Counted from the first letter of the stretch, positions 1 to 54,212 are shown. The stretch is DNA of 54,212 bases from an uncultured Candidatus Saccharibacteria bacterium (GCA_964500465.1 CAZCNB010000005.1:1-54212), one strand, 5' to 3'. Notes: a model not told the origin generated them from the letters alone. Made by a program: numbers and translations.

Positions 1-322
1 ATACGAAGAATTTAAGAAGATGGATATGAGAGTCGGAACTATAAAGGAAGTTGAGCCAGTTCCAGATACGGATAAACTTTTAAAGTTCATGATTGATTTT
101 GGTGATCCAGAACTTCGTCAGATAGTTTCTGGGATTCATGAATTTTATCCTGAATATGAAAAACTTATCGGTAAGCAAGTGCTATATATAGTAAATCTTG
201 AACCGCGCATGATAAAAGGAATTGAGAGTCAAGGCATGCTCATGGCAGTGGATGGAATAGATGGTAAACCTGTATTTTTAACCCCTGAAGTAGAAGTGAG
301 TGCAGGCGCTCGCGTCAGATAG
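1..322 (+). CDS. 3' end of a gene truncated by the window edge: tRNA-binding OB-fold (EMAP/CsaA-type) domain, probably the C-terminal appendage of methionyl-tRNA synthetase
   Basis: The frame is open from nt 2 (YEEFKK precedes the listed Met), so the ORF continues upstream. VGTIKEV...DKLLKFMIDFG...RQIVSGI...GKQVLYIVNLEPRMIKGIESQGMLMA is the typical tRNA-binding-domain pattern. Confidence 0.6.
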   Translation, partial: YEEFKKMDMRVGTIKEVEPVPDTDKLLKFMIDFGDPELRQIVSGIHEFYPEYEKLIGKQVLYIVNLEPRMIKGIESQGMLMAVDGIDGKPVFLTPEVEVSAGARVR

Positions 323-323
323 T

Positions 324-914
324 ATGTTTGACCCAAATATAATAATCAAAGCTGCTGGTTTGATTGGGATATCTTTGGTAGTTTTTGCTGAGTCTGGGTT
401 ATTTTTTGGATTTTTTCTTCCAGGAGACACTCTTCTCTTTGCTGCTGGAATTTTTGCTTCACAAGGACTTTTCACTATAGAGGCTCTAATTATAGTTTGT
501 GCAGCTTCTGCTATTTTAGGTGATACAGTAGGGTATTGGAGTGGGAAAAAAGCAGGTAAGGCCTTTTTTGAAAAAGAGACATCTTTGTTTTTTAGTAAGA
601 AAAGGATATATCAAGCTGAACATTTTTATAAAAAACACGGTTCAGCAACTATAATACTCGCTCGATTTATACCTATAATCAGAACATTTGCACCAATTGT
701 AGCTGGAGTAGCAAAGATGCATTATAAAACTTTTGTAAAATACAATACCATTGGAGGTATTTTATGGGCATCATCCGTACCATTGCTCGGGTATTATTTT
801 GGAGGATTAATTCCAAATATAGATAGATACATTATGCCTATAATATTTTTAGTAATAGGTTTCTCGTTTCTCCCTTTTATGATTAAACTCATAAGACACT
901 TCCTTAAAAAATAA
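324..914 (+). CDS. DedA/SNARE-associated family membrane protein
   Basis: GLFFGFFLPGDTLLFAAG, ARFIPIIRTFAPIVAG and multiple TM segments. I prefer the ATG at 324, 1 nt after the upstream TAG, over the GTG at 300. Confidence 0.8.
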   Translation: MFDPNIIIKAAGLIGISLVVFAESGLFFGFFLPGDTLLFAAGIFASQGLFTIEALIIVCAASAILGDTVGYWSGKKAGKAFFEKETSLFFSKKRIYQAEHFYKKHGSATIILARFIPIIRTFAPIVAGVAKMHYKTFVKYNTIGGILWASSVPLLGYYFGGLIPNIDRYIMPIIFLVIGFSFLPFMIKLIRHFLKK

Positions 915-960
915 AGATAATCCTTTTATAACAATAATAAGTATCGTATAATAAAAGTAT

Positions 961-2586
961 ATGAAAGAAGTATACAGTCGACATTTTCCCACGCCATCTT
1001 TTCTGGCGATGACTTCTTGCGCACTAGATATTTCTGATCAATCGATTAAATATGGAGAACTTTTAGCTACCCCCATGGGTTTACGTTTAGGAAGGTTCGG
1101 ACATGAAAAAATCCCTCCTGGGGTAATAAACTCAGGCAAGATAGAAAACGAAAATGAGCTTATAAAAATACTAAGCAATTTAGCTAAACGTGAAAAATTA
1201 AAATTTGTTAGGACATCACTTCCCGAAGAGCAGATGTACCTATTTACAATTGCACTACCAAAAGCAACATCAGTAGATATACGTGAAGCTATTTCTCTAC
1301 AACTAGAAGAGCACATACCACTGAAAGCGATTGATACTATATTTGATTTTGAAGTTGTAACTGAAAATACTGATACAATTTTCGTACAAGTTCTAGCAAT
1401 CGCAATGGTTACAATAGAAAGCTATCTTTCTGTCTTCAAAAGAGCAGGACTTGTTCCACTATCATTTGAACTTGAAGCTCAAGCTATTGCTCGTGCGGTT
1501 ATCCCAAGAGGAGATATGAGCCCAGTAATGATTATCGACTTTGGATCATCTCGCACAGGAGCATCTATCGCTCACAATGGAAAAGTATTTTTTACTACAA
1601 CCCTTGATATAGGTGGAGTTGCAATTACGAATATGATTGCTAAAAACTTCAACATATCATACGAAGAAGCTGAAAAAATGAAACTATCATACGGTCTATC
1701 AAGCACTTCAAATGCTGATGATATTTTCCCAGCTATTCTAAATGGAATGTCTGTTCTTCGTGATGAATTAAACAGACACTATGTATACTGGAAAACCCAT
1801 GAAGATGATGGATTTAAACACGAAAAATTAGATAGAATTATACTCTGTGGAGGAGATTCAAATTTAACTGGACTTTCAAATTACCTTTCATCAAGTATGG
1901 GGATTAAAGTTGAAAACACAAATGCTTGGGTTAATATCTCTGATATGAAAAAATCAGTACCCTCCATGTCCTATGAGGAGTCCTTTGGCTATGCTACAGT
2001 GCTCGGACTTGCTCTCGCTGATTATATTCAGAAGCCACAAACCATAATAAATGTTTTGCCTGAAGAAGAAAAAAAATTCCTAAAAAAATTGTACTGGATT
2101 AGATTCTCCACAGTTGCATTCTCATTCTTTTCTGTTCTTTTAGTGTCAGCATCACTACTATTTTTACCATCCTATTTCTTTTCAATTTCCAAATCCAATC
2201 TTGCTATCAGTAGGTTAGAAGCTTTTAACAAAGCAAATCCTGAAATTTCTACAAATAACCTAGATAAAACTATAGCCGATATAAATTCAAAACTAACTAT
2301 CCTATCAACTAAAGACTCCCAATATATACCAAGTGAAATACTTTTCAATAACATATTTCGCAATCTTCCTGATGGTATAAAACTCAATCAAATAAATTAT
2401 TCAGAAGAAGCGAGTAACAATATTAGAACTATAAATATAATAGGTAAAGCAAGTGACAGAGCCGCGCTTAGAAATTTTAAATCTTCACTTGATAACAACC
2501 CAAATGTTGCTTTGACAGACCTCCCGATATCGAATTTTATAGAAAAGACAAATATCTCATTTACTATATTGGTAACCTTGAAATAG
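961..2586 (+). CDS. pilM: Type IV pilus assembly protein PilM (actin-like ATPase fold) fused to a PilN-like TM plus periplasmic domain
   Basis: The N-terminal ~350 aa has PilM/FtsA-like features (ALDISDQSIKY, IDFGSSRTG, ILCGGDSNLTGL). A TM helix (FSTVAFSFFSVLLVSASLLFL) and a ~150 aa PilN-like tail follow. Confidence 0.7.
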   Translation: MKEVYSRHFPTPSFLAMTSCALDISDQSIKYGELLATPMGLRLGRFGHEKIPPGVINSGKIENENELIKILSNLAKREKLKFVRTSLPEEQMYLFTIALPKATSVDIREAISLQLEEHIPLKAIDTIFDFEVVTENTDTIFVQVLAIAMVTIESYLSVFKRAGLVPLSFELEAQAIARAVIPRGDMSPVMIIDFGSSRTGASIAHNGKVFFTTTLDIGGVAITNMIAKNFNISYEEAEKMKLSYGLSSTSNADDIFPAILNGMSVLRDELNRHYVYWKTHEDDGFKHEKLDRIILCGGDSNLTGLSNYLSSSMGIKVENTNAWVNISDMKKSVPSMSYEESFGYATVLGLALADYIQKPQTIINVLPEEEKKFLKKLYWIRFSTVAFSFFSVLLVSASLLFLPSYFFSISKSNLAISRLEAFNKANPEISTNNLDKTIADINSKLTILSTKDSQYIPSEILFNNIFRNLPDGIKLNQINYSEEASNNIRTINIIGKASDRAALRNFKSSLDNNPNVALTDLPISNFIEKTNISFTILVTLK

Positions 2587-2587
2587 T

Positions 2588-3139
2588 ATGAAATCAAAAA
2601 ATGACATTTTAATATTAGGATTATCTATAACCGTTACTCTAATTGCTTTAGCTGTACTTATTTTCTTTTTTAAAACTATAGAAAATAAAAACAAACATAC
2701 TTCAGCAGTTTTGACTACACTTGCTGAAAAAGTAAAACAGAAAGAAAATATGAAATCTTTGGTTGAAAAACTAAACAAAGTTTCTGAAATGTCAGCAACT
2801 ATAAATAGCTACTTTGTTGACTCTAAAGAAGTAGATTCATTTATAAATTATCTAGAAAATCTCGGTACAAGCGCTGGTGTGGAATTGGAAGTTCAGAATT
2901 TTGATGTATCCCCAAATTCAAAAAATATATTAAATGTTACTATTTCAACCAAAGGTAGTTTCTCTAATACAATGAAGACCCTCATTTTAATTGAAAACGC
3001 TCCTTATAAGATAAACATAACAAGAACATTCTTAGATCAAAGCACTGAATCATCAAACCCTGATACTAAAGACCCACAAAAGCAAACAACAACCTCTTTC
3101 TGGCGTTCAGAAATTTCATTTAGTGTTTTAACCTCATAA
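2588..3139 (+). CDS. PilO-like bitopic membrane protein (hypothetical)
   Basis: Single N-terminal TM, a coiled-coil-like stretch, then a small domain. It starts 1 nt after the pilM-pilN stop. Confidence 0.35.
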   Translation: MKSKNDILILGLSITVTLIALAVLIFFFKTIENKNKHTSAVLTTLAEKVKQKENMKSLVEKLNKVSEMSATINSYFVDSKEVDSFINYLENLGTSAGVELEVQNFDVSPNSKNILNVTISTKGSFSNTMKTLILIENAPYKINITRTFLDQSTESSNPDTKDPQKQTTTSFWRSEISFSVLTS

Positions 3140-3142
3140 AGT

Positions 3143-3466
3143 ATGAAAAATTTTATAGAAAAAATAAAAAATAGTTTTACACAAAAGAAGAGTCAAGACC
3201 CAAATATAACCAACCCACATAAACATTGGATCATGATGTTAATTTCCTTCCTAGTAATAGGTGGTTTACTTATTATTTTTAGTTTGTATATTCTATACAA
3301 AATTAAAAACGAGCAAATATTTCAATCCACACCTAGCACCAACACTAATTCTAGCAATTTAAAAGAAAATTTAATAAAACAAGTTTCTGAAAGTTTTGAA
3401 AAGAAGATTGAAAAAACAAATGAAATAAAAAATAAAGCACCAGTATTTAAAGACCCTAGTTTATAG
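3143..3466 (+). CDS. Small bitopic membrane protein, function unknown, last gene of the pilMNO-like operon
   Basis: One TM (WIMMLISFLVIGGLLIIFSLYILY). It is closely spaced after the preceding gene, and I recognise no family signature. Confidence 0.3.
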   Translation: MKNFIEKIKNSFTQKKSQDPNITNPHKHWIMMLISFLVIGGLLIIFSLYILYKIKNEQIFQSTPSTNTNSSNLKENLIKQVSESFEKKIEKTNEIKNKAPVFKDPSL

Positions 3467-3477
3467 TCTATTCAGTG

Positions 3478-3549
3478 TGCCCCCGCCAGGAATCGAACCT
3501 GGAATAACGGCTTAGAAGTCCGCAGTTATATCCATTTAACTACAGGGGC
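3478..3549 (-). tRNA. tRNA-Arg (anticodon TCT)
   Basis: The reverse complement folds as a cloverleaf: acceptor GCCCCTG/CGGGGGC, anticodon loop CTTCTAA, T-arm CCAGG-TTCGATT-CCTGG, discriminator A. No encoded CCA. Confidence 0.8.
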
Positions 3550-3685
3550 ATATCTAACACATTTAAGATAGCATTTAACCTCTATTTTTCAAAGGGGTAG
3601 AGCACTACTATATATTGACAAAATGTTCTAAATATGATAGGGTTTGGGCGTGTATTGTTCTTTGAAACCCCAATTTTTATTTAAA

Positions 3686-3735
3686 ATGATTGTTTCTCAG
3701 AGTAATTTGATTTGATTTTTCTGAGAAACAATCAT
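3686..3735. repeat. Perfect 15-bp inverted repeat with a 20-nt spacer, just upstream of the lipoprotein gene
   Basis: atgattgtttctcag (3686-3700) is the exact reverse complement of ctgagaaacaatcat (3721-3735). Confidence 0.8.
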
Positions 3736-3760
3736 CATAAACTAAATAAAATTTAAACGC

Positions 3761-4462
3761 TTGAAAAAGAAAACCAAAAAAATCGCAACCATGATCGTAA
3801 TTGTATTAATTACTTTCATGTCAGCTTGTGCACCTTCCAAGAAGAGTGTAAAAGCCCCGACTCAGCATGCACCTATAGCTGAAGTAAAAAATAACGACAC
3901 CCTGTACTCAGCACTGACTCTGAAAGACCTGGAAGGTTTGACTCCCGAGCAAATAAAAGGTCTCCAGGTATATATCAGTCATCCGGTTACCATGAGCCGG
4001 ACCGAGGCTTACAAAGCGAAAGAAATCAAAAACGGGGTTCTTTACTGGATTGATACCAGCCGACTTGTTACGAAATCAATTGATGCACTTACTAAAGGGC
4101 AAATCATCTTGATCAAAAACCCAGGAAGTGCTTCGATTGAACTGGCGGTTTCATTCGATAAGGATGACAAATCGCTTACTTTAAAGTTCTATAATCCAAA
4201 CGATGTTGCCGGGAACCTGGTTCTTGTAATGTCTGATGACAGGATTGCAATCCGTGAAGGGTACAGATACGAAGTAAATACAACCGCTACCAGTACTGAC
4301 CAGTGCAAACTGTTGTTTGTTGGGAAAGGTAAACAAGGCTCATCCAGTATTAGTTCAACGGCAAAAGGAAATCCTGTTGGTAATACAGTGATTCCAATAA
4401 CATCACCAAATCCCAACTCTAAAATCATTCTTCCTGCCAAGCCAGTCAGGGATAGTATGTAA
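3761..4462 (+). CDS. Putative lipoprotein, unknown function, compositionally atypical (GC-rich)
   Basis: Lipobox-like signal (MIVIVLITFMSAC). TTG start at 3761, or ATG at 3791. About 50% GC in 3901-4020 by my count, with CTG/CCG/GCC codons that are rare elsewhere in the window. Confidence 0.55.
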   Translation: MKKKTKKIATMIVIVLITFMSACAPSKKSVKAPTQHAPIAEVKNNDTLYSALTLKDLEGLTPEQIKGLQVYISHPVTMSRTEAYKAKEIKNGVLYWIDTSRLVTKSIDALTKGQIILIKNPGSASIELAVSFDKDDKSLTLKFYNPNDVAGNLVLVMSDDRIAIREGYRYEVNTTATSTDQCKLLFVGKGKQGSSSISSTAKGNPVGNTVIPITSPNPNSKIILPAKPVRDSM

Positions 4463-4491
4463 ATTTTCAAGCCCGGGTTTTATCCACAAAG

Positions 4492-4523
4492 GCCTGTGTC
4501 GAAAGATGCAGGCTTTTTATTTT
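4492..4523 (+). terminator. Rho-independent terminator of the lipoprotein gene
   Basis: 9-bp stem gcctgtgtc/gatgcaggc (two G-T wobbles) with a GAAA tetraloop, followed by tttttatttt. Confidence 0.75.
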
Positions 4524-4526
4524 GTG

Positions 4527-4599
4527 TGCGCGGTGAGGGACTTGAACCCCCGACCTTCCCGGTGTAAACGGGTTGCTCTACCAACTGAGCTAACCGCGC
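4527..4599 (-). tRNA. tRNA-Val (anticodon TAC)
   Basis: Reverse complement: GCGCGGT TA GCTCAGTTGGTAGAGC A ACCCG TTTACAC CGGGA AGGTC GGGGG TTCAAGT CCCTC ACCGCGC A. Confidence 0.85.
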
Positions 4600-4641
4600 A
4601 TAAAGCAAATAGTATCATATTTTCTATATATTTCAACCGTA

Positions 4642-4650
4642 TGATAAGAT
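4642..4650 (+). promoter_or_regulatory. Extended -10-like box TGaTAAGAT, 6 nt upstream of the ATG at 4657
   Basis: tgataagat, then gtcgtt, then ATG. No Shine-Dalgarno sequence. Confidence 0.5.
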
Positions 4651-4656
4651 GTCGTT

Positions 4657-5445
4657 ATGAAGCCAAAGATTCTATACGAAGACCAAAATATACTTGTTTT
4701 AAGTAAACCGGCTGGACTTGCTGTGCATGGTGATCAAAAAAATCTCAAAGAAAAAACAGTTGCAAGTTTTCTTATTGAAAATTTCCCAAAAATTAAAAAT
4801 GTTGGTGAACCTATGGAAGTAGAAGCCAATGGAGGTAAAAAAGTTAAAATTTTACGGCCTGGAATAGTACATAGATTAGACAGAGAAACTTCAGGGGTTT
4901 TAATAATTGCAAAAAATCAGAAAACTTTTGAAAATTTAAAAGAACAATTTCAAAAACATACTATTAAAAAAGTTTATCGAGCTTTTGTTTATGGTTTTGT
5001 TTCTGATCCGAAAGCATCGCTTGCAACTGGAAAAAGAGGAATAATAAACGTACCGATTGGTCGTTCTCCTCGCGATATTCGTATGTGGACGGCTGGACGT
5101 GGTGCACGAGAACCACTTCGCGATGCAGTCACAGAATACATAGTGCTTAATAGGTTTTCAGATAATGCAAAAAAGAAAAATGAAGTTGATCACCAATTCT
5201 CTTATCTCGAAGTTTATCCAAAAACTGGTAGAACCCATCAGATTAGGGTTCATATGAGATATATAAACCATCCAATAGTTTCTGACCCATTATATAGAGG
5301 AATAAAAGATAAAACATTGGGCATGGAAAGGCTTGCACTACATGCATGTTCTATAACTTTCAAACTTCCAAATGGAGAAACAAAGACAGTAGAAGCTCCT
5401 ATACCAGTAGATTTTAATAATGTTATAGATAAATATCTAAAATAA
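4657..5445 (+). CDS. RluA-family pseudouridine synthase
   Basis: Catalytic motif HRLDRETSGVLIIAK, plus YRAFV and GRTHQIRVH motifs. Confidence 0.85.
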   Translation: MKPKILYEDQNILVLSKPAGLAVHGDQKNLKEKTVASFLIENFPKIKNVGEPMEVEANGGKKVKILRPGIVHRLDRETSGVLIIAKNQKTFENLKEQFQKHTIKKVYRAFVYGFVSDPKASLATGKRGIINVPIGRSPRDIRMWTAGRGAREPLRDAVTEYIVLNRFSDNAKKKNEVDHQFSYLEVYPKTGRTHQIRVHMRYINHPIVSDPLYRGIKDKTLGMERLALHACSITFKLPNGETKTVEAPIPVDFNNVIDKYLK

Positions 5446-5463
5446 TAAGGTTTCTTGCTTAAA

Positions 5464-5898
5464 ATGACTATATATGATAAAGTAGGCCCTATGGTAACAG
5501 CAGAATTAACTAAAAAACAATTTACTTCGGTAGATCAAGCAAGCCGAAAAGCTTTAGATTTTAAGGCTGGAGACACTATTCGTGTATGGAGTAAGATTCA
5601 AGAAAAAGGAAAAACTCGTCTTCAGGCTTTTGAAGGGTTGGTACTTTCTAGAAAACATGGTACTGAACCAGGTGCAACATTTACTGTTCGTAAAGTTGCA
5701 TCAGGGGTAGGAGTAGAGCGTATATTTCCATTGTATTCTCCAAACATAGATAAAGTAGAAGTGCTTCGTCATTCAAAAACTCGCAGAAGTAAACTCTACT
5801 ACATAAGAACAAAAGCAGTTAAGGAAGTAAAGAAGAGATTAAAGAGTGTTACTCTCTCAAAAGAAGAATCTGAAGAAGCATCAACTAAATCTGAGTAA
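5464..5898 (+). CDS. rplS: 50S ribosomal protein L19
   Basis: FKAGDTIRVWSKIQEKGKTRLQAFEGLVLSRKH...FTVRKVASGVGVERIFPLYSP...RRSKLYYIR. The start is uncertain: TTG 5455, ATG 5464 or ATG 5491. Confidence 0.9.
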   Translation: MTIYDKVGPMVTAELTKKQFTSVDQASRKALDFKAGDTIRVWSKIQEKGKTRLQAFEGLVLSRKHGTEPGATFTVRKVASGVGVERIFPLYSPNIDKVEVLRHSKTRRSKLYYIRTKAVKEVKKRLKSVTLSKEESEEASTKSE

Positions 5899-5905
5899 AT
5901 ATAAT

Positions 5906-5929
5906 CCCGCGGAAATGCGGGTTTTATAT
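5906..5929 (+). terminator. Rho-independent terminator after rplS
   Basis: cccgc-ggaaat-gcggg followed by ttttatatt. Confidence 0.6.
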
Positions 5930-5966
5930 TGAAAAAAATTGCTTTTTTCTGTATTGTTAAGTTCAT

Positions 5967-6050
5967 GCGCAGGTGGCGAAACTGGTAGACGCACTACCTT
6001 GAGGTGGTAGCGGGAGCAATCTTGTGGGAGTTCAAATCTCCCCCTGCGCA
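5967..6050 (+). tRNA. tRNA-Leu (anticodon GAG), long variable arm
   Basis: Acceptor GCGCAGG/CCTGCGC, anticodon arm CTACC-TTGAGGT-GGTAG, T-arm GGGAG-TTCAAAT-CTCCC. It ends 2 nt before the msrA ATG. Confidence 0.85.
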
Positions 6051-6052
6051 CT

Positions 6053-6589
6053 ATGAATAAAGTTATTTTTGCAGGAGGATGTTTTTGGTGTGTAGAACAT
6101 GATTTGCGAGAAGCAAATGGTGTTATTAGTGTTACGTCTGGTTACTCTGGAGGAGATACAAATAATCCAACATATGAAAACCACAAAGGCCATAGAGAAG
6201 TTGTATTAGTAGAATACGATTCTTCAAAAACCAATTTTAAAAAATTAGCACAATTCTTTTTAGATCATATAGATCCTACTGATTCTGGTGGTCAATTTGG
6301 CGACAGAGGGTCAAGTTATAAGACTGCAATATTCTATAATAACGAAGAGGAAAAAAATATTGCTCTTAGTTTGTTGAAAGAGTTAGATGAAAGTCGTGTA
6401 TATGATAAACCCAATTCAGTTGAAGTATTAGAAGCAAAAAATTTCTATAAAGCTGAAGAATATCATCAAAATTATGCTGAAAAAAATAAGGTTCACTATT
6501 CTTTATATAGAAAGGGTTCTGGTCGTGAGGATTTTATTAACCGCACTTGTGCCATAAGAGAATATAAGCACATTAATTGGAAAGATTAG
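6053..6589 (+). CDS. msrA: Peptide methionine (S)-S-oxide reductase MsrA
   Basis: N-terminal GGCFWC active-site motif; GYSGG, GHREVV and YHQNY motifs. Confidence 0.9.
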   Translation: MNKVIFAGGCFWCVEHDLREANGVISVTSGYSGGDTNNPTYENHKGHREVVLVEYDSSKTNFKKLAQFFLDHIDPTDSGGQFGDRGSSYKTAIFYNNEEEKNIALSLLKELDESRVYDKPNSVEVLEAKNFYKAEEYHQNYAEKNKVHYSLYRKGSGREDFINRTCAIREYKHINWKD

Positions 6590-6597
6590 AATAATTT

Positions 6598-7167
6598 ATG
6601 TTAACACTACTTTTTATTTTCGAATGTTTTTTGGTACTTGTCTTATTTGTTGCTTTTATACTACTTGTGATATGGATGGTATCTGGATACCGTTCGAAAG
6701 TCCCTTTTGTCCCAGTGCCTAATTCAATACTTAACGATATATATAAAGCATTAGATGTTAAAAAAGATAGCGTAGTATATGACCTTGGTTGTGGTGAGGG
6801 TAGGGTATTGTTTTATATATCAAAACTAATACCAACCGCAAAGTACATAGGCATAGAAAATAGTCAGTTCCCACTTATACTTGCTCGTGCACGTGCATGG
6901 TGGCATAGAAAAATAAATAAAACCAAAATAGAAATCGTTAATCAAGACTTTTTTACGCATGATTTATCTAATGCCACACATATATTTACGTATTTATACC
7001 CAAATGTAATGGATGATCTACTGCCGAAATTAGAAAAGGAAGTAAAAAAAGGAACCAAACTTGTTTCAGTTACATTTAAATTTACAACCAAGCAACCAAT
7101 TAAAGAAATAGATCTAGGTAGAAAGAAATACCAATTAGCTAGAACTATATATGTTTATGAATTTTAG
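6598..7167 (+). CDS. Class I SAM-dependent methyltransferase with an N-terminal TM anchor
   Basis: Motif I VYDLGCGEGRVL, and an N-terminal hydrophobic helix. Confidence 0.6.
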   Translation: MLTLLFIFECFLVLVLFVAFILLVIWMVSGYRSKVPFVPVPNSILNDIYKALDVKKDSVVYDLGCGEGRVLFYISKLIPTAKYIGIENSQFPLILARARAWWHRKINKTKIEIVNQDFFTHDLSNATHIFTYLYPNVMDDLLPKLEKEVKKGTKLVSVTFKFTTKQPIKEIDLGRKKYQLARTIYVYEF

Positions 7168-7174
7168 TTCAAAA

Positions 7175-7183
7175 TGATATAAT
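7175..7183 (+). promoter_or_regulatory. Extended -10 box TGaTATAAT, 6 nt upstream of the ATG at 7190
   Basis: tgatataat, then agttga, then ATG. No Shine-Dalgarno sequence. Confidence 0.55.
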
Positions 7184-7189
7184 AGTTGA

Positions 7190-9241
7190 ATGATAAATGA
7201 GGAGATAATATCCTATATACAAGCACAGTTAAGAAAAAACATATCTGAAAGTGTAATAAAATCCAAACTAGCAAATGTTGGATGGCATACAGAAGATGTA
7301 GAAGAAGCGTTTCGCAAACTTACTCCACCTGAAATAAAAAAAGAAGTAAAAATTGAACCAATTCAATCTAATAAACCAGATCCTTATAGAGAACTACCAA
7401 GTCTTGATAAAAAAGAAGATATTGGACCTAAATTAGAAGCTAATCCAATACCATCCGAACCTTCTCCAGTTCCCAAGCCAATATTTGCTAAAAGTTTTAG
7501 TGAAGCTAACCCAAAAGACGATGGAGTCTCTTATTATATTCCTACAAACGCAGCCAGACCAACCTTCATTCCAACTGATAAAAAAGTTGAACCTACAACA
7601 ACTAACTTTAGTGTAATTAAACCTAAAATTGTTGAAGTTGTTGAGAATAACACAGTTTCAAATACAAAAACAGAAGAAACTAAAAAAACCAATACGGAGG
7701 AATTTATACCAAAACTTATACCTAAACCTGAAATTAAGCCCGACTACAAAAAACCTGTAAGTTCAACAGATATACCAAACAATGCACTACTTTATTCGTA
7801 CCCGCAAGATGTTTTTTCTTCAAAACCAAGCGAAGTTAATAATGCTCCAGTAAAGAAAAGTAGTACTTTAAAATTGATTGCGATTGTGCTCACTATTGGT
7901 TTTATTACTGGAGGGATTTTTGCATTTATTTACAGTAATAAACCAAACATTTCTATTATTAAACAGGACCCAAAAATTCTTTTAGTTAAAGCGCCAGAAG
8001 TATTAGGATCTCTCAATTCTTATAAAATAGATACTGAAGCTACAATTCTCACTCCTTCTTTTGCCGATATAACTAATGGTTTAGTTAATGGAGAAGTAAT
8101 AAATTCTAACAACAAAGATTCAATATCACTTTTTGCTAAAGGTACTGTTAACAATACTAAACCAAAACCAGTTTTTGATTACTCCATGATCATCAAGAGT
8201 TCCTTGTTTAGAGAAGATATAACTTCAAGTATAAAATCAGGAAGCAATGGAACTTTTATAGTAACTCCTGATCTTACTAAAATATTTGGTAGAAATGCTC
8301 CGACTCCTAGTACTGTTTTGGTTGATAATGGACAGTTTGGATTACTAACCAATCTGCTTCCAAAAACTTTTGAGTCAAAAATAACAAAAATAAATTTTGA
8401 TAAAATTTTTTCAGTAGGATTGCCTTCATATATTACTGGAGAAACTAATTCTATTTTCCAAGATTTTTTAAAGAATGCTAGTGTTATTGAGAAAGATTCC
8501 GAGGTGGTACACAACGTAGATAGTTATCATTATATTTTGAGCTCGGACAAACAGTCTACTAAAAAGTTTTTATCTAGTTTTGTTACCTTTTTCTTGAACG
8601 AATTAACAGAAGAAGAAAAACAAAATCTCAATGAAGGTATTGGGTCTACAAATCTTGATTCCCTCGAGATATGGATAGGTAAAAATGATGGAAATATACA
8701 CCAATATAAATTCAATTTAACTACTCCTCTGTCTAAAATAATAGGACTCGAAGATAAAGGAATTGCAGGCAGTCTTGTCTCTTTTAGTTGGAAAACTACA
8801 TATTACGATTTTGATGTAGCTAATGATATAGCTCTTCCAGCCACTTCTATCAGTATGATTGATTTTATGAAAAAAGTAGAAGATATGAAATTAAAAGACT
8901 CAATCCTTTCTTTCAAAGAGATTTCTAATATATTTAAAAATGCTACGGGGTCATATGGTAAAAAAACAAACCCAAACGGAAGTTGCGTGAACCCTAATCC
9001 AGGATCACTTTTTTCTCCAGTTGGTCATCCAAAGGGAGCAAACAATTCCGTCGGCACGATGTCCGAAGTTATAAATGATATTTTGAATATAACTAACGGA
9101 TCTCTCGCTTGTTATTCATCTTCTAATGCCTGGGCTATTTCTGCTCCATTGTTGAGTGATCCTAACTCGTATGTATGTACTGATAATAGAGGAGGAGAGT
9201 CAATTTTAGAAAAACAAATAACTGGACCAATTTGTAAATAA
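7190..9241 (+). CDS. Large bitopic membrane protein, unknown function
   Basis: A short helical N-terminal cytoplasmic domain, a Pro/Lys-rich linker, a single TM (LIAIVLTIGFITGGIFAFIY) and a ~440 aa extracytoplasmic region ending in a Cys-containing tail. No family recognised. Confidence 0.4.
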   Translation: MINEEIISYIQAQLRKNISESVIKSKLANVGWHTEDVEEAFRKLTPPEIKKEVKIEPIQSNKPDPYRELPSLDKKEDIGPKLEANPIPSEPSPVPKPIFAKSFSEANPKDDGVSYYIPTNAARPTFIPTDKKVEPTTTNFSVIKPKIVEVVENNTVSNTKTEETKKTNTEEFIPKLIPKPEIKPDYKKPVSSTDIPNNALLYSYPQDVFSSKPSEVNNAPVKKSSTLKLIAIVLTIGFITGGIFAFIYSNKPNISIIKQDPKILLVKAPEVLGSLNSYKIDTEATILTPSFADITNGLVNGEVINSNNKDSISLFAKGTVNNTKPKPVFDYSMIIKSSLFREDITSSIKSGSNGTFIVTPDLTKIFGRNAPTPSTVLVDNGQFGLLTNLLPKTFESKITKINFDKIFSVGLPSYITGETNSIFQDFLKNASVIEKDSEVVHNVDSYHYILSSDKQSTKKFLSSFVTFFLNELTEEEKQNLNEGIGSTNLDSLEIWIGKNDGNIHQYKFNLTTPLSKIIGLEDKGIAGSLVSFSWKTTYYDFDVANDIALPATSISMIDFMKKVEDMKLKDSILSFKEISNIFKNATGSYGKKTNPNGSCVNPNPGSLFSPVGHPKGANNSVGTMSEVINDILNITNGSLACYSSSNAWAISAPLLSDPNSYVCTDNRGGESILEKQITGPICK

Positions 9242-9242
9242 A

Positions 9243-9662
9243 ATGCACCTAATTCTTATAAATCTAATTAGTTTACTTGGAATTTCTGGATTAGTACTCT
9301 CTTCTTATATTTACTTTAAGAAAAAGAAAAAAAAGAAAATGATTTGTCCGATGAGGTCAAATTGCGACAGTGTAATACACTCAGATCAATCCAAGATACT
9401 TGGTGTCCCTGTTGAACTATTAGGCATGGTTTATTATGCACTTATAGGACTTTCTTATGTTTTTATCTCGCTTTTAGGACTCTGGTCTTTTCCTGTTTCG
9501 ATAGTTCTTGTTGGTATTAGTGGGTCCGCATTACTTTTTTCAGTTTATTTGGTTTCTCTACAAGCTTTTGTAATAAAGCACTGGTGTACATGGTGTCTTT
9601 GTTCAGCTGGTATATCTCTTATCATATTCATTCTATCTTATTTAAATATAACTTTATATTAA
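9243..9662 (+). CDS. Vitamin K epoxide reductase (VKOR) family protein
   Basis: Loop cysteines CPMRSNC, LGVPVELLGMVYY, and an active-site CxxC within a TM (KHWCTWC). Confidence 0.7.
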   Translation: MHLILINLISLLGISGLVLSSYIYFKKKKKKKMICPMRSNCDSVIHSDQSKILGVPVELLGMVYYALIGLSYVFISLLGLWSFPVSIVLVGISGSALLFSVYLVSLQAFVIKHWCTWCLCSAGISLIIFILSYLNITLY

Positions 9663-9748
9663 ATAAACTAATTAAATAAGCCTGGATTTATCAGCAATTT
9701 TCTGGTATAACAGTGTAATCGTCCTATTTTAACCTAGGACAATAATAT

Positions 9749-9824
9749 GGTGCCTATAGTGTAATGGTTAGCACTAGAGTTTGTGGAACTCTCAGTCTGG
9801 GTTCAAATCCCAGTAGGCACCCCA
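9749..9824 (+). tRNA. tRNA-His (anticodon GTG) with encoded G-1 and encoded CCA
   Basis: G-GTGCCTA...AGAGT-TTGTGGA-ACTCT...CTGGG-TTCAAAT-CCCAG-TAGGCAC-C-CCA. Confidence 0.85.
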
Positions 9825-9835
9825 AAATATTTTTT

Positions 9836-10582
9836 ATGACGCAAACAATAATTTTATTTGTCACCTCAGTGATAGCTACAGGGTTGAGTTCTATGTCTGG
9901 TGGAGGTGCGTCAGTTATAGCTGTTCCTGTTATGATGTGGATGGGGATATCATTTCCACTTGCAATGTCAGTACAAAAATTTAGTTCAATATTCTGGGTA
10001 CTGCCAGCTTCCAGTAATTATTTGAAAGGAAGAAAAGTAAATTGGAAATTTTTAATTCTTTTTAGCCTACTTGGACTTTTGGGTGTATATATAGGTGTGA
10101 TAACCGTAGTTGCCATTGATAAGAGAGTTTTAGAAATTTGTGTTGGTATACTCATCATTCTTCTTGTTATATATACAGCGCTACGCAGAAATATAGGAAT
10201 CAAAGAAGAAACTGTTCCATCTAAGAAAAAAAGATTTATATCTTATGTATTCGGTCCAGTTTTAGGTTTCTATGAAGCAGTTTTTGGATCAGGTAATGGA
10301 ATAATGTTTGCAATTGTTACTCTGAAAACAAGAGGATTTGATTTTATTAATGCTCTTGGTTATTACTATTCGGTTGCATTTCCGTGGGAAATATTTGCTG
10401 CAGCTTTATATATATACAAAGGTTATTTTAGTTGGCATATCATGATACCCTGTGTTATAGGATCAATAATAGGTGGTTATATTGGTTCACGTTATGCAAA
10501 GTACAAAGGTAATGCATTTATAAAGATCATGTTCATCGCTATAGGTACAATCTTAGGCATTAAACTTCTAATTGGTTTCTAA
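9836..10582 (+). CDS. TauE/SafE-family (sulfite exporter-like) permease
   Basis: Polytopic membrane protein with Gly-rich TM helices typical of the family. Start trimmed to ATG 9836 because the longer ORF overlaps tRNA-His. Confidence 0.65.
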   Translation: MTQTIILFVTSVIATGLSSMSGGGASVIAVPVMMWMGISFPLAMSVQKFSSIFWVLPASSNYLKGRKVNWKFLILFSLLGLLGVYIGVITVVAIDKRVLEICVGILIILLVIYTALRRNIGIKEETVPSKKKRFISYVFGPVLGFYEAVFGSGNGIMFAIVTLKTRGFDFINALGYYYSVAFPWEIFAAALYIYKGYFSWHIMIPCVIGSIIGGYIGSRYAKYKGNAFIKIMFIAIGTILGIKLLIGF

Positions 10583-10645
10583 AATATATACAAAATTTTA
10601 GTGATATTATATAATCCTAGTATTAGTACTTAATTATTTATATAT

Positions 10646-11044
10646 ATGAAGGGTTTTAAACAATTTGTCTTACGTGGTAATGTTGTAGATTTGGCAGTGG
10701 GTGTGGTTATCGGTGCGTCTTTTGGTACAGTAGTTACTTCTCTAGTTGAAAATTTAATAACTCCTCTTATTGCAGCAATAGTAAAATCTCCAGATTTTTC
10801 AGGACTTCTATTTACTATAAACGGCAGTAGTTTTATGTATGGTAAATTCCTAAATGCTTTGATAGCGTTTGTACTAGTTGCAGCCGCAGTCTACTTCTTT
10901 GTAGTTCTTCCTGTAAATACTCTCATTGCAAAATCCAAAAAAGAAGCACCTGTTGATCCTACAAGCAAGAAATGTCCAGAATGTCTAAGCGAGATTCCAA
11001 TTGCAGCAAAAAAGTGTGCTCATTGTACCTCAATAGTAGCCTAA
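10646..11044 (+). CDS. mscL: Large-conductance mechanosensitive channel MscL with a C-terminal zinc-ribbon tail
   Basis: MKGFKQFVLRGNVVDLAVGVVIGASFG is the MscL N-terminus. The C-terminus carries CPEC...CAHC. Confidence 0.85.
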   Translation: MKGFKQFVLRGNVVDLAVGVVIGASFGTVVTSLVENLITPLIAAIVKSPDFSGLLFTINGSSFMYGKFLNALIAFVLVAAAVYFFVVLPVNTLIAKSKKEAPVDPTSKKCPECLSEIPIAAKKCAHCTSIVA

Positions 11045-11048
11045 CAAT

Positions 11049-11078
11049 AAAACGACTCTAGGAAAGGGTCGTTTTATT
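11049..11078 (+). terminator. Rho-independent terminator after mscL
   Basis: aacgactc/gggtcgtt stem (one G-T) with loop taggaaa, followed by ttttatt. Confidence 0.6.
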
Positions 11079-11110
11079 GTTGGGCGAGTATTCATAGTAT
11101 AATACCCATT

Positions 11111-11770
11111 ATGGAGAATGTTAGTGAAAATAAAATAAAATTTATTACTTATTTGCCCAAAGATATTTGGATGATTTTTATTTTGGCTATTGGACTTAAT
11201 ATCGCAAGAATTGTGGTTTTTGATTCCATGTATTTTGTTTACATTTTATGGAATATATTCCTTGCAATACTTCCTTTTGTTGTTAGCTCACTACTGTCTT
11301 TCCAAGAAAATATTGGCAAACTATCTAAACCCGTTTTTATATTTGGAAGTATAATCTGGATACTACTATTACCAAATGCTCCATATATAGTTACAGATTT
11401 TATACATTTAGGTAAGGGACACGGAGCACCGGTTTTATATGATGCATTTTTATTATTTAGTTCTGCTTGGCTTGGATTAATTTTGTTTATGTATTCGCTC
11501 AGAGATATTGAAAATATTATCAGAATAAAATATGGAAATACTATTGCCAATATAAAAGTACCATCAATAATTCTTTTGGTTAGTGTAGGTATATACATAG
11601 GTAGATATCTTCGTTTCAATAGTTGGGATGTTTTTACTGACCCTTCATTTTTTGGAAATACCTGGCAAACTCTGACACACCCGATTCATTTTAATGAAGC
11701 TCTTATATTTGTCCTACCTTGTTTCTTTTTCCTTTATGTAATTTATACAGCTTGGAAAAAAAGAGTGTGA
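11111..11770 (+). CDS. DUF1361-like integral membrane protein
   Basis: Polytopic; WNIFLAILPF and LLLPNAPYIVTDFIHL motifs as I remember them for DUF1361. TATAAT at 11098-11103 lies 7 nt before the ATG. Confidence 0.5.
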   Translation: MENVSENKIKFITYLPKDIWMIFILAIGLNIARIVVFDSMYFVYILWNIFLAILPFVVSSLLSFQENIGKLSKPVFIFGSIIWILLLPNAPYIVTDFIHLGKGHGAPVLYDAFLLFSSAWLGLILFMYSLRDIENIIRIKYGNTIANIKVPSIILLVSVGIYIGRYLRFNSWDVFTDPSFFGNTWQTLTHPIHFNEALIFVLPCFFFLYVIYTAWKKRV

Positions 11771-11845
11771 TTTGACTTTTTAATATTAAATGTTATTATA
11801 CATTTAATAAAATTTCAACATATTAACTTACCTAAACTCCTTTTT

Positions 11846-12130
11846 ATGGCTTGCAATAAGGTTAAAGAAGATAAGCAGAAATTAAAAGAAGATCCTTATA
11901 AAGATGATGCTCGTTACATGGCTTTGACTGCGGATGTTAGGGCATTGTTTCATAGATATCTTTCGAGAAATACAAACGGATCGCTAACTGATTTTTTAAA
12001 CAAAAGAAAAAAAATTGCCGATGAACAAGAAGAAAAAAATTCTAAAATAAAAGGCAAGAGGATAATAGAAAGAACTGATGGAGGGTCTATTCAAACCAGA
12101 ATCATGAATGAAAAAGGAGAAATAGACTGA
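11846..12130 (+). CDS. Hypothetical small charged protein
   Basis: ORF only. Lys/Glu-rich, no recognisable motif. A hairpin plus T-run follows at about 12172-12197. Confidence 0.3.
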   Translation: MACNKVKEDKQKLKEDPYKDDARYMALTADVRALFHRYLSRNTNGSLTDFLNKRKKIADEQEEKNSKIKGKRIIERTDGGSIQTRIMNEKGEID

Positions 12131-12239
12131 CTCAATTTACTTCGCCATCCTTTATAATTTCTGTAAAAGTTTCAAGGTTCAAACCTTGGCTTTTTTTATG
12201 CTATAATATAGTCATTAGTAGCCTAACATTTTTTATATT

Positions 12240-12794
12240 ATGAATCATATTCAATATGAAGAGTCTCCTGTCGCCAAATTTTTATTTGGTAATACAAAGT
12301 TTTCTTGGTTTTGGTTGGTTGTTCGTGTCTATGTAGGTTGGGAGTGGTTAATAGCAGGGTGGGGTAAATTTACTGGTACTGGCTGGGTTGGTGATGGTGC
12401 TGGTAATGCACTTTCTGGTTTTATGAAAGGTGCACTTGCAAAAACTGCTGGTGCTCATCCAGACGTACAAGGTTGGTATGCTACTTTTCTTGAAAATGTA
12501 GTTATCCCTCACGCATCTTTTTGGTCACATTTAGTTGTCTATGGAGAAATATTAGTTGGAATTGCACTCATAATTGGAGCGTTTACTGGTATAGCTGCGT
12601 TTTTTGGCCTATTTATGAATTTGAATTTTATGCTTGCAGGAACTGTTAGTGTGAACCCAATACTTTTTACTATAAGCATTTTCTTGATTCTTGCCTGGAA
12701 GACAGCAGGTTACATTGGGCTTGATCGTTACCTATTGCCACTTCTTGGAACGTACTGGCAACCAGGGCAACTATTTAACCACGGTTCTAAATAA
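12240..12794 (+). CDS. DoxX/DoxD-like membrane protein
   Basis: Four or five TM helices; the WLVVRVYVGWEWLIAGWGKF start resembles the DoxX/DoxD family. Confidence 0.45.
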   Translation: MNHIQYEESPVAKFLFGNTKFSWFWLVVRVYVGWEWLIAGWGKFTGTGWVGDGAGNALSGFMKGALAKTAGAHPDVQGWYATFLENVVIPHASFWSHLVVYGEILVGIALIIGAFTGIAAFFGLFMNLNFMLAGTVSVNPILFTISIFLILAWKTAGYIGLDRYLLPLLGTYWQPGQLFNHGSK

Positions 12795-12858
12795 ATAGTT
12801 AAATTGCTAATTTAACTTTAACTGCTATATTAAATATAGGGGTTACCCTTTTCATTTT

Positions 12859-14637
12859 ATGGCTAAAGATTATTCGAGTATTCATAGAAAATTAGTTACA
12901 AAATACTTTTGGCAGGTAATAAAAAATTACAAAGTGTCTTTTTTCGTACTACTTGGATTAGTAGTACTTACATCTTTCATTGACATATATATCCCAATTA
13001 AGTATTTAAAATTGTGGGAAGTCTTAAGCACTAATAGCGATAATTCATACATAGAAGCAAGGAATTTGATATTACTAATACTTGGCATAATATCTTTTAG
13101 GTTTATTGCGAGGCGTGCCTCTTCATTTCTTAACGACTATTTTCAAGCAGAAGTTATGGCTGGTTTACGAAAGCAAGCATTTTCTTACATGATAGGACAC
13201 TCACACGAATTTTTCGCTTCAAAGTTTGGAGGTTCACTGGTTCAGAAGATCAATAAGTATGCTCGTGCTTTTGAAAAATTGATGGAGAAATTAGTATCTG
13301 ACGGGTTGCCACTAATAGTACGTGGACTTGGTACAATCGTTGCTATATATGTACTACTTCCAAAATATTCATACATACTATTTATTTTCTGCTTTATTTT
13401 CGTTATGACTGCTTTTATTGTTACTAGGTATAAGTTGAAATACGATATTATTGCGGCTCACGCTGATACCAAAACTACCGGGGCCCTTGCTGATTCTATT
13501 GGTAATCACTCATCAGTACAATTGTTTACTGGACACAAATATGAAGAAGAAAGAGTAGGGGGCGTTATTGATGATCAAAAAAAAGCCGTTGTATTTAACT
13601 GGTATCTCTGGGATGGCTTAAACGCAATCCAGTCTTTTTATGCAGTTGTTATTGAGTTTTTAATAATGTGGATTGCTATTGGTGACTGGAAGGTTGGTTT
13701 AATCTCTTTACCCCTTATAGTTTTACTACAGAGTTATGTTATAAGACTTGTTGAGAATCTATGGAACTTTGCCGGAATCGTTCGTACATTTTATGACGGA
13801 TTTGCAGATGCACAAGAAATGGCTGTGATTTTAGATAAGCCTTATAGTGTTTTAGACACACCAAAAGAAGAACTTATATCTGTAAAAGGAGCTTTAGAAT
13901 TTAAAGGTGTTACTTATATCTACGATCGAAATAATACCAAAGTATTTGATAACTTTTCTCTTACTATTCCAGCTGGTCAAAAAGTAGCAATAATAGGTTC
14001 TTCAGGAGCAGGTAAGTCAACTTTTGTTAAATTAATCATGCGACTTTTTGATGTAACTAGTGGTAATATTTCCATTGATGGAGTTGATATTAGAAATATA
14101 TCTCAAGAAAATCTTAGAGAAAATATATCCTTTGTTCCTCAAGAACCAATTCTTTTCCATAGAACCCTTATGGAAAATATCAGATACGGCAGAAGAGATG
14201 CCACCGATGAAGAAGTCAAAAGAGCTGCAGAGCTCGCGCACTGTACTGAGTTTATCGAAAATCTTCCATACAAATATGATACTTATGTGGGTGAGAGAGG
14301 CGTAAAATTATCAGGTGGTGAGCGCCAGCGTGTAGCTATCGCACGTGCAATACTCAAAGATGCTCCAATATTAGTACTAGATGAGGCAACTTCGTCCCTC
14401 GATTCTCAATCAGAGGTTTTGATCCAGGATGCGCTCCATAACTTGATCAAAGGCAAAACCACAATCGTCATTGCTCATAGATTATCTACTATTCGTGAAA
14501 TGGACCGTATTGTTGTTATTGCAAACGGACAGATCGTGGAAGAAGGTACTCACGAAGAGCTTATAAAAAAAGAGGAAGGAGAATACAAGAAACTTTGGGA
14601 CCTTCAAGCTGGTGGTTTTAAACCAAGCCTAGGCTAA
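12859..14637 (+). CDS. ABC exporter, fused permease and ATPase (MsbA/type I exporter-like)
   Basis: Six-TM N-terminal half; Walker A GSSGAGKST, signature LSGGERQR, Walker B ILVLDEATS. Confidence 0.85.
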   Translation: MAKDYSSIHRKLVTKYFWQVIKNYKVSFFVLLGLVVLTSFIDIYIPIKYLKLWEVLSTNSDNSYIEARNLILLILGIISFRFIARRASSFLNDYFQAEVMAGLRKQAFSYMIGHSHEFFASKFGGSLVQKINKYARAFEKLMEKLVSDGLPLIVRGLGTIVAIYVLLPKYSYILFIFCFIFVMTAFIVTRYKLKYDIIAAHADTKTTGALADSIGNHSSVQLFTGHKYEEERVGGVIDDQKKAVVFNWYLWDGLNAIQSFYAVVIEFLIMWIAIGDWKVGLISLPLIVLLQSYVIRLVENLWNFAGIVRTFYDGFADAQEMAVILDKPYSVLDTPKEELISVKGALEFKGVTYIYDRNNTKVFDNFSLTIPAGQKVAIIGSSGAGKSTFVKLIMRLFDVTSGNISIDGVDIRNISQENLRENISFVPQEPILFHRTLMENIRYGRRDATDEEVKRAAELAHCTEFIENLPYKYDTYVGERGVKLSGGERQRVAIARAILKDAPILVLDEATSSLDSQSEVLIQDALHNLIKGKTTIVIAHRLSTIREMDRIVVIANGQIVEEGTHEELIKKEEGEYKKLWDLQAGGFKPSLG

Positions 14638-15555
14638 ATGTAATTTATTTTCTTTTATTGATTTATATAAGAAGTAACCTATAACTATAAATGTAATAAC
14701 AGGGGATATGTAGTGGGGGACATGACCTCCGAATGCATCGATGAGCATAATGACGCCAAGAGCAAGTATTGAATACATAGCTCCATTTTTCAAATATTTG
14801 TATTTCTTTATCCTATCTATATTCCCCATTGTTAGCTTTCTTAAAACAAATGCTCCAATACCATTACCTATTAGAATCAGTGGTACTGATAAAGTAAAAG
14901 CAAATGCTCCCAATACTCCATCTATAGAAAATGTTGCATCGATTACTTCTAAGTAAAGTATTTTAGATAGATCACTTTTATTTGAAGCTCCGGAAAGTAA
15001 CTCTTTCTCACTCTTTTCAGCATTTTCTTTGAATCCGTGAGTTATAAAAAATGCAGTAGAACCAACCACCGCGGAAAATGCAAGCATAGAATCTATCTTC
15101 ATTGAATACCAAACAGTTATAGCAAGAAGAACTGATACTACGGCAAAAAACCAAACTCCATTTTTATGGAAAAATTTTTCAGGACGCAATCCAAAATTTT
15201 TTGGTTCCAAAAACAACCAATGAAAAAATATAAAAATAAGAAATATTCCACCACCCATAAATAGGATAGGCGTTGCTTTATCGATAGCCGTATGTACAGA
15301 TGGATCACTAGAAAAAGTTGCCGTTAGTGCTTCAATAGGCCCAAGTCCTGGAATTGTGGCCCATACTATAATCCAAGGTAGTAAACCTCTAATCAAAAAT
15401 ACAGCAATAAGTAGGCCCCATATTAGGAACCAGCGTCTAGCTTTTTTACTCATTGTACCTAAGACCTCGGCATTTATGACAGCATTGTCTATACTGACGA
15501 TTACTTCAAAAACGCATAATCCTAGTATTATCAAAATCATTGATCCAATTTCCAT
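14629..15555 (-). CDS. TerC/DUF475-family integral membrane protein
   Basis: The N-terminal FEVIVSIDNAVINAEVL motif (SxDNA) is typical of the TerC/DUF475 family. Polytopic. Its 3' end overlaps the convergent ABC exporter gene by 9 bp. Confidence 0.5.
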   Translation of the reverse strand: MEIGSMILIILGLCVFEVIVSIDNAVINAEVLGTMSKKARRWFLIWGLLIAVFLIRGLLPWIIVWATIPGLGPIEALTATFSSDPSVHTAIDKATPILFMGGGIFLIFIFFHWLFLEPKNFGLRPEKFFHKNGVWFFAVVSVLLAITVWYSMKIDSMLAFSAVVGSTAFFITHGFKENAEKSEKELLSGASNKSDLSKILYLEVIDATFSIDGVLGAFAFTLSVPLILIGNGIGAFVLRKLTMGNIDRIKKYKYLKNGAMYSILALGVIMLIDAFGGHVPHYISPVITFIVIGYFLYKSIKENKLHLA

Positions 15556-15620
15556 GCCATACAGTATACATATTTTAGTATTGTTTTACAAAAGTGGATA
15601 ATAAATATACTATATATAGT

Positions 15621-17408
15621 ATGAATTCAGAGACCAGAATATGCCAAAATTGTCAGAACTCCTTTACCGTTGAACCAGATGATTTTTCTTTCTATGAGAA
15701 GATGAAGGTTCCAGCGCCTACATTTTGTCCAATGTGTCGTACTCAAAGAAGATGGGCTTTTCGTAATGAGCGAGGATTGTACAAAAGAAAATGTGATTTT
15801 TCAGGGAAAGAGATTTTTTCAATGTATGCTCCTGATTCACCTGTCAAAGTATATGAGCGAGATATCTGGCTTTCTGATTCATGGGATCCGATGGAGTATG
15901 GACGAGACATAGATTGGTCACGGCCGTTTCTTGCTCAACTTTATGAACTAATGCTTGATGTGCCTTTTAAATCTAATAATATTGTCCAAGGAGTAAATAG
16001 TGATTACTCTAATAATGCAACTGACCCAAAAAATTGTTATCTAGTTTTCAATACAACATGCCCAGAGGATTGTATGTATTCAAATGGACTAAATTATTCA
16101 AGAGACTGTGTTGATGTATCCCATGTTTCGAAATCAGAGAGTTGTTATCAAAGCTTTTGGCTTGGACAATGCTATCGATCTCACTTCTGTTCACAATGTG
16201 TGGATTCAAGTGATTTATGGTTTTGTCGTGATTGCCAGGGGTGTATGAACTGCTTCGGCTCAGTAAATCTTAGAAACAAAAATTATTATTTCTTCAATGA
16301 ACAACTATCAAAAGAAGATTATGAAAAAAGACTAAAAGAATATAATTTACATACTCATAGAGGAGTCGAAAAAGCTTTTAAAGAGACTCATGAATTTTGG
16401 AAAAAATTTCCTAACAAAAACCATCAAGGAATCAAAAACGTAGATTGTACAGGTTCCTATGTCAGTAACTCAAAAAATGTTAAAGACTCGTTTCTAATAA
16501 GAGAGTGCGAAAATTTGCGTTATTGTCAGTATTTACAAGAGACTCCAGGTTCTAAAGATTGTTATGATTATTCAAATTGGGGATATGGCGCAGAAATGGT
16601 ATATGAAGCTATATCATCAGGTTCGGGGATACAGAATGTAAAGTTTGGAATGTTTACTCAAGAAAGTGTCCACGACACGGAATATACAATAGGTTGCACT
16701 AATGGCTCAGCAAATCTATTTGGCTGTGTCGGTTTACGCAAGAAAGAATATTGTATTTTAAATAAACAATACACCAAAGAAAAATACAATGAATTGGTTG
16801 AAAAAATTAAAAAACATATGGATGATATACCATACATCGATAAGATGGAACGGATTTATAAGTATGGAGAGTTTCTACCAGTAGAATTTAGTCCTTGGGC
16901 ATATAATGAAACAATTGCTCAAGAATATTTTCCATTAACAAAAGAGGAAGCACTTGCAAAAGGTTATAGATGGCGAGAACCTGATACAAAAGATTATAAA
17001 CCTACAATACTATCAGAAAAAATTCCAAACGATATTAATGAAGTTAATGAATCTATAACAAAAGAAATAATTGAATGTGCTCACAAAGGAGAGTGCAATC
17101 AAGGATGCACAAAAGCCTTCCGTATAATTCCAGATGAACTCGCTTTCTATAAAAAAGTAGGACTTCCATTACCAATATTATGCCCAGCATGTCGTACAAT
17201 TGAAAGGTTAAAGTTAAGACTAGGAATTCAACTATATGATGAATCGTGTATGTGTAATGGGGCACAATCAAAAGATAGTATTTATAAGAACCAGGTTACA
17301 CACCCGCATGGGGATACCCCTTGCGAGAATAAATTTAAAACCGGATTTAAACCAGAAAACGGGGATTTAGTATATTGTGAGAGTTGTTACCAGCAAGAAG
17401 TAGATTAA
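15621..17408 (+). CDS. Cys-rich zinc-ribbon-bracketed protein, paralog 1 (uncharacterised family)
   Basis: Start trimmed to MNSETRICQNC by homology to paralogs 2-4. Shares the N-terminal module, the GLRxK-YCILNKQY motif, the C-terminal module and the terminal YCESCYQQEV with them. Confidence 0.75.
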   Translation: MNSETRICQNCQNSFTVEPDDFSFYEKMKVPAPTFCPMCRTQRRWAFRNERGLYKRKCDFSGKEIFSMYAPDSPVKVYERDIWLSDSWDPMEYGRDIDWSRPFLAQLYELMLDVPFKSNNIVQGVNSDYSNNATDPKNCYLVFNTTCPEDCMYSNGLNYSRDCVDVSHVSKSESCYQSFWLGQCYRSHFCSQCVDSSDLWFCRDCQGCMNCFGSVNLRNKNYYFFNEQLSKEDYEKRLKEYNLHTHRGVEKAFKETHEFWKKFPNKNHQGIKNVDCTGSYVSNSKNVKDSFLIRECENLRYCQYLQETPGSKDCYDYSNWGYGAEMVYEAISSGSGIQNVKFGMFTQESVHDTEYTIGCTNGSANLFGCVGLRKKEYCILNKQYTKEKYNELVEKIKKHMDDIPYIDKMERIYKYGEFLPVEFSPWAYNETIAQEYFPLTKEEALAKGYRWREPDTKDYKPTILSEKIPNDINEVNESITKEIIECAHKGECNQGCTKAFRIIPDELAFYKKVGLPLPILCPACRTIERLKLRLGIQLYDESCMCNGAQSKDSIYKNQVTHPHGDTPCENKFKTGFKPENGDLVYCESCYQQEVD

Positions 17409-17410
17409 TT

Positions 17411-19117
17411 ATGGAAACTAGAAACTGTCAAAACTGCAAAAATGATTTCAATATCGAGCCAGATGACTTTTCTTTTTATGAAAAGATGAAAGTGCCAGCG
17501 CCGACTTTTTGTCCGGAATGTAGGGCTATTAGAAGATTAACTTTTCGAAACGAAAGGGTTTGGTATAGGAGAAATTGTAATGCAACCAACCAGCCAATAC
17601 TTTCAATGTTCTCACCTGATTCACCCTATATTGTATATGAAGAAAAATATTGGAAAAGTGATGCTTGGGATCCAATGGATTACGGAAAGGAGTATGACCC
17701 AAATCGTAGATTTTTTGAACAGTTAGATGAACTTTTCAAAACGGTTCCTCATCCAAACCTAACTCAAAAAAATAATGTAAATTGCGGATACTCCAATTAC
17801 ACTCTTAACGGGAAAAATTGCTATTATTGCGCTAGTTTTGACGAAGTAGAGGATAGTTCATATTGTTTTACAAATAATACTAGAATAAAAAACTGCTTGG
17901 ATTTACATGTATCCTCTGAATCAGAATACTCTTACGAACTTATTGATTCAAAAAAATGTAATAGAGTGGCTTACGCTCAGAATTGTGAGTCATGCGTAAA
18001 TTCTACTTTACTGTACGATTGCAGAAATTGTACAGATTGCTTTGGTTGTGTTGGTTTGCGAAATAAACAATATTGTATTTTTAACCAACAATATGACAAA
18101 GAAGGGTATAAAGAAGCTATTAAGAAATTATGGGATGGTAGTTATTATGCAGCGCATGAAGCAATAGAAGCTTTTAATGAGTTAAAATTACAAATTCCTC
18201 ACAAATTTGCTAATATACTTAACTCTCAAAATGTGTCAGGTGATAATATTGCCAATGCTCGAAATTGTCATGAATGCTATGTTGCGAAAGAAAATGTAGA
18301 AAACTGCAAGTACTGTTATAGAATATGGGAAAATACAAAAGACGGTTGGGATACTTATTGTGCTTGGAAAGGTTCAGAACTTTTCTATGAGGCACATAGT
18401 ATAATTGGTCAACGCATATTATTTTCTCTCTATGTATGGGGTGGTCACGATATTGAGTATTCATACAATTGTTTTGACTGCAATGATATATTCGGCTGTG
18501 TTGGATTGAGAAATAAATCATATTGTGTTTTTAATAAGCAATATACAAAAGAGGAATATATAGATTTAGTTAAAAAAATCAAAGAAGACATGTTGAATAG
18601 TAAAGAATATGGAGAATTCCTTCCAAGTAGCATGTCGCCTTTTGCATACAACGAAACAATTGCTCAAGATTATTTTCCAATGACAGAACAAGAGATAAAT
18701 CAAAAGGGTTATAGATTTAAAAAACCAGAAACTAAAAGTTATAACATAACCATGGCTACTGAAAATATTCCTAACAATATATCAGATATAGATGAGTCGA
18801 TACTGGGTGAAGTTATTGGATGTTTGCATCAAGGAAAATGCTCTGATCTTTGTGCCACTGCGTTTAAAATTACAAAGGAAGAACTACAATTTTATAAAAA
18901 CTTAAATCTCCCTCTACCTCGTCTTTGTCCGAGCTGTCGCCACTTCAATAGAGTAAGATTAAAAAATCCAATGAAACTTTGGTCTCGTTTTTGTATGTGT
19001 GATAAACCAAATCACGACCATGAAAATAAATGCTCCAATGAATTTAAAACCCCTTATTCTCCAGATCGACCTGAGATAATTTACTGCGAGCAATGTTATC
19101 AGAAAGAAATTCTTTAA
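17411..19117 (+). CDS. Cys-rich zinc-ribbon-bracketed protein, paralog 2
   Basis: METRNCQNCKNDFNIEPDDFSFYEKMKVPAPTFCPECR...YCEQCYQKEIL. The ATG lies 2 nt after the paralog 1 stop (TAATTATGGAAAC). Confidence 0.8.
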   Translation: METRNCQNCKNDFNIEPDDFSFYEKMKVPAPTFCPECRAIRRLTFRNERVWYRRNCNATNQPILSMFSPDSPYIVYEEKYWKSDAWDPMDYGKEYDPNRRFFEQLDELFKTVPHPNLTQKNNVNCGYSNYTLNGKNCYYCASFDEVEDSSYCFTNNTRIKNCLDLHVSSESEYSYELIDSKKCNRVAYAQNCESCVNSTLLYDCRNCTDCFGCVGLRNKQYCIFNQQYDKEGYKEAIKKLWDGSYYAAHEAIEAFNELKLQIPHKFANILNSQNVSGDNIANARNCHECYVAKENVENCKYCYRIWENTKDGWDTYCAWKGSELFYEAHSIIGQRILFSLYVWGGHDIEYSYNCFDCNDIFGCVGLRNKSYCVFNKQYTKEEYIDLVKKIKEDMLNSKEYGEFLPSSMSPFAYNETIAQDYFPMTEQEINQKGYRFKKPETKSYNITMATENIPNNISDIDESILGEVIGCLHQGKCSDLCATAFKITKEELQFYKNLNLPLPRLCPSCRHFNRVRLKNPMKLWSRFCMCDKPNHDHENKCSNEFKTPYSPDRPEIIYCEQCYQKEIL

Positions 19118-19119
19118 TT

Positions 19120-20820
19120 ATGGAAACCCGAAACTGCCAGAATTGCAAAAATAACTTCACAATCGAACCGGATGATTTTTCTTTCTATGAGAAGATGAAG
19201 GTTCCAACACCGACGTTTTGTCCGGAATGTAGAATGATAAGAAGGATGATATGGCGGAATCATAGATCTTTTTACCGCAGAATATGTTTATTATGCAGTA
19301 AAACACTTTTATCTGTATATAAAGACGAACAAGCTCCAGTTATGTGCACTGAATGTTGGATGGGTGATAAATGGGACCCCCATATGAACCAAAGAGATAT
19401 AGATTTCAATATCCCTTTCTTAAGCCAAATAAATGAAATATTTAAACTTCAACCAAGGACATTTCAATACAGAGGTGGTTCTATTGTTAATTGTGATTAT
19501 GCAAACTCTGTATTTAACTCAAAAAATATATACTTATCATTTTCTCTTGTAAACTCAGAAGATATTTCCTTCTCAGAGAATGTTGATAACTCAAAAAACT
19601 CCATAGACTGCCTTTATTGTACGGAAATAGATAGATGTTCTTGGAACATAGACTGCACCGGTAATTATAACTGCCACTTTATGGTTGATTCACACAAGAA
19701 TATAGATTCTTGTTTCTTATATGATTGTACTAATTGTTCAAATTGTTGTTTATCTTCTAATTTAAGAAATAAATCATACGTATTTAAAAATATACAACTA
19801 TCAAAACAAGATTATGAAAAAGCAGTTCATGATTTAAAATTAAATACTTATTCTGGATTTAAGATGGCAGAAAAAGAATTTAACTCAATTAAATTAAATT
19901 CTATAATTAAGTTTGCAAAAAATATAAATTCAGTAAATGCAACAGGAGATCATATAGCCAATTCAAAAGATATCAAAAAATCTTTCGATATTGGAAAATC
20001 TGAGAATATTTCCGATACGTTTAGAGTAATTGAAACAAAAGATTTGAAAGATTGCTGTTGGGTGTTAAGAGGTGAATCTGAATATGAAACAATATCTGGA
20101 ACTGACAATTCTAGTAATGAGATTGGATGCGCAGTGTGTTTCACATCTACAAGGATGGAATATTCTCTTTTCTGTAGAGGATGCTCCGATTGTTTCGGAT
20201 GTGTTGGATTAAAAAATGCAAAGTATTGTATTTTAAACAAACAATATAAAAAAGAAGAATATGAAGAACTCGTTCCAAAAATCAGACAGCAAATGATGGA
20301 CCTTCCTTTTGTAGATTCCAATGGTCGTGTATATAGATATGGAGAATTTTTCCCATATGAAATGTCTCCTTTTGGATACAATGAAACACTAGCTCACGAC
20401 TATTTCCCTAAATCAAAAGAAGAAATAATTAACTCAGGTTTTAATTGGAAGGAACCAGAAGCTAGGGACTACCAGATAACTAAAGATGAGAGTAGTCTTG
20501 AGGATAGTATAGGAAATACTGATGATTCTGTGCTTAACGATATAATAAAATGCCCAAATCAAGGCAATTACTTATATCAGTGTACATCTGCATTTAGAAT
20601 CACAAAAGAAGAACTTCTTTTTTACAAGCAAAATAATTTACCTATACCAAGATATTGCCCAAACTGTCGTCATTATGAGCGTCTAAAATATAGAAACCCT
20701 ATGAAATTGTATAAAAGGTCTTGTAGTAATGGTTGTGGGAGAGAATTTGAGACTACTTATTCTCCAGACAGGCCTGAGAGAGTCTATTGTGAGCAGTGTT
20801 ATCAGGCTGAGGTTCTCTAA
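19120..20820 (+). CDS. Cys-rich zinc-ribbon-bracketed protein, paralog 3
   Basis: METRNCQNCKNNFTIEPDDFSFYEKMKVPTPTFCPECR...YCEQCYQAEVL. The stop-start junction TAATTATGGAAAC is identical to the paralog 1/2 junction. Confidence 0.8.
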   Translation: METRNCQNCKNNFTIEPDDFSFYEKMKVPTPTFCPECRMIRRMIWRNHRSFYRRICLLCSKTLLSVYKDEQAPVMCTECWMGDKWDPHMNQRDIDFNIPFLSQINEIFKLQPRTFQYRGGSIVNCDYANSVFNSKNIYLSFSLVNSEDISFSENVDNSKNSIDCLYCTEIDRCSWNIDCTGNYNCHFMVDSHKNIDSCFLYDCTNCSNCCLSSNLRNKSYVFKNIQLSKQDYEKAVHDLKLNTYSGFKMAEKEFNSIKLNSIIKFAKNINSVNATGDHIANSKDIKKSFDIGKSENISDTFRVIETKDLKDCCWVLRGESEYETISGTDNSSNEIGCAVCFTSTRMEYSLFCRGCSDCFGCVGLKNAKYCILNKQYKKEEYEELVPKIRQQMMDLPFVDSNGRVYRYGEFFPYEMSPFGYNETLAHDYFPKSKEEIINSGFNWKEPEARDYQITKDESSLEDSIGNTDDSVLNDIIKCPNQGNYLYQCTSAFRITKEELLFYKQNNLPIPRYCPNCRHYERLKYRNPMKLYKRSCSNGCGREFETTYSPDRPERVYCEQCYQAEVL

Positions 20821-21007
20821 AAGGGAAATATTTTCTCTAAAACTACACAAAAATTTTAGAATATTTTTGTAATTTTTAAACTGTGAATTTTTATCAAATT
20901 TTGTCTGAAAATAGACTTAAGTTTGAACGATTTTTAAGCGCAGAGTCAACCAGTTATTGACGCAAATGAAACATTACGACATAGTTCTGTATTTTTTAGT
21001 TATTCAC

Positions 21008-21037
21008 TTGTGGATGGGCTCGGCTCGAGAGTATAAT
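21008..21037 (+). promoter_or_regulatory. Candidate sigma70-type promoter of nrdJ (TTGTGG-N18-TATAAT)
   Basis: ttgtgg at 21008-21013 and tataat at 21032-21037, with a ~45-nt leader to the ATG at 21087. Confidence 0.35.
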
Positions 21038-21086
21038 GTAATTCCAAAACTTTTGGGATAACATTATTAGCTAAAATTTATAAAAC

Positions 21087-23420
21087 ATGCCTTCAAAAAA
21101 AAGTGCTAAAAGTACAAAAAAGGTCGCAAGTGTTAAAGTATCTTCTGTTCCAGAAAAAATAATTAGTAAGAATAATTTTATTAAAAGTGTTCAAAAAAGA
21201 GATGGTGTTATCGTCCCTTTTGATATCGAAAAGATAGTTAATGCTATTAATAAAGCTATGCTTGCTTCTAATGAAGGCTCAATGAAGGAGGCTGAGATGG
21301 TTGCTAATAGGGTTGTAATGGAATTAGTTAAAATAACTAAGCGCCACAAGAATTTTATACCCACAGTTGAAGGTGTTCAGAACACTGTTGAGCAAGAATT
21401 GATGCTCGCTGACTATGTAAAGACTTCTAAAAATTATATTCTTTACCGTGAAGAACGTGCACGACTACGCGCACATAGCATAGTAGTGCCAGAGCGCGTT
21501 AAGAAACTTGCTGATGAAAGTAAAAAATATTTCCGCAATCCACTTTCTGAATTTGTTTACTATAGAAGTTATGCAAAGTGGATAGAAGAAGAGGGAAGAA
21601 GAGAAACTTGGATTGAAACAATCGACCGCTACGTTGCTTTCATGAAAAAAAATCTTGGTAATAAATTAAAAGAAAGTGAATACAAAGAAATTCGTGAAGC
21701 AATTTTAAAACAAGAAGCAATGCCATCAATGCGACTACTTCAGTTCGCCGGACCTGCTGCAGAGAAAACAAATGTTTGTGCATACAACTGTTCATTTATT
21801 GCACCATCACGCTTCGAAGACTTTGGAGAAATAATTTACATATCAATGTGTGGAACTGGAGTAGGATTTTCTGTTGAGAGTAAAAATATTCAAGCACTTC
21901 CACAAATAAAAAATCAAACAGGTAAAAAGTTGCCAACTTTCGTTGTTCCAGATACTAAAGAAGGATGGGCTGATGCTTTTGTGCTTGGAATGAAGACATG
22001 GTTTAACGGGGAAGATATAGATTTTGATTTTTCACAACTTCGTCCAGCTGGAGCTCGTCTTAAAATAATGGGAGGTAAGAGCTCTGGTCCTAAGCCGCTT
22101 ATTGATCTACTAGGATTTACTCGTGAAAGAATCCTAAAGCGCCAAGGCCGTCATCTTAGAAATATAGATGCACACGACATAATATGTAAGATAGGTGAGT
22201 GTGTAGTTTCAGGAGGTGTTCGCCGTAGCGCCCTTATTTCGCTATCAGATTTAGATGACCAAGACATGCGTGACGCTAAAAATGGTCAATTTTGGCTCAA
22301 CGAGGGCCAAAGAATGCTTGCTAATAACTCCGCAGTTTATAATACAAAACCAACAGAAACAGAGTTCTTAAAAGAATGGATTGCTCTTATGGAATCAGGC
22401 TCTGGTGAAAGAGGAATATTTAATCGAGGTTCATTATATACCTCACTTCCAAAACGCCGACTAGAAGTCTCAAAAAATTATATCGGCGAAATGGGAACAA
22501 ATCCTTGTGGAGAAATAATCTTGCGCTCACGACAGTTCTGTAATTTATCAGAAGTTGTTGCACGTTCCGAAGATACAGAAGCAACACTCATGAAAAAAAT
22601 TCGTATCGCAACAATACTTGGAACTTACCAATCTACTCTCACAAAGTTTGGATACCTTTCAAAGGAATGGAAAGACAATTGTGAAGCAGAAAGATTGCTA
22701 GGAGTTTCTGTAACAGGTCAATGGGATTCAACTGTTGCTCGAAATGGCGATATGTTGAAAAAATTAAGAAACGAAGCAATTCGTGTTAATAAAATCTATG
22801 CAAAACGTTTCGGTATAAACGAATCTACATGCATCACTTGTGTTAAACCATCCGGAACAGTTTCTCAAACAGTAGATTGTGCTTCAGGCATGCATCCAAG
22901 ACATGCTCCATACTATATCCGTCGTATTAGAATATCTGCAACAGATTCGCTATTTAAAATGATGAAAGATCAAGGTGTTCCTTATTATCCAGAAGTTGGT
23001 CAGTCAATCGATAGTGCAAATACTTTCGTATTAGAATTTCCAATGAAAGCACCAGATGGTGCAATATGTAAAGATGATATATCAGCAATTGATCAACTTG
23101 AACACTGGAAGGTAGTAAAAGTAAATTACACAGAACACAATCCGTCTGTAACAGTTTCAGTTGGAGAAAATGAATGGATTCAAGTTGCACATTGGCTTTA
23201 TCAGAACTGGGAAATAGTAGGAGGGTTATCATTCTTACCTCGTTCAAATCACGTTTATCAACTTGCTCCATATGAGGCCATTGATGAAAAAACATATAAA
23301 GCATTAACAAGCAAAATGCCAGATTTTGATTTCTCAAAAATCGTTACTTATGAACTTCGTGACGAGACAGAAGTTAAAAAGGAACTTGCTTGTGTTGCTG
23401 GAGTTTGTGATATAGTTTAA
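21087..23420 (+). CDS. nrdJ: Adenosylcobalamin-dependent (class II) ribonucleotide reductase with an N-terminal ATP-cone
   Basis: ATP-cone (VQKRDGVIVPFDIEKIVNAI), active-site TNPCGEI, a C-terminal redox Cys pair (ELACVAGVCDIV) and a size typical of monomeric class II RNR. Confidence 0.85.
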   Translation: MPSKKSAKSTKKVASVKVSSVPEKIISKNNFIKSVQKRDGVIVPFDIEKIVNAINKAMLASNEGSMKEAEMVANRVVMELVKITKRHKNFIPTVEGVQNTVEQELMLADYVKTSKNYILYREERARLRAHSIVVPERVKKLADESKKYFRNPLSEFVYYRSYAKWIEEEGRRETWIETIDRYVAFMKKNLGNKLKESEYKEIREAILKQEAMPSMRLLQFAGPAAEKTNVCAYNCSFIAPSRFEDFGEIIYISMCGTGVGFSVESKNIQALPQIKNQTGKKLPTFVVPDTKEGWADAFVLGMKTWFNGEDIDFDFSQLRPAGARLKIMGGKSSGPKPLIDLLGFTRERILKRQGRHLRNIDAHDIICKIGECVVSGGVRRSALISLSDLDDQDMRDAKNGQFWLNEGQRMLANNSAVYNTKPTETEFLKEWIALMESGSGERGIFNRGSLYTSLPKRRLEVSKNYIGEMGTNPCGEIILRSRQFCNLSEVVARSEDTEATLMKKIRIATILGTYQSTLTKFGYLSKEWKDNCEAERLLGVSVTGQWDSTVARNGDMLKKLRNEAIRVNKIYAKRFGINESTCITCVKPSGTVSQTVDCASGMHPRHAPYYIRRIRISATDSLFKMMKDQGVPYYPEVGQSIDSANTFVLEFPMKAPDGAICKDDISAIDQLEHWKVVKVNYTEHNPSVTVSVGENEWIQVAHWLYQNWEIVGGLSFLPRSNHVYQLAPYEAIDEKTYKALTSKMPDFDFSKIVTYELRDETEVKKELACVAGVCDIV

Positions 23421-23430
23421 TATCAAAATT

Positions 23431-23958
23431 ATGAATATAAATTTACTAAAATACATAATAGCCTTCACAGGTGTGCTAATTGTCAGACTCATACCTTTTA
23501 GAGCCCCTAACCTTGAACCAGTACTCGCTGTACAGATGCCATTTTCTAAAAAATACAGCAAAATTGCTTCATTTTTGTTTGGATTCTTAAGTATTACTGT
23601 ATATGATTTATTTACTTCTGGACTAGGCGTTTGGACTATTGTTACAGCTGTTTGCTATGGTTTACTTGGACTATGGGCATCATACTTCTTTAAAAATAGG
23701 TCAGGATGGAGAAATTACGCACTATATGCTGTTATGGCTACAATACTTTACGATTGCTTAACTGGGCTTACAGTAGGACCTATAGTCTTCGGACAGTCAT
23801 TTATATCTGCATTACTCGGTCAAATACCTTTTACCGCAATACACTTGCTTGGCAATGTATCATTTGCTATAGTACTTTCACCTATTATTGAAATGTGGTT
23901 ACAGAAAGAATCGAAGAAAGTCATAGTAAGTAGTAGTAAGGTAGTTTTGAATAGTTAG
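23431..23958 (+). CDS. Small polytopic membrane protein; candidate solitary vitamin (cobalamin?) uptake component
   Basis: 175 aa with 5-6 TM helices and an RLIPFRAPNLEPVLA motif. It sits between nrdJ and the cobalamin-riboswitch-like leader. The functional call rests on context only. Confidence 0.35.
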   Translation: MNINLLKYIIAFTGVLIVRLIPFRAPNLEPVLAVQMPFSKKYSKIASFLFGFLSITVYDLFTSGLGVWTIVTAVCYGLLGLWASYFFKNRSGWRNYALYAVMATILYDCLTGLTVGPIVFGQSFISALLGQIPFTAIHLLGNVSFAIVLSPIIEMWLQKESKKVIVSSSKVVLNS

Positions 23959-23976
23959 AACCTTTTAAAATTTAAT

Positions 23977-24105
23977 CTATTTTGTTTGGAAGTGAGGTTA
24001 GATTCCTCCACTGTGCCGCAACGGTAATACCATAAAATGGTCAAGTCCGATCTTAACAATATAGTTGTTCGTCCCGAGCAGGAACAGATTTTTATAGACT
24101 TTTAT
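23977..24105 (+). promoter_or_regulatory. Compact cobalamin riboswitch-like aptamer and linker
   Basis: P1-like helix ctattttgtt (23977-86) / aacaatatag (24055-64). The core reads ggaagtgaggttagattcctccactgtgccgcaacggtaa, resembling the GGTGAAAATCC...ACGG-CCCGCC-ACTGTAA core. A B12-box-like caagtccga lies at 24042-24050. Confidence 0.55.
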
Positions 24106-24145
24106 AAAAACTCCTCTGATTTCTACTCGGGGGAGTTTTTATTTT
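24106..24145 (+). terminator. Intrinsic terminator / expression platform of the riboswitch
   Basis: 11-bp stem aaaaactcctc / gggggagtttt(t) with a 13-nt loop, then tttttatttt, ending 1 nt before the ATG at 24146. The right arm contains GGAG 10 nt before the ATG. cccgag (24073-78) can alternatively pair with ctcggg (24126-31). Confidence 0.6.
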
Positions 24146-24574
24146 ATGAAAAAAACAATATTAAAAATAGTAGGAATAGCATTGATTGTAAATATTTTTG
24201 GAAATTTTAGTGTTTCTTTTGCGTATACGGATAAAGCTCCAACTAAAAAAGTTACTAATAATAAAAAAATTAAATCAAAAGAAAATTTTATAACTCTCCA
24301 AGTTGCAAGCAATGAGTACAAAATTTCGTATAAAGAAGGGGAGTCATTATATGACGCAATGAAAGGTTTTTCAAATAAAAAAGAAAATAAATTTTCTTTC
24401 AATTCAAAAAATTATCCAGGTTTAGGGAACTTTATTGATGAAATAAATGGTGTAAAAGGTACACCTGGCAAATATTGGATTTATTATGTTAATAACAAAA
24501 AAGCTTCAGTCGGAGCATCTAAATATATTCTAAAGTCAGGTGATACAGTAACCTGGAAACAAGAGGGAATTTAA
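24146..24574 (+). CDS. Secreted DUF4430-domain protein (transcobalamin beta-domain-like)
   Basis: Signal peptide; C-terminal GKYWIYYVNNKKASVGASKYILKSGDTVTWKQE matches the DUF4430 pattern. Confidence 0.65.
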   Translation: MKKTILKIVGIALIVNIFGNFSVSFAYTDKAPTKKVTNNKKIKSKENFITLQVASNEYKISYKEGESLYDAMKGFSNKKENKFSFNSKNYPGLGNFIDEINGVKGTPGKYWIYYVNNKKASVGASKYILKSGDTVTWKQEGI

Positions 24575-24590
24575 TAGTTAATTTTATTTT

Positions 24591-26702
24591 ATGAACAAAA
24601 ACAAAATTTTATCAATCCTAGTTTTACTATCAACCTTCCTACCATTTTCTAATATCACTTACGCTCTTGATGTTGTAGATATGAATCCACCAGTTATAAG
24701 TTTAGTTGGCAGTTCTACTGTAAATTTACAAGTAGGGGACTCATACACTGATGAAGGAGCAACAGCTACTGATGATGTGGATGGTGACATAACCGCGAAT
24801 ATCATAAAAACTGGATCAGTAGATACAAACTTAGCTGGGACTTATAATATAAGCTACGATGTGTCCGATATTGCAGGTAACCATGCTCCAACTGTCACAA
24901 GAATAGTCATTGTGTCTCCACTGCAACAAACTCTTAAAGAAAATGTCTTTATAAGAAGTGGAGATATTGTTATATATAGCGGTCAGATAGATTTACCAGC
25001 AGACGGTACTACAGACATCACTGATAATTTAGGTACTGTTCACCAAGTAAATAATAGAAGTGTTCTCGGTGTCTTATATACACTTGATCAAGTAACTGAT
25101 TCTTTCTCGCTATCTAATTTACAATACTTTGATTCATTTTCTTCTTTTTATATTAAATGCATTACTCCTAGTGGATCACCAGAACTTTGTGATAGCTGGC
25201 AATATGTAGTGGGAGGTACAAGTCCATGGACTAGTGTGGATAGTACTTTGCTTACTGGAGGAGAAAATATTGGGCTTTATTTTGGAAGTCCATATAGAGT
25301 AAGTTTAAGTAGTACAAGCGTAACAATATCAGACTCAGTTACAGCAAAAGCTGAATCATATAACTATACAGATAATACTTGGGCAAATAGAACAGGAGTA
25401 ACTATAGGAGTAACTGTTACTAACCCAAATGACCCATGGAATCCAACTGTTATTTCAACTCATCTTGTAGATTCAAATGGTCAGGCTGTCTTAACTTTCC
25501 CTGGTGAAGGTACTTATATAGTAGGAGTTTCTGAAGATTTTTATTTTCCATCTTATAATGTAACAGTAACTAAGTCTTCAGGCGGAGGTGGAGGATCTAA
25601 TCCTAGCGCTATATCTATACCTCAAGCACTTGCATTTTTGTCAGCAAACCAAAAACCCAATGGTTCTTTTGGTGATATGTTGTACACAGATTGGGCAGCT
25701 ATTTCTATAGCTTCTGCTGGAAGTCAGGCACAGAGCTTGAAAACCCTTATATATGATTATCTAAAAAATAATTCATACCAATCAAATACACTAACTGATA
25801 ACGAAAGACACGCTATGGCTCTAATGTCTCTTGGGATTAATCCGTACTCTGATACCGGAATAAATTATATAAAGAAAATAACCGATGCTTTTGATGGAAC
25901 TCAGTTTGGTGATAGTTCACTATACAACGACGATATATTTGCTGTTTTGGTTTTGTATAAGGCAGGTTTTGTATCAAACGATGACATAATAAAAAAATCT
26001 ATAAGTTTTATAATTTCCAAACAACAAGGAGATGGTTCATGGGGAAGTGTTGATATGACTTCTGCGGGTATTCAGGCACTAAGACAATTTTCAGATGTTA
26101 CAGGTGTCTCTCAATCTATAACACTTGCTGAAAATTATTTATCTAATTCTCAAGATAACAGTGGAAGTTTTGGAAACTCTTCGTCTACTAGTTGGGCCAT
26201 GCAAGCAATGTCTACGAATGGTGCATTTAGCTCAAAAGTTACAAACGGAGACAAATACTTAGCGTCACTTCAAGATAAAGATGGAGGTTTAGATGTATCA
26301 AGTTCAATAGAGAATAGAATTTGGTCTACTTCTTATGCAATCCCTGCCGCACTACATGTTCCCTGGACAAGCATAATGCAATTTTTTTCAAAACAAACAG
26401 TTACAAATGGAGATGTAAACAATACTCCAACACTGCCAGTTCTTCCAGTAGTTAATCCTATAAAAAATGATGATGTTGTCAAAAAAATCACAGACGATGT
26501 AAAACCAATTCTTAAAAAGAAAAAGAATAAAAAAGTTTTCATAGATACTAAAAATGTTAGTAATTCAAATCAAAATAATAGCCTAACAGCTTCTGTGGCT
26601 GATGCTTTAGCTAGTGAAAGTCCATCACCATCTGTATTTAGAAAAATAGTAAACGCTATCAAGGCCCCATTTATATGGCTTTTCTGGAAGCTTGGATTTT
26701 GA
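24591..26702 (+). CDS. Cell-surface protein with Ig-like and prenyltransferase-like alpha/alpha-toroid domains
   Basis: Domain order: signal peptide, Ig-like DUF5011-type domain, beta-rich middle, Gly linker, prenyltransferase/terpene-cyclase-like alpha/alpha-toroid repeats, C-terminal hydrophobic anchor. Key motifs are TDDVDGDIT...GTYNISYDVSDIAGN, SSGGGGGSNP and the repeated GSFG / DGSWGS / SGSFGN / DGGLD. Confidence 0.6.
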   Translation: MNKNKILSILVLLSTFLPFSNITYALDVVDMNPPVISLVGSSTVNLQVGDSYTDEGATATDDVDGDITANIIKTGSVDTNLAGTYNISYDVSDIAGNHAPTVTRIVIVSPLQQTLKENVFIRSGDIVIYSGQIDLPADGTTDITDNLGTVHQVNNRSVLGVLYTLDQVTDSFSLSNLQYFDSFSSFYIKCITPSGSPELCDSWQYVVGGTSPWTSVDSTLLTGGENIGLYFGSPYRVSLSSTSVTISDSVTAKAESYNYTDNTWANRTGVTIGVTVTNPNDPWNPTVISTHLVDSNGQAVLTFPGEGTYIVGVSEDFYFPSYNVTVTKSSGGGGGSNPSAISIPQALAFLSANQKPNGSFGDMLYTDWAAISIASAGSQAQSLKTLIYDYLKNNSYQSNTLTDNERHAMALMSLGINPYSDTGINYIKKITDAFDGTQFGDSSLYNDDIFAVLVLYKAGFVSNDDIIKKSISFIISKQQGDGSWGSVDMTSAGIQALRQFSDVTGVSQSITLAENYLSNSQDNSGSFGNSSSTSWAMQAMSTNGAFSSKVTNGDKYLASLQDKDGGLDVSSSIENRIWSTSYAIPAALHVPWTSIMQFFSKQTVTNGDVNNTPTLPVLPVVNPIKNDDVVKKITDDVKPILKKKKNKKVFIDTKNVSNSNQNNSLTASVADALASESPSPSVFRKIVNAIKAPFIWLFWKLGF

Positions 26703-26708
26703 TATAAT
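26700..26708 (+). promoter_or_regulatory. Extended -10 box TGaTATAAT, 6 nt upstream of the ATG at 26715
   Basis: tgatataat, then ctactt, then ATG. The TGA is the stop codon of the upstream gene. Confidence 0.55.
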
Positions 26709-26714
26709 CTACTT

Positions 26715-27278
26715 ATGAAACTAAAATTTGTCGGCCTTGTAATAGTAATTATATTATTTGTAATTGGTTTAGGTGTTTTTATGAATAAAGTATCATCAGC
26801 TCCTAGTAAGTATGATGATTTTGCGAAAGCGTTAAAGACAGAAGGAGCCCAGTTCTATGGTGCATTTTGGTGTCCTCACTGTAAAGCTGTTAAAGATTTG
26901 TTTGGAAACGCTAAAAAATATTTACCATATGTTGAATGTTCTAATCCAGATCAGACAGTAACTCAAATTTGTGTTGATAATAAAATAGAAAGTTATCCAA
27001 CCTGGAAATTTAAAAATGGTATAACGTTAGCTTCACAAGGTAAACCTCTTGTTTGTCCAATAAGGTCAGAAAAACCGTATGAAGATGAAATTTGTAATCA
27101 AACTGGATCTCAATTTTACAAAACTTGGATCTTTCCAGAATACAAGTTTTCTATAAAAAGTCCAACTGATCCAGTTAGTAAAGATGGAGTTTGGAAATTT
27201 GTACCAGAAGCAGAAGTCACAGGTGAGACGCCACTTGAATTTTTAGCTTCACAAATAGGATTTAATCTACCTAAATAA
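26715..27278 (+). CDS. Membrane-anchored thioredoxin-like protein of the VKOR-partner type (WCPHC)
   Basis: FYGAFWCPHCKAVKDLFG...PYVECS...SYPTW...LEFLASQIG resembles the Trx-like domain fused to bacterial VKORs. A ~60 aa insertion precedes the last segment. Confidence 0.65.
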   Translation: MKLKFVGLVIVIILFVIGLGVFMNKVSSAPSKYDDFAKALKTEGAQFYGAFWCPHCKAVKDLFGNAKKYLPYVECSNPDQTVTQICVDNKIESYPTWKFKNGITLASQGKPLVCPIRSEKPYEDEICNQTGSQFYKTWIFPEYKFSIKSPTDPVSKDGVWKFVPEAEVTGETPLEFLASQIGFNLPK

Positions 27279-27279
27279 T

Positions 27280-27831
27280 ATGCCAGATTACATAGAGACT
27301 TTCAATAAACTACTTTCTTTTGGTACCATTATTTTACAATTAGTAGTGTTGTTGATTGCCGTTAATTTAATTTTTCTCAAATCACATAAAAATAAAATCT
27401 TAGTTTTCTTTAAAGACTATGGATTCTATTTTGGTTTTGCGACAGCTCTTGCTGGTGTTGCACTCTCACTATTTTACTCTGAGATAATTGGATTTCCACC
27501 ATGTGAGCTCTGCTGGATTCAAAGGATATTTATATATCCACAAGTGATACTTTTCGGCATGGAGTTATATAAGCGGGACCGGGCTATTGTTGATTACAGT
27601 ATGGTTATGGCAACTTTTGGTATGATTGTCTCATTGTTTCATATGTATGTAGAGCGTGGAGGAGCCTCTTCTCTTTCTTGCGCAGCAGGTGGAAAAGCAG
27701 CCGTGTCTTGTGCATTCTTGTATGTTGAAGAATTCTCCTACGTAACAATCCCTGTAATGGCACTAACCGCATCCGTTTTTATATTTATACTTCTTTTGAA
27801 TTATAAGTATATGACTCGTAATAAAATATAA
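27280..27831 (+). CDS. DsbB/BdbC-family disulfide bond formation protein
   Basis: PPCELCWIQRIFIYPQ (first CxxC in a TM), a second Cys pair (SCAAGGKAAVSC) and four TM helices. Confidence 0.75.
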   Translation: MPDYIETFNKLLSFGTIILQLVVLLIAVNLIFLKSHKNKILVFFKDYGFYFGFATALAGVALSLFYSEIIGFPPCELCWIQRIFIYPQVILFGMELYKRDRAIVDYSMVMATFGMIVSLFHMYVERGGASSLSCAAGGKAAVSCAFLYVEEFSYVTIPVMALTASVFIFILLLNYKYMTRNKI

Positions 27832-27878
27832 TTTTTCTTGCTATTGTTAATATAATATTTAGGGTGTAGCATATTAAT

Positions 27879-28307
27879 ATGCTTACAGAAACCATAGAAA
27901 AAGGAGGAAAAGATATAGTATTTGTATATACGACATGTCCTAGTACAGAAGAGGCTCGTTCTATTATACTTTCTTCGATAAAAGAAAAATTTGCTGTATG
28001 TGGAGATTTTTGGGAGATAAATTCTGTCTATCCTTGGCAAGGAGTTATACAAGATGTTTTCCAATATATGGTAATGCTTACTACCGAAAAGGAGACTGCA
28101 GATAAACTTGTTAAATTTGTGGAAGGATTGCATTCTTACAATGTTCCTATGGTTGCCAAACTAGATACTAATTTTATGAATTCTAATTATAAATTCTGGG
28201 TTGATAATGTATTAAACAGTAAAGGTGATTATATTTCAGAACACGATAAAAAATCTCAAGACAGAAGTGATGAAGGGAATGGTTATCATTATGGCAAGTT
28301 AAAATAA
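27879..28307 (+). CDS. CutA1-like divalent-cation tolerance protein with a ~40 aa C-terminal extension
   Basis: IVFVYTTCPSTEEARSI...VCGDFWEINSVYPWQGVIQDVFQYMVMLTT...LVKFVEGLHSYNVPMV fits the CutA fold pattern. Confidence 0.65.
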   Translation: MLTETIEKGGKDIVFVYTTCPSTEEARSIILSSIKEKFAVCGDFWEINSVYPWQGVIQDVFQYMVMLTTEKETADKLVKFVEGLHSYNVPMVAKLDTNFMNSNYKFWVDNVLNSKGDYISEHDKKSQDRSDEGNGYHYGKLK

Positions 28308-28308
28308 A

Positions 28309-30039
28309 ATGGAGACTCGAGTATGCCAGAACTGTAAAAATAATTTCACCATACAAGCTGAAGATTTTTCTTTTTACGAAAAAATAAAAGTTCCTCCACC
28401 AACGTTTTGCCCAGATTGTTCACATCAACGCAGGTTTGCTTGGAGAAATACACATGCTTTATATCATAGACCAGATTCAGTAACTGGCAATGATATTATT
28501 TCTATATATCATCCCGATACAAAAATGAATATTGTAGATCAGAAGTATTGGTGGAGTGATAAATGGGACGCATATGAATATGGAAAAGAGTTTGATTTTT
28601 CAAAGGATTTTTTCTCTCAGTGGAGAGAATTGCGTGACAACGTACCATTTCAAGCCCTCTCCAATTCTAAAGCTATTAATAGCGAGTATTGCAATGTAGC
28701 CGAAGAAAGTTATGATTGTTACCTTATTTCAGCTTGTTGGAAGAATGAGCGCGTAATGTATGCAGATTCATTGGTGAAAGTAAAAGATTCAATGGATCTC
28801 TATATTGTAGAAGAAAGTGAATTTTGCTATGAAGATGTATATTGTAAGGAATCCTACAGGTTATTTTATAGCCAAGAATGTAATTCTTGTACAGAATCTT
28901 ATTTTCTCTATGATTGCAGAGGTTGCGTAGATTGTTTTATGTCTTCTGGACTAAGAAATAAAAGTTATGTATTTAACAATATTCAATTGTCTAAAGAAGA
29001 ATATCTTGAAAAGTTAAAACAATATGATCTTGGTAGTTTTTTAGTAATACAAAGCTTAAAAAAAGAATTTACAAAATTAAAAAATAACTCCATTAGAAAA
29101 TTTGCAACCATTAACAATAGCCAAGATGTAACTGGTGATCATATATATAACACATATAACTCCAAATCAGTCTTCGATGTTTCTGATAATGTTAAAAATT
29201 CCAAATATTTATTTTGGTCTGTGAATAATATTTTTGATTGTTACTACTCTAATGCGGTTGGAGCTATAGAGAATAGTTTTGAGATGAATGACGCCGGTGT
29301 TGGTGGTTTATTGTGTAGGTTTTCAAGTGTGGTCTACTCTTCTACAGAGGTTGATTATTCTTTTAATTGTTATAATTGCCACGATATATTTGGATGCATT
29401 GGACTTCAAAGTAAATCTTATTGTATTTTAAATAAACAATATACAAAAGAAGAGTATTTAGATTTGTTACCTAAAATAAAAAATCAAATGATGGAAGTTC
29501 CTTACATAGATCAAAAAGGTAGATCGTATAGATACGGAGAATTTTTTCCAATTGAGCTCTCACCGTTTTCTTACAATGAAACTGTAGCAAATGATTTCTT
29601 CCCTTTAACAAAAGAGGAAATAAATAAAATGGGTTATAAATACAGAGAGAAAGAAGGAAGAGATTACAAACCAACCATTAGTTGGTCTGATCTTCCAGAT
29701 AATATCTTGCAAATAGATGAAAATATTGTGAATGAAATAATTAGTTGTGACACTTTACCGGGTTCAGATAGATGTACTGTAGCATTTAAAATTAGACCAG
29801 ATGAACTAATTTTTTATAAACGTTTTAATATACCTTTACCCCGACGATGTTATCAATGCAGACATAAAGAGCGTTTTTTGACAAGAAATCCATTAAAACT
29901 CTGGCACAGATCTTGTATGTGTGAAAAAGAAGGGCATGTACATGAAGGGAGATGTTTGGTTGAGTTTGAAACAAGCTATGCACCAGAGCGACCTGAGATA
30001 ATATACTGTGAAAAATGCTACCAGCAAGAGGTGTTATGA
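28309..30039 (+). CDS. Cys-rich zinc-ribbon-bracketed protein, paralog 4
   Basis: METRVCQNCKNNFTIQAEDFSFYEKIKVPPPTFCPDC...GCIGLQSKSYCILNKQYTKEEY...YCEKCYQQEVL. The ATG lies 1 nt after the cutA-like stop. Confidence 0.8.
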   Translation: METRVCQNCKNNFTIQAEDFSFYEKIKVPPPTFCPDCSHQRRFAWRNTHALYHRPDSVTGNDIISIYHPDTKMNIVDQKYWWSDKWDAYEYGKEFDFSKDFFSQWRELRDNVPFQALSNSKAINSEYCNVAEESYDCYLISACWKNERVMYADSLVKVKDSMDLYIVEESEFCYEDVYCKESYRLFYSQECNSCTESYFLYDCRGCVDCFMSSGLRNKSYVFNNIQLSKEEYLEKLKQYDLGSFLVIQSLKKEFTKLKNNSIRKFATINNSQDVTGDHIYNTYNSKSVFDVSDNVKNSKYLFWSVNNIFDCYYSNAVGAIENSFEMNDAGVGGLLCRFSSVVYSSTEVDYSFNCYNCHDIFGCIGLQSKSYCILNKQYTKEEYLDLLPKIKNQMMEVPYIDQKGRSYRYGEFFPIELSPFSYNETVANDFFPLTKEEINKMGYKYREKEGRDYKPTISWSDLPDNILQIDENIVNEIISCDTLPGSDRCTVAFKIRPDELIFYKRFNIPLPRRCYQCRHKERFLTRNPLKLWHRSCMCEKEGHVHEGRCLVEFETSYAPERPEIIYCEKCYQQEVL

Positions 30040-30045
30040 TATAAT
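30037..30045 (+). promoter_or_regulatory. Extended -10 box TGaTATAAT, 8 nt upstream of the ATG at 30054
   Basis: tgatataat, then aaacttat, then ATG. The TGA is the stop codon of paralog 4. Confidence 0.5.
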
Positions 30046-30053
30046 AAACTTAT

Positions 30054-31811
30054 ATGCATGTTGATGAAAAATCAATCGTAGACTTATTAAATAGCTCAGG
30101 TCTTGTTAGCAAGACCGATGTAGCTGTCGCCCTTAAAAAATCAAAAGAAACTGATCAATCAATCGGTGACATTTTGATGAGCGAAGGAAAATTGACAGAA
30201 AAAGACTGGAATAGCATGCAAGCTGTTTCATTAGGAATTCCATTTGTAAGTCTGAAAGGAGAGAAAATTGATCCTGAGGTACTTAGCCTAATCCCTGAGC
30301 CTATTGCACGCACCAATAACATAATTGCTTACAAAAAGACCAAAGCTGGTCTTGAAGTCGCCATGCTTGATGTGGACAATCTTTCTGTTATTGATTTCAT
30401 AAAGAAAAAGGTGGGATTAAAAATTTTACCTCGTATGACGAGTTCAGATTCTATTAAGGAAGTTTTGACTCAATACAAAAAGACACTACAAGCTGATTTT
30501 GAAGATATAATTAAAAAGGAAAGCTCTTCTATAAAAGCAGTATCGGAGAGTGGAAAACCTGGAGAAGAGAAATCAGAAAAAGAGCTAAAAGAGCTTGCTG
30601 AAGATCTGCCAATAGTTAAAATTGTGGACACTCTTATATCTCACGCAATTATCCAAGGTGCTTCTGATATCCATATTGAACCAGGTGAAACTTCACTTGT
30701 AGTTAGATATCGTATCGATGGGATACTTCACGATGCCATGGTTTTGCCTAAAGACACAGCACCAGGAATAGTTGCTCGTATTAAAGTTCTATCTAATTTG
30801 AAATTGGATGAAAAACGTCTTCCTCAAGACGGAAGATTTAAAATAGTGGGAGATGAAGGCAATGTTTCTTTTCGTGTTTCAACACTACCTACATACTTTG
30901 GAGAGAAAACTGTTATTCGTATTTTGCGTGAAAATGCAAAAGGATTCTCTTTAGAAACTCTTGGTTTTCATGGAGAAGCACTTGAGAGAATCCACGAAGG
31001 TATGAAGCAGAGAAATGGGATGCTTGTTTGTGCTGGTCCTACTGGATCTGGTAAAACAACTACACTCTATACAATGTTAGATATTCTAAACACTCCAGAG
31101 GTTAATATATCAACAGTTGAAGATCCAATAGAATATCAAATGCCTCGTATAAATCAAACTCAAACAAAAGCCGAAATAGGCCTTACTTTTGCAAACGGTC
31201 TCAGAACCCTTCTTCGTCAGGACCCGGATATAATAATGGTGGGAGAGATTCGTGACGGGGAAACTGCTTCACTTGCAGTTAATGCTTCACTTACTGGACA
31301 CTTAGTTCTTTCAACAATCCACACTAACTCAGCAGCTGGTGCTATTCCTCGTATGATAGACATGGGAGTTGAACCATTCCTAATTGTTTCAACAATGCGC
31401 ACTATTATTGCTCAGCGTTTAGTTCGTGTGCTTGATGAAAACAAAGAAAAATATTTCTTAACTGATGCAGAGAAAGCATCGCTTGATAAGATTATAAATA
31501 CTGATAGGATGCTCGAAATATTAAAAAAAGAAAAAGTTGTTCCAGAAGATGCTACTTGGACTACAATACCTTTCTATAAACCAAAACCATCTGATGAATC
31601 AAGTAGTGGTTTTAAAGGTCGCCTAGGTATTCATGAGGTTCTCAAGGTGACACCTGGTATAAAAGAAATGATATTAAAAGGCGCTTCAACTGACGAGATA
31701 GAAAAAAGGGCAAAAGAAGAGGGAATGATGACAATGCTTGAAGATGGAATTTTCCTTGCCGCTCAAGGTAGAACTTCTACTGAAGAAGTCTTGCGCGTGG
31801 TTTCTGAATAA
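30054..31811 (+). CDS. pilB: Type IV pilus / type II secretion assembly ATPase (PilB/GspE family)
   Basis: N-terminal T2SSE_N-like domain, Walker A GPTGSGKTT, Asp box, VGEIRD, and a His box (LVLSTIHTNSA). Confidence 0.85.
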   Translation: MHVDEKSIVDLLNSSGLVSKTDVAVALKKSKETDQSIGDILMSEGKLTEKDWNSMQAVSLGIPFVSLKGEKIDPEVLSLIPEPIARTNNIIAYKKTKAGLEVAMLDVDNLSVIDFIKKKVGLKILPRMTSSDSIKEVLTQYKKTLQADFEDIIKKESSSIKAVSESGKPGEEKSEKELKELAEDLPIVKIVDTLISHAIIQGASDIHIEPGETSLVVRYRIDGILHDAMVLPKDTAPGIVARIKVLSNLKLDEKRLPQDGRFKIVGDEGNVSFRVSTLPTYFGEKTVIRILRENAKGFSLETLGFHGEALERIHEGMKQRNGMLVCAGPTGSGKTTTLYTMLDILNTPEVNISTVEDPIEYQMPRINQTQTKAEIGLTFANGLRTLLRQDPDIIMVGEIRDGETASLAVNASLTGHLVLSTIHTNSAAGAIPRMIDMGVEPFLIVSTMRTIIAQRLVRVLDENKEKYFLTDAEKASLDKIINTDRMLEILKKEKVVPEDATWTTIPFYKPKPSDESSSGFKGRLGIHEVLKVTPGIKEMILKGASTDEIEKRAKEEGMMTMLEDGIFLAAQGRTSTEEVLRVVSE

Positions 31812-31815
31812 AATA

Positions 31816-33033
31816 ATGAAATTTAGTTACAAGGTACAAAATAAAGTTGGTGGAGTTATTGAAGGAGTAAAAGATGCTCCAGATAAATTTACCCTTGCTC
31901 GCGAGTTGCGTGAAGGAGGAAGCATACCCCTGTCTATTGAAGAATATAAAGATAAAGGAGGGAAGAAGAACTTTCTTCAGTTTGAATTATTCAACAATGT
32001 ATCTCTATCAGAAAAAATAATATTTACTAATAATCTAGGTGGAATGCTCTCTGCAGGTCTTTCTTTAACTAGAGCCTTGACCATATTAGAAAAACAAACA
32101 AAAAATAACCTGATGAAAAAAATATTAGGTAGTATTATAGAAGGAATAAATAGCGGTAGTACTATGTCTGATTCAATGAAAAAATTTCCCAAAGTATTCT
32201 CTCCACTTTTCATTTCGATGGTTCACTCTGGAGAAGAATCTGGCGGACTACCAAAATCTCTCGCCGAAATAGGAATGAATCTAAAAAAGTCTTTTGATTT
32301 AAACAAAAAAATTAAAGGAGCTTTAATGTATCCTACTATAATTCTCTGTGCCATATTTATAATTGGAGTGCTTATGATGGTTTTCGTTGTTCCTACTTTA
32401 ACTAAAACATTTAAAGAACTAGGAGGAGAGTTGCCTGGATCTACAAAATTTGTAATCTGGCTTTCAGACACCCTTAGTCAACACACTTTCATGTTTTTAG
32501 GTATAACTTTCCTCGTTGTTGGTTCATTTGTTATGTTTGCAAGATTGAAAGTTACTCAAAAATATTTTGACTCTTTTGTCTTAAAACTTCCAGTTATAGG
32601 GAATATCGCTAAAGAAGTAAATACAGCTCGTACTGCAAGAACCTTATCCTCACTCTTAACTTCTGGGGTTGATATGTCTCGAGCTCTTGCTATCACTGAA
32701 GAAGTTCTTCAGAATGTTCATTATAAACAGTTAATTAAAGATGCAATTACTTCTATCGAAAAAGGGAGTGTACTCTCTGCATCTTTTAAAAACGCTACTA
32801 ATTTGTATCCAGTTATGATGGGAGAAATGATTGAAGTGGGGGAAGAAACAGGTAACTTGTCAAAAATGCTTATAGATATTGCTAATTTTTACGAAAACGA
32901 AGTTGATAATAAAACAAAAGATCTATCTGTGATTATAGAACCAATATTAATGGTATTTATTGGAGGAGCGGTTGGGTTCTTTGCAGTTTCTATGATTACA
33001 CCGATGTATTCTGTAATGAGTAATATAAAATAA
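31816..33033 (+). CDS. pilC: Type IV pilus platform protein (PilC/GspF family)
   Basis: Two GspF-type repeats and three TM segments. Start trimmed to ATG 31816, just after the pilB stop. Confidence 0.85.
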   Translation: MKFSYKVQNKVGGVIEGVKDAPDKFTLARELREGGSIPLSIEEYKDKGGKKNFLQFELFNNVSLSEKIIFTNNLGGMLSAGLSLTRALTILEKQTKNNLMKKILGSIIEGINSGSTMSDSMKKFPKVFSPLFISMVHSGEESGGLPKSLAEIGMNLKKSFDLNKKIKGALMYPTIILCAIFIIGVLMMVFVVPTLTKTFKELGGELPGSTKFVIWLSDTLSQHTFMFLGITFLVVGSFVMFARLKVTQKYFDSFVLKLPVIGNIAKEVNTARTARTLSSLLTSGVDMSRALAITEEVLQNVHYKQLIKDAITSIEKGSVLSASFKNATNLYPVMMGEMIEVGEETGNLSKMLIDIANFYENEVDNKTKDLSVIIEPILMVFIGGAVGFFAVSMITPMYSVMSNIK

Positions 33034-33035
33034 AC

Positions 33036-33512
33036 ATGAAAATTATTAAAAACAAAGGCATAAGCATACTAGAACTTCTAATAGTGCTTGCTATACTTGC
33101 TATTATTGTTTCTTTTATTATTTTAAATTTAACCAAATTTAGAAACGAACAAGCGCTTCAAAACACTACGAGTGACATTATCTCTTTAGTTAATGAAGCA
33201 CGCACCAAAACCATTTCTTCTATAGATTCAACGACATATGGAGTTCACTTTGAGACTAGCCGCGCTGTGCTATTCGCCGGGTCTTCTTTTACCGAACCAA
33301 ATTCTTCCAATAAACAAGTTGATATCAATTCTGCAGTATCAATACCTTCAAGCGGAGGAATAAATTTAAATGGTGGAGGAAGTGATGTTGTGTTCACTCG
33401 AATCTCTGGTGACACAACAAATTATGGTACAATTATAGTTAGGTTAGTTTCTGATGCAACACGTCAGAAAACTATAACTATAAATAAAACTGGTATTGTT
33501 AGTTCAAATTAA
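33036..33512 (+). CDS. Prepilin-type N-terminal cleavage/methylation domain protein (minor pilin, GspH/FimT-like)
   Basis: KG|ISILELLIVLAILAIIV, with Glu at +5. Confidence 0.7.
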   Translation: MKIIKNKGISILELLIVLAILAIIVSFIILNLTKFRNEQALQNTTSDIISLVNEARTKTISSIDSTTYGVHFETSRAVLFAGSSFTEPNSSNKQVDINSAVSIPSSGGINLNGGGSDVVFTRISGDTTNYGTIIVRLVSDATRQKTITINKTGIVSSN

Positions 33513-34013
33513 ATGAAAAAAATCTATTTTGAAAATAAAAAAAACGGTTTTACACTGGTAGAAATATTAATTGGATGTGCAATTATAACTACCATGATAT
33601 TTGCATTAATGGTTTCTGCTCAAAAAGGTATTAATCTATCAGATAAGGCTTTAAAACAAACACAAGCAAATATGCTTCTTGAAGAAGGGGCGGAAGCTGT
33701 TCGATCTATAAGGGATGCGAGTTGGACTACTATATCAAATCTTACTCTAAACACTGATTATTACTTGTCTTACAATACAAGTACTAATGTATGGTCTCTT
33801 AGCACAACACCATCTGCAACAATTGACTCGATATTTACTAGAAAAATATTGATCTCACAAGTTTTGAGAGATGCTACAACGGATGATATTTCTTCTATTG
33901 GTAATCTTGATTCAAGAACAAAAAAAGTCACTATAACAGTTTCATGGGTAGATTCTGATGGAACAACTCTATCAAAAGATTTACCTTTTTATATATCTGA
34001 TATTTTTAACTAA
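33513..34013 (+). CDS. Prepilin-type minor pilin
   Basis: NG|FTLVEILIGCAIIT, with Glu at +5. Confidence 0.65.
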   Translation: MKKIYFENKKNGFTLVEILIGCAIITTMIFALMVSAQKGINLSDKALKQTQANMLLEEGAEAVRSIRDASWTTISNLTLNTDYYLSYNTSTNVWSLSTTPSATIDSIFTRKILISQVLRDATTDDISSIGNLDSRTKKVTITVSWVDSDGTTLSKDLPFYISDIFN

Positions 34014-34019
34014 TTTTTT

Positions 34020-34532
34020 ATGAAAAATACAAAAAAAGGCGGATATAGTTTAATGGAAATGCTTATATATTTAGCTATTTTTACTATGCTTTCTATTTTA
34101 GTTATAAATTCTCTTATTACTGTCATGACCTCTTTTGCAACCACAAGAACCAACAGAGATTTGCTTGAATCTGGTTCAACAGCAATAGAGAGAATTTCTA
34201 GAGAGATCAGACAAGCGAAAACTGTAGATACTACAAATAGCACCTTAGGCTCTAGTCCTGGAGTGTTGCAATTAAATAGTACTGATAGTAGTGGTAATGC
34301 GCTTCTTGTAAAATTCTCGGTTTCAAGTGGTGCTCTAAATATGTATACCGGTGGAACACTTAAAGATAATCTTTTGGGACAAAATATAACAGTTAACAGC
34401 TTGGTGTTTAGAAGAATTTCTACGACCAATAGCGAGGCAGTAAAAATTGAACTAACACTTCAGGATAATAGTAGTAAAACAACTAAAACAGCGAATTTTT
34501 ATGACACAGTGATATTAAGAGGGGGGTACTAA
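34020..34532 (+). CDS. Prepilin-type minor pilin (PilW-like)
   Basis: GG|YSLMEMLIYLAIFTML, with Glu at +5. Confidence 0.65.
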   Translation: MKNTKKGGYSLMEMLIYLAIFTMLSILVINSLITVMTSFATTRTNRDLLESGSTAIERISREIRQAKTVDTTNSTLGSSPGVLQLNSTDSSGNALLVKFSVSSGALNMYTGGTLKDNLLGQNITVNSLVFRRISTTNSEAVKIELTLQDNSSKTTKTANFYDTVILRGGY

Positions 34533-34539
34533 TCTATAT

Positions 34540-36300
34540 ATGAATAACTTTCTTAAAAATTCAATAAAAAATAAAGGAGCAGCAATAATGGTTGTGTTAA
34601 TATTCTTCATGGCTATTAGTTTAACTATTCTTGTTGGAATTATAAGTCCTGTTGTTAGAGAGTTTAAGATTGCTGGAGTTACTTATAGTTCTAAAAACGC
34701 TTATTTCTTAGCAGAATCTGGTGTAGAAGATTTGCTTTACCGTATAAGAAATAATAAACAATACAATGCAAGTGAAACCTTAACTATTGGTAATTCCTCA
34801 GCTACAACAACAGTTACAGATACTTCAACTAGTCAGAAACAAATCATATCTTTGGGAGATGCGTCTACAAGCGAAAGAAAAGTAAGCGTATCCGTTACTA
34901 CTGGAGTTGGGGTTTCATTTAGTTATGGAGTTCTTGCTGGGCAGGGGGGGGTAGAATTAAATGGAAGTGGAACCATAAATGGAAATGTATATGCTAATGG
35001 TCCAATAACAGGAGATAGTTCAGCTATAATAACCGGAACTGCAATATCAGCTAATAGTCCAGCAATAACTACAGACCAGTCAAACGGTAGTGGAACACCT
35101 GCATATAATATCTCATTTGCAAATGCTAGCGGCACTCAAGATATTGCTCAGAGTTTTGTTACAGCAACATCAAGCCCTTTAAATAAAGTTCAATTTTATA
35201 TAAAAAAAGTTAGTACTCCAAGTAATGCTACTGTAAAAATAGTAAATGATTCTAGCGGAAGCCCTGGTACAACTGTTTATGCATCTGGGACTCTTGATGC
35301 ATCAACGGTCACAGCATCCTATGGATGGGTTGATGTATCATTCACTACAAATCCATTACTTACAGTTGGAACGACATATTGGCTTGTGGTAGATGCCGGA
35401 ACTTCAAGTACAAAGTACTATATAATAGGAGCAAGTAGTGCGACATACGCTAATGGGCTAGGAAAGATAGGTCAGCAAGGAGGTACGTGGAATAATACAA
35501 CACCATCGGGACTCGATTATTATTTTGGGATATATCTAGGCGGGGTTAATGGATTAATTGCTGGTAGTTCAGGAAGCCAATGGAATCAGCTTCATGTCGG
35601 TACAGTCTCAGGCACTGCTCAGGCTCATACTGTAAATTATACAAATTCTACTGGCCTTATATATTGTCAGACTGGCACAGGCAACAATAAATCATGTACG
35701 AGCCAAACTGATCCAGTATATCAATCGTTCCCAGTATCTGATGCAAACGTAACTCAATGGAAAACTGATGCCGAAGCCGGTGGTACATATAATGGCAATT
35801 ATTCAGTTGGGTGGGCTGGAGCGACCCTAGGACCAAAGAAAATAGTGGGCGATCTAACTGTAAATGGAGGGGGGACCCTCACTCTTACGGGTACACTTTG
35901 GGTAACCGGTAATATTACGCTTAATGGTGGCGCTCTTATACAGCTTTCATCGAGTTATAGTACAAATGATGGTGTTATTGTAGCAGACGGCACAATAACT
36001 ATTTCTGGAGGAGGACATGCTACAGGGTCTGGAACATCTGGAAGTTATATAATGATGCTTTCAACTAGTTCCTCGACTAGTGCTATATCTGTATCGGGCG
36101 GAGCTGGAGCTGTTATTGCGTATGCACAAAACGGGACAGTGGCAGTATCGGGAGGTGCTTCACTTAAGGAGGCGACAGGATATAGAATAACCGTTGATGG
36201 TGGCTCAAGTATCACCTATGAATCTGGACTTACTAATAATAACTTTTCAAGTGGACCATCAGGGACTTGGAATATAGGAACCTGGAAAGAGTCCGAATAA
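34540..36300 (+). CDS. Large PilX-N-like pilus-associated protein with a Gly/Thr/Ser-rich beta-solenoid-like C-terminal region
   Basis: N-terminal hydrophobic helix without Glu+5 (KG|AAIMVVLIFFMAISL), as in PilX. The C-terminus has repeats such as GGGTLTLTGTLWVTGNITLNGGALIQL. Confidence 0.5.
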   Translation: MNNFLKNSIKNKGAAIMVVLIFFMAISLTILVGIISPVVREFKIAGVTYSSKNAYFLAESGVEDLLYRIRNNKQYNASETLTIGNSSATTTVTDTSTSQKQIISLGDASTSERKVSVSVTTGVGVSFSYGVLAGQGGVELNGSGTINGNVYANGPITGDSSAIITGTAISANSPAITTDQSNGSGTPAYNISFANASGTQDIAQSFVTATSSPLNKVQFYIKKVSTPSNATVKIVNDSSGSPGTTVYASGTLDASTVTASYGWVDVSFTTNPLLTVGTTYWLVVDAGTSSTKYYIIGASSATYANGLGKIGQQGGTWNNTTPSGLDYYFGIYLGGVNGLIAGSSGSQWNQLHVGTVSGTAQAHTVNYTNSTGLIYCQTGTGNNKSCTSQTDPVYQSFPVSDANVTQWKTDAEAGGTYNGNYSVGWAGATLGPKKIVGDLTVNGGGTLTLTGTLWVTGNITLNGGALIQLSSSYSTNDGVIVADGTITISGGGHATGSGTSGSYIMMLSTSSSTSAISVSGGAGAVIAYAQNGTVAVSGGASLKEATGYRITVDGGSSITYESGLTNNNFSSGPSGTWNIGTWKESE

Positions 36301-36312
36301 TAAGGAGTTTTG

Positions 36313-36321
36313 TGATATAAT
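36313..36321 (+). promoter_or_regulatory. Extended -10 box TGaTATAAT, 6 nt upstream of the tpiA ATG at 36328
   Basis: tgtgatataat, then acgatt, then ATG. Confidence 0.55.
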
Positions 36322-36327
36322 ACGATT

Positions 36328-37089
36328 ATGAAGAAACTCATAATCGGTAATTGGAAGATGAATCCGCAATCATTAAAGGAGGCGGAAATTCTTTTTAAAA
36401 AGATAAGTAACGAGGTTAAAAATATTAAAGGCGTTGAAATAGTTCTATGCCTACCTCAAGTATTTATCTCTAATATAAAGAAAATAAATAATAAAAAAAT
36501 AACATTAGGCGCGCAGAATGTCTCAAGTGAGCCTGTCGGTCCATTTACTGGAGAAGTTTCTGCCTCAATGCTTGGAAGCATTGGTATAAAATACGTAATT
36601 GTCGGTCATTCTGAGCGTAGATCTCTAGGTGAGACAAACGAAATGATAAATAAAAAGATTATACTTGCCTTGAAAAACGGAATCACCCCTGTTTTATGTA
36701 TAGGCGAATCAGTCCGAGGTCACGATGCTTTTTATCTAGCAAAAATCAAAGAGCAGTTAACAATGTGTCTTTCGGGCATACCAAAGGCTCAATTAAAAAA
36801 TATAGTTATTGCCTATGAGCCAGTCTGGGCACTTTCTTCTACGGAAAATCGCCACGATGCAACACCTCATGATTTTGAAGAAATGAAAATATATATAAAA
36901 AAAATATTATCTGATATGTTTGGTCAAAGTATGATTGGATCAACGCGAATAATATATGGTGGTTCTGCAAACAAAGATAACGCAGAATCTTTCTTAAAAA
37001 TCGGAGCAGATGGATTGTTGCCAGGTAAAGCAAGCCTAGCACCAAAAGATTTTTCAAAAATTGTTGAGATTGCAAGTAAAATAAAATAA
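36328..37089 (+). CDS. tpiA: Triosephosphate isomerase
   Basis: IIGNWKMN, VGHSERR, AYEPVWA and YGGS motifs. Confidence 0.9.
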   Translation: MKKLIIGNWKMNPQSLKEAEILFKKISNEVKNIKGVEIVLCLPQVFISNIKKINNKKITLGAQNVSSEPVGPFTGEVSASMLGSIGIKYVIVGHSERRSLGETNEMINKKIILALKNGITPVLCIGESVRGHDAFYLAKIKEQLTMCLSGIPKAQLKNIVIAYEPVWALSSTENRHDATPHDFEEMKIYIKKILSDMFGQSMIGSTRIIYGGSANKDNAESFLKIGADGLLPGKASLAPKDFSKIVEIASKIK

Positions 37090-38213
37090 TGAAATCAATT
37101 AAAGAAATAAAAAATTTGTCAGGGAAGAGAGTCTTGGTACGTGTGGCATTCAATGTCCCTGTTAAAGATGGAAAAGTTATCGACGATTTTAGGATTAAAA
37201 AATCTCTTAAAACAATAAAATATTTACAGAGCAAGAATGCAAAAATAATACTAATTTCTCATTTAGGTGAGGATGAAAAGGAAAGTTTCAAGCCAATAAT
37301 TTCAAAGTTTAAGAAATACATACCAAAACTTGTATTTTTAGACAAACCTATATTTTCGGATGAAACCGAAGATGCTATCAAAAATTTAAAAAAGGGCGAT
37401 ATTGTTTTGCTTGAAAACTTGCGTAAAGAAAAAGGGGAAAAAGACAATTCTCCTTCTTTTGCAAGAGCTTTGTCACGATATGGTGATATATATATAAATG
37501 ATGATTTTCCAGTATCTCATCGTGCCCACGCATCAATCGTCGGGATTACTAAATATTTACCAGGATATGCTGGATTTCAGTTTGAAGAGGAAGTTAAAAA
37601 CCTATCAACTGCATTTTCTGCAAAACATCCATTTTTATTTATATTAGGTGGGGCAAAATTTTCTACTAAGATACCGCTAATCAAGAAGTTCTTACACGAT
37701 GCAGACAATGTGTTTATCGGCGGAGCGCTTGCCAATGATTTCTTGAAAGCAAAAGGATATGAGATTGGTTATTCGCTTGTCGAGGAGGGTAATTTTGAGA
37801 TAAAGTCACTACTCAAAAATAAAAAGTTGATACTACCGAGAGATGTCGAGGTTGTAAAAGGTAACTCAAGGAGATTCACTAAATCAGAATCTGTTTTAGC
37901 CGATGAAAATATTGTGGATATAGGACCTGAGACATTGAGTAATTTAAAGGATTTAGTTTTAAATTCTAAATTTGTGCTTTGGAATGGCCCTCTAGGGAAA
38001 TATGGAGTAGGGAGCGGGAAACCAACAGAAGAACTTTTGAAATTAATAGCAAAATCCAAGAAAGTAAAATCAGTCATAGGCGGAGGTGATACTATTGCCT
38101 ATATCTCTAAACTAAAGCTTGAGAAAAAGCTCGGATTTGTATCAACTGGCGGTGGAGCAACACTCGATTTTCTTTCAAAAGGGACACTTCCTGGCATAAA
38201 AGCTTTGAAATAA
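37089..38213 (+). CDS. pgk: Phosphoglycerate kinase
   Basis: RVAFNVP, SHLG, GGAKFSTKI and GGGDT motifs. Its start overlaps the tpiA stop (TAATG). Confidence 0.9.
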   Translation: MKSIKEIKNLSGKRVLVRVAFNVPVKDGKVIDDFRIKKSLKTIKYLQSKNAKIILISHLGEDEKESFKPIISKFKKYIPKLVFLDKPIFSDETEDAIKNLKKGDIVLLENLRKEKGEKDNSPSFARALSRYGDIYINDDFPVSHRAHASIVGITKYLPGYAGFQFEEEVKNLSTAFSAKHPFLFILGGAKFSTKIPLIKKFLHDADNVFIGGALANDFLKAKGYEIGYSLVEEGNFEIKSLLKNKKLILPRDVEVVKGNSRRFTKSESVLADENIVDIGPETLSNLKDLVLNSKFVLWNGPLGKYGVGSGKPTEELLKLIAKSKKVKSVIGGGDTIAYISKLKLEKKLGFVSTGGGATLDFLSKGTLPGIKALK

Positions 38214-38218
38214 ATACT

Positions 38219-38227
38219 TGATATAAT
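38219..38227 (+). promoter_or_regulatory. Extended -10 box TGaTATAAT, 6 nt upstream of the recJ ATG at 38234
   Basis: tgatataat, then ctcttt, then ATG. Confidence 0.55.
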
Positions 38228-38233
38228 CTCTTT

Positions 38234-39889
38234 ATGCCCAAGCCAGATGAACTGCTAGAATTATTGCTCGCTAATCGTAATATAGGAGATGAAGATCGAG
38301 ATAAATTTTTGAACCCTTCTTATGATAAGGGGATACATAATCCGTACCTAATGAAAGATATGGAAAAAGCTGTTGTTAGAATTTTTGAAGCGATAGAAGC
38401 AAAAGAAAAAATAATTATTTACAGCGATTATGATTGTGATGGAATCCCAGCTGCAGTCATAATGCATGATTTTTTTAAGAAAATCGGCTACGAGAACTTT
38501 TCAGTCTATATTCCAGACAGGCACGATGAAGGATATGGCTTAAACTTGAAAGCGATAGATGAATTTATAGATACTGGAGTAAATCTCATAATAACCTTTG
38601 ACCTCGGGATCACAGCTATAGAAGAGATAACTAAAGCAAAATCAGCAGGGATTGATACTATTGTTACTGATCACCACTTGCCTCAAGATAGATTGCCCGA
38701 TGCTTTTGCAATAATTAATCCAAAACAAAAAGATTGCAATTATCCAGACAAAAATCTTTGTGGTGCAGGAATTGCATTTAAACTTGTATGCGCAATTATT
38801 AAAAAATATGGTGAATATTTTAAGATTCCAGATGGCTGGGAAAAATGGTTGCTAGATATGGCATCTGTCGCGACTTTGGCTGACCAAGTACCGCTTGTCG
38901 GGGAAAATAGAATATTAGCATACTATGGATTGAAAGTCTTAAAGAAGACTAGAAGGCCAGGATTGATTGAAATTTTTAATAAAGCTGGAGTTAATATGAA
39001 TAATATTTCCGAAGAGGACATAACATTTACTCTTGCTCCGAGGATAAATGCGGCATCGCGCATGGGCGACCCTATGGATGCATTTCGAGCTTTGTCTTCA
39101 GAGAATCCAGTAGAGGCAAAAGCTTTTGCAGATCATCTCTCAAAGATAAATGATGAGAGGAAGCAATCTGTTGCTCGAATAATGAAAGATGTAAATAAAA
39201 CTCTAGAAAAAAGAGAAGATAAGTCAGTAATCGTCATAGGAAATCCAAATTGGAGGGTAGGGATCCTAGGCCTTGTCGCTTCAAAAATAGTCGATCAATA
39301 TAAAAGAACTACTTTTGTCTGGGGAAGTGAAGGTAGTGAAATAATAAGAGGATCTTGCAGGGGATATGGGGATATAAATTTAGTTGAAGCTATGAGCGCT
39401 CTCCCTACAAACAGTCTGATTGATTTTGGGGGACACAAAGGAGCAGGCGGATTTTCAGTGGAACATACAGAGATACATTTCTTGGAAGAACGACTACTAA
39501 AAGTCTTTGATGGGATAACAGATAAAAAATTAGAAAGTGTAGATATACCAATTGATGCAAAGATAAACCTCGATGATGTAAATATTGGTAACTATAATGT
39601 TATTGAAAAACTTGCTCCGTATGGGGAAGGTAACCCAAAACCCATATTTTTATTGGAAGATATTACTATATCGTCCATAAAAGAATTTGGGAAAGATAAA
39701 AATCATTTGGAAATTATATTTTTGGATGAAAAAGCTCATCCTGTAAAGGCTATATCATTTTTTAAAACAAGAAATGATTTTGGTCGCTCTTTGACCGAAG
39801 GTGAGCGCATAAATCTTTATGCGACTTTTGAAAAAAGTACTTTTTTAGGTCGCACCGAGCTCCGTCTGCGAATTGTTGATATAATATAA
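38234..39889 (+). CDS. recJ: Single-stranded-DNA-specific exonuclease RecJ
   Basis: DHH-family motifs (YSDYDCDGI, TDHH) and the GGHKGAGG DHHA1 motif. Confidence 0.85.
   Translation: MPKPDELLELLLANRNIGDEDRDKFLNPSYDKGIHNPYLMKDMEKAVVRIFEAIEAKEKIIIYSDYDCDGIPAAVIMHDFFKKIGYENFSVYIPDRHDEGYGLNLKAIDEFIDTGVNLIITFDLGITAIEEITKAKSAGIDTIVTDHHLPQDRLPDAFAIINPKQKDCNYPDKNLCGAGIAFKLVCAIIKKYGEYFKIPDGWEKWLLDMASVATLADQVPLVGENRILAYYGLKVLKKTRRPGLIEIFNKAGVNMNNISEEDITFTLAPRINAASRMGDPMDAFRALSSENPVEAKAFADHLSKINDERKQSVARIMKDVNKTLEKREDKSVIVIGNPNWRVGILGLVASKIVDQYKRTTFVWGSEGSEIIRGSCRGYGDINLVEAMSALPTNSLIDFGGHKGAGGFSVEHTEIHFLEERLLKVFDGITDKKLESVDIPIDAKINLDDVNIGNYNVIEKLAPYGEGNPKPIFLLEDITISSIKEFGKDKNHLEIIFLDEKAHPVKAISFFKTRNDFGRSLTEGERINLYATFEKSTFLGRTELRLRIVDII
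39877..39885 (+). promoter_or_regulatory. Extended -10 box TGaTATAAT inside the 3' end of recJ, 7 nt upstream of the rnhA ATG at 39893
   Basis: tgatataat, then ataactc, then ATG. Confidence 0.5.
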
Positions 39890-39892
39890 CTC

Positions 39893-40360
39893 ATGAGTAA
39901 AAAGATAGAAATATATACAGACGGTTCATCACTAGGTAATCCTGGCCCTGGTGGGTACGGTGTTGTCGTAGTAGAAAACTCAAAAGTTATTAGAGAATTT
40001 GGCGGGTATGAGAAAGATACTACTAACAACAGAATGGAACTTACTGGTGCAATAGAGGCTTTAGAATATATAAATAAAAATCATAAAGGCGACGATATTA
40101 CTATATATACAGATTCAGCTTATGTTCTAGGAGGAGTAACGACTTGGATACATGGATGGGAGAAGAATGGTTGGAAAACTGCAAACAAGAAGTCAGTTCT
40201 CAATCAAGACCTTTGGCAAGCACTAATAACCCTGGTTAGAGTGTTTGAAGGCGATCTAAAATGGGGCAAAGTAAAAGGACATGATGGACATGTTCACAAC
40301 GAACGTGCAGATGAAATAGCGACACAACATTCGTCACTACAACAAAAGAATATTTTATAA
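39893..40360 (+). CDS. rnhA: Ribonuclease HI
   Basis: IYTDGSSLGNPGPGGYG, NNRMEL, TDS and HNERADE motifs. Confidence 0.9.
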   Translation: MSKKIEIYTDGSSLGNPGPGGYGVVVVENSKVIREFGGYEKDTTNNRMELTGAIEALEYINKNHKGDDITIYTDSAYVLGGVTTWIHGWEKNGWKTANKKSVLNQDLWQALITLVRVFEGDLKWGKVKGHDGHVHNERADEIATQHSSLQQKNIL

Positions 40361-40459
40361 AGCACACATAAAATTCTCTTGAATTTTTGCTCTTCTCGCG
40401 CCGACGCGCTGCGAAAGGCTCTCTAAAACATTCTTTTGTTGTAGTTAATATCAATATGT

Positions 40460-41752
40460 ATGATTTCTAAAAGAGAAATTTTTGTAATACTAGTTTTAGT
40501 TTTGATTGCGCTAGCGCGGTTTTTGTTTTTCTTACCAAAGTCTCCTTCTTATGAAAATGTGGTAGGGAAGAAGGTTAGTGTGCAAGGTGTGGTTGTAGAC
40601 GCACCGGATGTGAGATTAAATAATAAGAGGGTAACAATAAAACCAAGCAATCAGGAGTCAAATATTTTAGTCATTACACCCCTTAGCACAAATATTTCTT
40701 ATGGAGATAAAATAGAAGTAAAAGGCATTTTAGATACACCAGAGAATTTTGAGACTCAGTCAGGTAAAGAATTTAACTATATAAAATACTTAGCAAATAA
40801 AGATATATATTTTATTATCAAAAACGGTGAGATTAATATAATCTCAAGTGGTAACGGTTCAAAAATGATCTCGCTACTTTATCAGTTTCGAGACTCTTTT
40901 ATGAGAAATATTGCTGATGTTATAAATTCACCTAAAAGTGATTTGGCAAATGGATTAGTATTAGGTTCTCGCGGAGGATTTGATCACAACATGAGAAATG
41001 AGTTTATCAATACTGGAACTATCCATATAATTGCACTATCTGGGTACAATGTGACGATCGTCGCTGAGGGAGTTATCAAAGTATTAGGTCTATTTCTATC
41101 TCCAACTTTGTCTATAATATTTGGGATTATTGTAATAATTTTATTCATACTTCTTGCTGGTGCATCTTCAACTGCAATAAGAGCTGGAATTATGGCATCA
41201 ATCGCACTCTTTGCTAGGATTACTGGGCGTAAATATGATGCTGGGCGGGGGCTTGTGGTTGCAGGGTTACTCATGATTGCTTATGACCCGAGAGTTGTAA
41301 CTGACATATCTTTCCAGCTTTCTTTTATTGCAACTTTTGGGGTTCTTTTTATAACTCCTAAAGTAATTGGTTGGGTGAAATTTATACCGATGCGTTTTGG
41401 GCTTCGAGAACTTGTAGCGACTACACTCGGAGCAACAATTGCAGTTCTACCACTTCTACTCTATTCGACTGGAGTATTATCGATCGTATCAATACCAGCA
41501 AACATTTTGATTTTACCTTTTATACCCTTAACAATGCTCCTCGTTTTTATTACAGGAATGCTTGGACTAATTTCTACCATACTTTCTATTCCATTTGCAT
41601 ATCTTTCTCAATTATCACTCTCTTATATTTTAGGAATGATTCATTTCTTCGCATCTTTCCCATTTGCAAGTTTAACAATATCTCACTTCCCGTTAATAAT
41701 AACCCTAGGGTTGTATGGATTTATAGCATGGTGGGTTTTTAAAAAGTATTGA
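40460..41752 (+). CDS. comEC: ComEC/Rec2 DNA internalisation channel, membrane part only (DUF4131 OB-like plus competence domain)
   Basis: N-terminal TM plus OB-like region, then a polytopic competence domain (HIIALSGYNVTIV). It lacks the metallo-beta-lactamase domain. Confidence 0.8.
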   Translation: MISKREIFVILVLVLIALARFLFFLPKSPSYENVVGKKVSVQGVVVDAPDVRLNNKRVTIKPSNQESNILVITPLSTNISYGDKIEVKGILDTPENFETQSGKEFNYIKYLANKDIYFIIKNGEINIISSGNGSKMISLLYQFRDSFMRNIADVINSPKSDLANGLVLGSRGGFDHNMRNEFINTGTIHIIALSGYNVTIVAEGVIKVLGLFLSPTLSIIFGIIVIILFILLAGASSTAIRAGIMASIALFARITGRKYDAGRGLVVAGLLMIAYDPRVVTDISFQLSFIATFGVLFITPKVIGWVKFIPMRFGLRELVATTLGATIAVLPLLLYSTGVLSIVSIPANILILPFIPLTMLLVFITGMLGLISTILSIPFAYLSQLSLSYILGMIHFFASFPFASLTISHFPLIITLGLYGFIAWWVFKKY

Positions 41753-41801
41753 CAGTTTTATGTATAAGAGTAATATATTAGTACATTACATTTGTACCTG
41801 C

Positions 41802-42226
41802 CTAGTATATCCCGACTGAGGCAGTGGGTTTAAAGGGGATATAGTATTTAACCCAAAAACGATTGCCTATGCGACCAAAAGCATTCGTTGGAAAGTTGTC
41901 AATTAAAGGCTTCCATTTGTTGGTGAGACCACCGATCTTTTGAAAGCTTTTGCTGTCAGCTAGCCAGTAAGAGCTCTTTTAAATAAAAAATATTCTCGAA
42001 TAACATACCCTGTTATATTTGGCCTGAACCAGGTTGATTTTATCCCTACTAGTACCGTAATGCTTTAGCTTGGTAAAATCTTTACAACACAGTGGTTCCT
42101 TTCTTTAATATTTTTTATATAAGACAACTCAAAACATTCGGGCCCGAATTCCAAAGATTCGGGCTCTTCTTTTTTAGATTTCTTGACAAACTTGGTCTTA
42201 AGAGTATCCTTTTCATTAAGGAGCAT
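41802..42226 (-). pseudogene. Possible frameshifted gene remnant (three short minus-strand reading frames that read like protein)
   Basis: Hand translation gives these minus-strand fragments:
- 42226-42065: MLLNEKDTLKTKFVKKSKKEEPESLEFGPECFELSYIKNIKERNHCVVKILPS*
- 42080-41979: DFTKLKHYGTSRDKINLVQAKYNRVCYSRIFFI*
- 41977-41802: SSYWLADSKSFQKIGGLTNKWKPLIDNFPTNAFGRIGNRFWVKYYIPF...
No ORF of 60 aa or more exists in 41753-42353. Confidence 0.25.
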
Positions 42227-42317
42227 CCATTATAAAAGGATGAAGTTTACCTCTCGAACACCACAAGGTGGCCCGTATCGACGGGTTAACAATGTCTTAA
42301 TAAGTTTTTAATAATTG

Positions 42318-42347
42318 AAGCGGTTTTGTGTGACCCACAAAACCGCT
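42318..42347 (-). terminator. Hairpin downstream of the SOD gene
   Basis: aagcggttttgtg / cacaaaaccgctt, a perfect 13-bp stem with a 4-nt loop. The flanking T-run is weak. Confidence 0.5.
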
Positions 42348-42353
42348 TTTAAA

Positions 42354-42950
42354 CTAGTTTCTATTAAAATTTTCCTCTATTACACTCCAATTTAAATTCT
42401 CAAAATAAGCTTCAATATATTTTTTCTTTTCTGAAGTAGAATAGTCGTATACATAAGCGTGCTCCCACATATCAAGAGCAAGTATCATCTTGCAACCATT
42501 GAGTTGCCCTAAATGTTGCTCATCAACCCAAGAAGCTAGGATTTTATCATCTTGTTTATCGTACCAAAGTATTGCCCATCCTACACCACGAGTAAGTGCA
42601 AGTCCGGTAAATTCTTTTACAAATTTTTCGTATGTACCAAAAAGTTCTAATAATCTTTTCCCTAGTTCACTCTCAGAGTTAAATGTTTTTGGACCACCAG
42701 AAAGAGAAGAAAAATAAACTTCATGGTTACGCATGCCGTTATATTCAAAACTAAATCTACGGAATAATTCTCCTACAATATAAGCATCTTTTTCAGTATC
42801 CAATACAGCCATTCTTTCCATGATCAAATTAGCATTCTTTACGTATCCTGCGTAGAGTTTCAAATGTTCTTCAATATTTTTTGCTGAGATTCCTTTAAGC
42901 TCACCAATATCAAATTTCTTTTCTTCAAATTTTTCCATAGGTTTTTTCAT
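42354..42950 (-). CDS. Fe/Mn-family superoxide dismutase
   Basis: HLKLYAGYV, NHEVYF, WAILWYD and DMWEHAYVYDY motifs. The start is uncertain: ATG 42950 or 42938, while the GTG at 42992 looks too long. Confidence 0.8.
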   Translation of the reverse strand: MKKPMEKFEEKKFDIGELKGISAKNIEEHLKLYAGYVKNANLIMERMAVLDTEKDAYIVGELFRRFSFEYNGMRNHEVYFSSLSGGPKTFNSESELGKRLLELFGTYEKFVKEFTGLALTRGVGWAILWYDKQDDKILASWVDEQHLGQLNGCKMILALDMWEHAYVYDYSTSEKKKYIEAYFENLNWSVIEENFNRN

Positions 42951-43067
42951 AAATCTTATCAATAAAAAAGTCCTCGGATCTCCTGTCCGCACTTGCGTGC
43001 TGGCAGACCAGACATTTTTTCTTGAAAAGATTTATTCTATTCTTAATGCTAATATATACAGTATATC

Positions 43068-43934
43068 ATGAAAAATATTCGCAAATATTTACCATATCTA
43101 TTGTTACTTTTTTTAGTAATATCTACTATTTATATATGTTATTTTTTATTTGGACATCAGAATAATACAAATATATTGAAAGTAGCGTATCTTGATATTG
43201 GGCAAGGAGATTCGATATATATTGAAGCTCCGAACGGAAAGCAAATGCTTATAGATGCAGGTCCTGGACCAGTTGTGTTATCAAAGTTATCAGAAGTTAT
43301 GCCATTTGCAGATAGATCACTCGATCTTGTTCTTACGACTCACACAGACGCTGATCATATAGGAGGATTTCCTTCAGTATTAGATAAATACAAAGTTGGC
43401 CAGATAGTTGAAAATGGAGCAGATAATACTACAAAGACTTATAAAAACCTTGAACAAAAAATAAAAGAAAAAAATATTAAAAAATTAGTTGCCCGACGGG
43501 GTATGAAAATAATTTTAGATAAAGATAAAAATATCTATTTTGATGTATTGTTTCCCGATCGAGATATTTCAAATCTTGATTCAAACGATGGATCGATAGT
43601 AGGGAAGCTTATTTATGGGAATGAGTCATTTATGTTTACTGGTGATGCGACTAAACTAACTGAGAATTTAATCATGGATAATGAAAGCAAAACGACTTTA
43701 CATTCTAACGTTTTAAAACTTGGTCACCATGGTTCAAAACATTCTACTAGTGATGTTTGGCTAAAAAATGTAAATCCAGACATTGCTATTATCTCTGCTG
43801 GACTCAAAAATAGATACGGACACCCACATCAGGAAGTAATCGACAAGTTAAATGATATACACATACCATATCTAAGCACGTATCAAAAAGGGACAATAAT
43901 ATTTAAAACAGATGGGATGAGTATATCCTACTAA
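43068..43934 (+). CDS. ComEC-type metallo-beta-lactamase domain protein with its own N-terminal TM anchor
   Basis: LDIGQGDSIYIE, THTDADHIGG, FTGDA, LGHHGS and RYGHPH motifs, as in the C-terminal domain of full-length ComEC. Confidence 0.8.
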   Translation: MKNIRKYLPYLLLLFLVISTIYICYFLFGHQNNTNILKVAYLDIGQGDSIYIEAPNGKQMLIDAGPGPVVLSKLSEVMPFADRSLDLVLTTHTDADHIGGFPSVLDKYKVGQIVENGADNTTKTYKNLEQKIKEKNIKKLVARRGMKIILDKDKNIYFDVLFPDRDISNLDSNDGSIVGKLIYGNESFMFTGDATKLTENLIMDNESKTTLHSNVLKLGHHGSKHSTSDVWLKNVNPDIAIISAGLKNRYGHPHQEVIDKLNDIHIPYLSTYQKGTIIFKTDGMSISY

Positions 43935-43963
43935 AATAAAATCCTCACTATTTTATGAGGATT

Positions 43964-44209
43964 TTATTTGATAACTCCAGCTTTTTTGAGGACATTGTAT
44001 GCACCTCTTTTGTTGATAGTTTTGATTGCTTGGGTTGATAGTACGAGAGGGAAGTATTTTTTAAGTTCAGGTACGTAAACACGCTTCTTTTGCAGGTTTA
44101 CATACTTGCGAACCTTGCCTGTTGGGTTGAATTTTGTAGCACGAACAACGTTAGAGTATCCTCCAGCTACTAATGAACCCTTTTTAGTTATTGCACAGAC
44201 TTTTGCCAT
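43964..44209 (-). CDS. rpmB: 50S ribosomal protein L28
   Basis: MAKVCAITKKGSLVAGGYSNVVRATKFNPTGKVRKYVNLQKK. Start trimmed to the MAKVC Met. Confidence 0.85.
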   Translation of the reverse strand: MAKVCAITKKGSLVAGGYSNVVRATKFNPTGKVRKYVNLQKKRVYVPELKKYFPLVLSTQAIKTINKRGAYNVLKKAGVIK

Positions 44210-44243
44210 ACGTGAGCCCCATGCTATCATATAAATCATACCT

Positions 44244-44873
44244 ATGCAAGCAGTAGACGGAATATTTTATGTAATAGTGCTAATCATGTCTGTTGTTGTC
44301 CATGAATTTGCTCATGGTTATAGTGCATATCTATTAGGAGATAATACAGCACGTCTTTCCGGTCGCCTTACTTTAAATCCACTCAAACACCTCGATCCAT
44401 TTGGATCAATTATACTTCCACTACTTCTGATATTGTCTCAAGCAGGATTTGTAATTGGATGGGCAAGACCAGTGCCATACAATCCTGATAATTTACGAAA
44501 TTTAAGAAAAGGAACTTTTATTGTTGCTTTTGCTGGTATTTTTGCAAACATAATCCTTGCACTATTTTTTGGTTTGCTTATAAGGTTTGCACCAATTCTC
44601 GGATTTTCAATATCTGAGTTCGGGTCTTTTTATAAAATAACTAGTATTATTGTCATTACTAATCTTGTACTTGCTGTATTTAACTTAATACCAATTCCAC
44701 CACTAGATGGATCTAAAATACTTTTCTCACTTCTTCCAGCAAGATTTCGAGACCTTGAGAACTTCTTTGAAAAATGGGGGATACTATTACTACTTTTCTT
44801 CATAATATTCTTATGGAGTAAGGTTGCCCCTGTTATATTCCTGGTCTTTTCATTTATAACAGGCATGCATTAA
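44244..44873 (+). CDS. Site-2 protease family (M50) zinc metalloprotease
   Basis: HEFAHG zinc motif within a TM, and NLIPIPPLDGSKI. Confidence 0.75.
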   Translation: MQAVDGIFYVIVLIMSVVVHEFAHGYSAYLLGDNTARLSGRLTLNPLKHLDPFGSIILPLLLILSQAGFVIGWARPVPYNPDNLRNLRKGTFIVAFAGIFANIILALFFGLLIRFAPILGFSISEFGSFYKITSIIVITNLVLAVFNLIPIPPLDGSKILFSLLPARFRDLENFFEKWGILLLLFFIIFLWSKVAPVIFLVFSFITGMH

Positions 44874-44979
44874 CTCATATACCATCTATACACTCCTTAT
44901 GTGTTATGGCCTTGCATTTTTAAATCCTATATAGTAAAGTATTCTGACTAGTCCAATTGCGACTATTTTTGTTTTAAAT

Positions 44980-45402
44980 ATGCCTACAATTAACCAATTG
45001 GTTCGAAAGAGCCGAAAAATCAACAGAAAGAAATCAAAAGCCGTAGCCCTCGCTCGCGGTTTTAACTCTATTAAGAATAAGCCAGTATTTTATCCTGCGC
45101 CTTTTAAACGTGGCGTATGTACAAAGGTTTCAACAACAACTCCAAAGAAACCTAACTCAGCTCTCCGAAAGATTGCCCGTGTTCGTCTTACAAACGGAAT
45201 GGAAGTTACTGCTTACATCCCAGGTGAAGGTCACAGCCTACAAGAACACTCAGTTGTTATGATCCGTGGTGGTCGTGTTAAAGACTTGATCGGAGTACGT
45301 TATCACGTTGTACGTGGAAGACTCGATGCAACAGGGGTAGAGAAGCGTCGCCAATCAAGAAGTCTATACGGTAACAAGAGACCAAAAGAAGCTAAGAAAT
45401 AA
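44980..45402 (+). CDS. rpsL: 30S ribosomal protein S12
   Basis: [10 protein letters not shown]...[10 protein letters not shown]...[22 protein letters not shown]. Confidence 0.95.
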
Positions 45403-45409
45403 TTAATAT

Positions 45410-45880
45410 ATGCGAAGAAAGATAAAAAATAGAAATATAGTTGAACCAGATATTGTCTACAACTCTCAAAAACTTGGGAAATTTATAAACAATATAATGC
45501 TTCATGGCAAGAAGGAAACTGCTCGTAAAGCTGTATATATGGCATTTGATTTAATCAAAGAAAAAACTGGCAATCCAAATCCACTTGAAGTTTTTGATAC
45601 TGCTATTAAAAATGCTGGTCCTCAAGTTGAAGTTCGTTCAAGACGCATTGGTGGTGCAAACTACCAAGTCCCTCGCGAAGTTCGTCCTGAAAGACGCCAA
45701 GCTTTAGCAATGCGTTGGATAATCCTTGCTGCAAGATCGAAAAAAGGTGCTCCGATCCATGAAAAACTTGCTGAAGAATTAATCCTTGCTTCAAAAAACG
45801 AAGGTTCTGCAGTCAAGAAACGCGACGATACTCACAAGATGGCAGAGTCAAACAAAGCATTCGCACACTTCGCTTGGTAA
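45410..45880 (+). CDS. rpsG: 30S ribosomal protein S7
   Basis: KFINNIMLHGKK, VEVRSRRIGGANYQVP and NKAFAHFAW. Confidence 0.95.
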   Translation: MRRKIKNRNIVEPDIVYNSQKLGKFINNIMLHGKKETARKAVYMAFDLIKEKTGNPNPLEVFDTAIKNAGPQVEVRSRRIGGANYQVPREVRPERRQALAMRWIILAARSKKGAPIHEKLAEELILASKNEGSAVKKRDDTHKMAESNKAFAHFAW

Positions 45881-45902
45881 TCTAAATTTATATAAATACC
45901 TC

Positions 45903-45935
45903 AAAAACTCCCTTTTTAGGGAGTTTTTGTTTTTT
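45903..45935 (+). terminator. Rho-independent terminator directly after rpsG
   Basis: aaaaactccc-ttttta-gggagttttt followed by gtttttt. Confidence 0.7.
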
Positions 45936-45979
45936 GACAAAATAGATATTTAATGTATATTTTTATAAAACAAAAGCTC

Positions 45980-46786
45980 ATGAAAAAAATCTTTAGATTC
46001 TTGATTTTCTTATTTTCTTATATAAACAGCAACGGACAAAGCAACCAAATCCTTGTTTCCTTACCTTTAGGTAAAAACGGTAAAGGAGTAACAAATTTTG
46101 GGGTATCCCATACAAGTGGAATTACTCATCCAGGTGAAACTGCTTATTCTGACACAGGGATCGCAAACCATTATTTCAAACTTCTTTCAAAAGAAGTTAA
46201 TCCAGAAAATGTTGTCCTTGTAGTAGAGTATCCAGAAACACCATATACAAAAGATATTGTTACTACTGACACCATACTCAGTGCTTGGATTACGCCTGAA
46301 ATAAGGAAGTTGGGTTTTACTAAGTGGATTGCTGCTGATCCCAGGAGTCAGAATGATAGTTATGCTTATCATACTTACAGACCATATTTAGCATACATAG
46401 CCAATAAGTATTTTTCTATACAGCAAATCAAAGACTCTATCGATTTCTGGGGTTTTCCAGAAATATCTTTTACACAAAAAGATTCAATCCCAAAGAATGT
46501 TGAGGACAGTTGTTTAAGAAATATATTGCCCGTAGCTGGTAATGTTATGTTTGAAATAAATATAAAAAAGATTTGCTTCTCTTTGAGGCTTGCCGGATAT
46601 ACTCCGGTGGTTGTAGCTGGTTCAGCCCATGTATTAGCACTCCGGGAGCCTTGTGTTATTCAAGTAGAAAATCTGGGAATGAAAAGCTTTGATTGGTTGT
46701 ATGAACAGCTCAACATAATAAAAGCTAATCGTTTCCTTATGAAATACTTCATGAAAAAGAACAATTTTATATTTACACCAAAATAA
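45980..46786 (+). CDS. Hypothetical secreted protein inserted between rpsG and fusA
   Basis: Signal-peptide-like MKKIFRFLIFLFSYINSNGQ. No recognisable family. It has its own flanking terminators. Confidence 0.45.
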   Translation: MKKIFRFLIFLFSYINSNGQSNQILVSLPLGKNGKGVTNFGVSHTSGITHPGETAYSDTGIANHYFKLLSKEVNPENVVLVVEYPETPYTKDIVTTDTILSAWITPEIRKLGFTKWIAADPRSQNDSYAYHTYRPYLAYIANKYFSIQQIKDSIDFWGFPEISFTQKDSIPKNVEDSCLRNILPVAGNVMFEINIKKICFSLRLAGYTPVVVAGSAHVLALREPCVIQVENLGMKSFDWLYEQLNIIKANRFLMKYFMKKNNFIFTPK

Positions 46787-46811
46787 TACTACTGCAAATA
46801 TATTGGCATAT

Positions 46812-46838
46812 GCCGGTCTCCCGAGACCGGCTTTTTTA
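46812..46838 (+). terminator. Rho-independent terminator after the inserted ORF
   Basis: gccggtctc-cc-gagaccggc followed by tttttt. Confidence 0.7.
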
Positions 46839-46839
46839 T

Positions 46840-46868
46840 TTGCAAAAACGCAGTGGATATTGTATATT
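46840..46868 (+). promoter_or_regulatory. Candidate promoter for fusA (TTGCAA-N17-TATATT)
   Basis: ttgcaa at 46840-45, a 17-nt spacer, tatatt at 46863-68. The ~50-nt leader contains a weak hairpin plus T-run at 46879-46901. Confidence 0.5.
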
Positions 46869-46921
46869 TGGGGGACATAGACACTCGTGTCTTTTTATTT
46901 TTATCAAGTAATTATATACAT

Positions 46922-49063
46922 ATGGAAAGAGATTATCCTTTAGAGAAAGTTAGAAATATTGGAATTATAGCCCACATCGATGCAGGAAAGACTACGACAA
47001 CAGAGCGTGTTCTTTTCTATACCGGTGTATCACACAAAATCGGTGAAGTTCACGATGGTGAGACTACAACAGACTGGATGGAACAAGAGCGTGAACGTGG
47101 TATCACTATCACATCTGCTGCTGTTACATGTTTCTGGACTCCTACATATGCTCCAACTGATAAGACTAAAAAGCATCGTTTCAATATTATCGATACTCCA
47201 GGACACATCGACTTCACAGTAGAAGTGAAGCGCTCTCTTCGTGTACTTGATGGTGCTGTAGTTGTTTTTGATGGAGTAGCTGGAGTTGAGCCTCAATCTG
47301 AGACCAACTGGCGTTATGCTGATGAAGCAAATGTTCCTCGCATCTGTTTTATAAACAAGCTTGATCGTACTGGTGCATCATTTGAACACTCATACAAAAC
47401 AATCTTAGATCGTCTTACAAAGAAAGCTGTACGAATGCAGATACCTATCGGGCTTGAAGATTCACATGAAGGAGTAGTTGATCTATTAAAAATGAAAGCT
47501 TACTACTTTGAAGGAGAGATGGGTAACAAAGTTATCGAAAAAGAAATTCCTGAAAACTTAAAAGCTGATGCTGAAAAATACCATGCAGAACTTATCGAAA
47601 AAATAGTTGAACAAGATGATGCTGTTATGACAGCATATCTTGAAGGAAAAGTTCCTGATCTTGATACTCTAAAGAAATTAATGAGAAAAGGGGTTATTGC
47701 AAATGAAATCTTCCCAGTATTTGCTGGAAGTGCTCTAAAAAATAAAGGTGTGCAATTAGTGCTTGATGCTGTTGTTGATTACCTACCTGCTCCTACAGAT
47801 ATTCCTCCAATTCCAGGAATTGATCCAAATACAGATGAACCAGTAGTTCGCAATGCTTCAGATTCTGAACCATTTGCAGCTCTTGCTTTTAAAGTTGCAA
47901 CTGATCCATTCGTAGGACAACTTATATTCTTCCGTGTTTATTCTGGAAGTGTTTCAGCTGGAAGTTATATTTACAATCCTCGCACTCGCAACAAAGAACG
48001 TCTAGGTCGCATACTTCGTATGCACGCAAACGATCGTGAAGAAGTTAAAAAAGTTTTCGCTGGAGAAATAGCCGCAGCAGTAGGACTAAAAGATACTATT
48101 ACTTCAGATACTATCTGCGACGAAGAGCACCCAGTAGAGCTAAACCGTATCATATTCCCAGAACCAGTTATCAACCTTCGTGTTGAACCAAAAACAAGAG
48201 CTGACCAAGAGAAAATGGGTATGGCACTCAACCGTCTTGCACAAGAGGATCCTACATTTAAAGTTTCTACTGATCCTGAAACAAACGAAACAATTATTGC
48301 AGGAATGGGCGAACTCCACCTTGAAATCATAGTTGATCGCATGAAGCGTGAATTTTCTGTTGAAACAAATGTTGGTAAACCTCAAGTTGCATACCGTGAG
48401 ACAATCACAGGAACTGCGGATGTAGAAGGTAAATACATCAAGCAATCTGGAGGCCGTGGAAACTATGGTCACGTACGTATTAAAGTTAAACCAATGGATC
48501 TTACTGTTGATGAAGATGATCTTCCAAAGAACGTAAAACGAGAAAAAGGATTTGAAATGATAAACAACATCAAAGGAGGTGTTATCCCTCAAGAATACAT
48601 ACCTGCTTGTGAAAAAGGATTCAAAGAAGGTTTAGATCGTGGAGTGCTTGCAGGATTCAAACTTGAAAACGTCTCAGTTGATCTATACGACGGAAGTTAC
48701 CACGATGTTGACTCAAACGAAATGGCTTTCAAGATTGCAGCTTCAATGGCAGTCCAAGATGCATGTAAGGTTGCAAAACCAGTTATCCTTGAACCTATGA
48801 TGAAAGTTGAAGTCATTACTCCAGATAAATTCATGGGAGATGTTACTGGAAGTCTATCTTCAAAGCGTGGAATTATCGAAGGAATGGAAGCTCGTGGTAT
48901 GAACCAAGTTGTGAAAGCAGTTGTGCCTCTATCTGAAATGTTCGGATATATGACATCGCTTCGTTCAATGACCGAAGGACGTGCAGGATTTACTATGGAA
49001 TTCCTACGTTATGATATTGTTCCTACAAACGTAGCGACAGCTATTATTGAATCTAGAAAATAA
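46922..49063 (+). CDS. fusA: Elongation factor G
   Basis: [29 protein letters not shown] and NKLDR. Full-length five-domain EF-G. Start trimmed to ATG 46922. Confidence 0.95.
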
Positions 49064-49073
49064 TAAGTTCAAT

Positions 49074-49108
49074 AAAAAAGCCCCGGCCAGTGAAGGTCGG
49101 GGTTTTTT
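49074..49108. terminator. Bidirectional Rho-independent terminator (fusA and the convergent minus-strand gene)
   Basis: aaaaaag-ccccggcc-agtgaa-ggtcgggg-tttttt. The A-run and T-run flank the stem, so it can act on both strands. Confidence 0.75.
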
Positions 49109-49149
49109 GGTTGGGGCAAGTTTGATGCTTGCCCGGAATCCAGTTCTTC

Positions 49150-49629
49150 TTATTTCAGTTGTACGATGGCCACATCTTTCCAGGGAGTGTCGCTGTCGGC
49201 GCCGGGAGCATTGATCAGGTTATCGCTTTTATCTTTATAAAGCTGGTCCTGTTGGTCGGGGCTGTTGTCTGTCTGGATCACACCGCTGGTAGTTTTTGAT
49301 GCTGAGCCGCGGTCTTTGTCTTTAAGTGCCGCCTGGTCGCTTCTGCTGGTATTAACACCGGATACATCTTTGATACACGCCTGGGTGATGTTCTGGCTGG
49401 ATGCGATCCACTGGTCATTATTATTCGCCGGCTTGGTGGCGTAGGTCCACTGGGTTACATCGCAGGAAACATATTCGGCGTTCAGCAGCGGGGGCAGGGC
49501 ATCGTCCGAAGCATTGTAGCAGCTTTCAATTTTTACAGCTTTTTCTTTTGTACCGGCTTTAGCGGCAGGAGCATAAGCTATGGCGATCAAGAACGTCGCC
49601 AAGCAGCAGAATGAAAGGATTTTTTTCAT
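49150..49629 (-). CDS. Hypothetical secreted protein, compositionally atypical (GC-rich)
   Basis: Signal peptide MKKILSFCCLATFLIAIAYAPAAKA. About 48-53% GC in 49201-49320 by my count. No family recognised. Confidence 0.5.
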   Translation of the reverse strand: MKKILSFCCLATFLIAIAYAPAAKAGTKEKAVKIESCYNASDDALPPLLNAEYVSCDVTQWTYATKPANNNDQWIASSQNITQACIKDVSGVNTSRSDQAALKDKDRGSASKTTSGVIQTDNSPDQQDQLYKDKSDNLINAPGADSDTPWKDVAIVQLK

Positions 49630-49891
49630 GATTCTCTGATTTAATTGATGATTGTAAATTAGAACACTGGATTTTAAAAGATCTCCTAACCTTCTATTAG
49701 GTCATAACGAACCCACTAAGACTCTTTTTGAATTGGTCTTGGCCTATGGCGTATTGGGGTTGGTTTCCACTTTTCGAAGAAAGGACATTAATATAAATGT
49801 TACAGATTATATATATACTTGTCAATACCTCTCATTTTTTAAATGTTGATTAGCATGCTATAATTGCAAAATATAAGTTAAATTTTTTAGT

Positions 49892-50464
49892 ATGCAAAAT
49901 CAAAAAGGGAATGTGAGTATTATTGTTACTTTTATTATAGTCGCTTGTATTATAGGATTTGTTGTCTATGGATTACTAAACAAATCATCAGAAACTTCTA
50001 AAAATGAGGAAGTAACAGAAACAACAACCACAAATACATCTAATAAAACAGAAGTAAAAGAAGAAACAAAAGCTTCTACAAAAAATATGGATCAAACAAA
50101 AAGATTATTACCAAATTTCAAACCAATTAGTAAAGTATCTTCTCTAGAGAAAATTGATACAGTTGTAGGAACGGGAGAAGAAGTAAAAGCTGGTGCAACA
50201 GTAAGCGTGCATTATACTGGAGCAGTAGCTGCAACTGGGGAAGTGTTTCAATCTTCAAAAGATTTTGGCACAAACCCAATTACGTTTCCTCTATCTGGAG
50301 TTATAAAAGGATGGACTGATGGAATTCCTGGAATGAAAGTTGGAGGAACTCGTCGATTGGTTATACCAGCAGCTCAAGCATATGGTGCTACTCCTCCACC
50401 AGGAAGTGGAATCCCTGCAAACGCTGATCTTGTGTTTGACGTAGAACTAATTGCAATAAAATAG
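49892..50464 (+). CDS. Membrane-anchored FKBP-type peptidyl-prolyl cis-trans isomerase
   Basis: N-terminal TM; VSVHYTG...GEVFQSS...GVIKGWTDGIPGMKVGGTRRLVIPAAQAYG...LVFDVELI. Confidence 0.85.
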   Translation: MQNQKGNVSIIVTFIIVACIIGFVVYGLLNKSSETSKNEEVTETTTTNTSNKTEVKEETKASTKNMDQTKRLLPNFKPISKVSSLEKIDTVVGTGEEVKAGATVSVHYTGAVAATGEVFQSSKDFGTNPITFPLSGVIKGWTDGIPGMKVGGTRRLVIPAAQAYGATPPPGSGIPANADLVFDVELIAIK

Positions 50465-50470
50465 TTATAT

Positions 50471-51976
50471 ATGAAAGAAAAGAAAGAGATAATAATAAAT
50501 TTTTTCAAAAATTATTATAAGAAAAAAAGATTTTGGGCAATAATTATAATTGTTGTCCTTTTCGCTTTCTTTTCTTTTAAACCTGCAAAACCACTTGTAA
50601 ATATAAGTTTAGAAACTGCTAAGTATGTAGATCTAAAACAAACAGTACTTGCAACAGGGCAAGTTACTTCAAATACAGATCTGAATTTATCCTTCAACAC
50701 TAGTGGTATTGTTAAGTCTTTAAAGGTAAAAGTAGGCGATGTTGTAAAAAAGGGTGATATCTTGGCAACAATTGACCAAAGTACAGCATTAGCATCTCTT
50801 ACCCAAGCACGAGGAGCATTACTTGCTGCTCAGGCAAAGTATAAAAAGTTAATAGAAGGTGGTGATGTTGCTCTTGCACAAGTAGTTCTTGATCAGACAA
50901 AAAAGACCCAAGATATACTTATTAAAAATGCTTACAATAAACTACTTAACTCTACTCCAGAAGCATTACCAAAAAATGGAACAAATGATTACAACCCTCC
51001 GACTATAAGTGGTACTTACAATCTAGGTAAAGAGGGTACTATAAATATTAAAATTTATGCATCTGGTAGTGATAGTAAATACAGTTTTAATCTCTCTGGT
51101 CTTGTAATTGGGAATGGTAATGTTACAACTCTAACTCCACAACCCCTCGGTAACTCTGGACTCTATATTAAATTCCCAACAACTGGAAATTTTGGTGATG
51201 TACCAGAGTGGGTAGTAACAGTACCAAACACTAAAGCACCAGATTATCTTTCTAATTACAATTCCTATCAATCTACTCTATCACAAGCTGAGTCTGCGAT
51301 AGAGCAAGCAACAAAAGACCTCGAACTTAAAAAGACTAGATCTCAAGGTTCTGATACTGATCTTGCTCGTGCAGATATAATTTCTGCACAAGGTCAGGTA
51401 GAATCAGCTCAGGCGAAATTTGAAGATACAATTCTTCGTGCACCTGCAGATGGAACTATAACAAGCGTAGATTTAAAGCTCGGTGAATTGTCTGAAGCTC
51501 AAAAACCAATAATAACTCTTCAAGATGTTTCCAATCTTTACGTAGAAGCAAAAATAAATGAATCTAGTATTGCAAATGTCAGACTAGGTCAACCTGTTAC
51601 TATGACTTTCGATGCTTTTGGTCCTTCTCAAAAATTTAATGGAACAGTAGTACATATAGATCCAGGTGCTACAACAACAGATGGAATTGTGAATTATAAA
51701 ATAAAATCGTCAATTACAAATCTTGATTCTGCAATACGAACAGGGATGAACGCGGACATATCTATTTTAACTGCAGAAAAACCCCACGTTATTGTAATTC
51801 CTAAAGCTGCTATTTTAACTCGTGATGGTAAAACCTATGTAAATCTTATAAAAGATAAAGACTCACAAGAATATGAAGAAAAGGAAATAAGAATCGGTTT
51901 AGTTGGGGATGGGAATAGAGTAGAAGTTATAACAGGCCTATCAGAAGATGAAACGATAGCTATTGTATCTAAATAA
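50471..51976 (+). CDS. HlyD/MacA-type periplasmic adaptor (membrane fusion) protein
   Basis: N-terminal TM, biotinyl/lipoyl-like hairpin (VKVGDVVKKGDILATID ... APADGTITSV), coiled-coil and beta-barrel domains. Confidence 0.75.
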   Translation: MKEKKEIIINFFKNYYKKKRFWAIIIIVVLFAFFSFKPAKPLVNISLETAKYVDLKQTVLATGQVTSNTDLNLSFNTSGIVKSLKVKVGDVVKKGDILATIDQSTALASLTQARGALLAAQAKYKKLIEGGDVALAQVVLDQTKKTQDILIKNAYNKLLNSTPEALPKNGTNDYNPPTISGTYNLGKEGTINIKIYASGSDSKYSFNLSGLVIGNGNVTTLTPQPLGNSGLYIKFPTTGNFGDVPEWVVTVPNTKAPDYLSNYNSYQSTLSQAESAIEQATKDLELKKTRSQGSDTDLARADIISAQGQVESAQAKFEDTILRAPADGTITSVDLKLGELSEAQKPIITLQDVSNLYVEAKINESSIANVRLGQPVTMTFDAFGPSQKFNGTVVHIDPGATTTDGIVNYKIKSSITNLDSAIRTGMNADISILTAEKPHVIVIPKAAILTRDGKTYVNLIKDKDSQEYEEKEIRIGLVGDGNRVEVITGLSEDETIAIVSK

Positions 51977-53253
51977 TGAAAGATATTATAAAAATGGAAG
52001 GTTCGTTCGTAAGGAACGTAAAAGTTGGGTGGTTTCTAGCCAAGAGGGATATTGAACGTGCAAATATCTGGACAACTGGACTCATCGTTATGGTTATGAC
52101 TCTAACTTTTTTAAATCTTATTGTTGTATCTGGAATATTAGTTGGACTTATACAAGGCTCTGAAGATGCTCAAAAAAAGTATTCTATTGGAGATGTTGTA
52201 ATATCACCATTTTTAAAAAGAGATGTTATTGAGCAGACTCCTGCTGTTGTTGATATAGTAAAAACTATTCCTGGGTACAAAAACCACACTGTTAGATATA
52301 CTGGTTCTGCTCGAGTGGAATCGAATTATAGAGAAACAGTTGCTCCTGGTGATAAGCGTGATGGTGCAGGTGGATCACTTCTTGGTATTGATCCAGAGCA
52401 GGAGGAGAAATTTTCTGGAATTTCTAAATTTGTAATTAGAGGTTCATACTTAACTTCTCTTGATCAAGATAGTGTCTTAATTGGTAAAAATCTTCTCTAT
52501 GAATTTACTCCAATTGAAGCTCCAGGATTTCAGACACTCAAAAATGTTTCAGTTGGATCTCGTATAAAAGTTACAGCTGGAGATTCTTCAAAAGAGTATT
52601 TTGTAAAAGGAATTATCAAAAGTAAAGTTGATGATTTTGATACTTCTATTGTTGCATTGGATTCCGAAGTACGTAAGTTAATGGGTAGAGATGACTTAAA
52701 CGCAGGAACAATAGCTATTCAATTACTTCCTGGAACCGATCCAGTACAAGTAAAGAATTTTCTTACAGCATCAGGAGTAGGAGAATACGCTCGTATACAA
52801 ACTGCCGAAGAAGCATTTCCAAAATTCTTAAAAGATATTAAGGCAACCTTTGCAATACTAGGATCTGTTATTTCAGGGATAGGTCTTGTTGTTGCTTCTA
52901 TCACAATATTCATTGTTATTTTCGTTAACGCAATAACCCGCAGACGTTTTATCGGAATACTAAAAGGTATTGGAATAAATAAAAGAGCAATTCTATATTC
53001 GTACATGTATCAAGCTTTTATCTATGCTTCAGGTGGGATTATATTAGGCATGGTGCTAATATTTATTGTTATTAAACCGTATTTTACTACACATCCATTA
53101 GATTTTCCTTTTTCAGATGGAATACTTGTCGCTACACTAAGTGGAACTCTTTTGCGTGCAGGGATACTCCTAGCAGCTACAATAATAGCAGGATATATTC
53201 CAGCTCGAATTGTTATTAAACAAAACACACTAAGTGCAATACTTGGAAGATAA
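51976..53253 (+). CDS. ABC transporter permease, FtsX/MacB-type
   Basis: TM1, a large extracytoplasmic domain and three C-terminal TMs (FtsX domain). Its start overlaps the upstream stop (TAATG). Confidence 0.8.
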   Translation: MKDIIKMEGSFVRNVKVGWFLAKRDIERANIWTTGLIVMVMTLTFLNLIVVSGILVGLIQGSEDAQKKYSIGDVVISPFLKRDVIEQTPAVVDIVKTIPGYKNHTVRYTGSARVESNYRETVAPGDKRDGAGGSLLGIDPEQEEKFSGISKFVIRGSYLTSLDQDSVLIGKNLLYEFTPIEAPGFQTLKNVSVGSRIKVTAGDSSKEYFVKGIIKSKVDDFDTSIVALDSEVRKLMGRDDLNAGTIAIQLLPGTDPVQVKNFLTASGVGEYARIQTAEEAFPKFLKDIKATFAILGSVISGIGLVVASITIFIVIFVNAITRRRFIGILKGIGINKRAILYSYMYQAFIYASGGIILGMVLIFIVIKPYFTTHPLDFPFSDGILVATLSGTLLRAGILLAATIIAGYIPARIVIKQNTLSAILGR

Positions 53254-53256
53254 TAT

Positions 53257-53940
53257 ATGATAGAAGCAAAAAATCTTACAAAAATATTTCAAAGCGGAGA
53301 TCAAAAAATTGTTGCCCTCAATAAGATTTCTTTTACTGTACCTCAAGGACAATTTCTAACTATAACTGGTAAATCTGGTTCTGGTAAATCAACACTTCTT
53401 TATCAGCTTGGACTTCTCGATATACCAACCGAAGGAGGTGCTATCATTGACGGTAAAGATTTGGTAGTTGCAAGCGAAAGAGAACGTACACACACAAGAT
53501 TAAACGATCTAGGTTATATATTCCAAGATTACGCAATACTACCTTCACTCTCAGCACTAGAGAATACTATGCTACCATTACTAATGCAAGGGTATGATAC
53601 AAAACAAGCAACTAAAAAAGCCAAAGCAGCTTTAGATAAAGTAGGTCTCCTTGATCGTATGAATAATCTACCAAGCCAGCTCTCTGGTGGACAACAACAA
53701 CGTGTGTCTATTGCTCGTGCTATTGCACATGCACCAAAGGTTATTTTTGCGGATGAACCAACAGCTAACCTTGATTCAGAAACTTCTGAACAAGTTATAA
53801 AAACTTTTATTGATTTAAACAAAGAAGGGCAAACTATAATAATGGTTACTCATGAACCAGAATATGCAAAACTTGCTCATAGAACTATAACCATGGCTGA
53901 CGGGGTAATTGTGAGTGATGTAATGAATAAGCATAAATAA
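53257..53940 (+). CDS. ABC transporter ATP-binding protein (MacB/LolD-like)
   Basis: Walker [10 protein letters not shown], signature LSGGQQQR, Walker [10 protein letters not shown]-loop VTHE. Confidence 0.9.
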
Positions 53941-53971
53941 AAAAGAACCCTGCGCACTTGTCGCCGGGTTC
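53941..53971 (-). terminator. Rho-independent terminator serving the minus-strand ORF at the window end
   Basis: The minus strand reads gaacccggcg-acaagtg-cgcagggttc followed by ttttttattt. Confidence 0.6.
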
Positions 53972-53993
53972 CCCACTTACGTTTTCCCAACTT

Positions 53994-54212
53994 TTATTTT
54001 TTGGGAATGTACCGGTTGCCTGTACCAAAAAGATTTTTGTTTGCCTGTACCCATTCTTCTACAATGGGTTCTGTTTGGGCAAGATGGTTGATATTAAGGA
54101 GTGATCTTATTTGTATTCCACCCCTCCTTTCTTCACCCTCGCCAGTTTTTATGCCAGCAAAAACGTTGGTTGACAAGTGCATCCTGTAGTCGAATACACA
54201 CATAACATTGAT
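53994..54212 (-). CDS. 3' end of an unidentified minus-strand gene that starts beyond the window
   Basis: The frame stays open to the window edge (..INVMCVFDYRMHLSTNVF...NRYIPKK*), and a terminator follows it on the minus strand. Composition differs from the neighbouring ABC genes. An overlapping plus-strand ORF makes this uncertain. Confidence 0.3.
   Translation of the reverse strand: MNVMCVFDYRMHLSTNVFAGIKTGEGEERRGGIQIRSLLNINHLAQTEPIVEEWVQANKNLFGTGNRYIPKK

Follow-up and report, generated by a model that had tools for sequence, protein, structure and literature searches.

What do three consecutive cysteine-rich open reading frames (ORFs) on the plus strand of a 54,212-nucleotide stretch of uncultured bacterial DNA (here called the window) encode, and why would a genome keep several versions of the same large protein? 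The initial annotation placed the three at 15621–17408, 17411–19117 and 19120–20820, and both these coordinates and the lengths of 595, 568 and 566 amino acids (aa), with M(x)ETRxCQNC taken as the conserved start, proved exact. Hereafter copies A, B and C, they are paralogs, as had been proposed, with 42–44% pairwise identity over their full length (tblastn E 1e-133 to 1e-158). They contain 34, 37 and 36 cysteines and 8, 12 and 13 CxxC motifs, respectively, our recount agreeing with the 37 cysteines first reported for the middle copy; all of the motifs originally quoted are conserved in the alignment of the three, and most are kept across 185 family members.

Copy A opens the array, copy B begins 2 nt past the copy A stop codon and copy C 2 nt past that of copy B. 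Both junctions read TAA-TT-ATG, and these 2-nt gaps are compatible with the suggested translational coupling but are not proof of it. Although the description of three tandem copies was accurate, a fourth, copy D (28309–30039, plus strand, 576 aa, 41–44% identity to copies A–C), had been overlooked; the 5.2 kb, or ∼10% of the window, given for the family holds for three copies, whereas all four, each of them intact, total 6.9 kb, or ∼13%. Copy D starts 1 nt after the end of a CutA1 gene (27879–28307, plus strand; PF03091, E = 3.7e-21) and is followed after 14 nt by PilB, and copy C is separated from a class II RNR gene by a 266-bp intergenic region. In DNA as AT-rich as this, scanning for promoters and terminators was not informative (41 promoter-like sites versus 29 expected).

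Size, range and age of the family

The family is very large: 90% identity gives 7,900 clusters or more, and 50% identity, with E < 1e-30, no fewer than 1,521. It was seen only in Patescibacteria, mostly in the ultra-small Paceibacteria, CPR bacteria that rank with the most abundant in groundwater and sediments and with the least understood. Its genes usually stand in same-strand arrays, which reach nine copies: all 92 adjacent family pairs lay on the same strand, 39 of them with a gap of 10 bp or less, and these tightly spaced co-directional arrays look like operons. Because tblastn searches of phage and plasmid collections returned no family match, we rejected a mobile-element origin.

The initial annotation read the array as an expansion. 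This multiplication is ancient and extends through the family rather than being local, the closest relative of 99% of members lying in another genome or locus and not in the same array. At 50% identity or more, a same-array paralog shared the cluster of only 2 of 153 members. The closest sampled ortholog of copy A (68% identity) is found at 6757–8541 of locus L053, directly downstream of a T4CP-zf ATPase, and copy B has orthologs of 82% and 77% identity in loci L001 and L003. Comparison of orthologs gave pN values of 0.12–0.22 at saturated pS (0.70–0.89), in agreement with the earlier suggestion that the family is selectively important, and a search for relaxed selection or disruption, named in advance as what would refute that suggestion, gave no sign of relaxed selection. 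By these sequence comparisons, the paralogs are ancient, older than the divergence of the lineages that carry them, and under strong purifying selection, which argues that they are not decaying duplicates; genomes retain several ancient, non-interchangeable paralogs. Copy content does vary among close relatives (L001 lacks an ortholog of copy A), and in L073 one copy is split.

We then asked where the paralogs differ. Agreement between orthogroup consensus sequences was 0.52–0.53 in the two central repeat modules described below, compared with 0.67–0.82 elsewhere, whereas conservation inside orthogroups was even along the protein (0.67–0.79). The modules are thus the region that differs most between paralog groups. 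Strict specificity positions, conserved inside orthogroups but different between them, were rare (2 of 568), and therefore any claim of paralog-specific surfaces derives from regional averages.

Domain architecture and the search for known families

The proteins share one order of domains, given here for copy B, which was also the sequence used for structure models. An N-terminal treble-clef finger (residues 1–60; 17411–17590, plus strand) carries C6, C9, C34 and C37, each present in 98% of members. Two repeat modules of ∼140 aa follow (residues 115–262 and 262–400; together 17753–18610, plus strand), and then a cysteine-free acidic core (residues 397–465; 18599–18805, plus strand) with the motif YGEF(F/L)PxxxSPFxYNETIAQxYFP. 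The second finger (residues 462–522; 18794–18976, plus strand; C471, C481, C506 and C509) has an Arg-rich tail, and the C-terminal finger (residues 520–568; 18968–19114, plus strand; C528, C541, C559 and C562, each in 99% of members) ends in YCExCYQxE(V/I/L). The N-terminal finger is homologous to the second (HHalign probability 99.1%). As judged from these patterns, there are three Cys4 treble-clef-type fingers, two zf_Tbcl-like with Arg-rich tails and a C-terminal one that is zf_Tbcl_2-like. Net charge is +5.8 and +5.2 in the N-terminal and second finger tails, –5.8 and –3.3 in the two modules and –6.3 in the core.

Members contain 22–44 cysteines (median 34). Four cysteine quartets are kept in 91–99% of the 185 members and most other cysteines are variable, with ∼20 positions conserved and the remaining ones present in 2% to 70%; many non-cysteine residues are at least 90% conserved. 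The conserved patterns of the terminal fingers agree with the original description of the proteins as bracketed by zinc ribbons; zinc occupancy is read from these patterns, to which Fe-S clusters or disulfides are the alternatives. A cytoplasmic location, also proposed at the outset, is likewise favored: no transmembrane (TM)-like hydrophobic window was detected in 213 family ORFs, and the first finger cysteine lies at residue 6–8, which leaves no space for a signal peptide. From sequence, then, the proteins are soluble, intracellular and modular, the family is Paceibacteria-specific, and the cysteine patterns suggest stabilization by zinc.

The two central modules, an internal duplication that the initial annotation did not describe, are mutually homologous (HHalign probability 99.9%, E = 5e-37). 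About nine repeats of 12 residues make up each module, visible as a 12-residue periodicity of the central region, and a CxxCFGCVGLRNKxYC(I/V)xNxQY hairpin with a helix forms the cap. The repeats are predicted to form a β-solenoid. The full-length AF2 model had a pTM of 0.84 and the solenoid strands modeled alone a pLDDT of 84–91, the two models disagreeing on the amount of regular β-structure in the central region. With the full-length model, Foldseek found nothing better than E = 7 in the PDB and, in BFVD, nothing but small zinc-ribbon proteins; the central module alone matched only generic β-solenoids, which made up all of its best PDB matches (E ≥ 0.007, probability ≤ 0.47, TM < 0.25, rmsd 8–19 Å), among them, weakly, the pentapeptide-repeat proteins MfpA, EfsQnr and AlbG.

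By sequence, the window copies matched no family above threshold in Pfam, NCBIfam, PADLOC or PHROGs, and all four had no match at E ≤ 1 among the PADLOC-DB defense models. For the central ∼350 residues, there was no match in Pfam, NCBIfam, PADLOC or the PDB, and PDB searches by sequence with a single sequence, the full-family profile or the N-finger profile gave only non-significant matches to RF3, a LIM protein and mitochondrial bL27m. When 46 members were scanned one by one, PF13451 (zf_Tbcl) appeared in 14 and PF23477 (zf_Tbcl_2) in 13, all below the cut-off; a Med15_N match in this set was compositional and judged spurious. PF13451 did not match the window copies at E ≤ 10, its best value among the 46 relatives being E = 7.5e-4. 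The family nevertheless carries the signature of two CxxC pairs ∼20–25 residues apart with F…FY…K…P…C-x2-C-R, which we take to be the defining mark of the PF13451 model, and F13, F22, Y23, P29, P31 and R38 each occur in at least 90% of the 185 members. In copies A–C, PF23477 scored 15–17.9 bits (cut-off 27) and TIGR04272 of NCBIfam 14.3–15.5 bits (cut-off 36). The view that the proteins belong to no recognizable family therefore stands for the whole protein, the terminal fingers being weakly akin to zf_Tbcl and zf_Tbcl_2; the profile searches placed it confidently in no family whose function is known, and structure prediction followed by Foldseek yielded generic β-solenoids or small zinc ribbons at best.

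We also found no account of the family in the literature on the Pfam and TIGRFAM identifiers and on cysteine-rich or zinc-ribbon families of Parcubacteria. Tiny as Paceibacteria genomes are, the ancient paralogs of this 570-aa protein that they keep number nine or more in the largest sets, and a family of this size with no Pfam or NCBIfam model, structural relative or literature mention found amounts to a sizeable blind spot. The analysis yields a domain map, a set of structural cysteines and a repeat definition, the last of which could seed a new family model.

Genes adjoining the family

VirD4/TrwB-like ATPases are the commonest neighbors of family genes. Of 82 family loci, 27 had a T4CP-like ATPase no more than 1.5 kb away, more often at multi-copy (22 of 49) than at single-copy loci (5 of 33), and a recurrent order was mem464, T4CP-zf, the family array, CutA and T4CP-short. 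These ATPases match TrwB, T4SS-DNA_transf, FtsK and HerA models, and those studied here have no TM segment. The long type bears a bona fide PF23477 finger (46–49 bits, cut-off 27), and this zf_Tbcl_2 domain aligned with the family C-terminal finger at an HHalign probability of 90.4% (E = 1.4e-6). The 54-kb window itself contains no T4CP-like ATPase, and in the arrays that we examined we identified neither VirB4 nor channel genes. Reciprocal sampling through T4CP-zf recovered a family member in 10 of 80 loci; a family gene adjoined downstream in 3 of 9 cases for the long ATPase type and in 1 of 52 for the shorter ones, and in locus L093 the two ATPases adjoin with no family gene between them. 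The 10 of 80 loci and the lone pair in L093 indicate that the ATPases do not need an adjoining family gene, and the association is lineage-restricted. Patescibacteria genomes carry about two orphan VirD4-like genes each, mostly distant from virB4, which may have been exapted to other functions (PMC12102498); a link between them and the family would bear on the open question of their role in these bacteria.

Other neighbors recur less widely. CutA1 adjoins family genes in eight loci from several lineages, always as an immediate neighbor (median gap 30 bp). In one large lineage, the family block lies between dnaK and dnaJ, a context that led us to consider regulation by HrcA; such heat-shock control was rejected after neither the window nor any of the loci proved to contain a CIRCE operator. 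Adjacency to RNR/B12 genes was confined to three related loci and adjacency to PilB to four, three of them closely related, and we treated both as local synteny and dropped a functional link. Genes for VKOR, DsbB-like and thioredoxin-like oxidative-folding proteins are present in the genome, and redox genes cluster in the window.

Candidate roles and comparison with known systems

Our best guess, held with low confidence (a probability of roughly 0.3), is that the proteins are zinc-stabilized intracellular adaptors or partners with paralog-specific binding surfaces. The fingers and the conserved core would serve as a shared chassis, with the paralog-specific surfaces on the faces of the solenoids, so that an array would supply a fixed set of co-expressed adaptors or partners, each for a different protein or nucleic-acid ligand. 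The proteins may, in many lineages, act alongside two soluble orphan VirD4/TraG-like ATPases bearing the same C-terminal finger, either as their specificity adaptors or as their clients. If true, this link would suggest a new CPR-specific ATPase-plus-adaptor system. A bolder version, which we regard as improbable, joins the family with CutA1, mem464 and the two soluble orphan VirD4-like ATPases, one of them sharing the zf_Tbcl_2 finger, in an unrecognized Paceibacteria-specific machine for ATP-driven translocation or remodeling, central to the episymbiotic lifestyle, in which the ancient paralogs would be interchangeable zinc-finger/β-solenoid specificity subunits, or clients, and mem464 a split, membrane-associated N-domain partner of the ATPases. 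If correct, it would account for the several percent of coding capacity that 0.8-Mb genomes devote to the family.

The proteins could also be exported cargo or effectors. As non-Sec substrates of the neighboring T4CP-like ATPases, or of the type IV pilus ATPase of the window, they would reach the cell surface or the host, where disulfides could hold the narrow β-solenoids together, as happens in insect antifreeze proteins. Most T4SS signals lie at the C terminus, and extracellular proteins are where cysteine-rich 12-residue solenoids typically occur. The invariant family C-terminus, the T4CP-like ATPases beside a third of the loci, the PilB/PilC neighbors in the window lineage and the oxidative-folding genes in the genome are consistent with export, as is the arrangement in strings of non-identical paralogs, typical of secreted toxin/immunity repertoires. 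However, the proteins lack a signal peptide and TM segments, their best-kept cysteines are Cys4 finger quartets typical of intracellular proteins, and their solenoids are under purifying selection and stable between orthologs rather than fast-evolving, as surface or effector proteins would be; moreover, no toxin, enzyme or immunity domain was detectable, the ATPases studied here have no TM segments, and orphan T4CPs are mostly distant from virB4 (PMC12102498). We therefore consider export unlikely. Slightly less probable still is a nucleic acid-directed role, in which the basic tails of the fingers would contact DNA or RNA and acidic solenoids would mimic DNA or read sequence, the proteins helping FtsK/HerA-superfamily ATPases to take up or segregate DNA or to defend the cell. 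Such a role agrees with the charge distribution, the TrwB, T4SS-DNA_transf, FtsK and HerA matches of the neighboring ATPases and the weak resemblance to the DNA mimics MfpA, EfsQnr and AlbG, but the Foldseek values above make those matches non-specific, no PADLOC defense model matches the family, treble-clef fingers bind protein as often as nucleic acid, and the family is missing from phage and plasmid collections.

The abundance of cysteine raises a further alternative, namely that the proteins bind Zn/Cu (or Fe-S) with high capacity in the cytoplasm or buffer thiol redox together with CutA1 in organisms without most conventional homeostasis systems. CutA1, of a divalent-ion tolerance family, does adjoin in eight loci, including the window with its 1-nt gap, and the placement between dnaK and dnaJ and the redox genes clustered in the window fit as well. 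Yet a buffer would need neither a size of 570 residues nor conserved non-cysteine motifs nor ancient subfunctionalized paralogs, only ∼20 cysteine positions are conserved, CutA1 adjoins in just ∼10% of loci and its biochemical role is itself unclear, and the search for a CIRCE heat-shock operator, in the window and all loci, came up empty; we judge buffering to be as improbable as the composite machine. Finally, decaying tandem copies or a selfish mobile repeat might be suspected from the variable copy content and the split copy in L073, but the four intact window copies, low pN at saturated pS, paralogs older than the lineages and the absence of any transposase, phage or plasmid association found make this extremely improbable, and paralog age and pN relative to pS refute it as far as sequence analysis can. 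Overall, zinc-stabilized adaptors or partners remain the reading that we tentatively favor.

How do these proteins compare with known systems? Metallothionein-like or metal-storage proteins would have cysteines as their dominant conserved feature and little other constraint, whereas these are ∼570 aa long with many strongly conserved non-cysteine residues. The only sequence-profile match in the PDB, to LIM/CRP (PDB 1ctl), of treble-clef type, over the C-terminal double-finger region, is non-significant (E = 0.65), and PF00412 (LIM) matched weakly in 2 of 46 members, the LIM consensus spacing being absent. The finger pattern common to the N-terminal and second fingers, CxxC-x3-F-x-(I/V)-x3-(D/E)-x2-FY-x-K-x3-P-x-P-x2-C-x2-C-R, resembles PF13451 (zf_Tbcl, "probable treble clef domain," formerly "probable zinc-ribbon domain"), and phage "putative zinc-ribbon domain" proteins superimpose on the family model with an rmsd of 0.5 Å over 38 columns; unlike PF13451, the family finger occurs twice per protein with an Arg-rich tail, and no member reaches the cut-off. 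The extreme C terminus, C…C…F-x-T-x-Y-x-P-x-R-P-x3-YC-x2-CY, is related to PF23477 (zf_Tbcl_2) and TIGR04272 (CxxC-x17-CxxC) but has C-x12-C in place of CxxC as its first cysteine pair and scores under 27 and 36 bits; the PF13451 and PF23477/TIGR04272 domains are themselves without known function. Likeness to β-solenoid proteins such as MfpA/Qnr/AlbG and the pectate lyase-like β-helices is at the level of fold class, the repeat being 12 residues and not 5/20 or ∼22, and neither a Pfam match to pentapeptide-repeat or right-handed β-helix families nor a significant structural superposition was obtained. The DNA-mimic pentapeptide-repeat proteins are acidic, as are the family solenoids, and the 12-residue β-helices of insect antifreeze proteins offer a comparison for the 12-mer modules. 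In contrast to the T4SS coupling proteins VirD4/TraG/TrwB, the family proteins are not ATPases and the ATPases beside them have no TM anchors; with T4SS substrates and adaptors, the family shares a conserved C terminus and the occurrence of multi-gene sets beside an ATPase.

Four paralogs in the window and their surroundings

Alignment over the full length of three consecutive plus-strand genes, A (15621–17408), B (17411–19117) and C (19120–20820), revealed paralogs of 42–44% identity (tblastn E values of 1e-133 to 1e-158), which start at conserved ATG codons at 15621, 17411 and 19120 and encode 595, 568 and 566 amino acids with 34, 37 and 36 cysteines, respectively, including 8–13 CxxC motifs in each. 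The initial annotation had described the same three ORFs with the same coordinates and lengths, its count of 37 cysteines in the middle copy was exact, and all of the motifs it listed were present in the alignment. Its array of three stood as placed, but a fourth, full-length paralog on the plus strand, D (28309–30039; 576 amino acids; 41–44% identical to A–C), was absent from its list and was found here by tblastn. The A/B and B/C junctions both read TAA-TT-ATG, a gap of 2 nt, and the four copies jointly cover 6.9 kb of the 54.2-kb window.

The window is AT-rich (GC 31–41%) and gene-dense, with the majority of genes on one strand. A DoxX-like gene and an ABC exporter lie 5′ of the A–C array, together with a DUF475/TerC membrane protein gene on the opposite strand. 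On the 3′ side are a B12-dependent class II (AdoCbl) ribonucleotide reductase with an ATP-cone (21087–23420), an ECF S-component-like gene (23431–23958), an AdoCbl riboswitch (23964–24092; RF01482, 58.3 bits) preceding a DUF4430 gene (24146–24574), and a gene for a 703-amino acid protein with Ig-like, cyclase-like and TED-like domains (24591–26702); this B12-themed cluster (21087–26702) has the look of an operon for capturing and importing cobalamin, controlled by the riboswitch. Copy D begins 1 nt past the end of CutA1 (27879–28307), and PilB begins 14 nt past the end of D; PilC and three pseudopilin genes come next, all in the same orientation (PilB to the last pseudopilin gene, 30054–34532). 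The same family/CutA1/PilB neighborhood is present in two other sampled loci (L001 and L013). Ribonucleotide reductase and PilB were considered as functional partners and rejected, their adjacency being local synteny only.

Several further features of the window were observed. Redox and oxidative-folding genes (MsrA, VKOR, DoxX, thioredoxin-like and DsbB-like; 6053–6589, 9243–9662, 12240–12794 and 26715–27831) are dense for so tiny a genome. A tRNA-His (9750–9824) overlaps the mechanical start of a TauE-like ORF (9764–10582), and the true start codon is therefore further downstream. The MscL gene (10646–11044) has a weak UPF0547 zinc-ribbon match at C-terminal residues 108–127, which is unusual for MscL. 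A Pfam search with ORFs 7190–9241 (683 amino acids) and 34540–36300 (586 amino acids) returned no match at E ≤1e-3; the latter, directly after the pseudopilin genes, may encode a pilus-associated protein.

Architecture of the family

The view that these proteins belong to no recognizable family was borne out for the protein as a whole. Scans of the window copies against Pfam-A and NCBIfam gave nothing above threshold, PADLOC gave no match, PDB sequence and profile searches gave no significant one, and PHROGs gave marginal matches only, all to families of unknown function. The only Pfam/NCBIfam signal was in the last ∼30 residues, which scored 14–18 bits against zf_Tbcl_2 (PF23477/TIGR04272; curated cut-offs of 27 and 36 bits, respectively). 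When 46 members were scanned singly, sub-threshold matches to PF13451 (zf_Tbcl) appeared in 14 and to PF23477 in 13, and residues ∼60–465 had no consistent family match. An AlphaFold2 model of copy B, made from a 46-sequence alignment, was confident overall (pLDDT 82.5, pTM 0.84); the best neighbor in a PDB structure search had an E value of 7, and the matches in BFVD were confined to small phage "putative zinc-ribbon domain" proteins, which superpose on one finger of the model (rmsd 0.5 Å over 38 columns). Overall, no relative of known function was detectable, and the family is without description in Pfam (2025 copy), NCBIfam 20.0, PDB and the searchable literature.

Alignment of 185 full-length members from 82 sampled loci, with HHalign run between slices of that alignment, resolved the protein into three Cys4 fingers, a duplicated module of 12-residue repeats and an acidic core (numbering of copy B). 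The first finger (1–60; C6, C9, C34 and C37, 98% conserved) has an Arg-rich tail (net +5.8) and is followed by a conserved linker (61–115; WxSDxWDP…) and by two homologous modules (115–262 and 262–400; HHalign probability 99.9%, E = 5e-37). Each module has about nine 12-residue repeats (hydrophobicity autocorrelation 0.46 at lag 12) and closes with a CxxCFGCVGLRNKxYC(I/V)xNxQYxKEEY hairpin and then a helix. The central part contains a cluster of cysteines (C195, C204, C207, C210 and C213; C354, C363 and C372). Beyond the modules lie the acidic conserved core, which is devoid of cysteine (397–465; YGEFFPxxxSPFxYNETIAQxYFP), a second finger (462–522; C471, C481, C506 and C509) that also has an Arg-rich tail and is homologous to the first (HHalign probability 99.1%), and a C-terminal finger (520–568; C528, C541, C559 and C562, 99% conserved) that is homologous to the genuine zf_Tbcl_2 finger carried by neighboring ATPases (90.4%, E = 1.4e-6). 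Modeled alone, the central modules were predicted to form regular β-strands with a ∼12-residue period (strand pLDDT 84–91). The sole Foldseek matches to the central module were β-solenoids of a generic kind (pectate-lyase-like helices, tailspikes and pentapeptide-repeat proteins) at E ≥0.007, probability ≤0.47 and TM <0.25, and the predicted likeness is one of fold class, not homology.

Arrays, paralog age and neighboring ATPases

At least 7,936 of the 90%-identity clusters proved significant in a word-indexed search of 8,000 candidates, and all named clusters among the matches listed were called "hypothetical protein." Exhaustive search of 50%-identity representatives gave 3,806 clusters at E ≤1e-3 (1,521 at E ≤1e-30), of which nearly all among the best 150 listed were full-length (545–600 amino acids), and at least 583 stretches were confirmed in GTDB species representatives. 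Named relatives among the matches listed were Patescibacteria, mostly of Paceibacteria/Parcubacteria lineages (Nomura-, Staskawicz-, Lipton-, Jorgensen-, Giovannoni-, Kaiser-, Niyogi- and Sungiibacteria; Minisyncoccia), and searches of the phage and plasmid collections found no member of the family. The family is real, very large and restricted to Paceibacteria.

Counted per ∼20 kb, 31 of the 82 loci held one copy, 17 two, 14 three, 10 four, 4 five, 2 six, 1 seven and 3 nine. Adjacent family pairs were co-directional in 92 of 92 cases, with a gap of ≤10 bp in 39. The nearest relative of a member was in another locus in 99% of cases (median best identity 61%, compared with 45% inside the own array), and clustering at ≥50% identity grouped only 2 of 153 members with a neighbor from their own array. 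Orthologs of all four window copies showed saturated pS (0.70–0.89) with pN of 0.12–0.22, indicating strong purifying selection; on these values we rejected a reading of the copies as decaying duplicates, and the earlier suggestion that the expansion is selectively important was upheld. The paralogs are ancient and under purifying selection, and the arrays are operon-like. Agreement between the consensus sequences of orthogroups, the paralog groups across loci, was lowest in the two solenoids (0.52–0.53 versus 0.67–0.82 elsewhere), and conservation within orthogroups was uniform along the protein (0.67–0.79); between copy B and its L001 counterpart the lowest pN was that of the solenoids (0.09). 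Copy content differs between close relatives, L001 lacking an ortholog of copy A.

Three individual loci deserve mention. Family genes in L070 (JAMPXW010000002.1) and L032 (CAYZAZ010000094.1) are on contigs labeled Burkholderiales and Gammaproteobacteria; L070 has Paceibacteria-type synteny along its 268-kb contig, and both MAGs are probably mis-binned or mislabeled. In L073, one copy is split into overlapping ORFs (5795–6964, 389 amino acids; 6958–7536, 192 amino acids), which reflects either a frameshift that left a pseudogene or a fault in the assembly; in none of the other 213 family ORFs was an internal split noticed.

Clustering of all ORFs neighboring family genes in the 82 loci identified a T4SS-coupling-protein-like (T4CP-like) ATPase (TrwB_AAD_bind, DUF87, TraG-D_C) as the commonest neighbor (32 loci). 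It lay within 1.5 kb of the family in 27 loci (22 of 49 multi-copy versus 5 of 33 single-copy loci). Two subtypes often flank arrays, one on each side: T4CP-zf (∼690–730 amino acids), with a bona fide zf_Tbcl_2 finger (46–49 bits), is usually upstream, and T4CP-short (∼490 amino acids) is usually downstream. A gene order that recurs runs mem464, T4CP-zf, family array, (CutA1), T4CP-short and a further family gene. Here mem464 is a ∼464-amino acid partner whose homolog is the N-terminal extension found in a third ATPase subtype, a fused form of 790–920 amino acids. In one large Nomurabacteria-like lineage (L053, L023, L040, L070, L048, L045 and L049), dnaK and dnaJ flank the T4CP-zf/family/T4CP-short block and share its strand; a search for CIRCE operators found none in the window or in any locus.

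In the reciprocal direction, with T4CP-zf as the bait, only 10 of 80 metagenome loci sampled had a family member, with a family gene directly downstream of 3 of 9 long-type T4CP-zf genes versus 1 of 52 shorter relatives; in one such locus, the two ATPases were adjacent with nothing between them. The window has no T4CP-like ATPase. In both directions the association was about 10-fold over a crude chance estimate. Taken with these reciprocal counts and the window, the association is real, yet lineage-restricted and not obligatory.

The VirD4/TrwB-like soluble ATPase pair is conserved in L002, L054, L053, L023, L040, L070, L073, L076 and other loci. The long form ends in EVPEDVLKKILE and the short form in EPLI or EPMI; the long form is 56–79% identical across classes, a housekeeping-like level of conservation, and the ATPases match phrog_5156 (E = 1e-61 and 1e-55). 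Patescibacteria are reported to have about two VirD4-like genes per genome, nearly all distant from virB4, and exaptation has been suggested (PMC12102498).

A tentative reading of the family

We posit that the Cys quartets bind zinc and would give a chassis common to all paralogs, that the solenoids would be interaction surfaces specific to each paralog, and that the proteins may be adaptors or partners expressed together as a set, which in many lineages would act with the orphan VirD4-like ATPases having the same C-terminal finger. As a joint reading this is tentative, and we give it a probability of roughly 30%.

Three alternatives were weighed on sequence evidence. The proteins might be exported cargo, an unlikely reading; the neighboring ATPases of the coupling-protein type would speak for it, and against it no TM-like segment was found in the 213 family ORFs or in those ATPases. 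Nucleic-acid binding or DNA mimicry, which we consider somewhat less probable still, would fit the charge split of the family, with basic fingers on one side and acidic solenoids and core on the other. Slightly more doubtful again would be metal or redox buffering together with CutA1, which directly adjoins family genes in 8 loci of several lineages; cysteines number 22–44 per protein (median 34), with ∼20 positions conserved and the others not. The probability left over falls to something else.

CPR genomes commonly hold hypothetical families, which tempers surprise at this one. The family is worth experiments for its large, ancient paralog arrays in ∼0.8-Mb genomes, its confident predicted fold without a match and its partial link to enigmatic orphan T4CPs. 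Overall, the family itself, its central module and the combination of its parts have no description in the databases and literature searched, and the parts, treble-clef fingers and β-solenoid repeats, are of known kinds.
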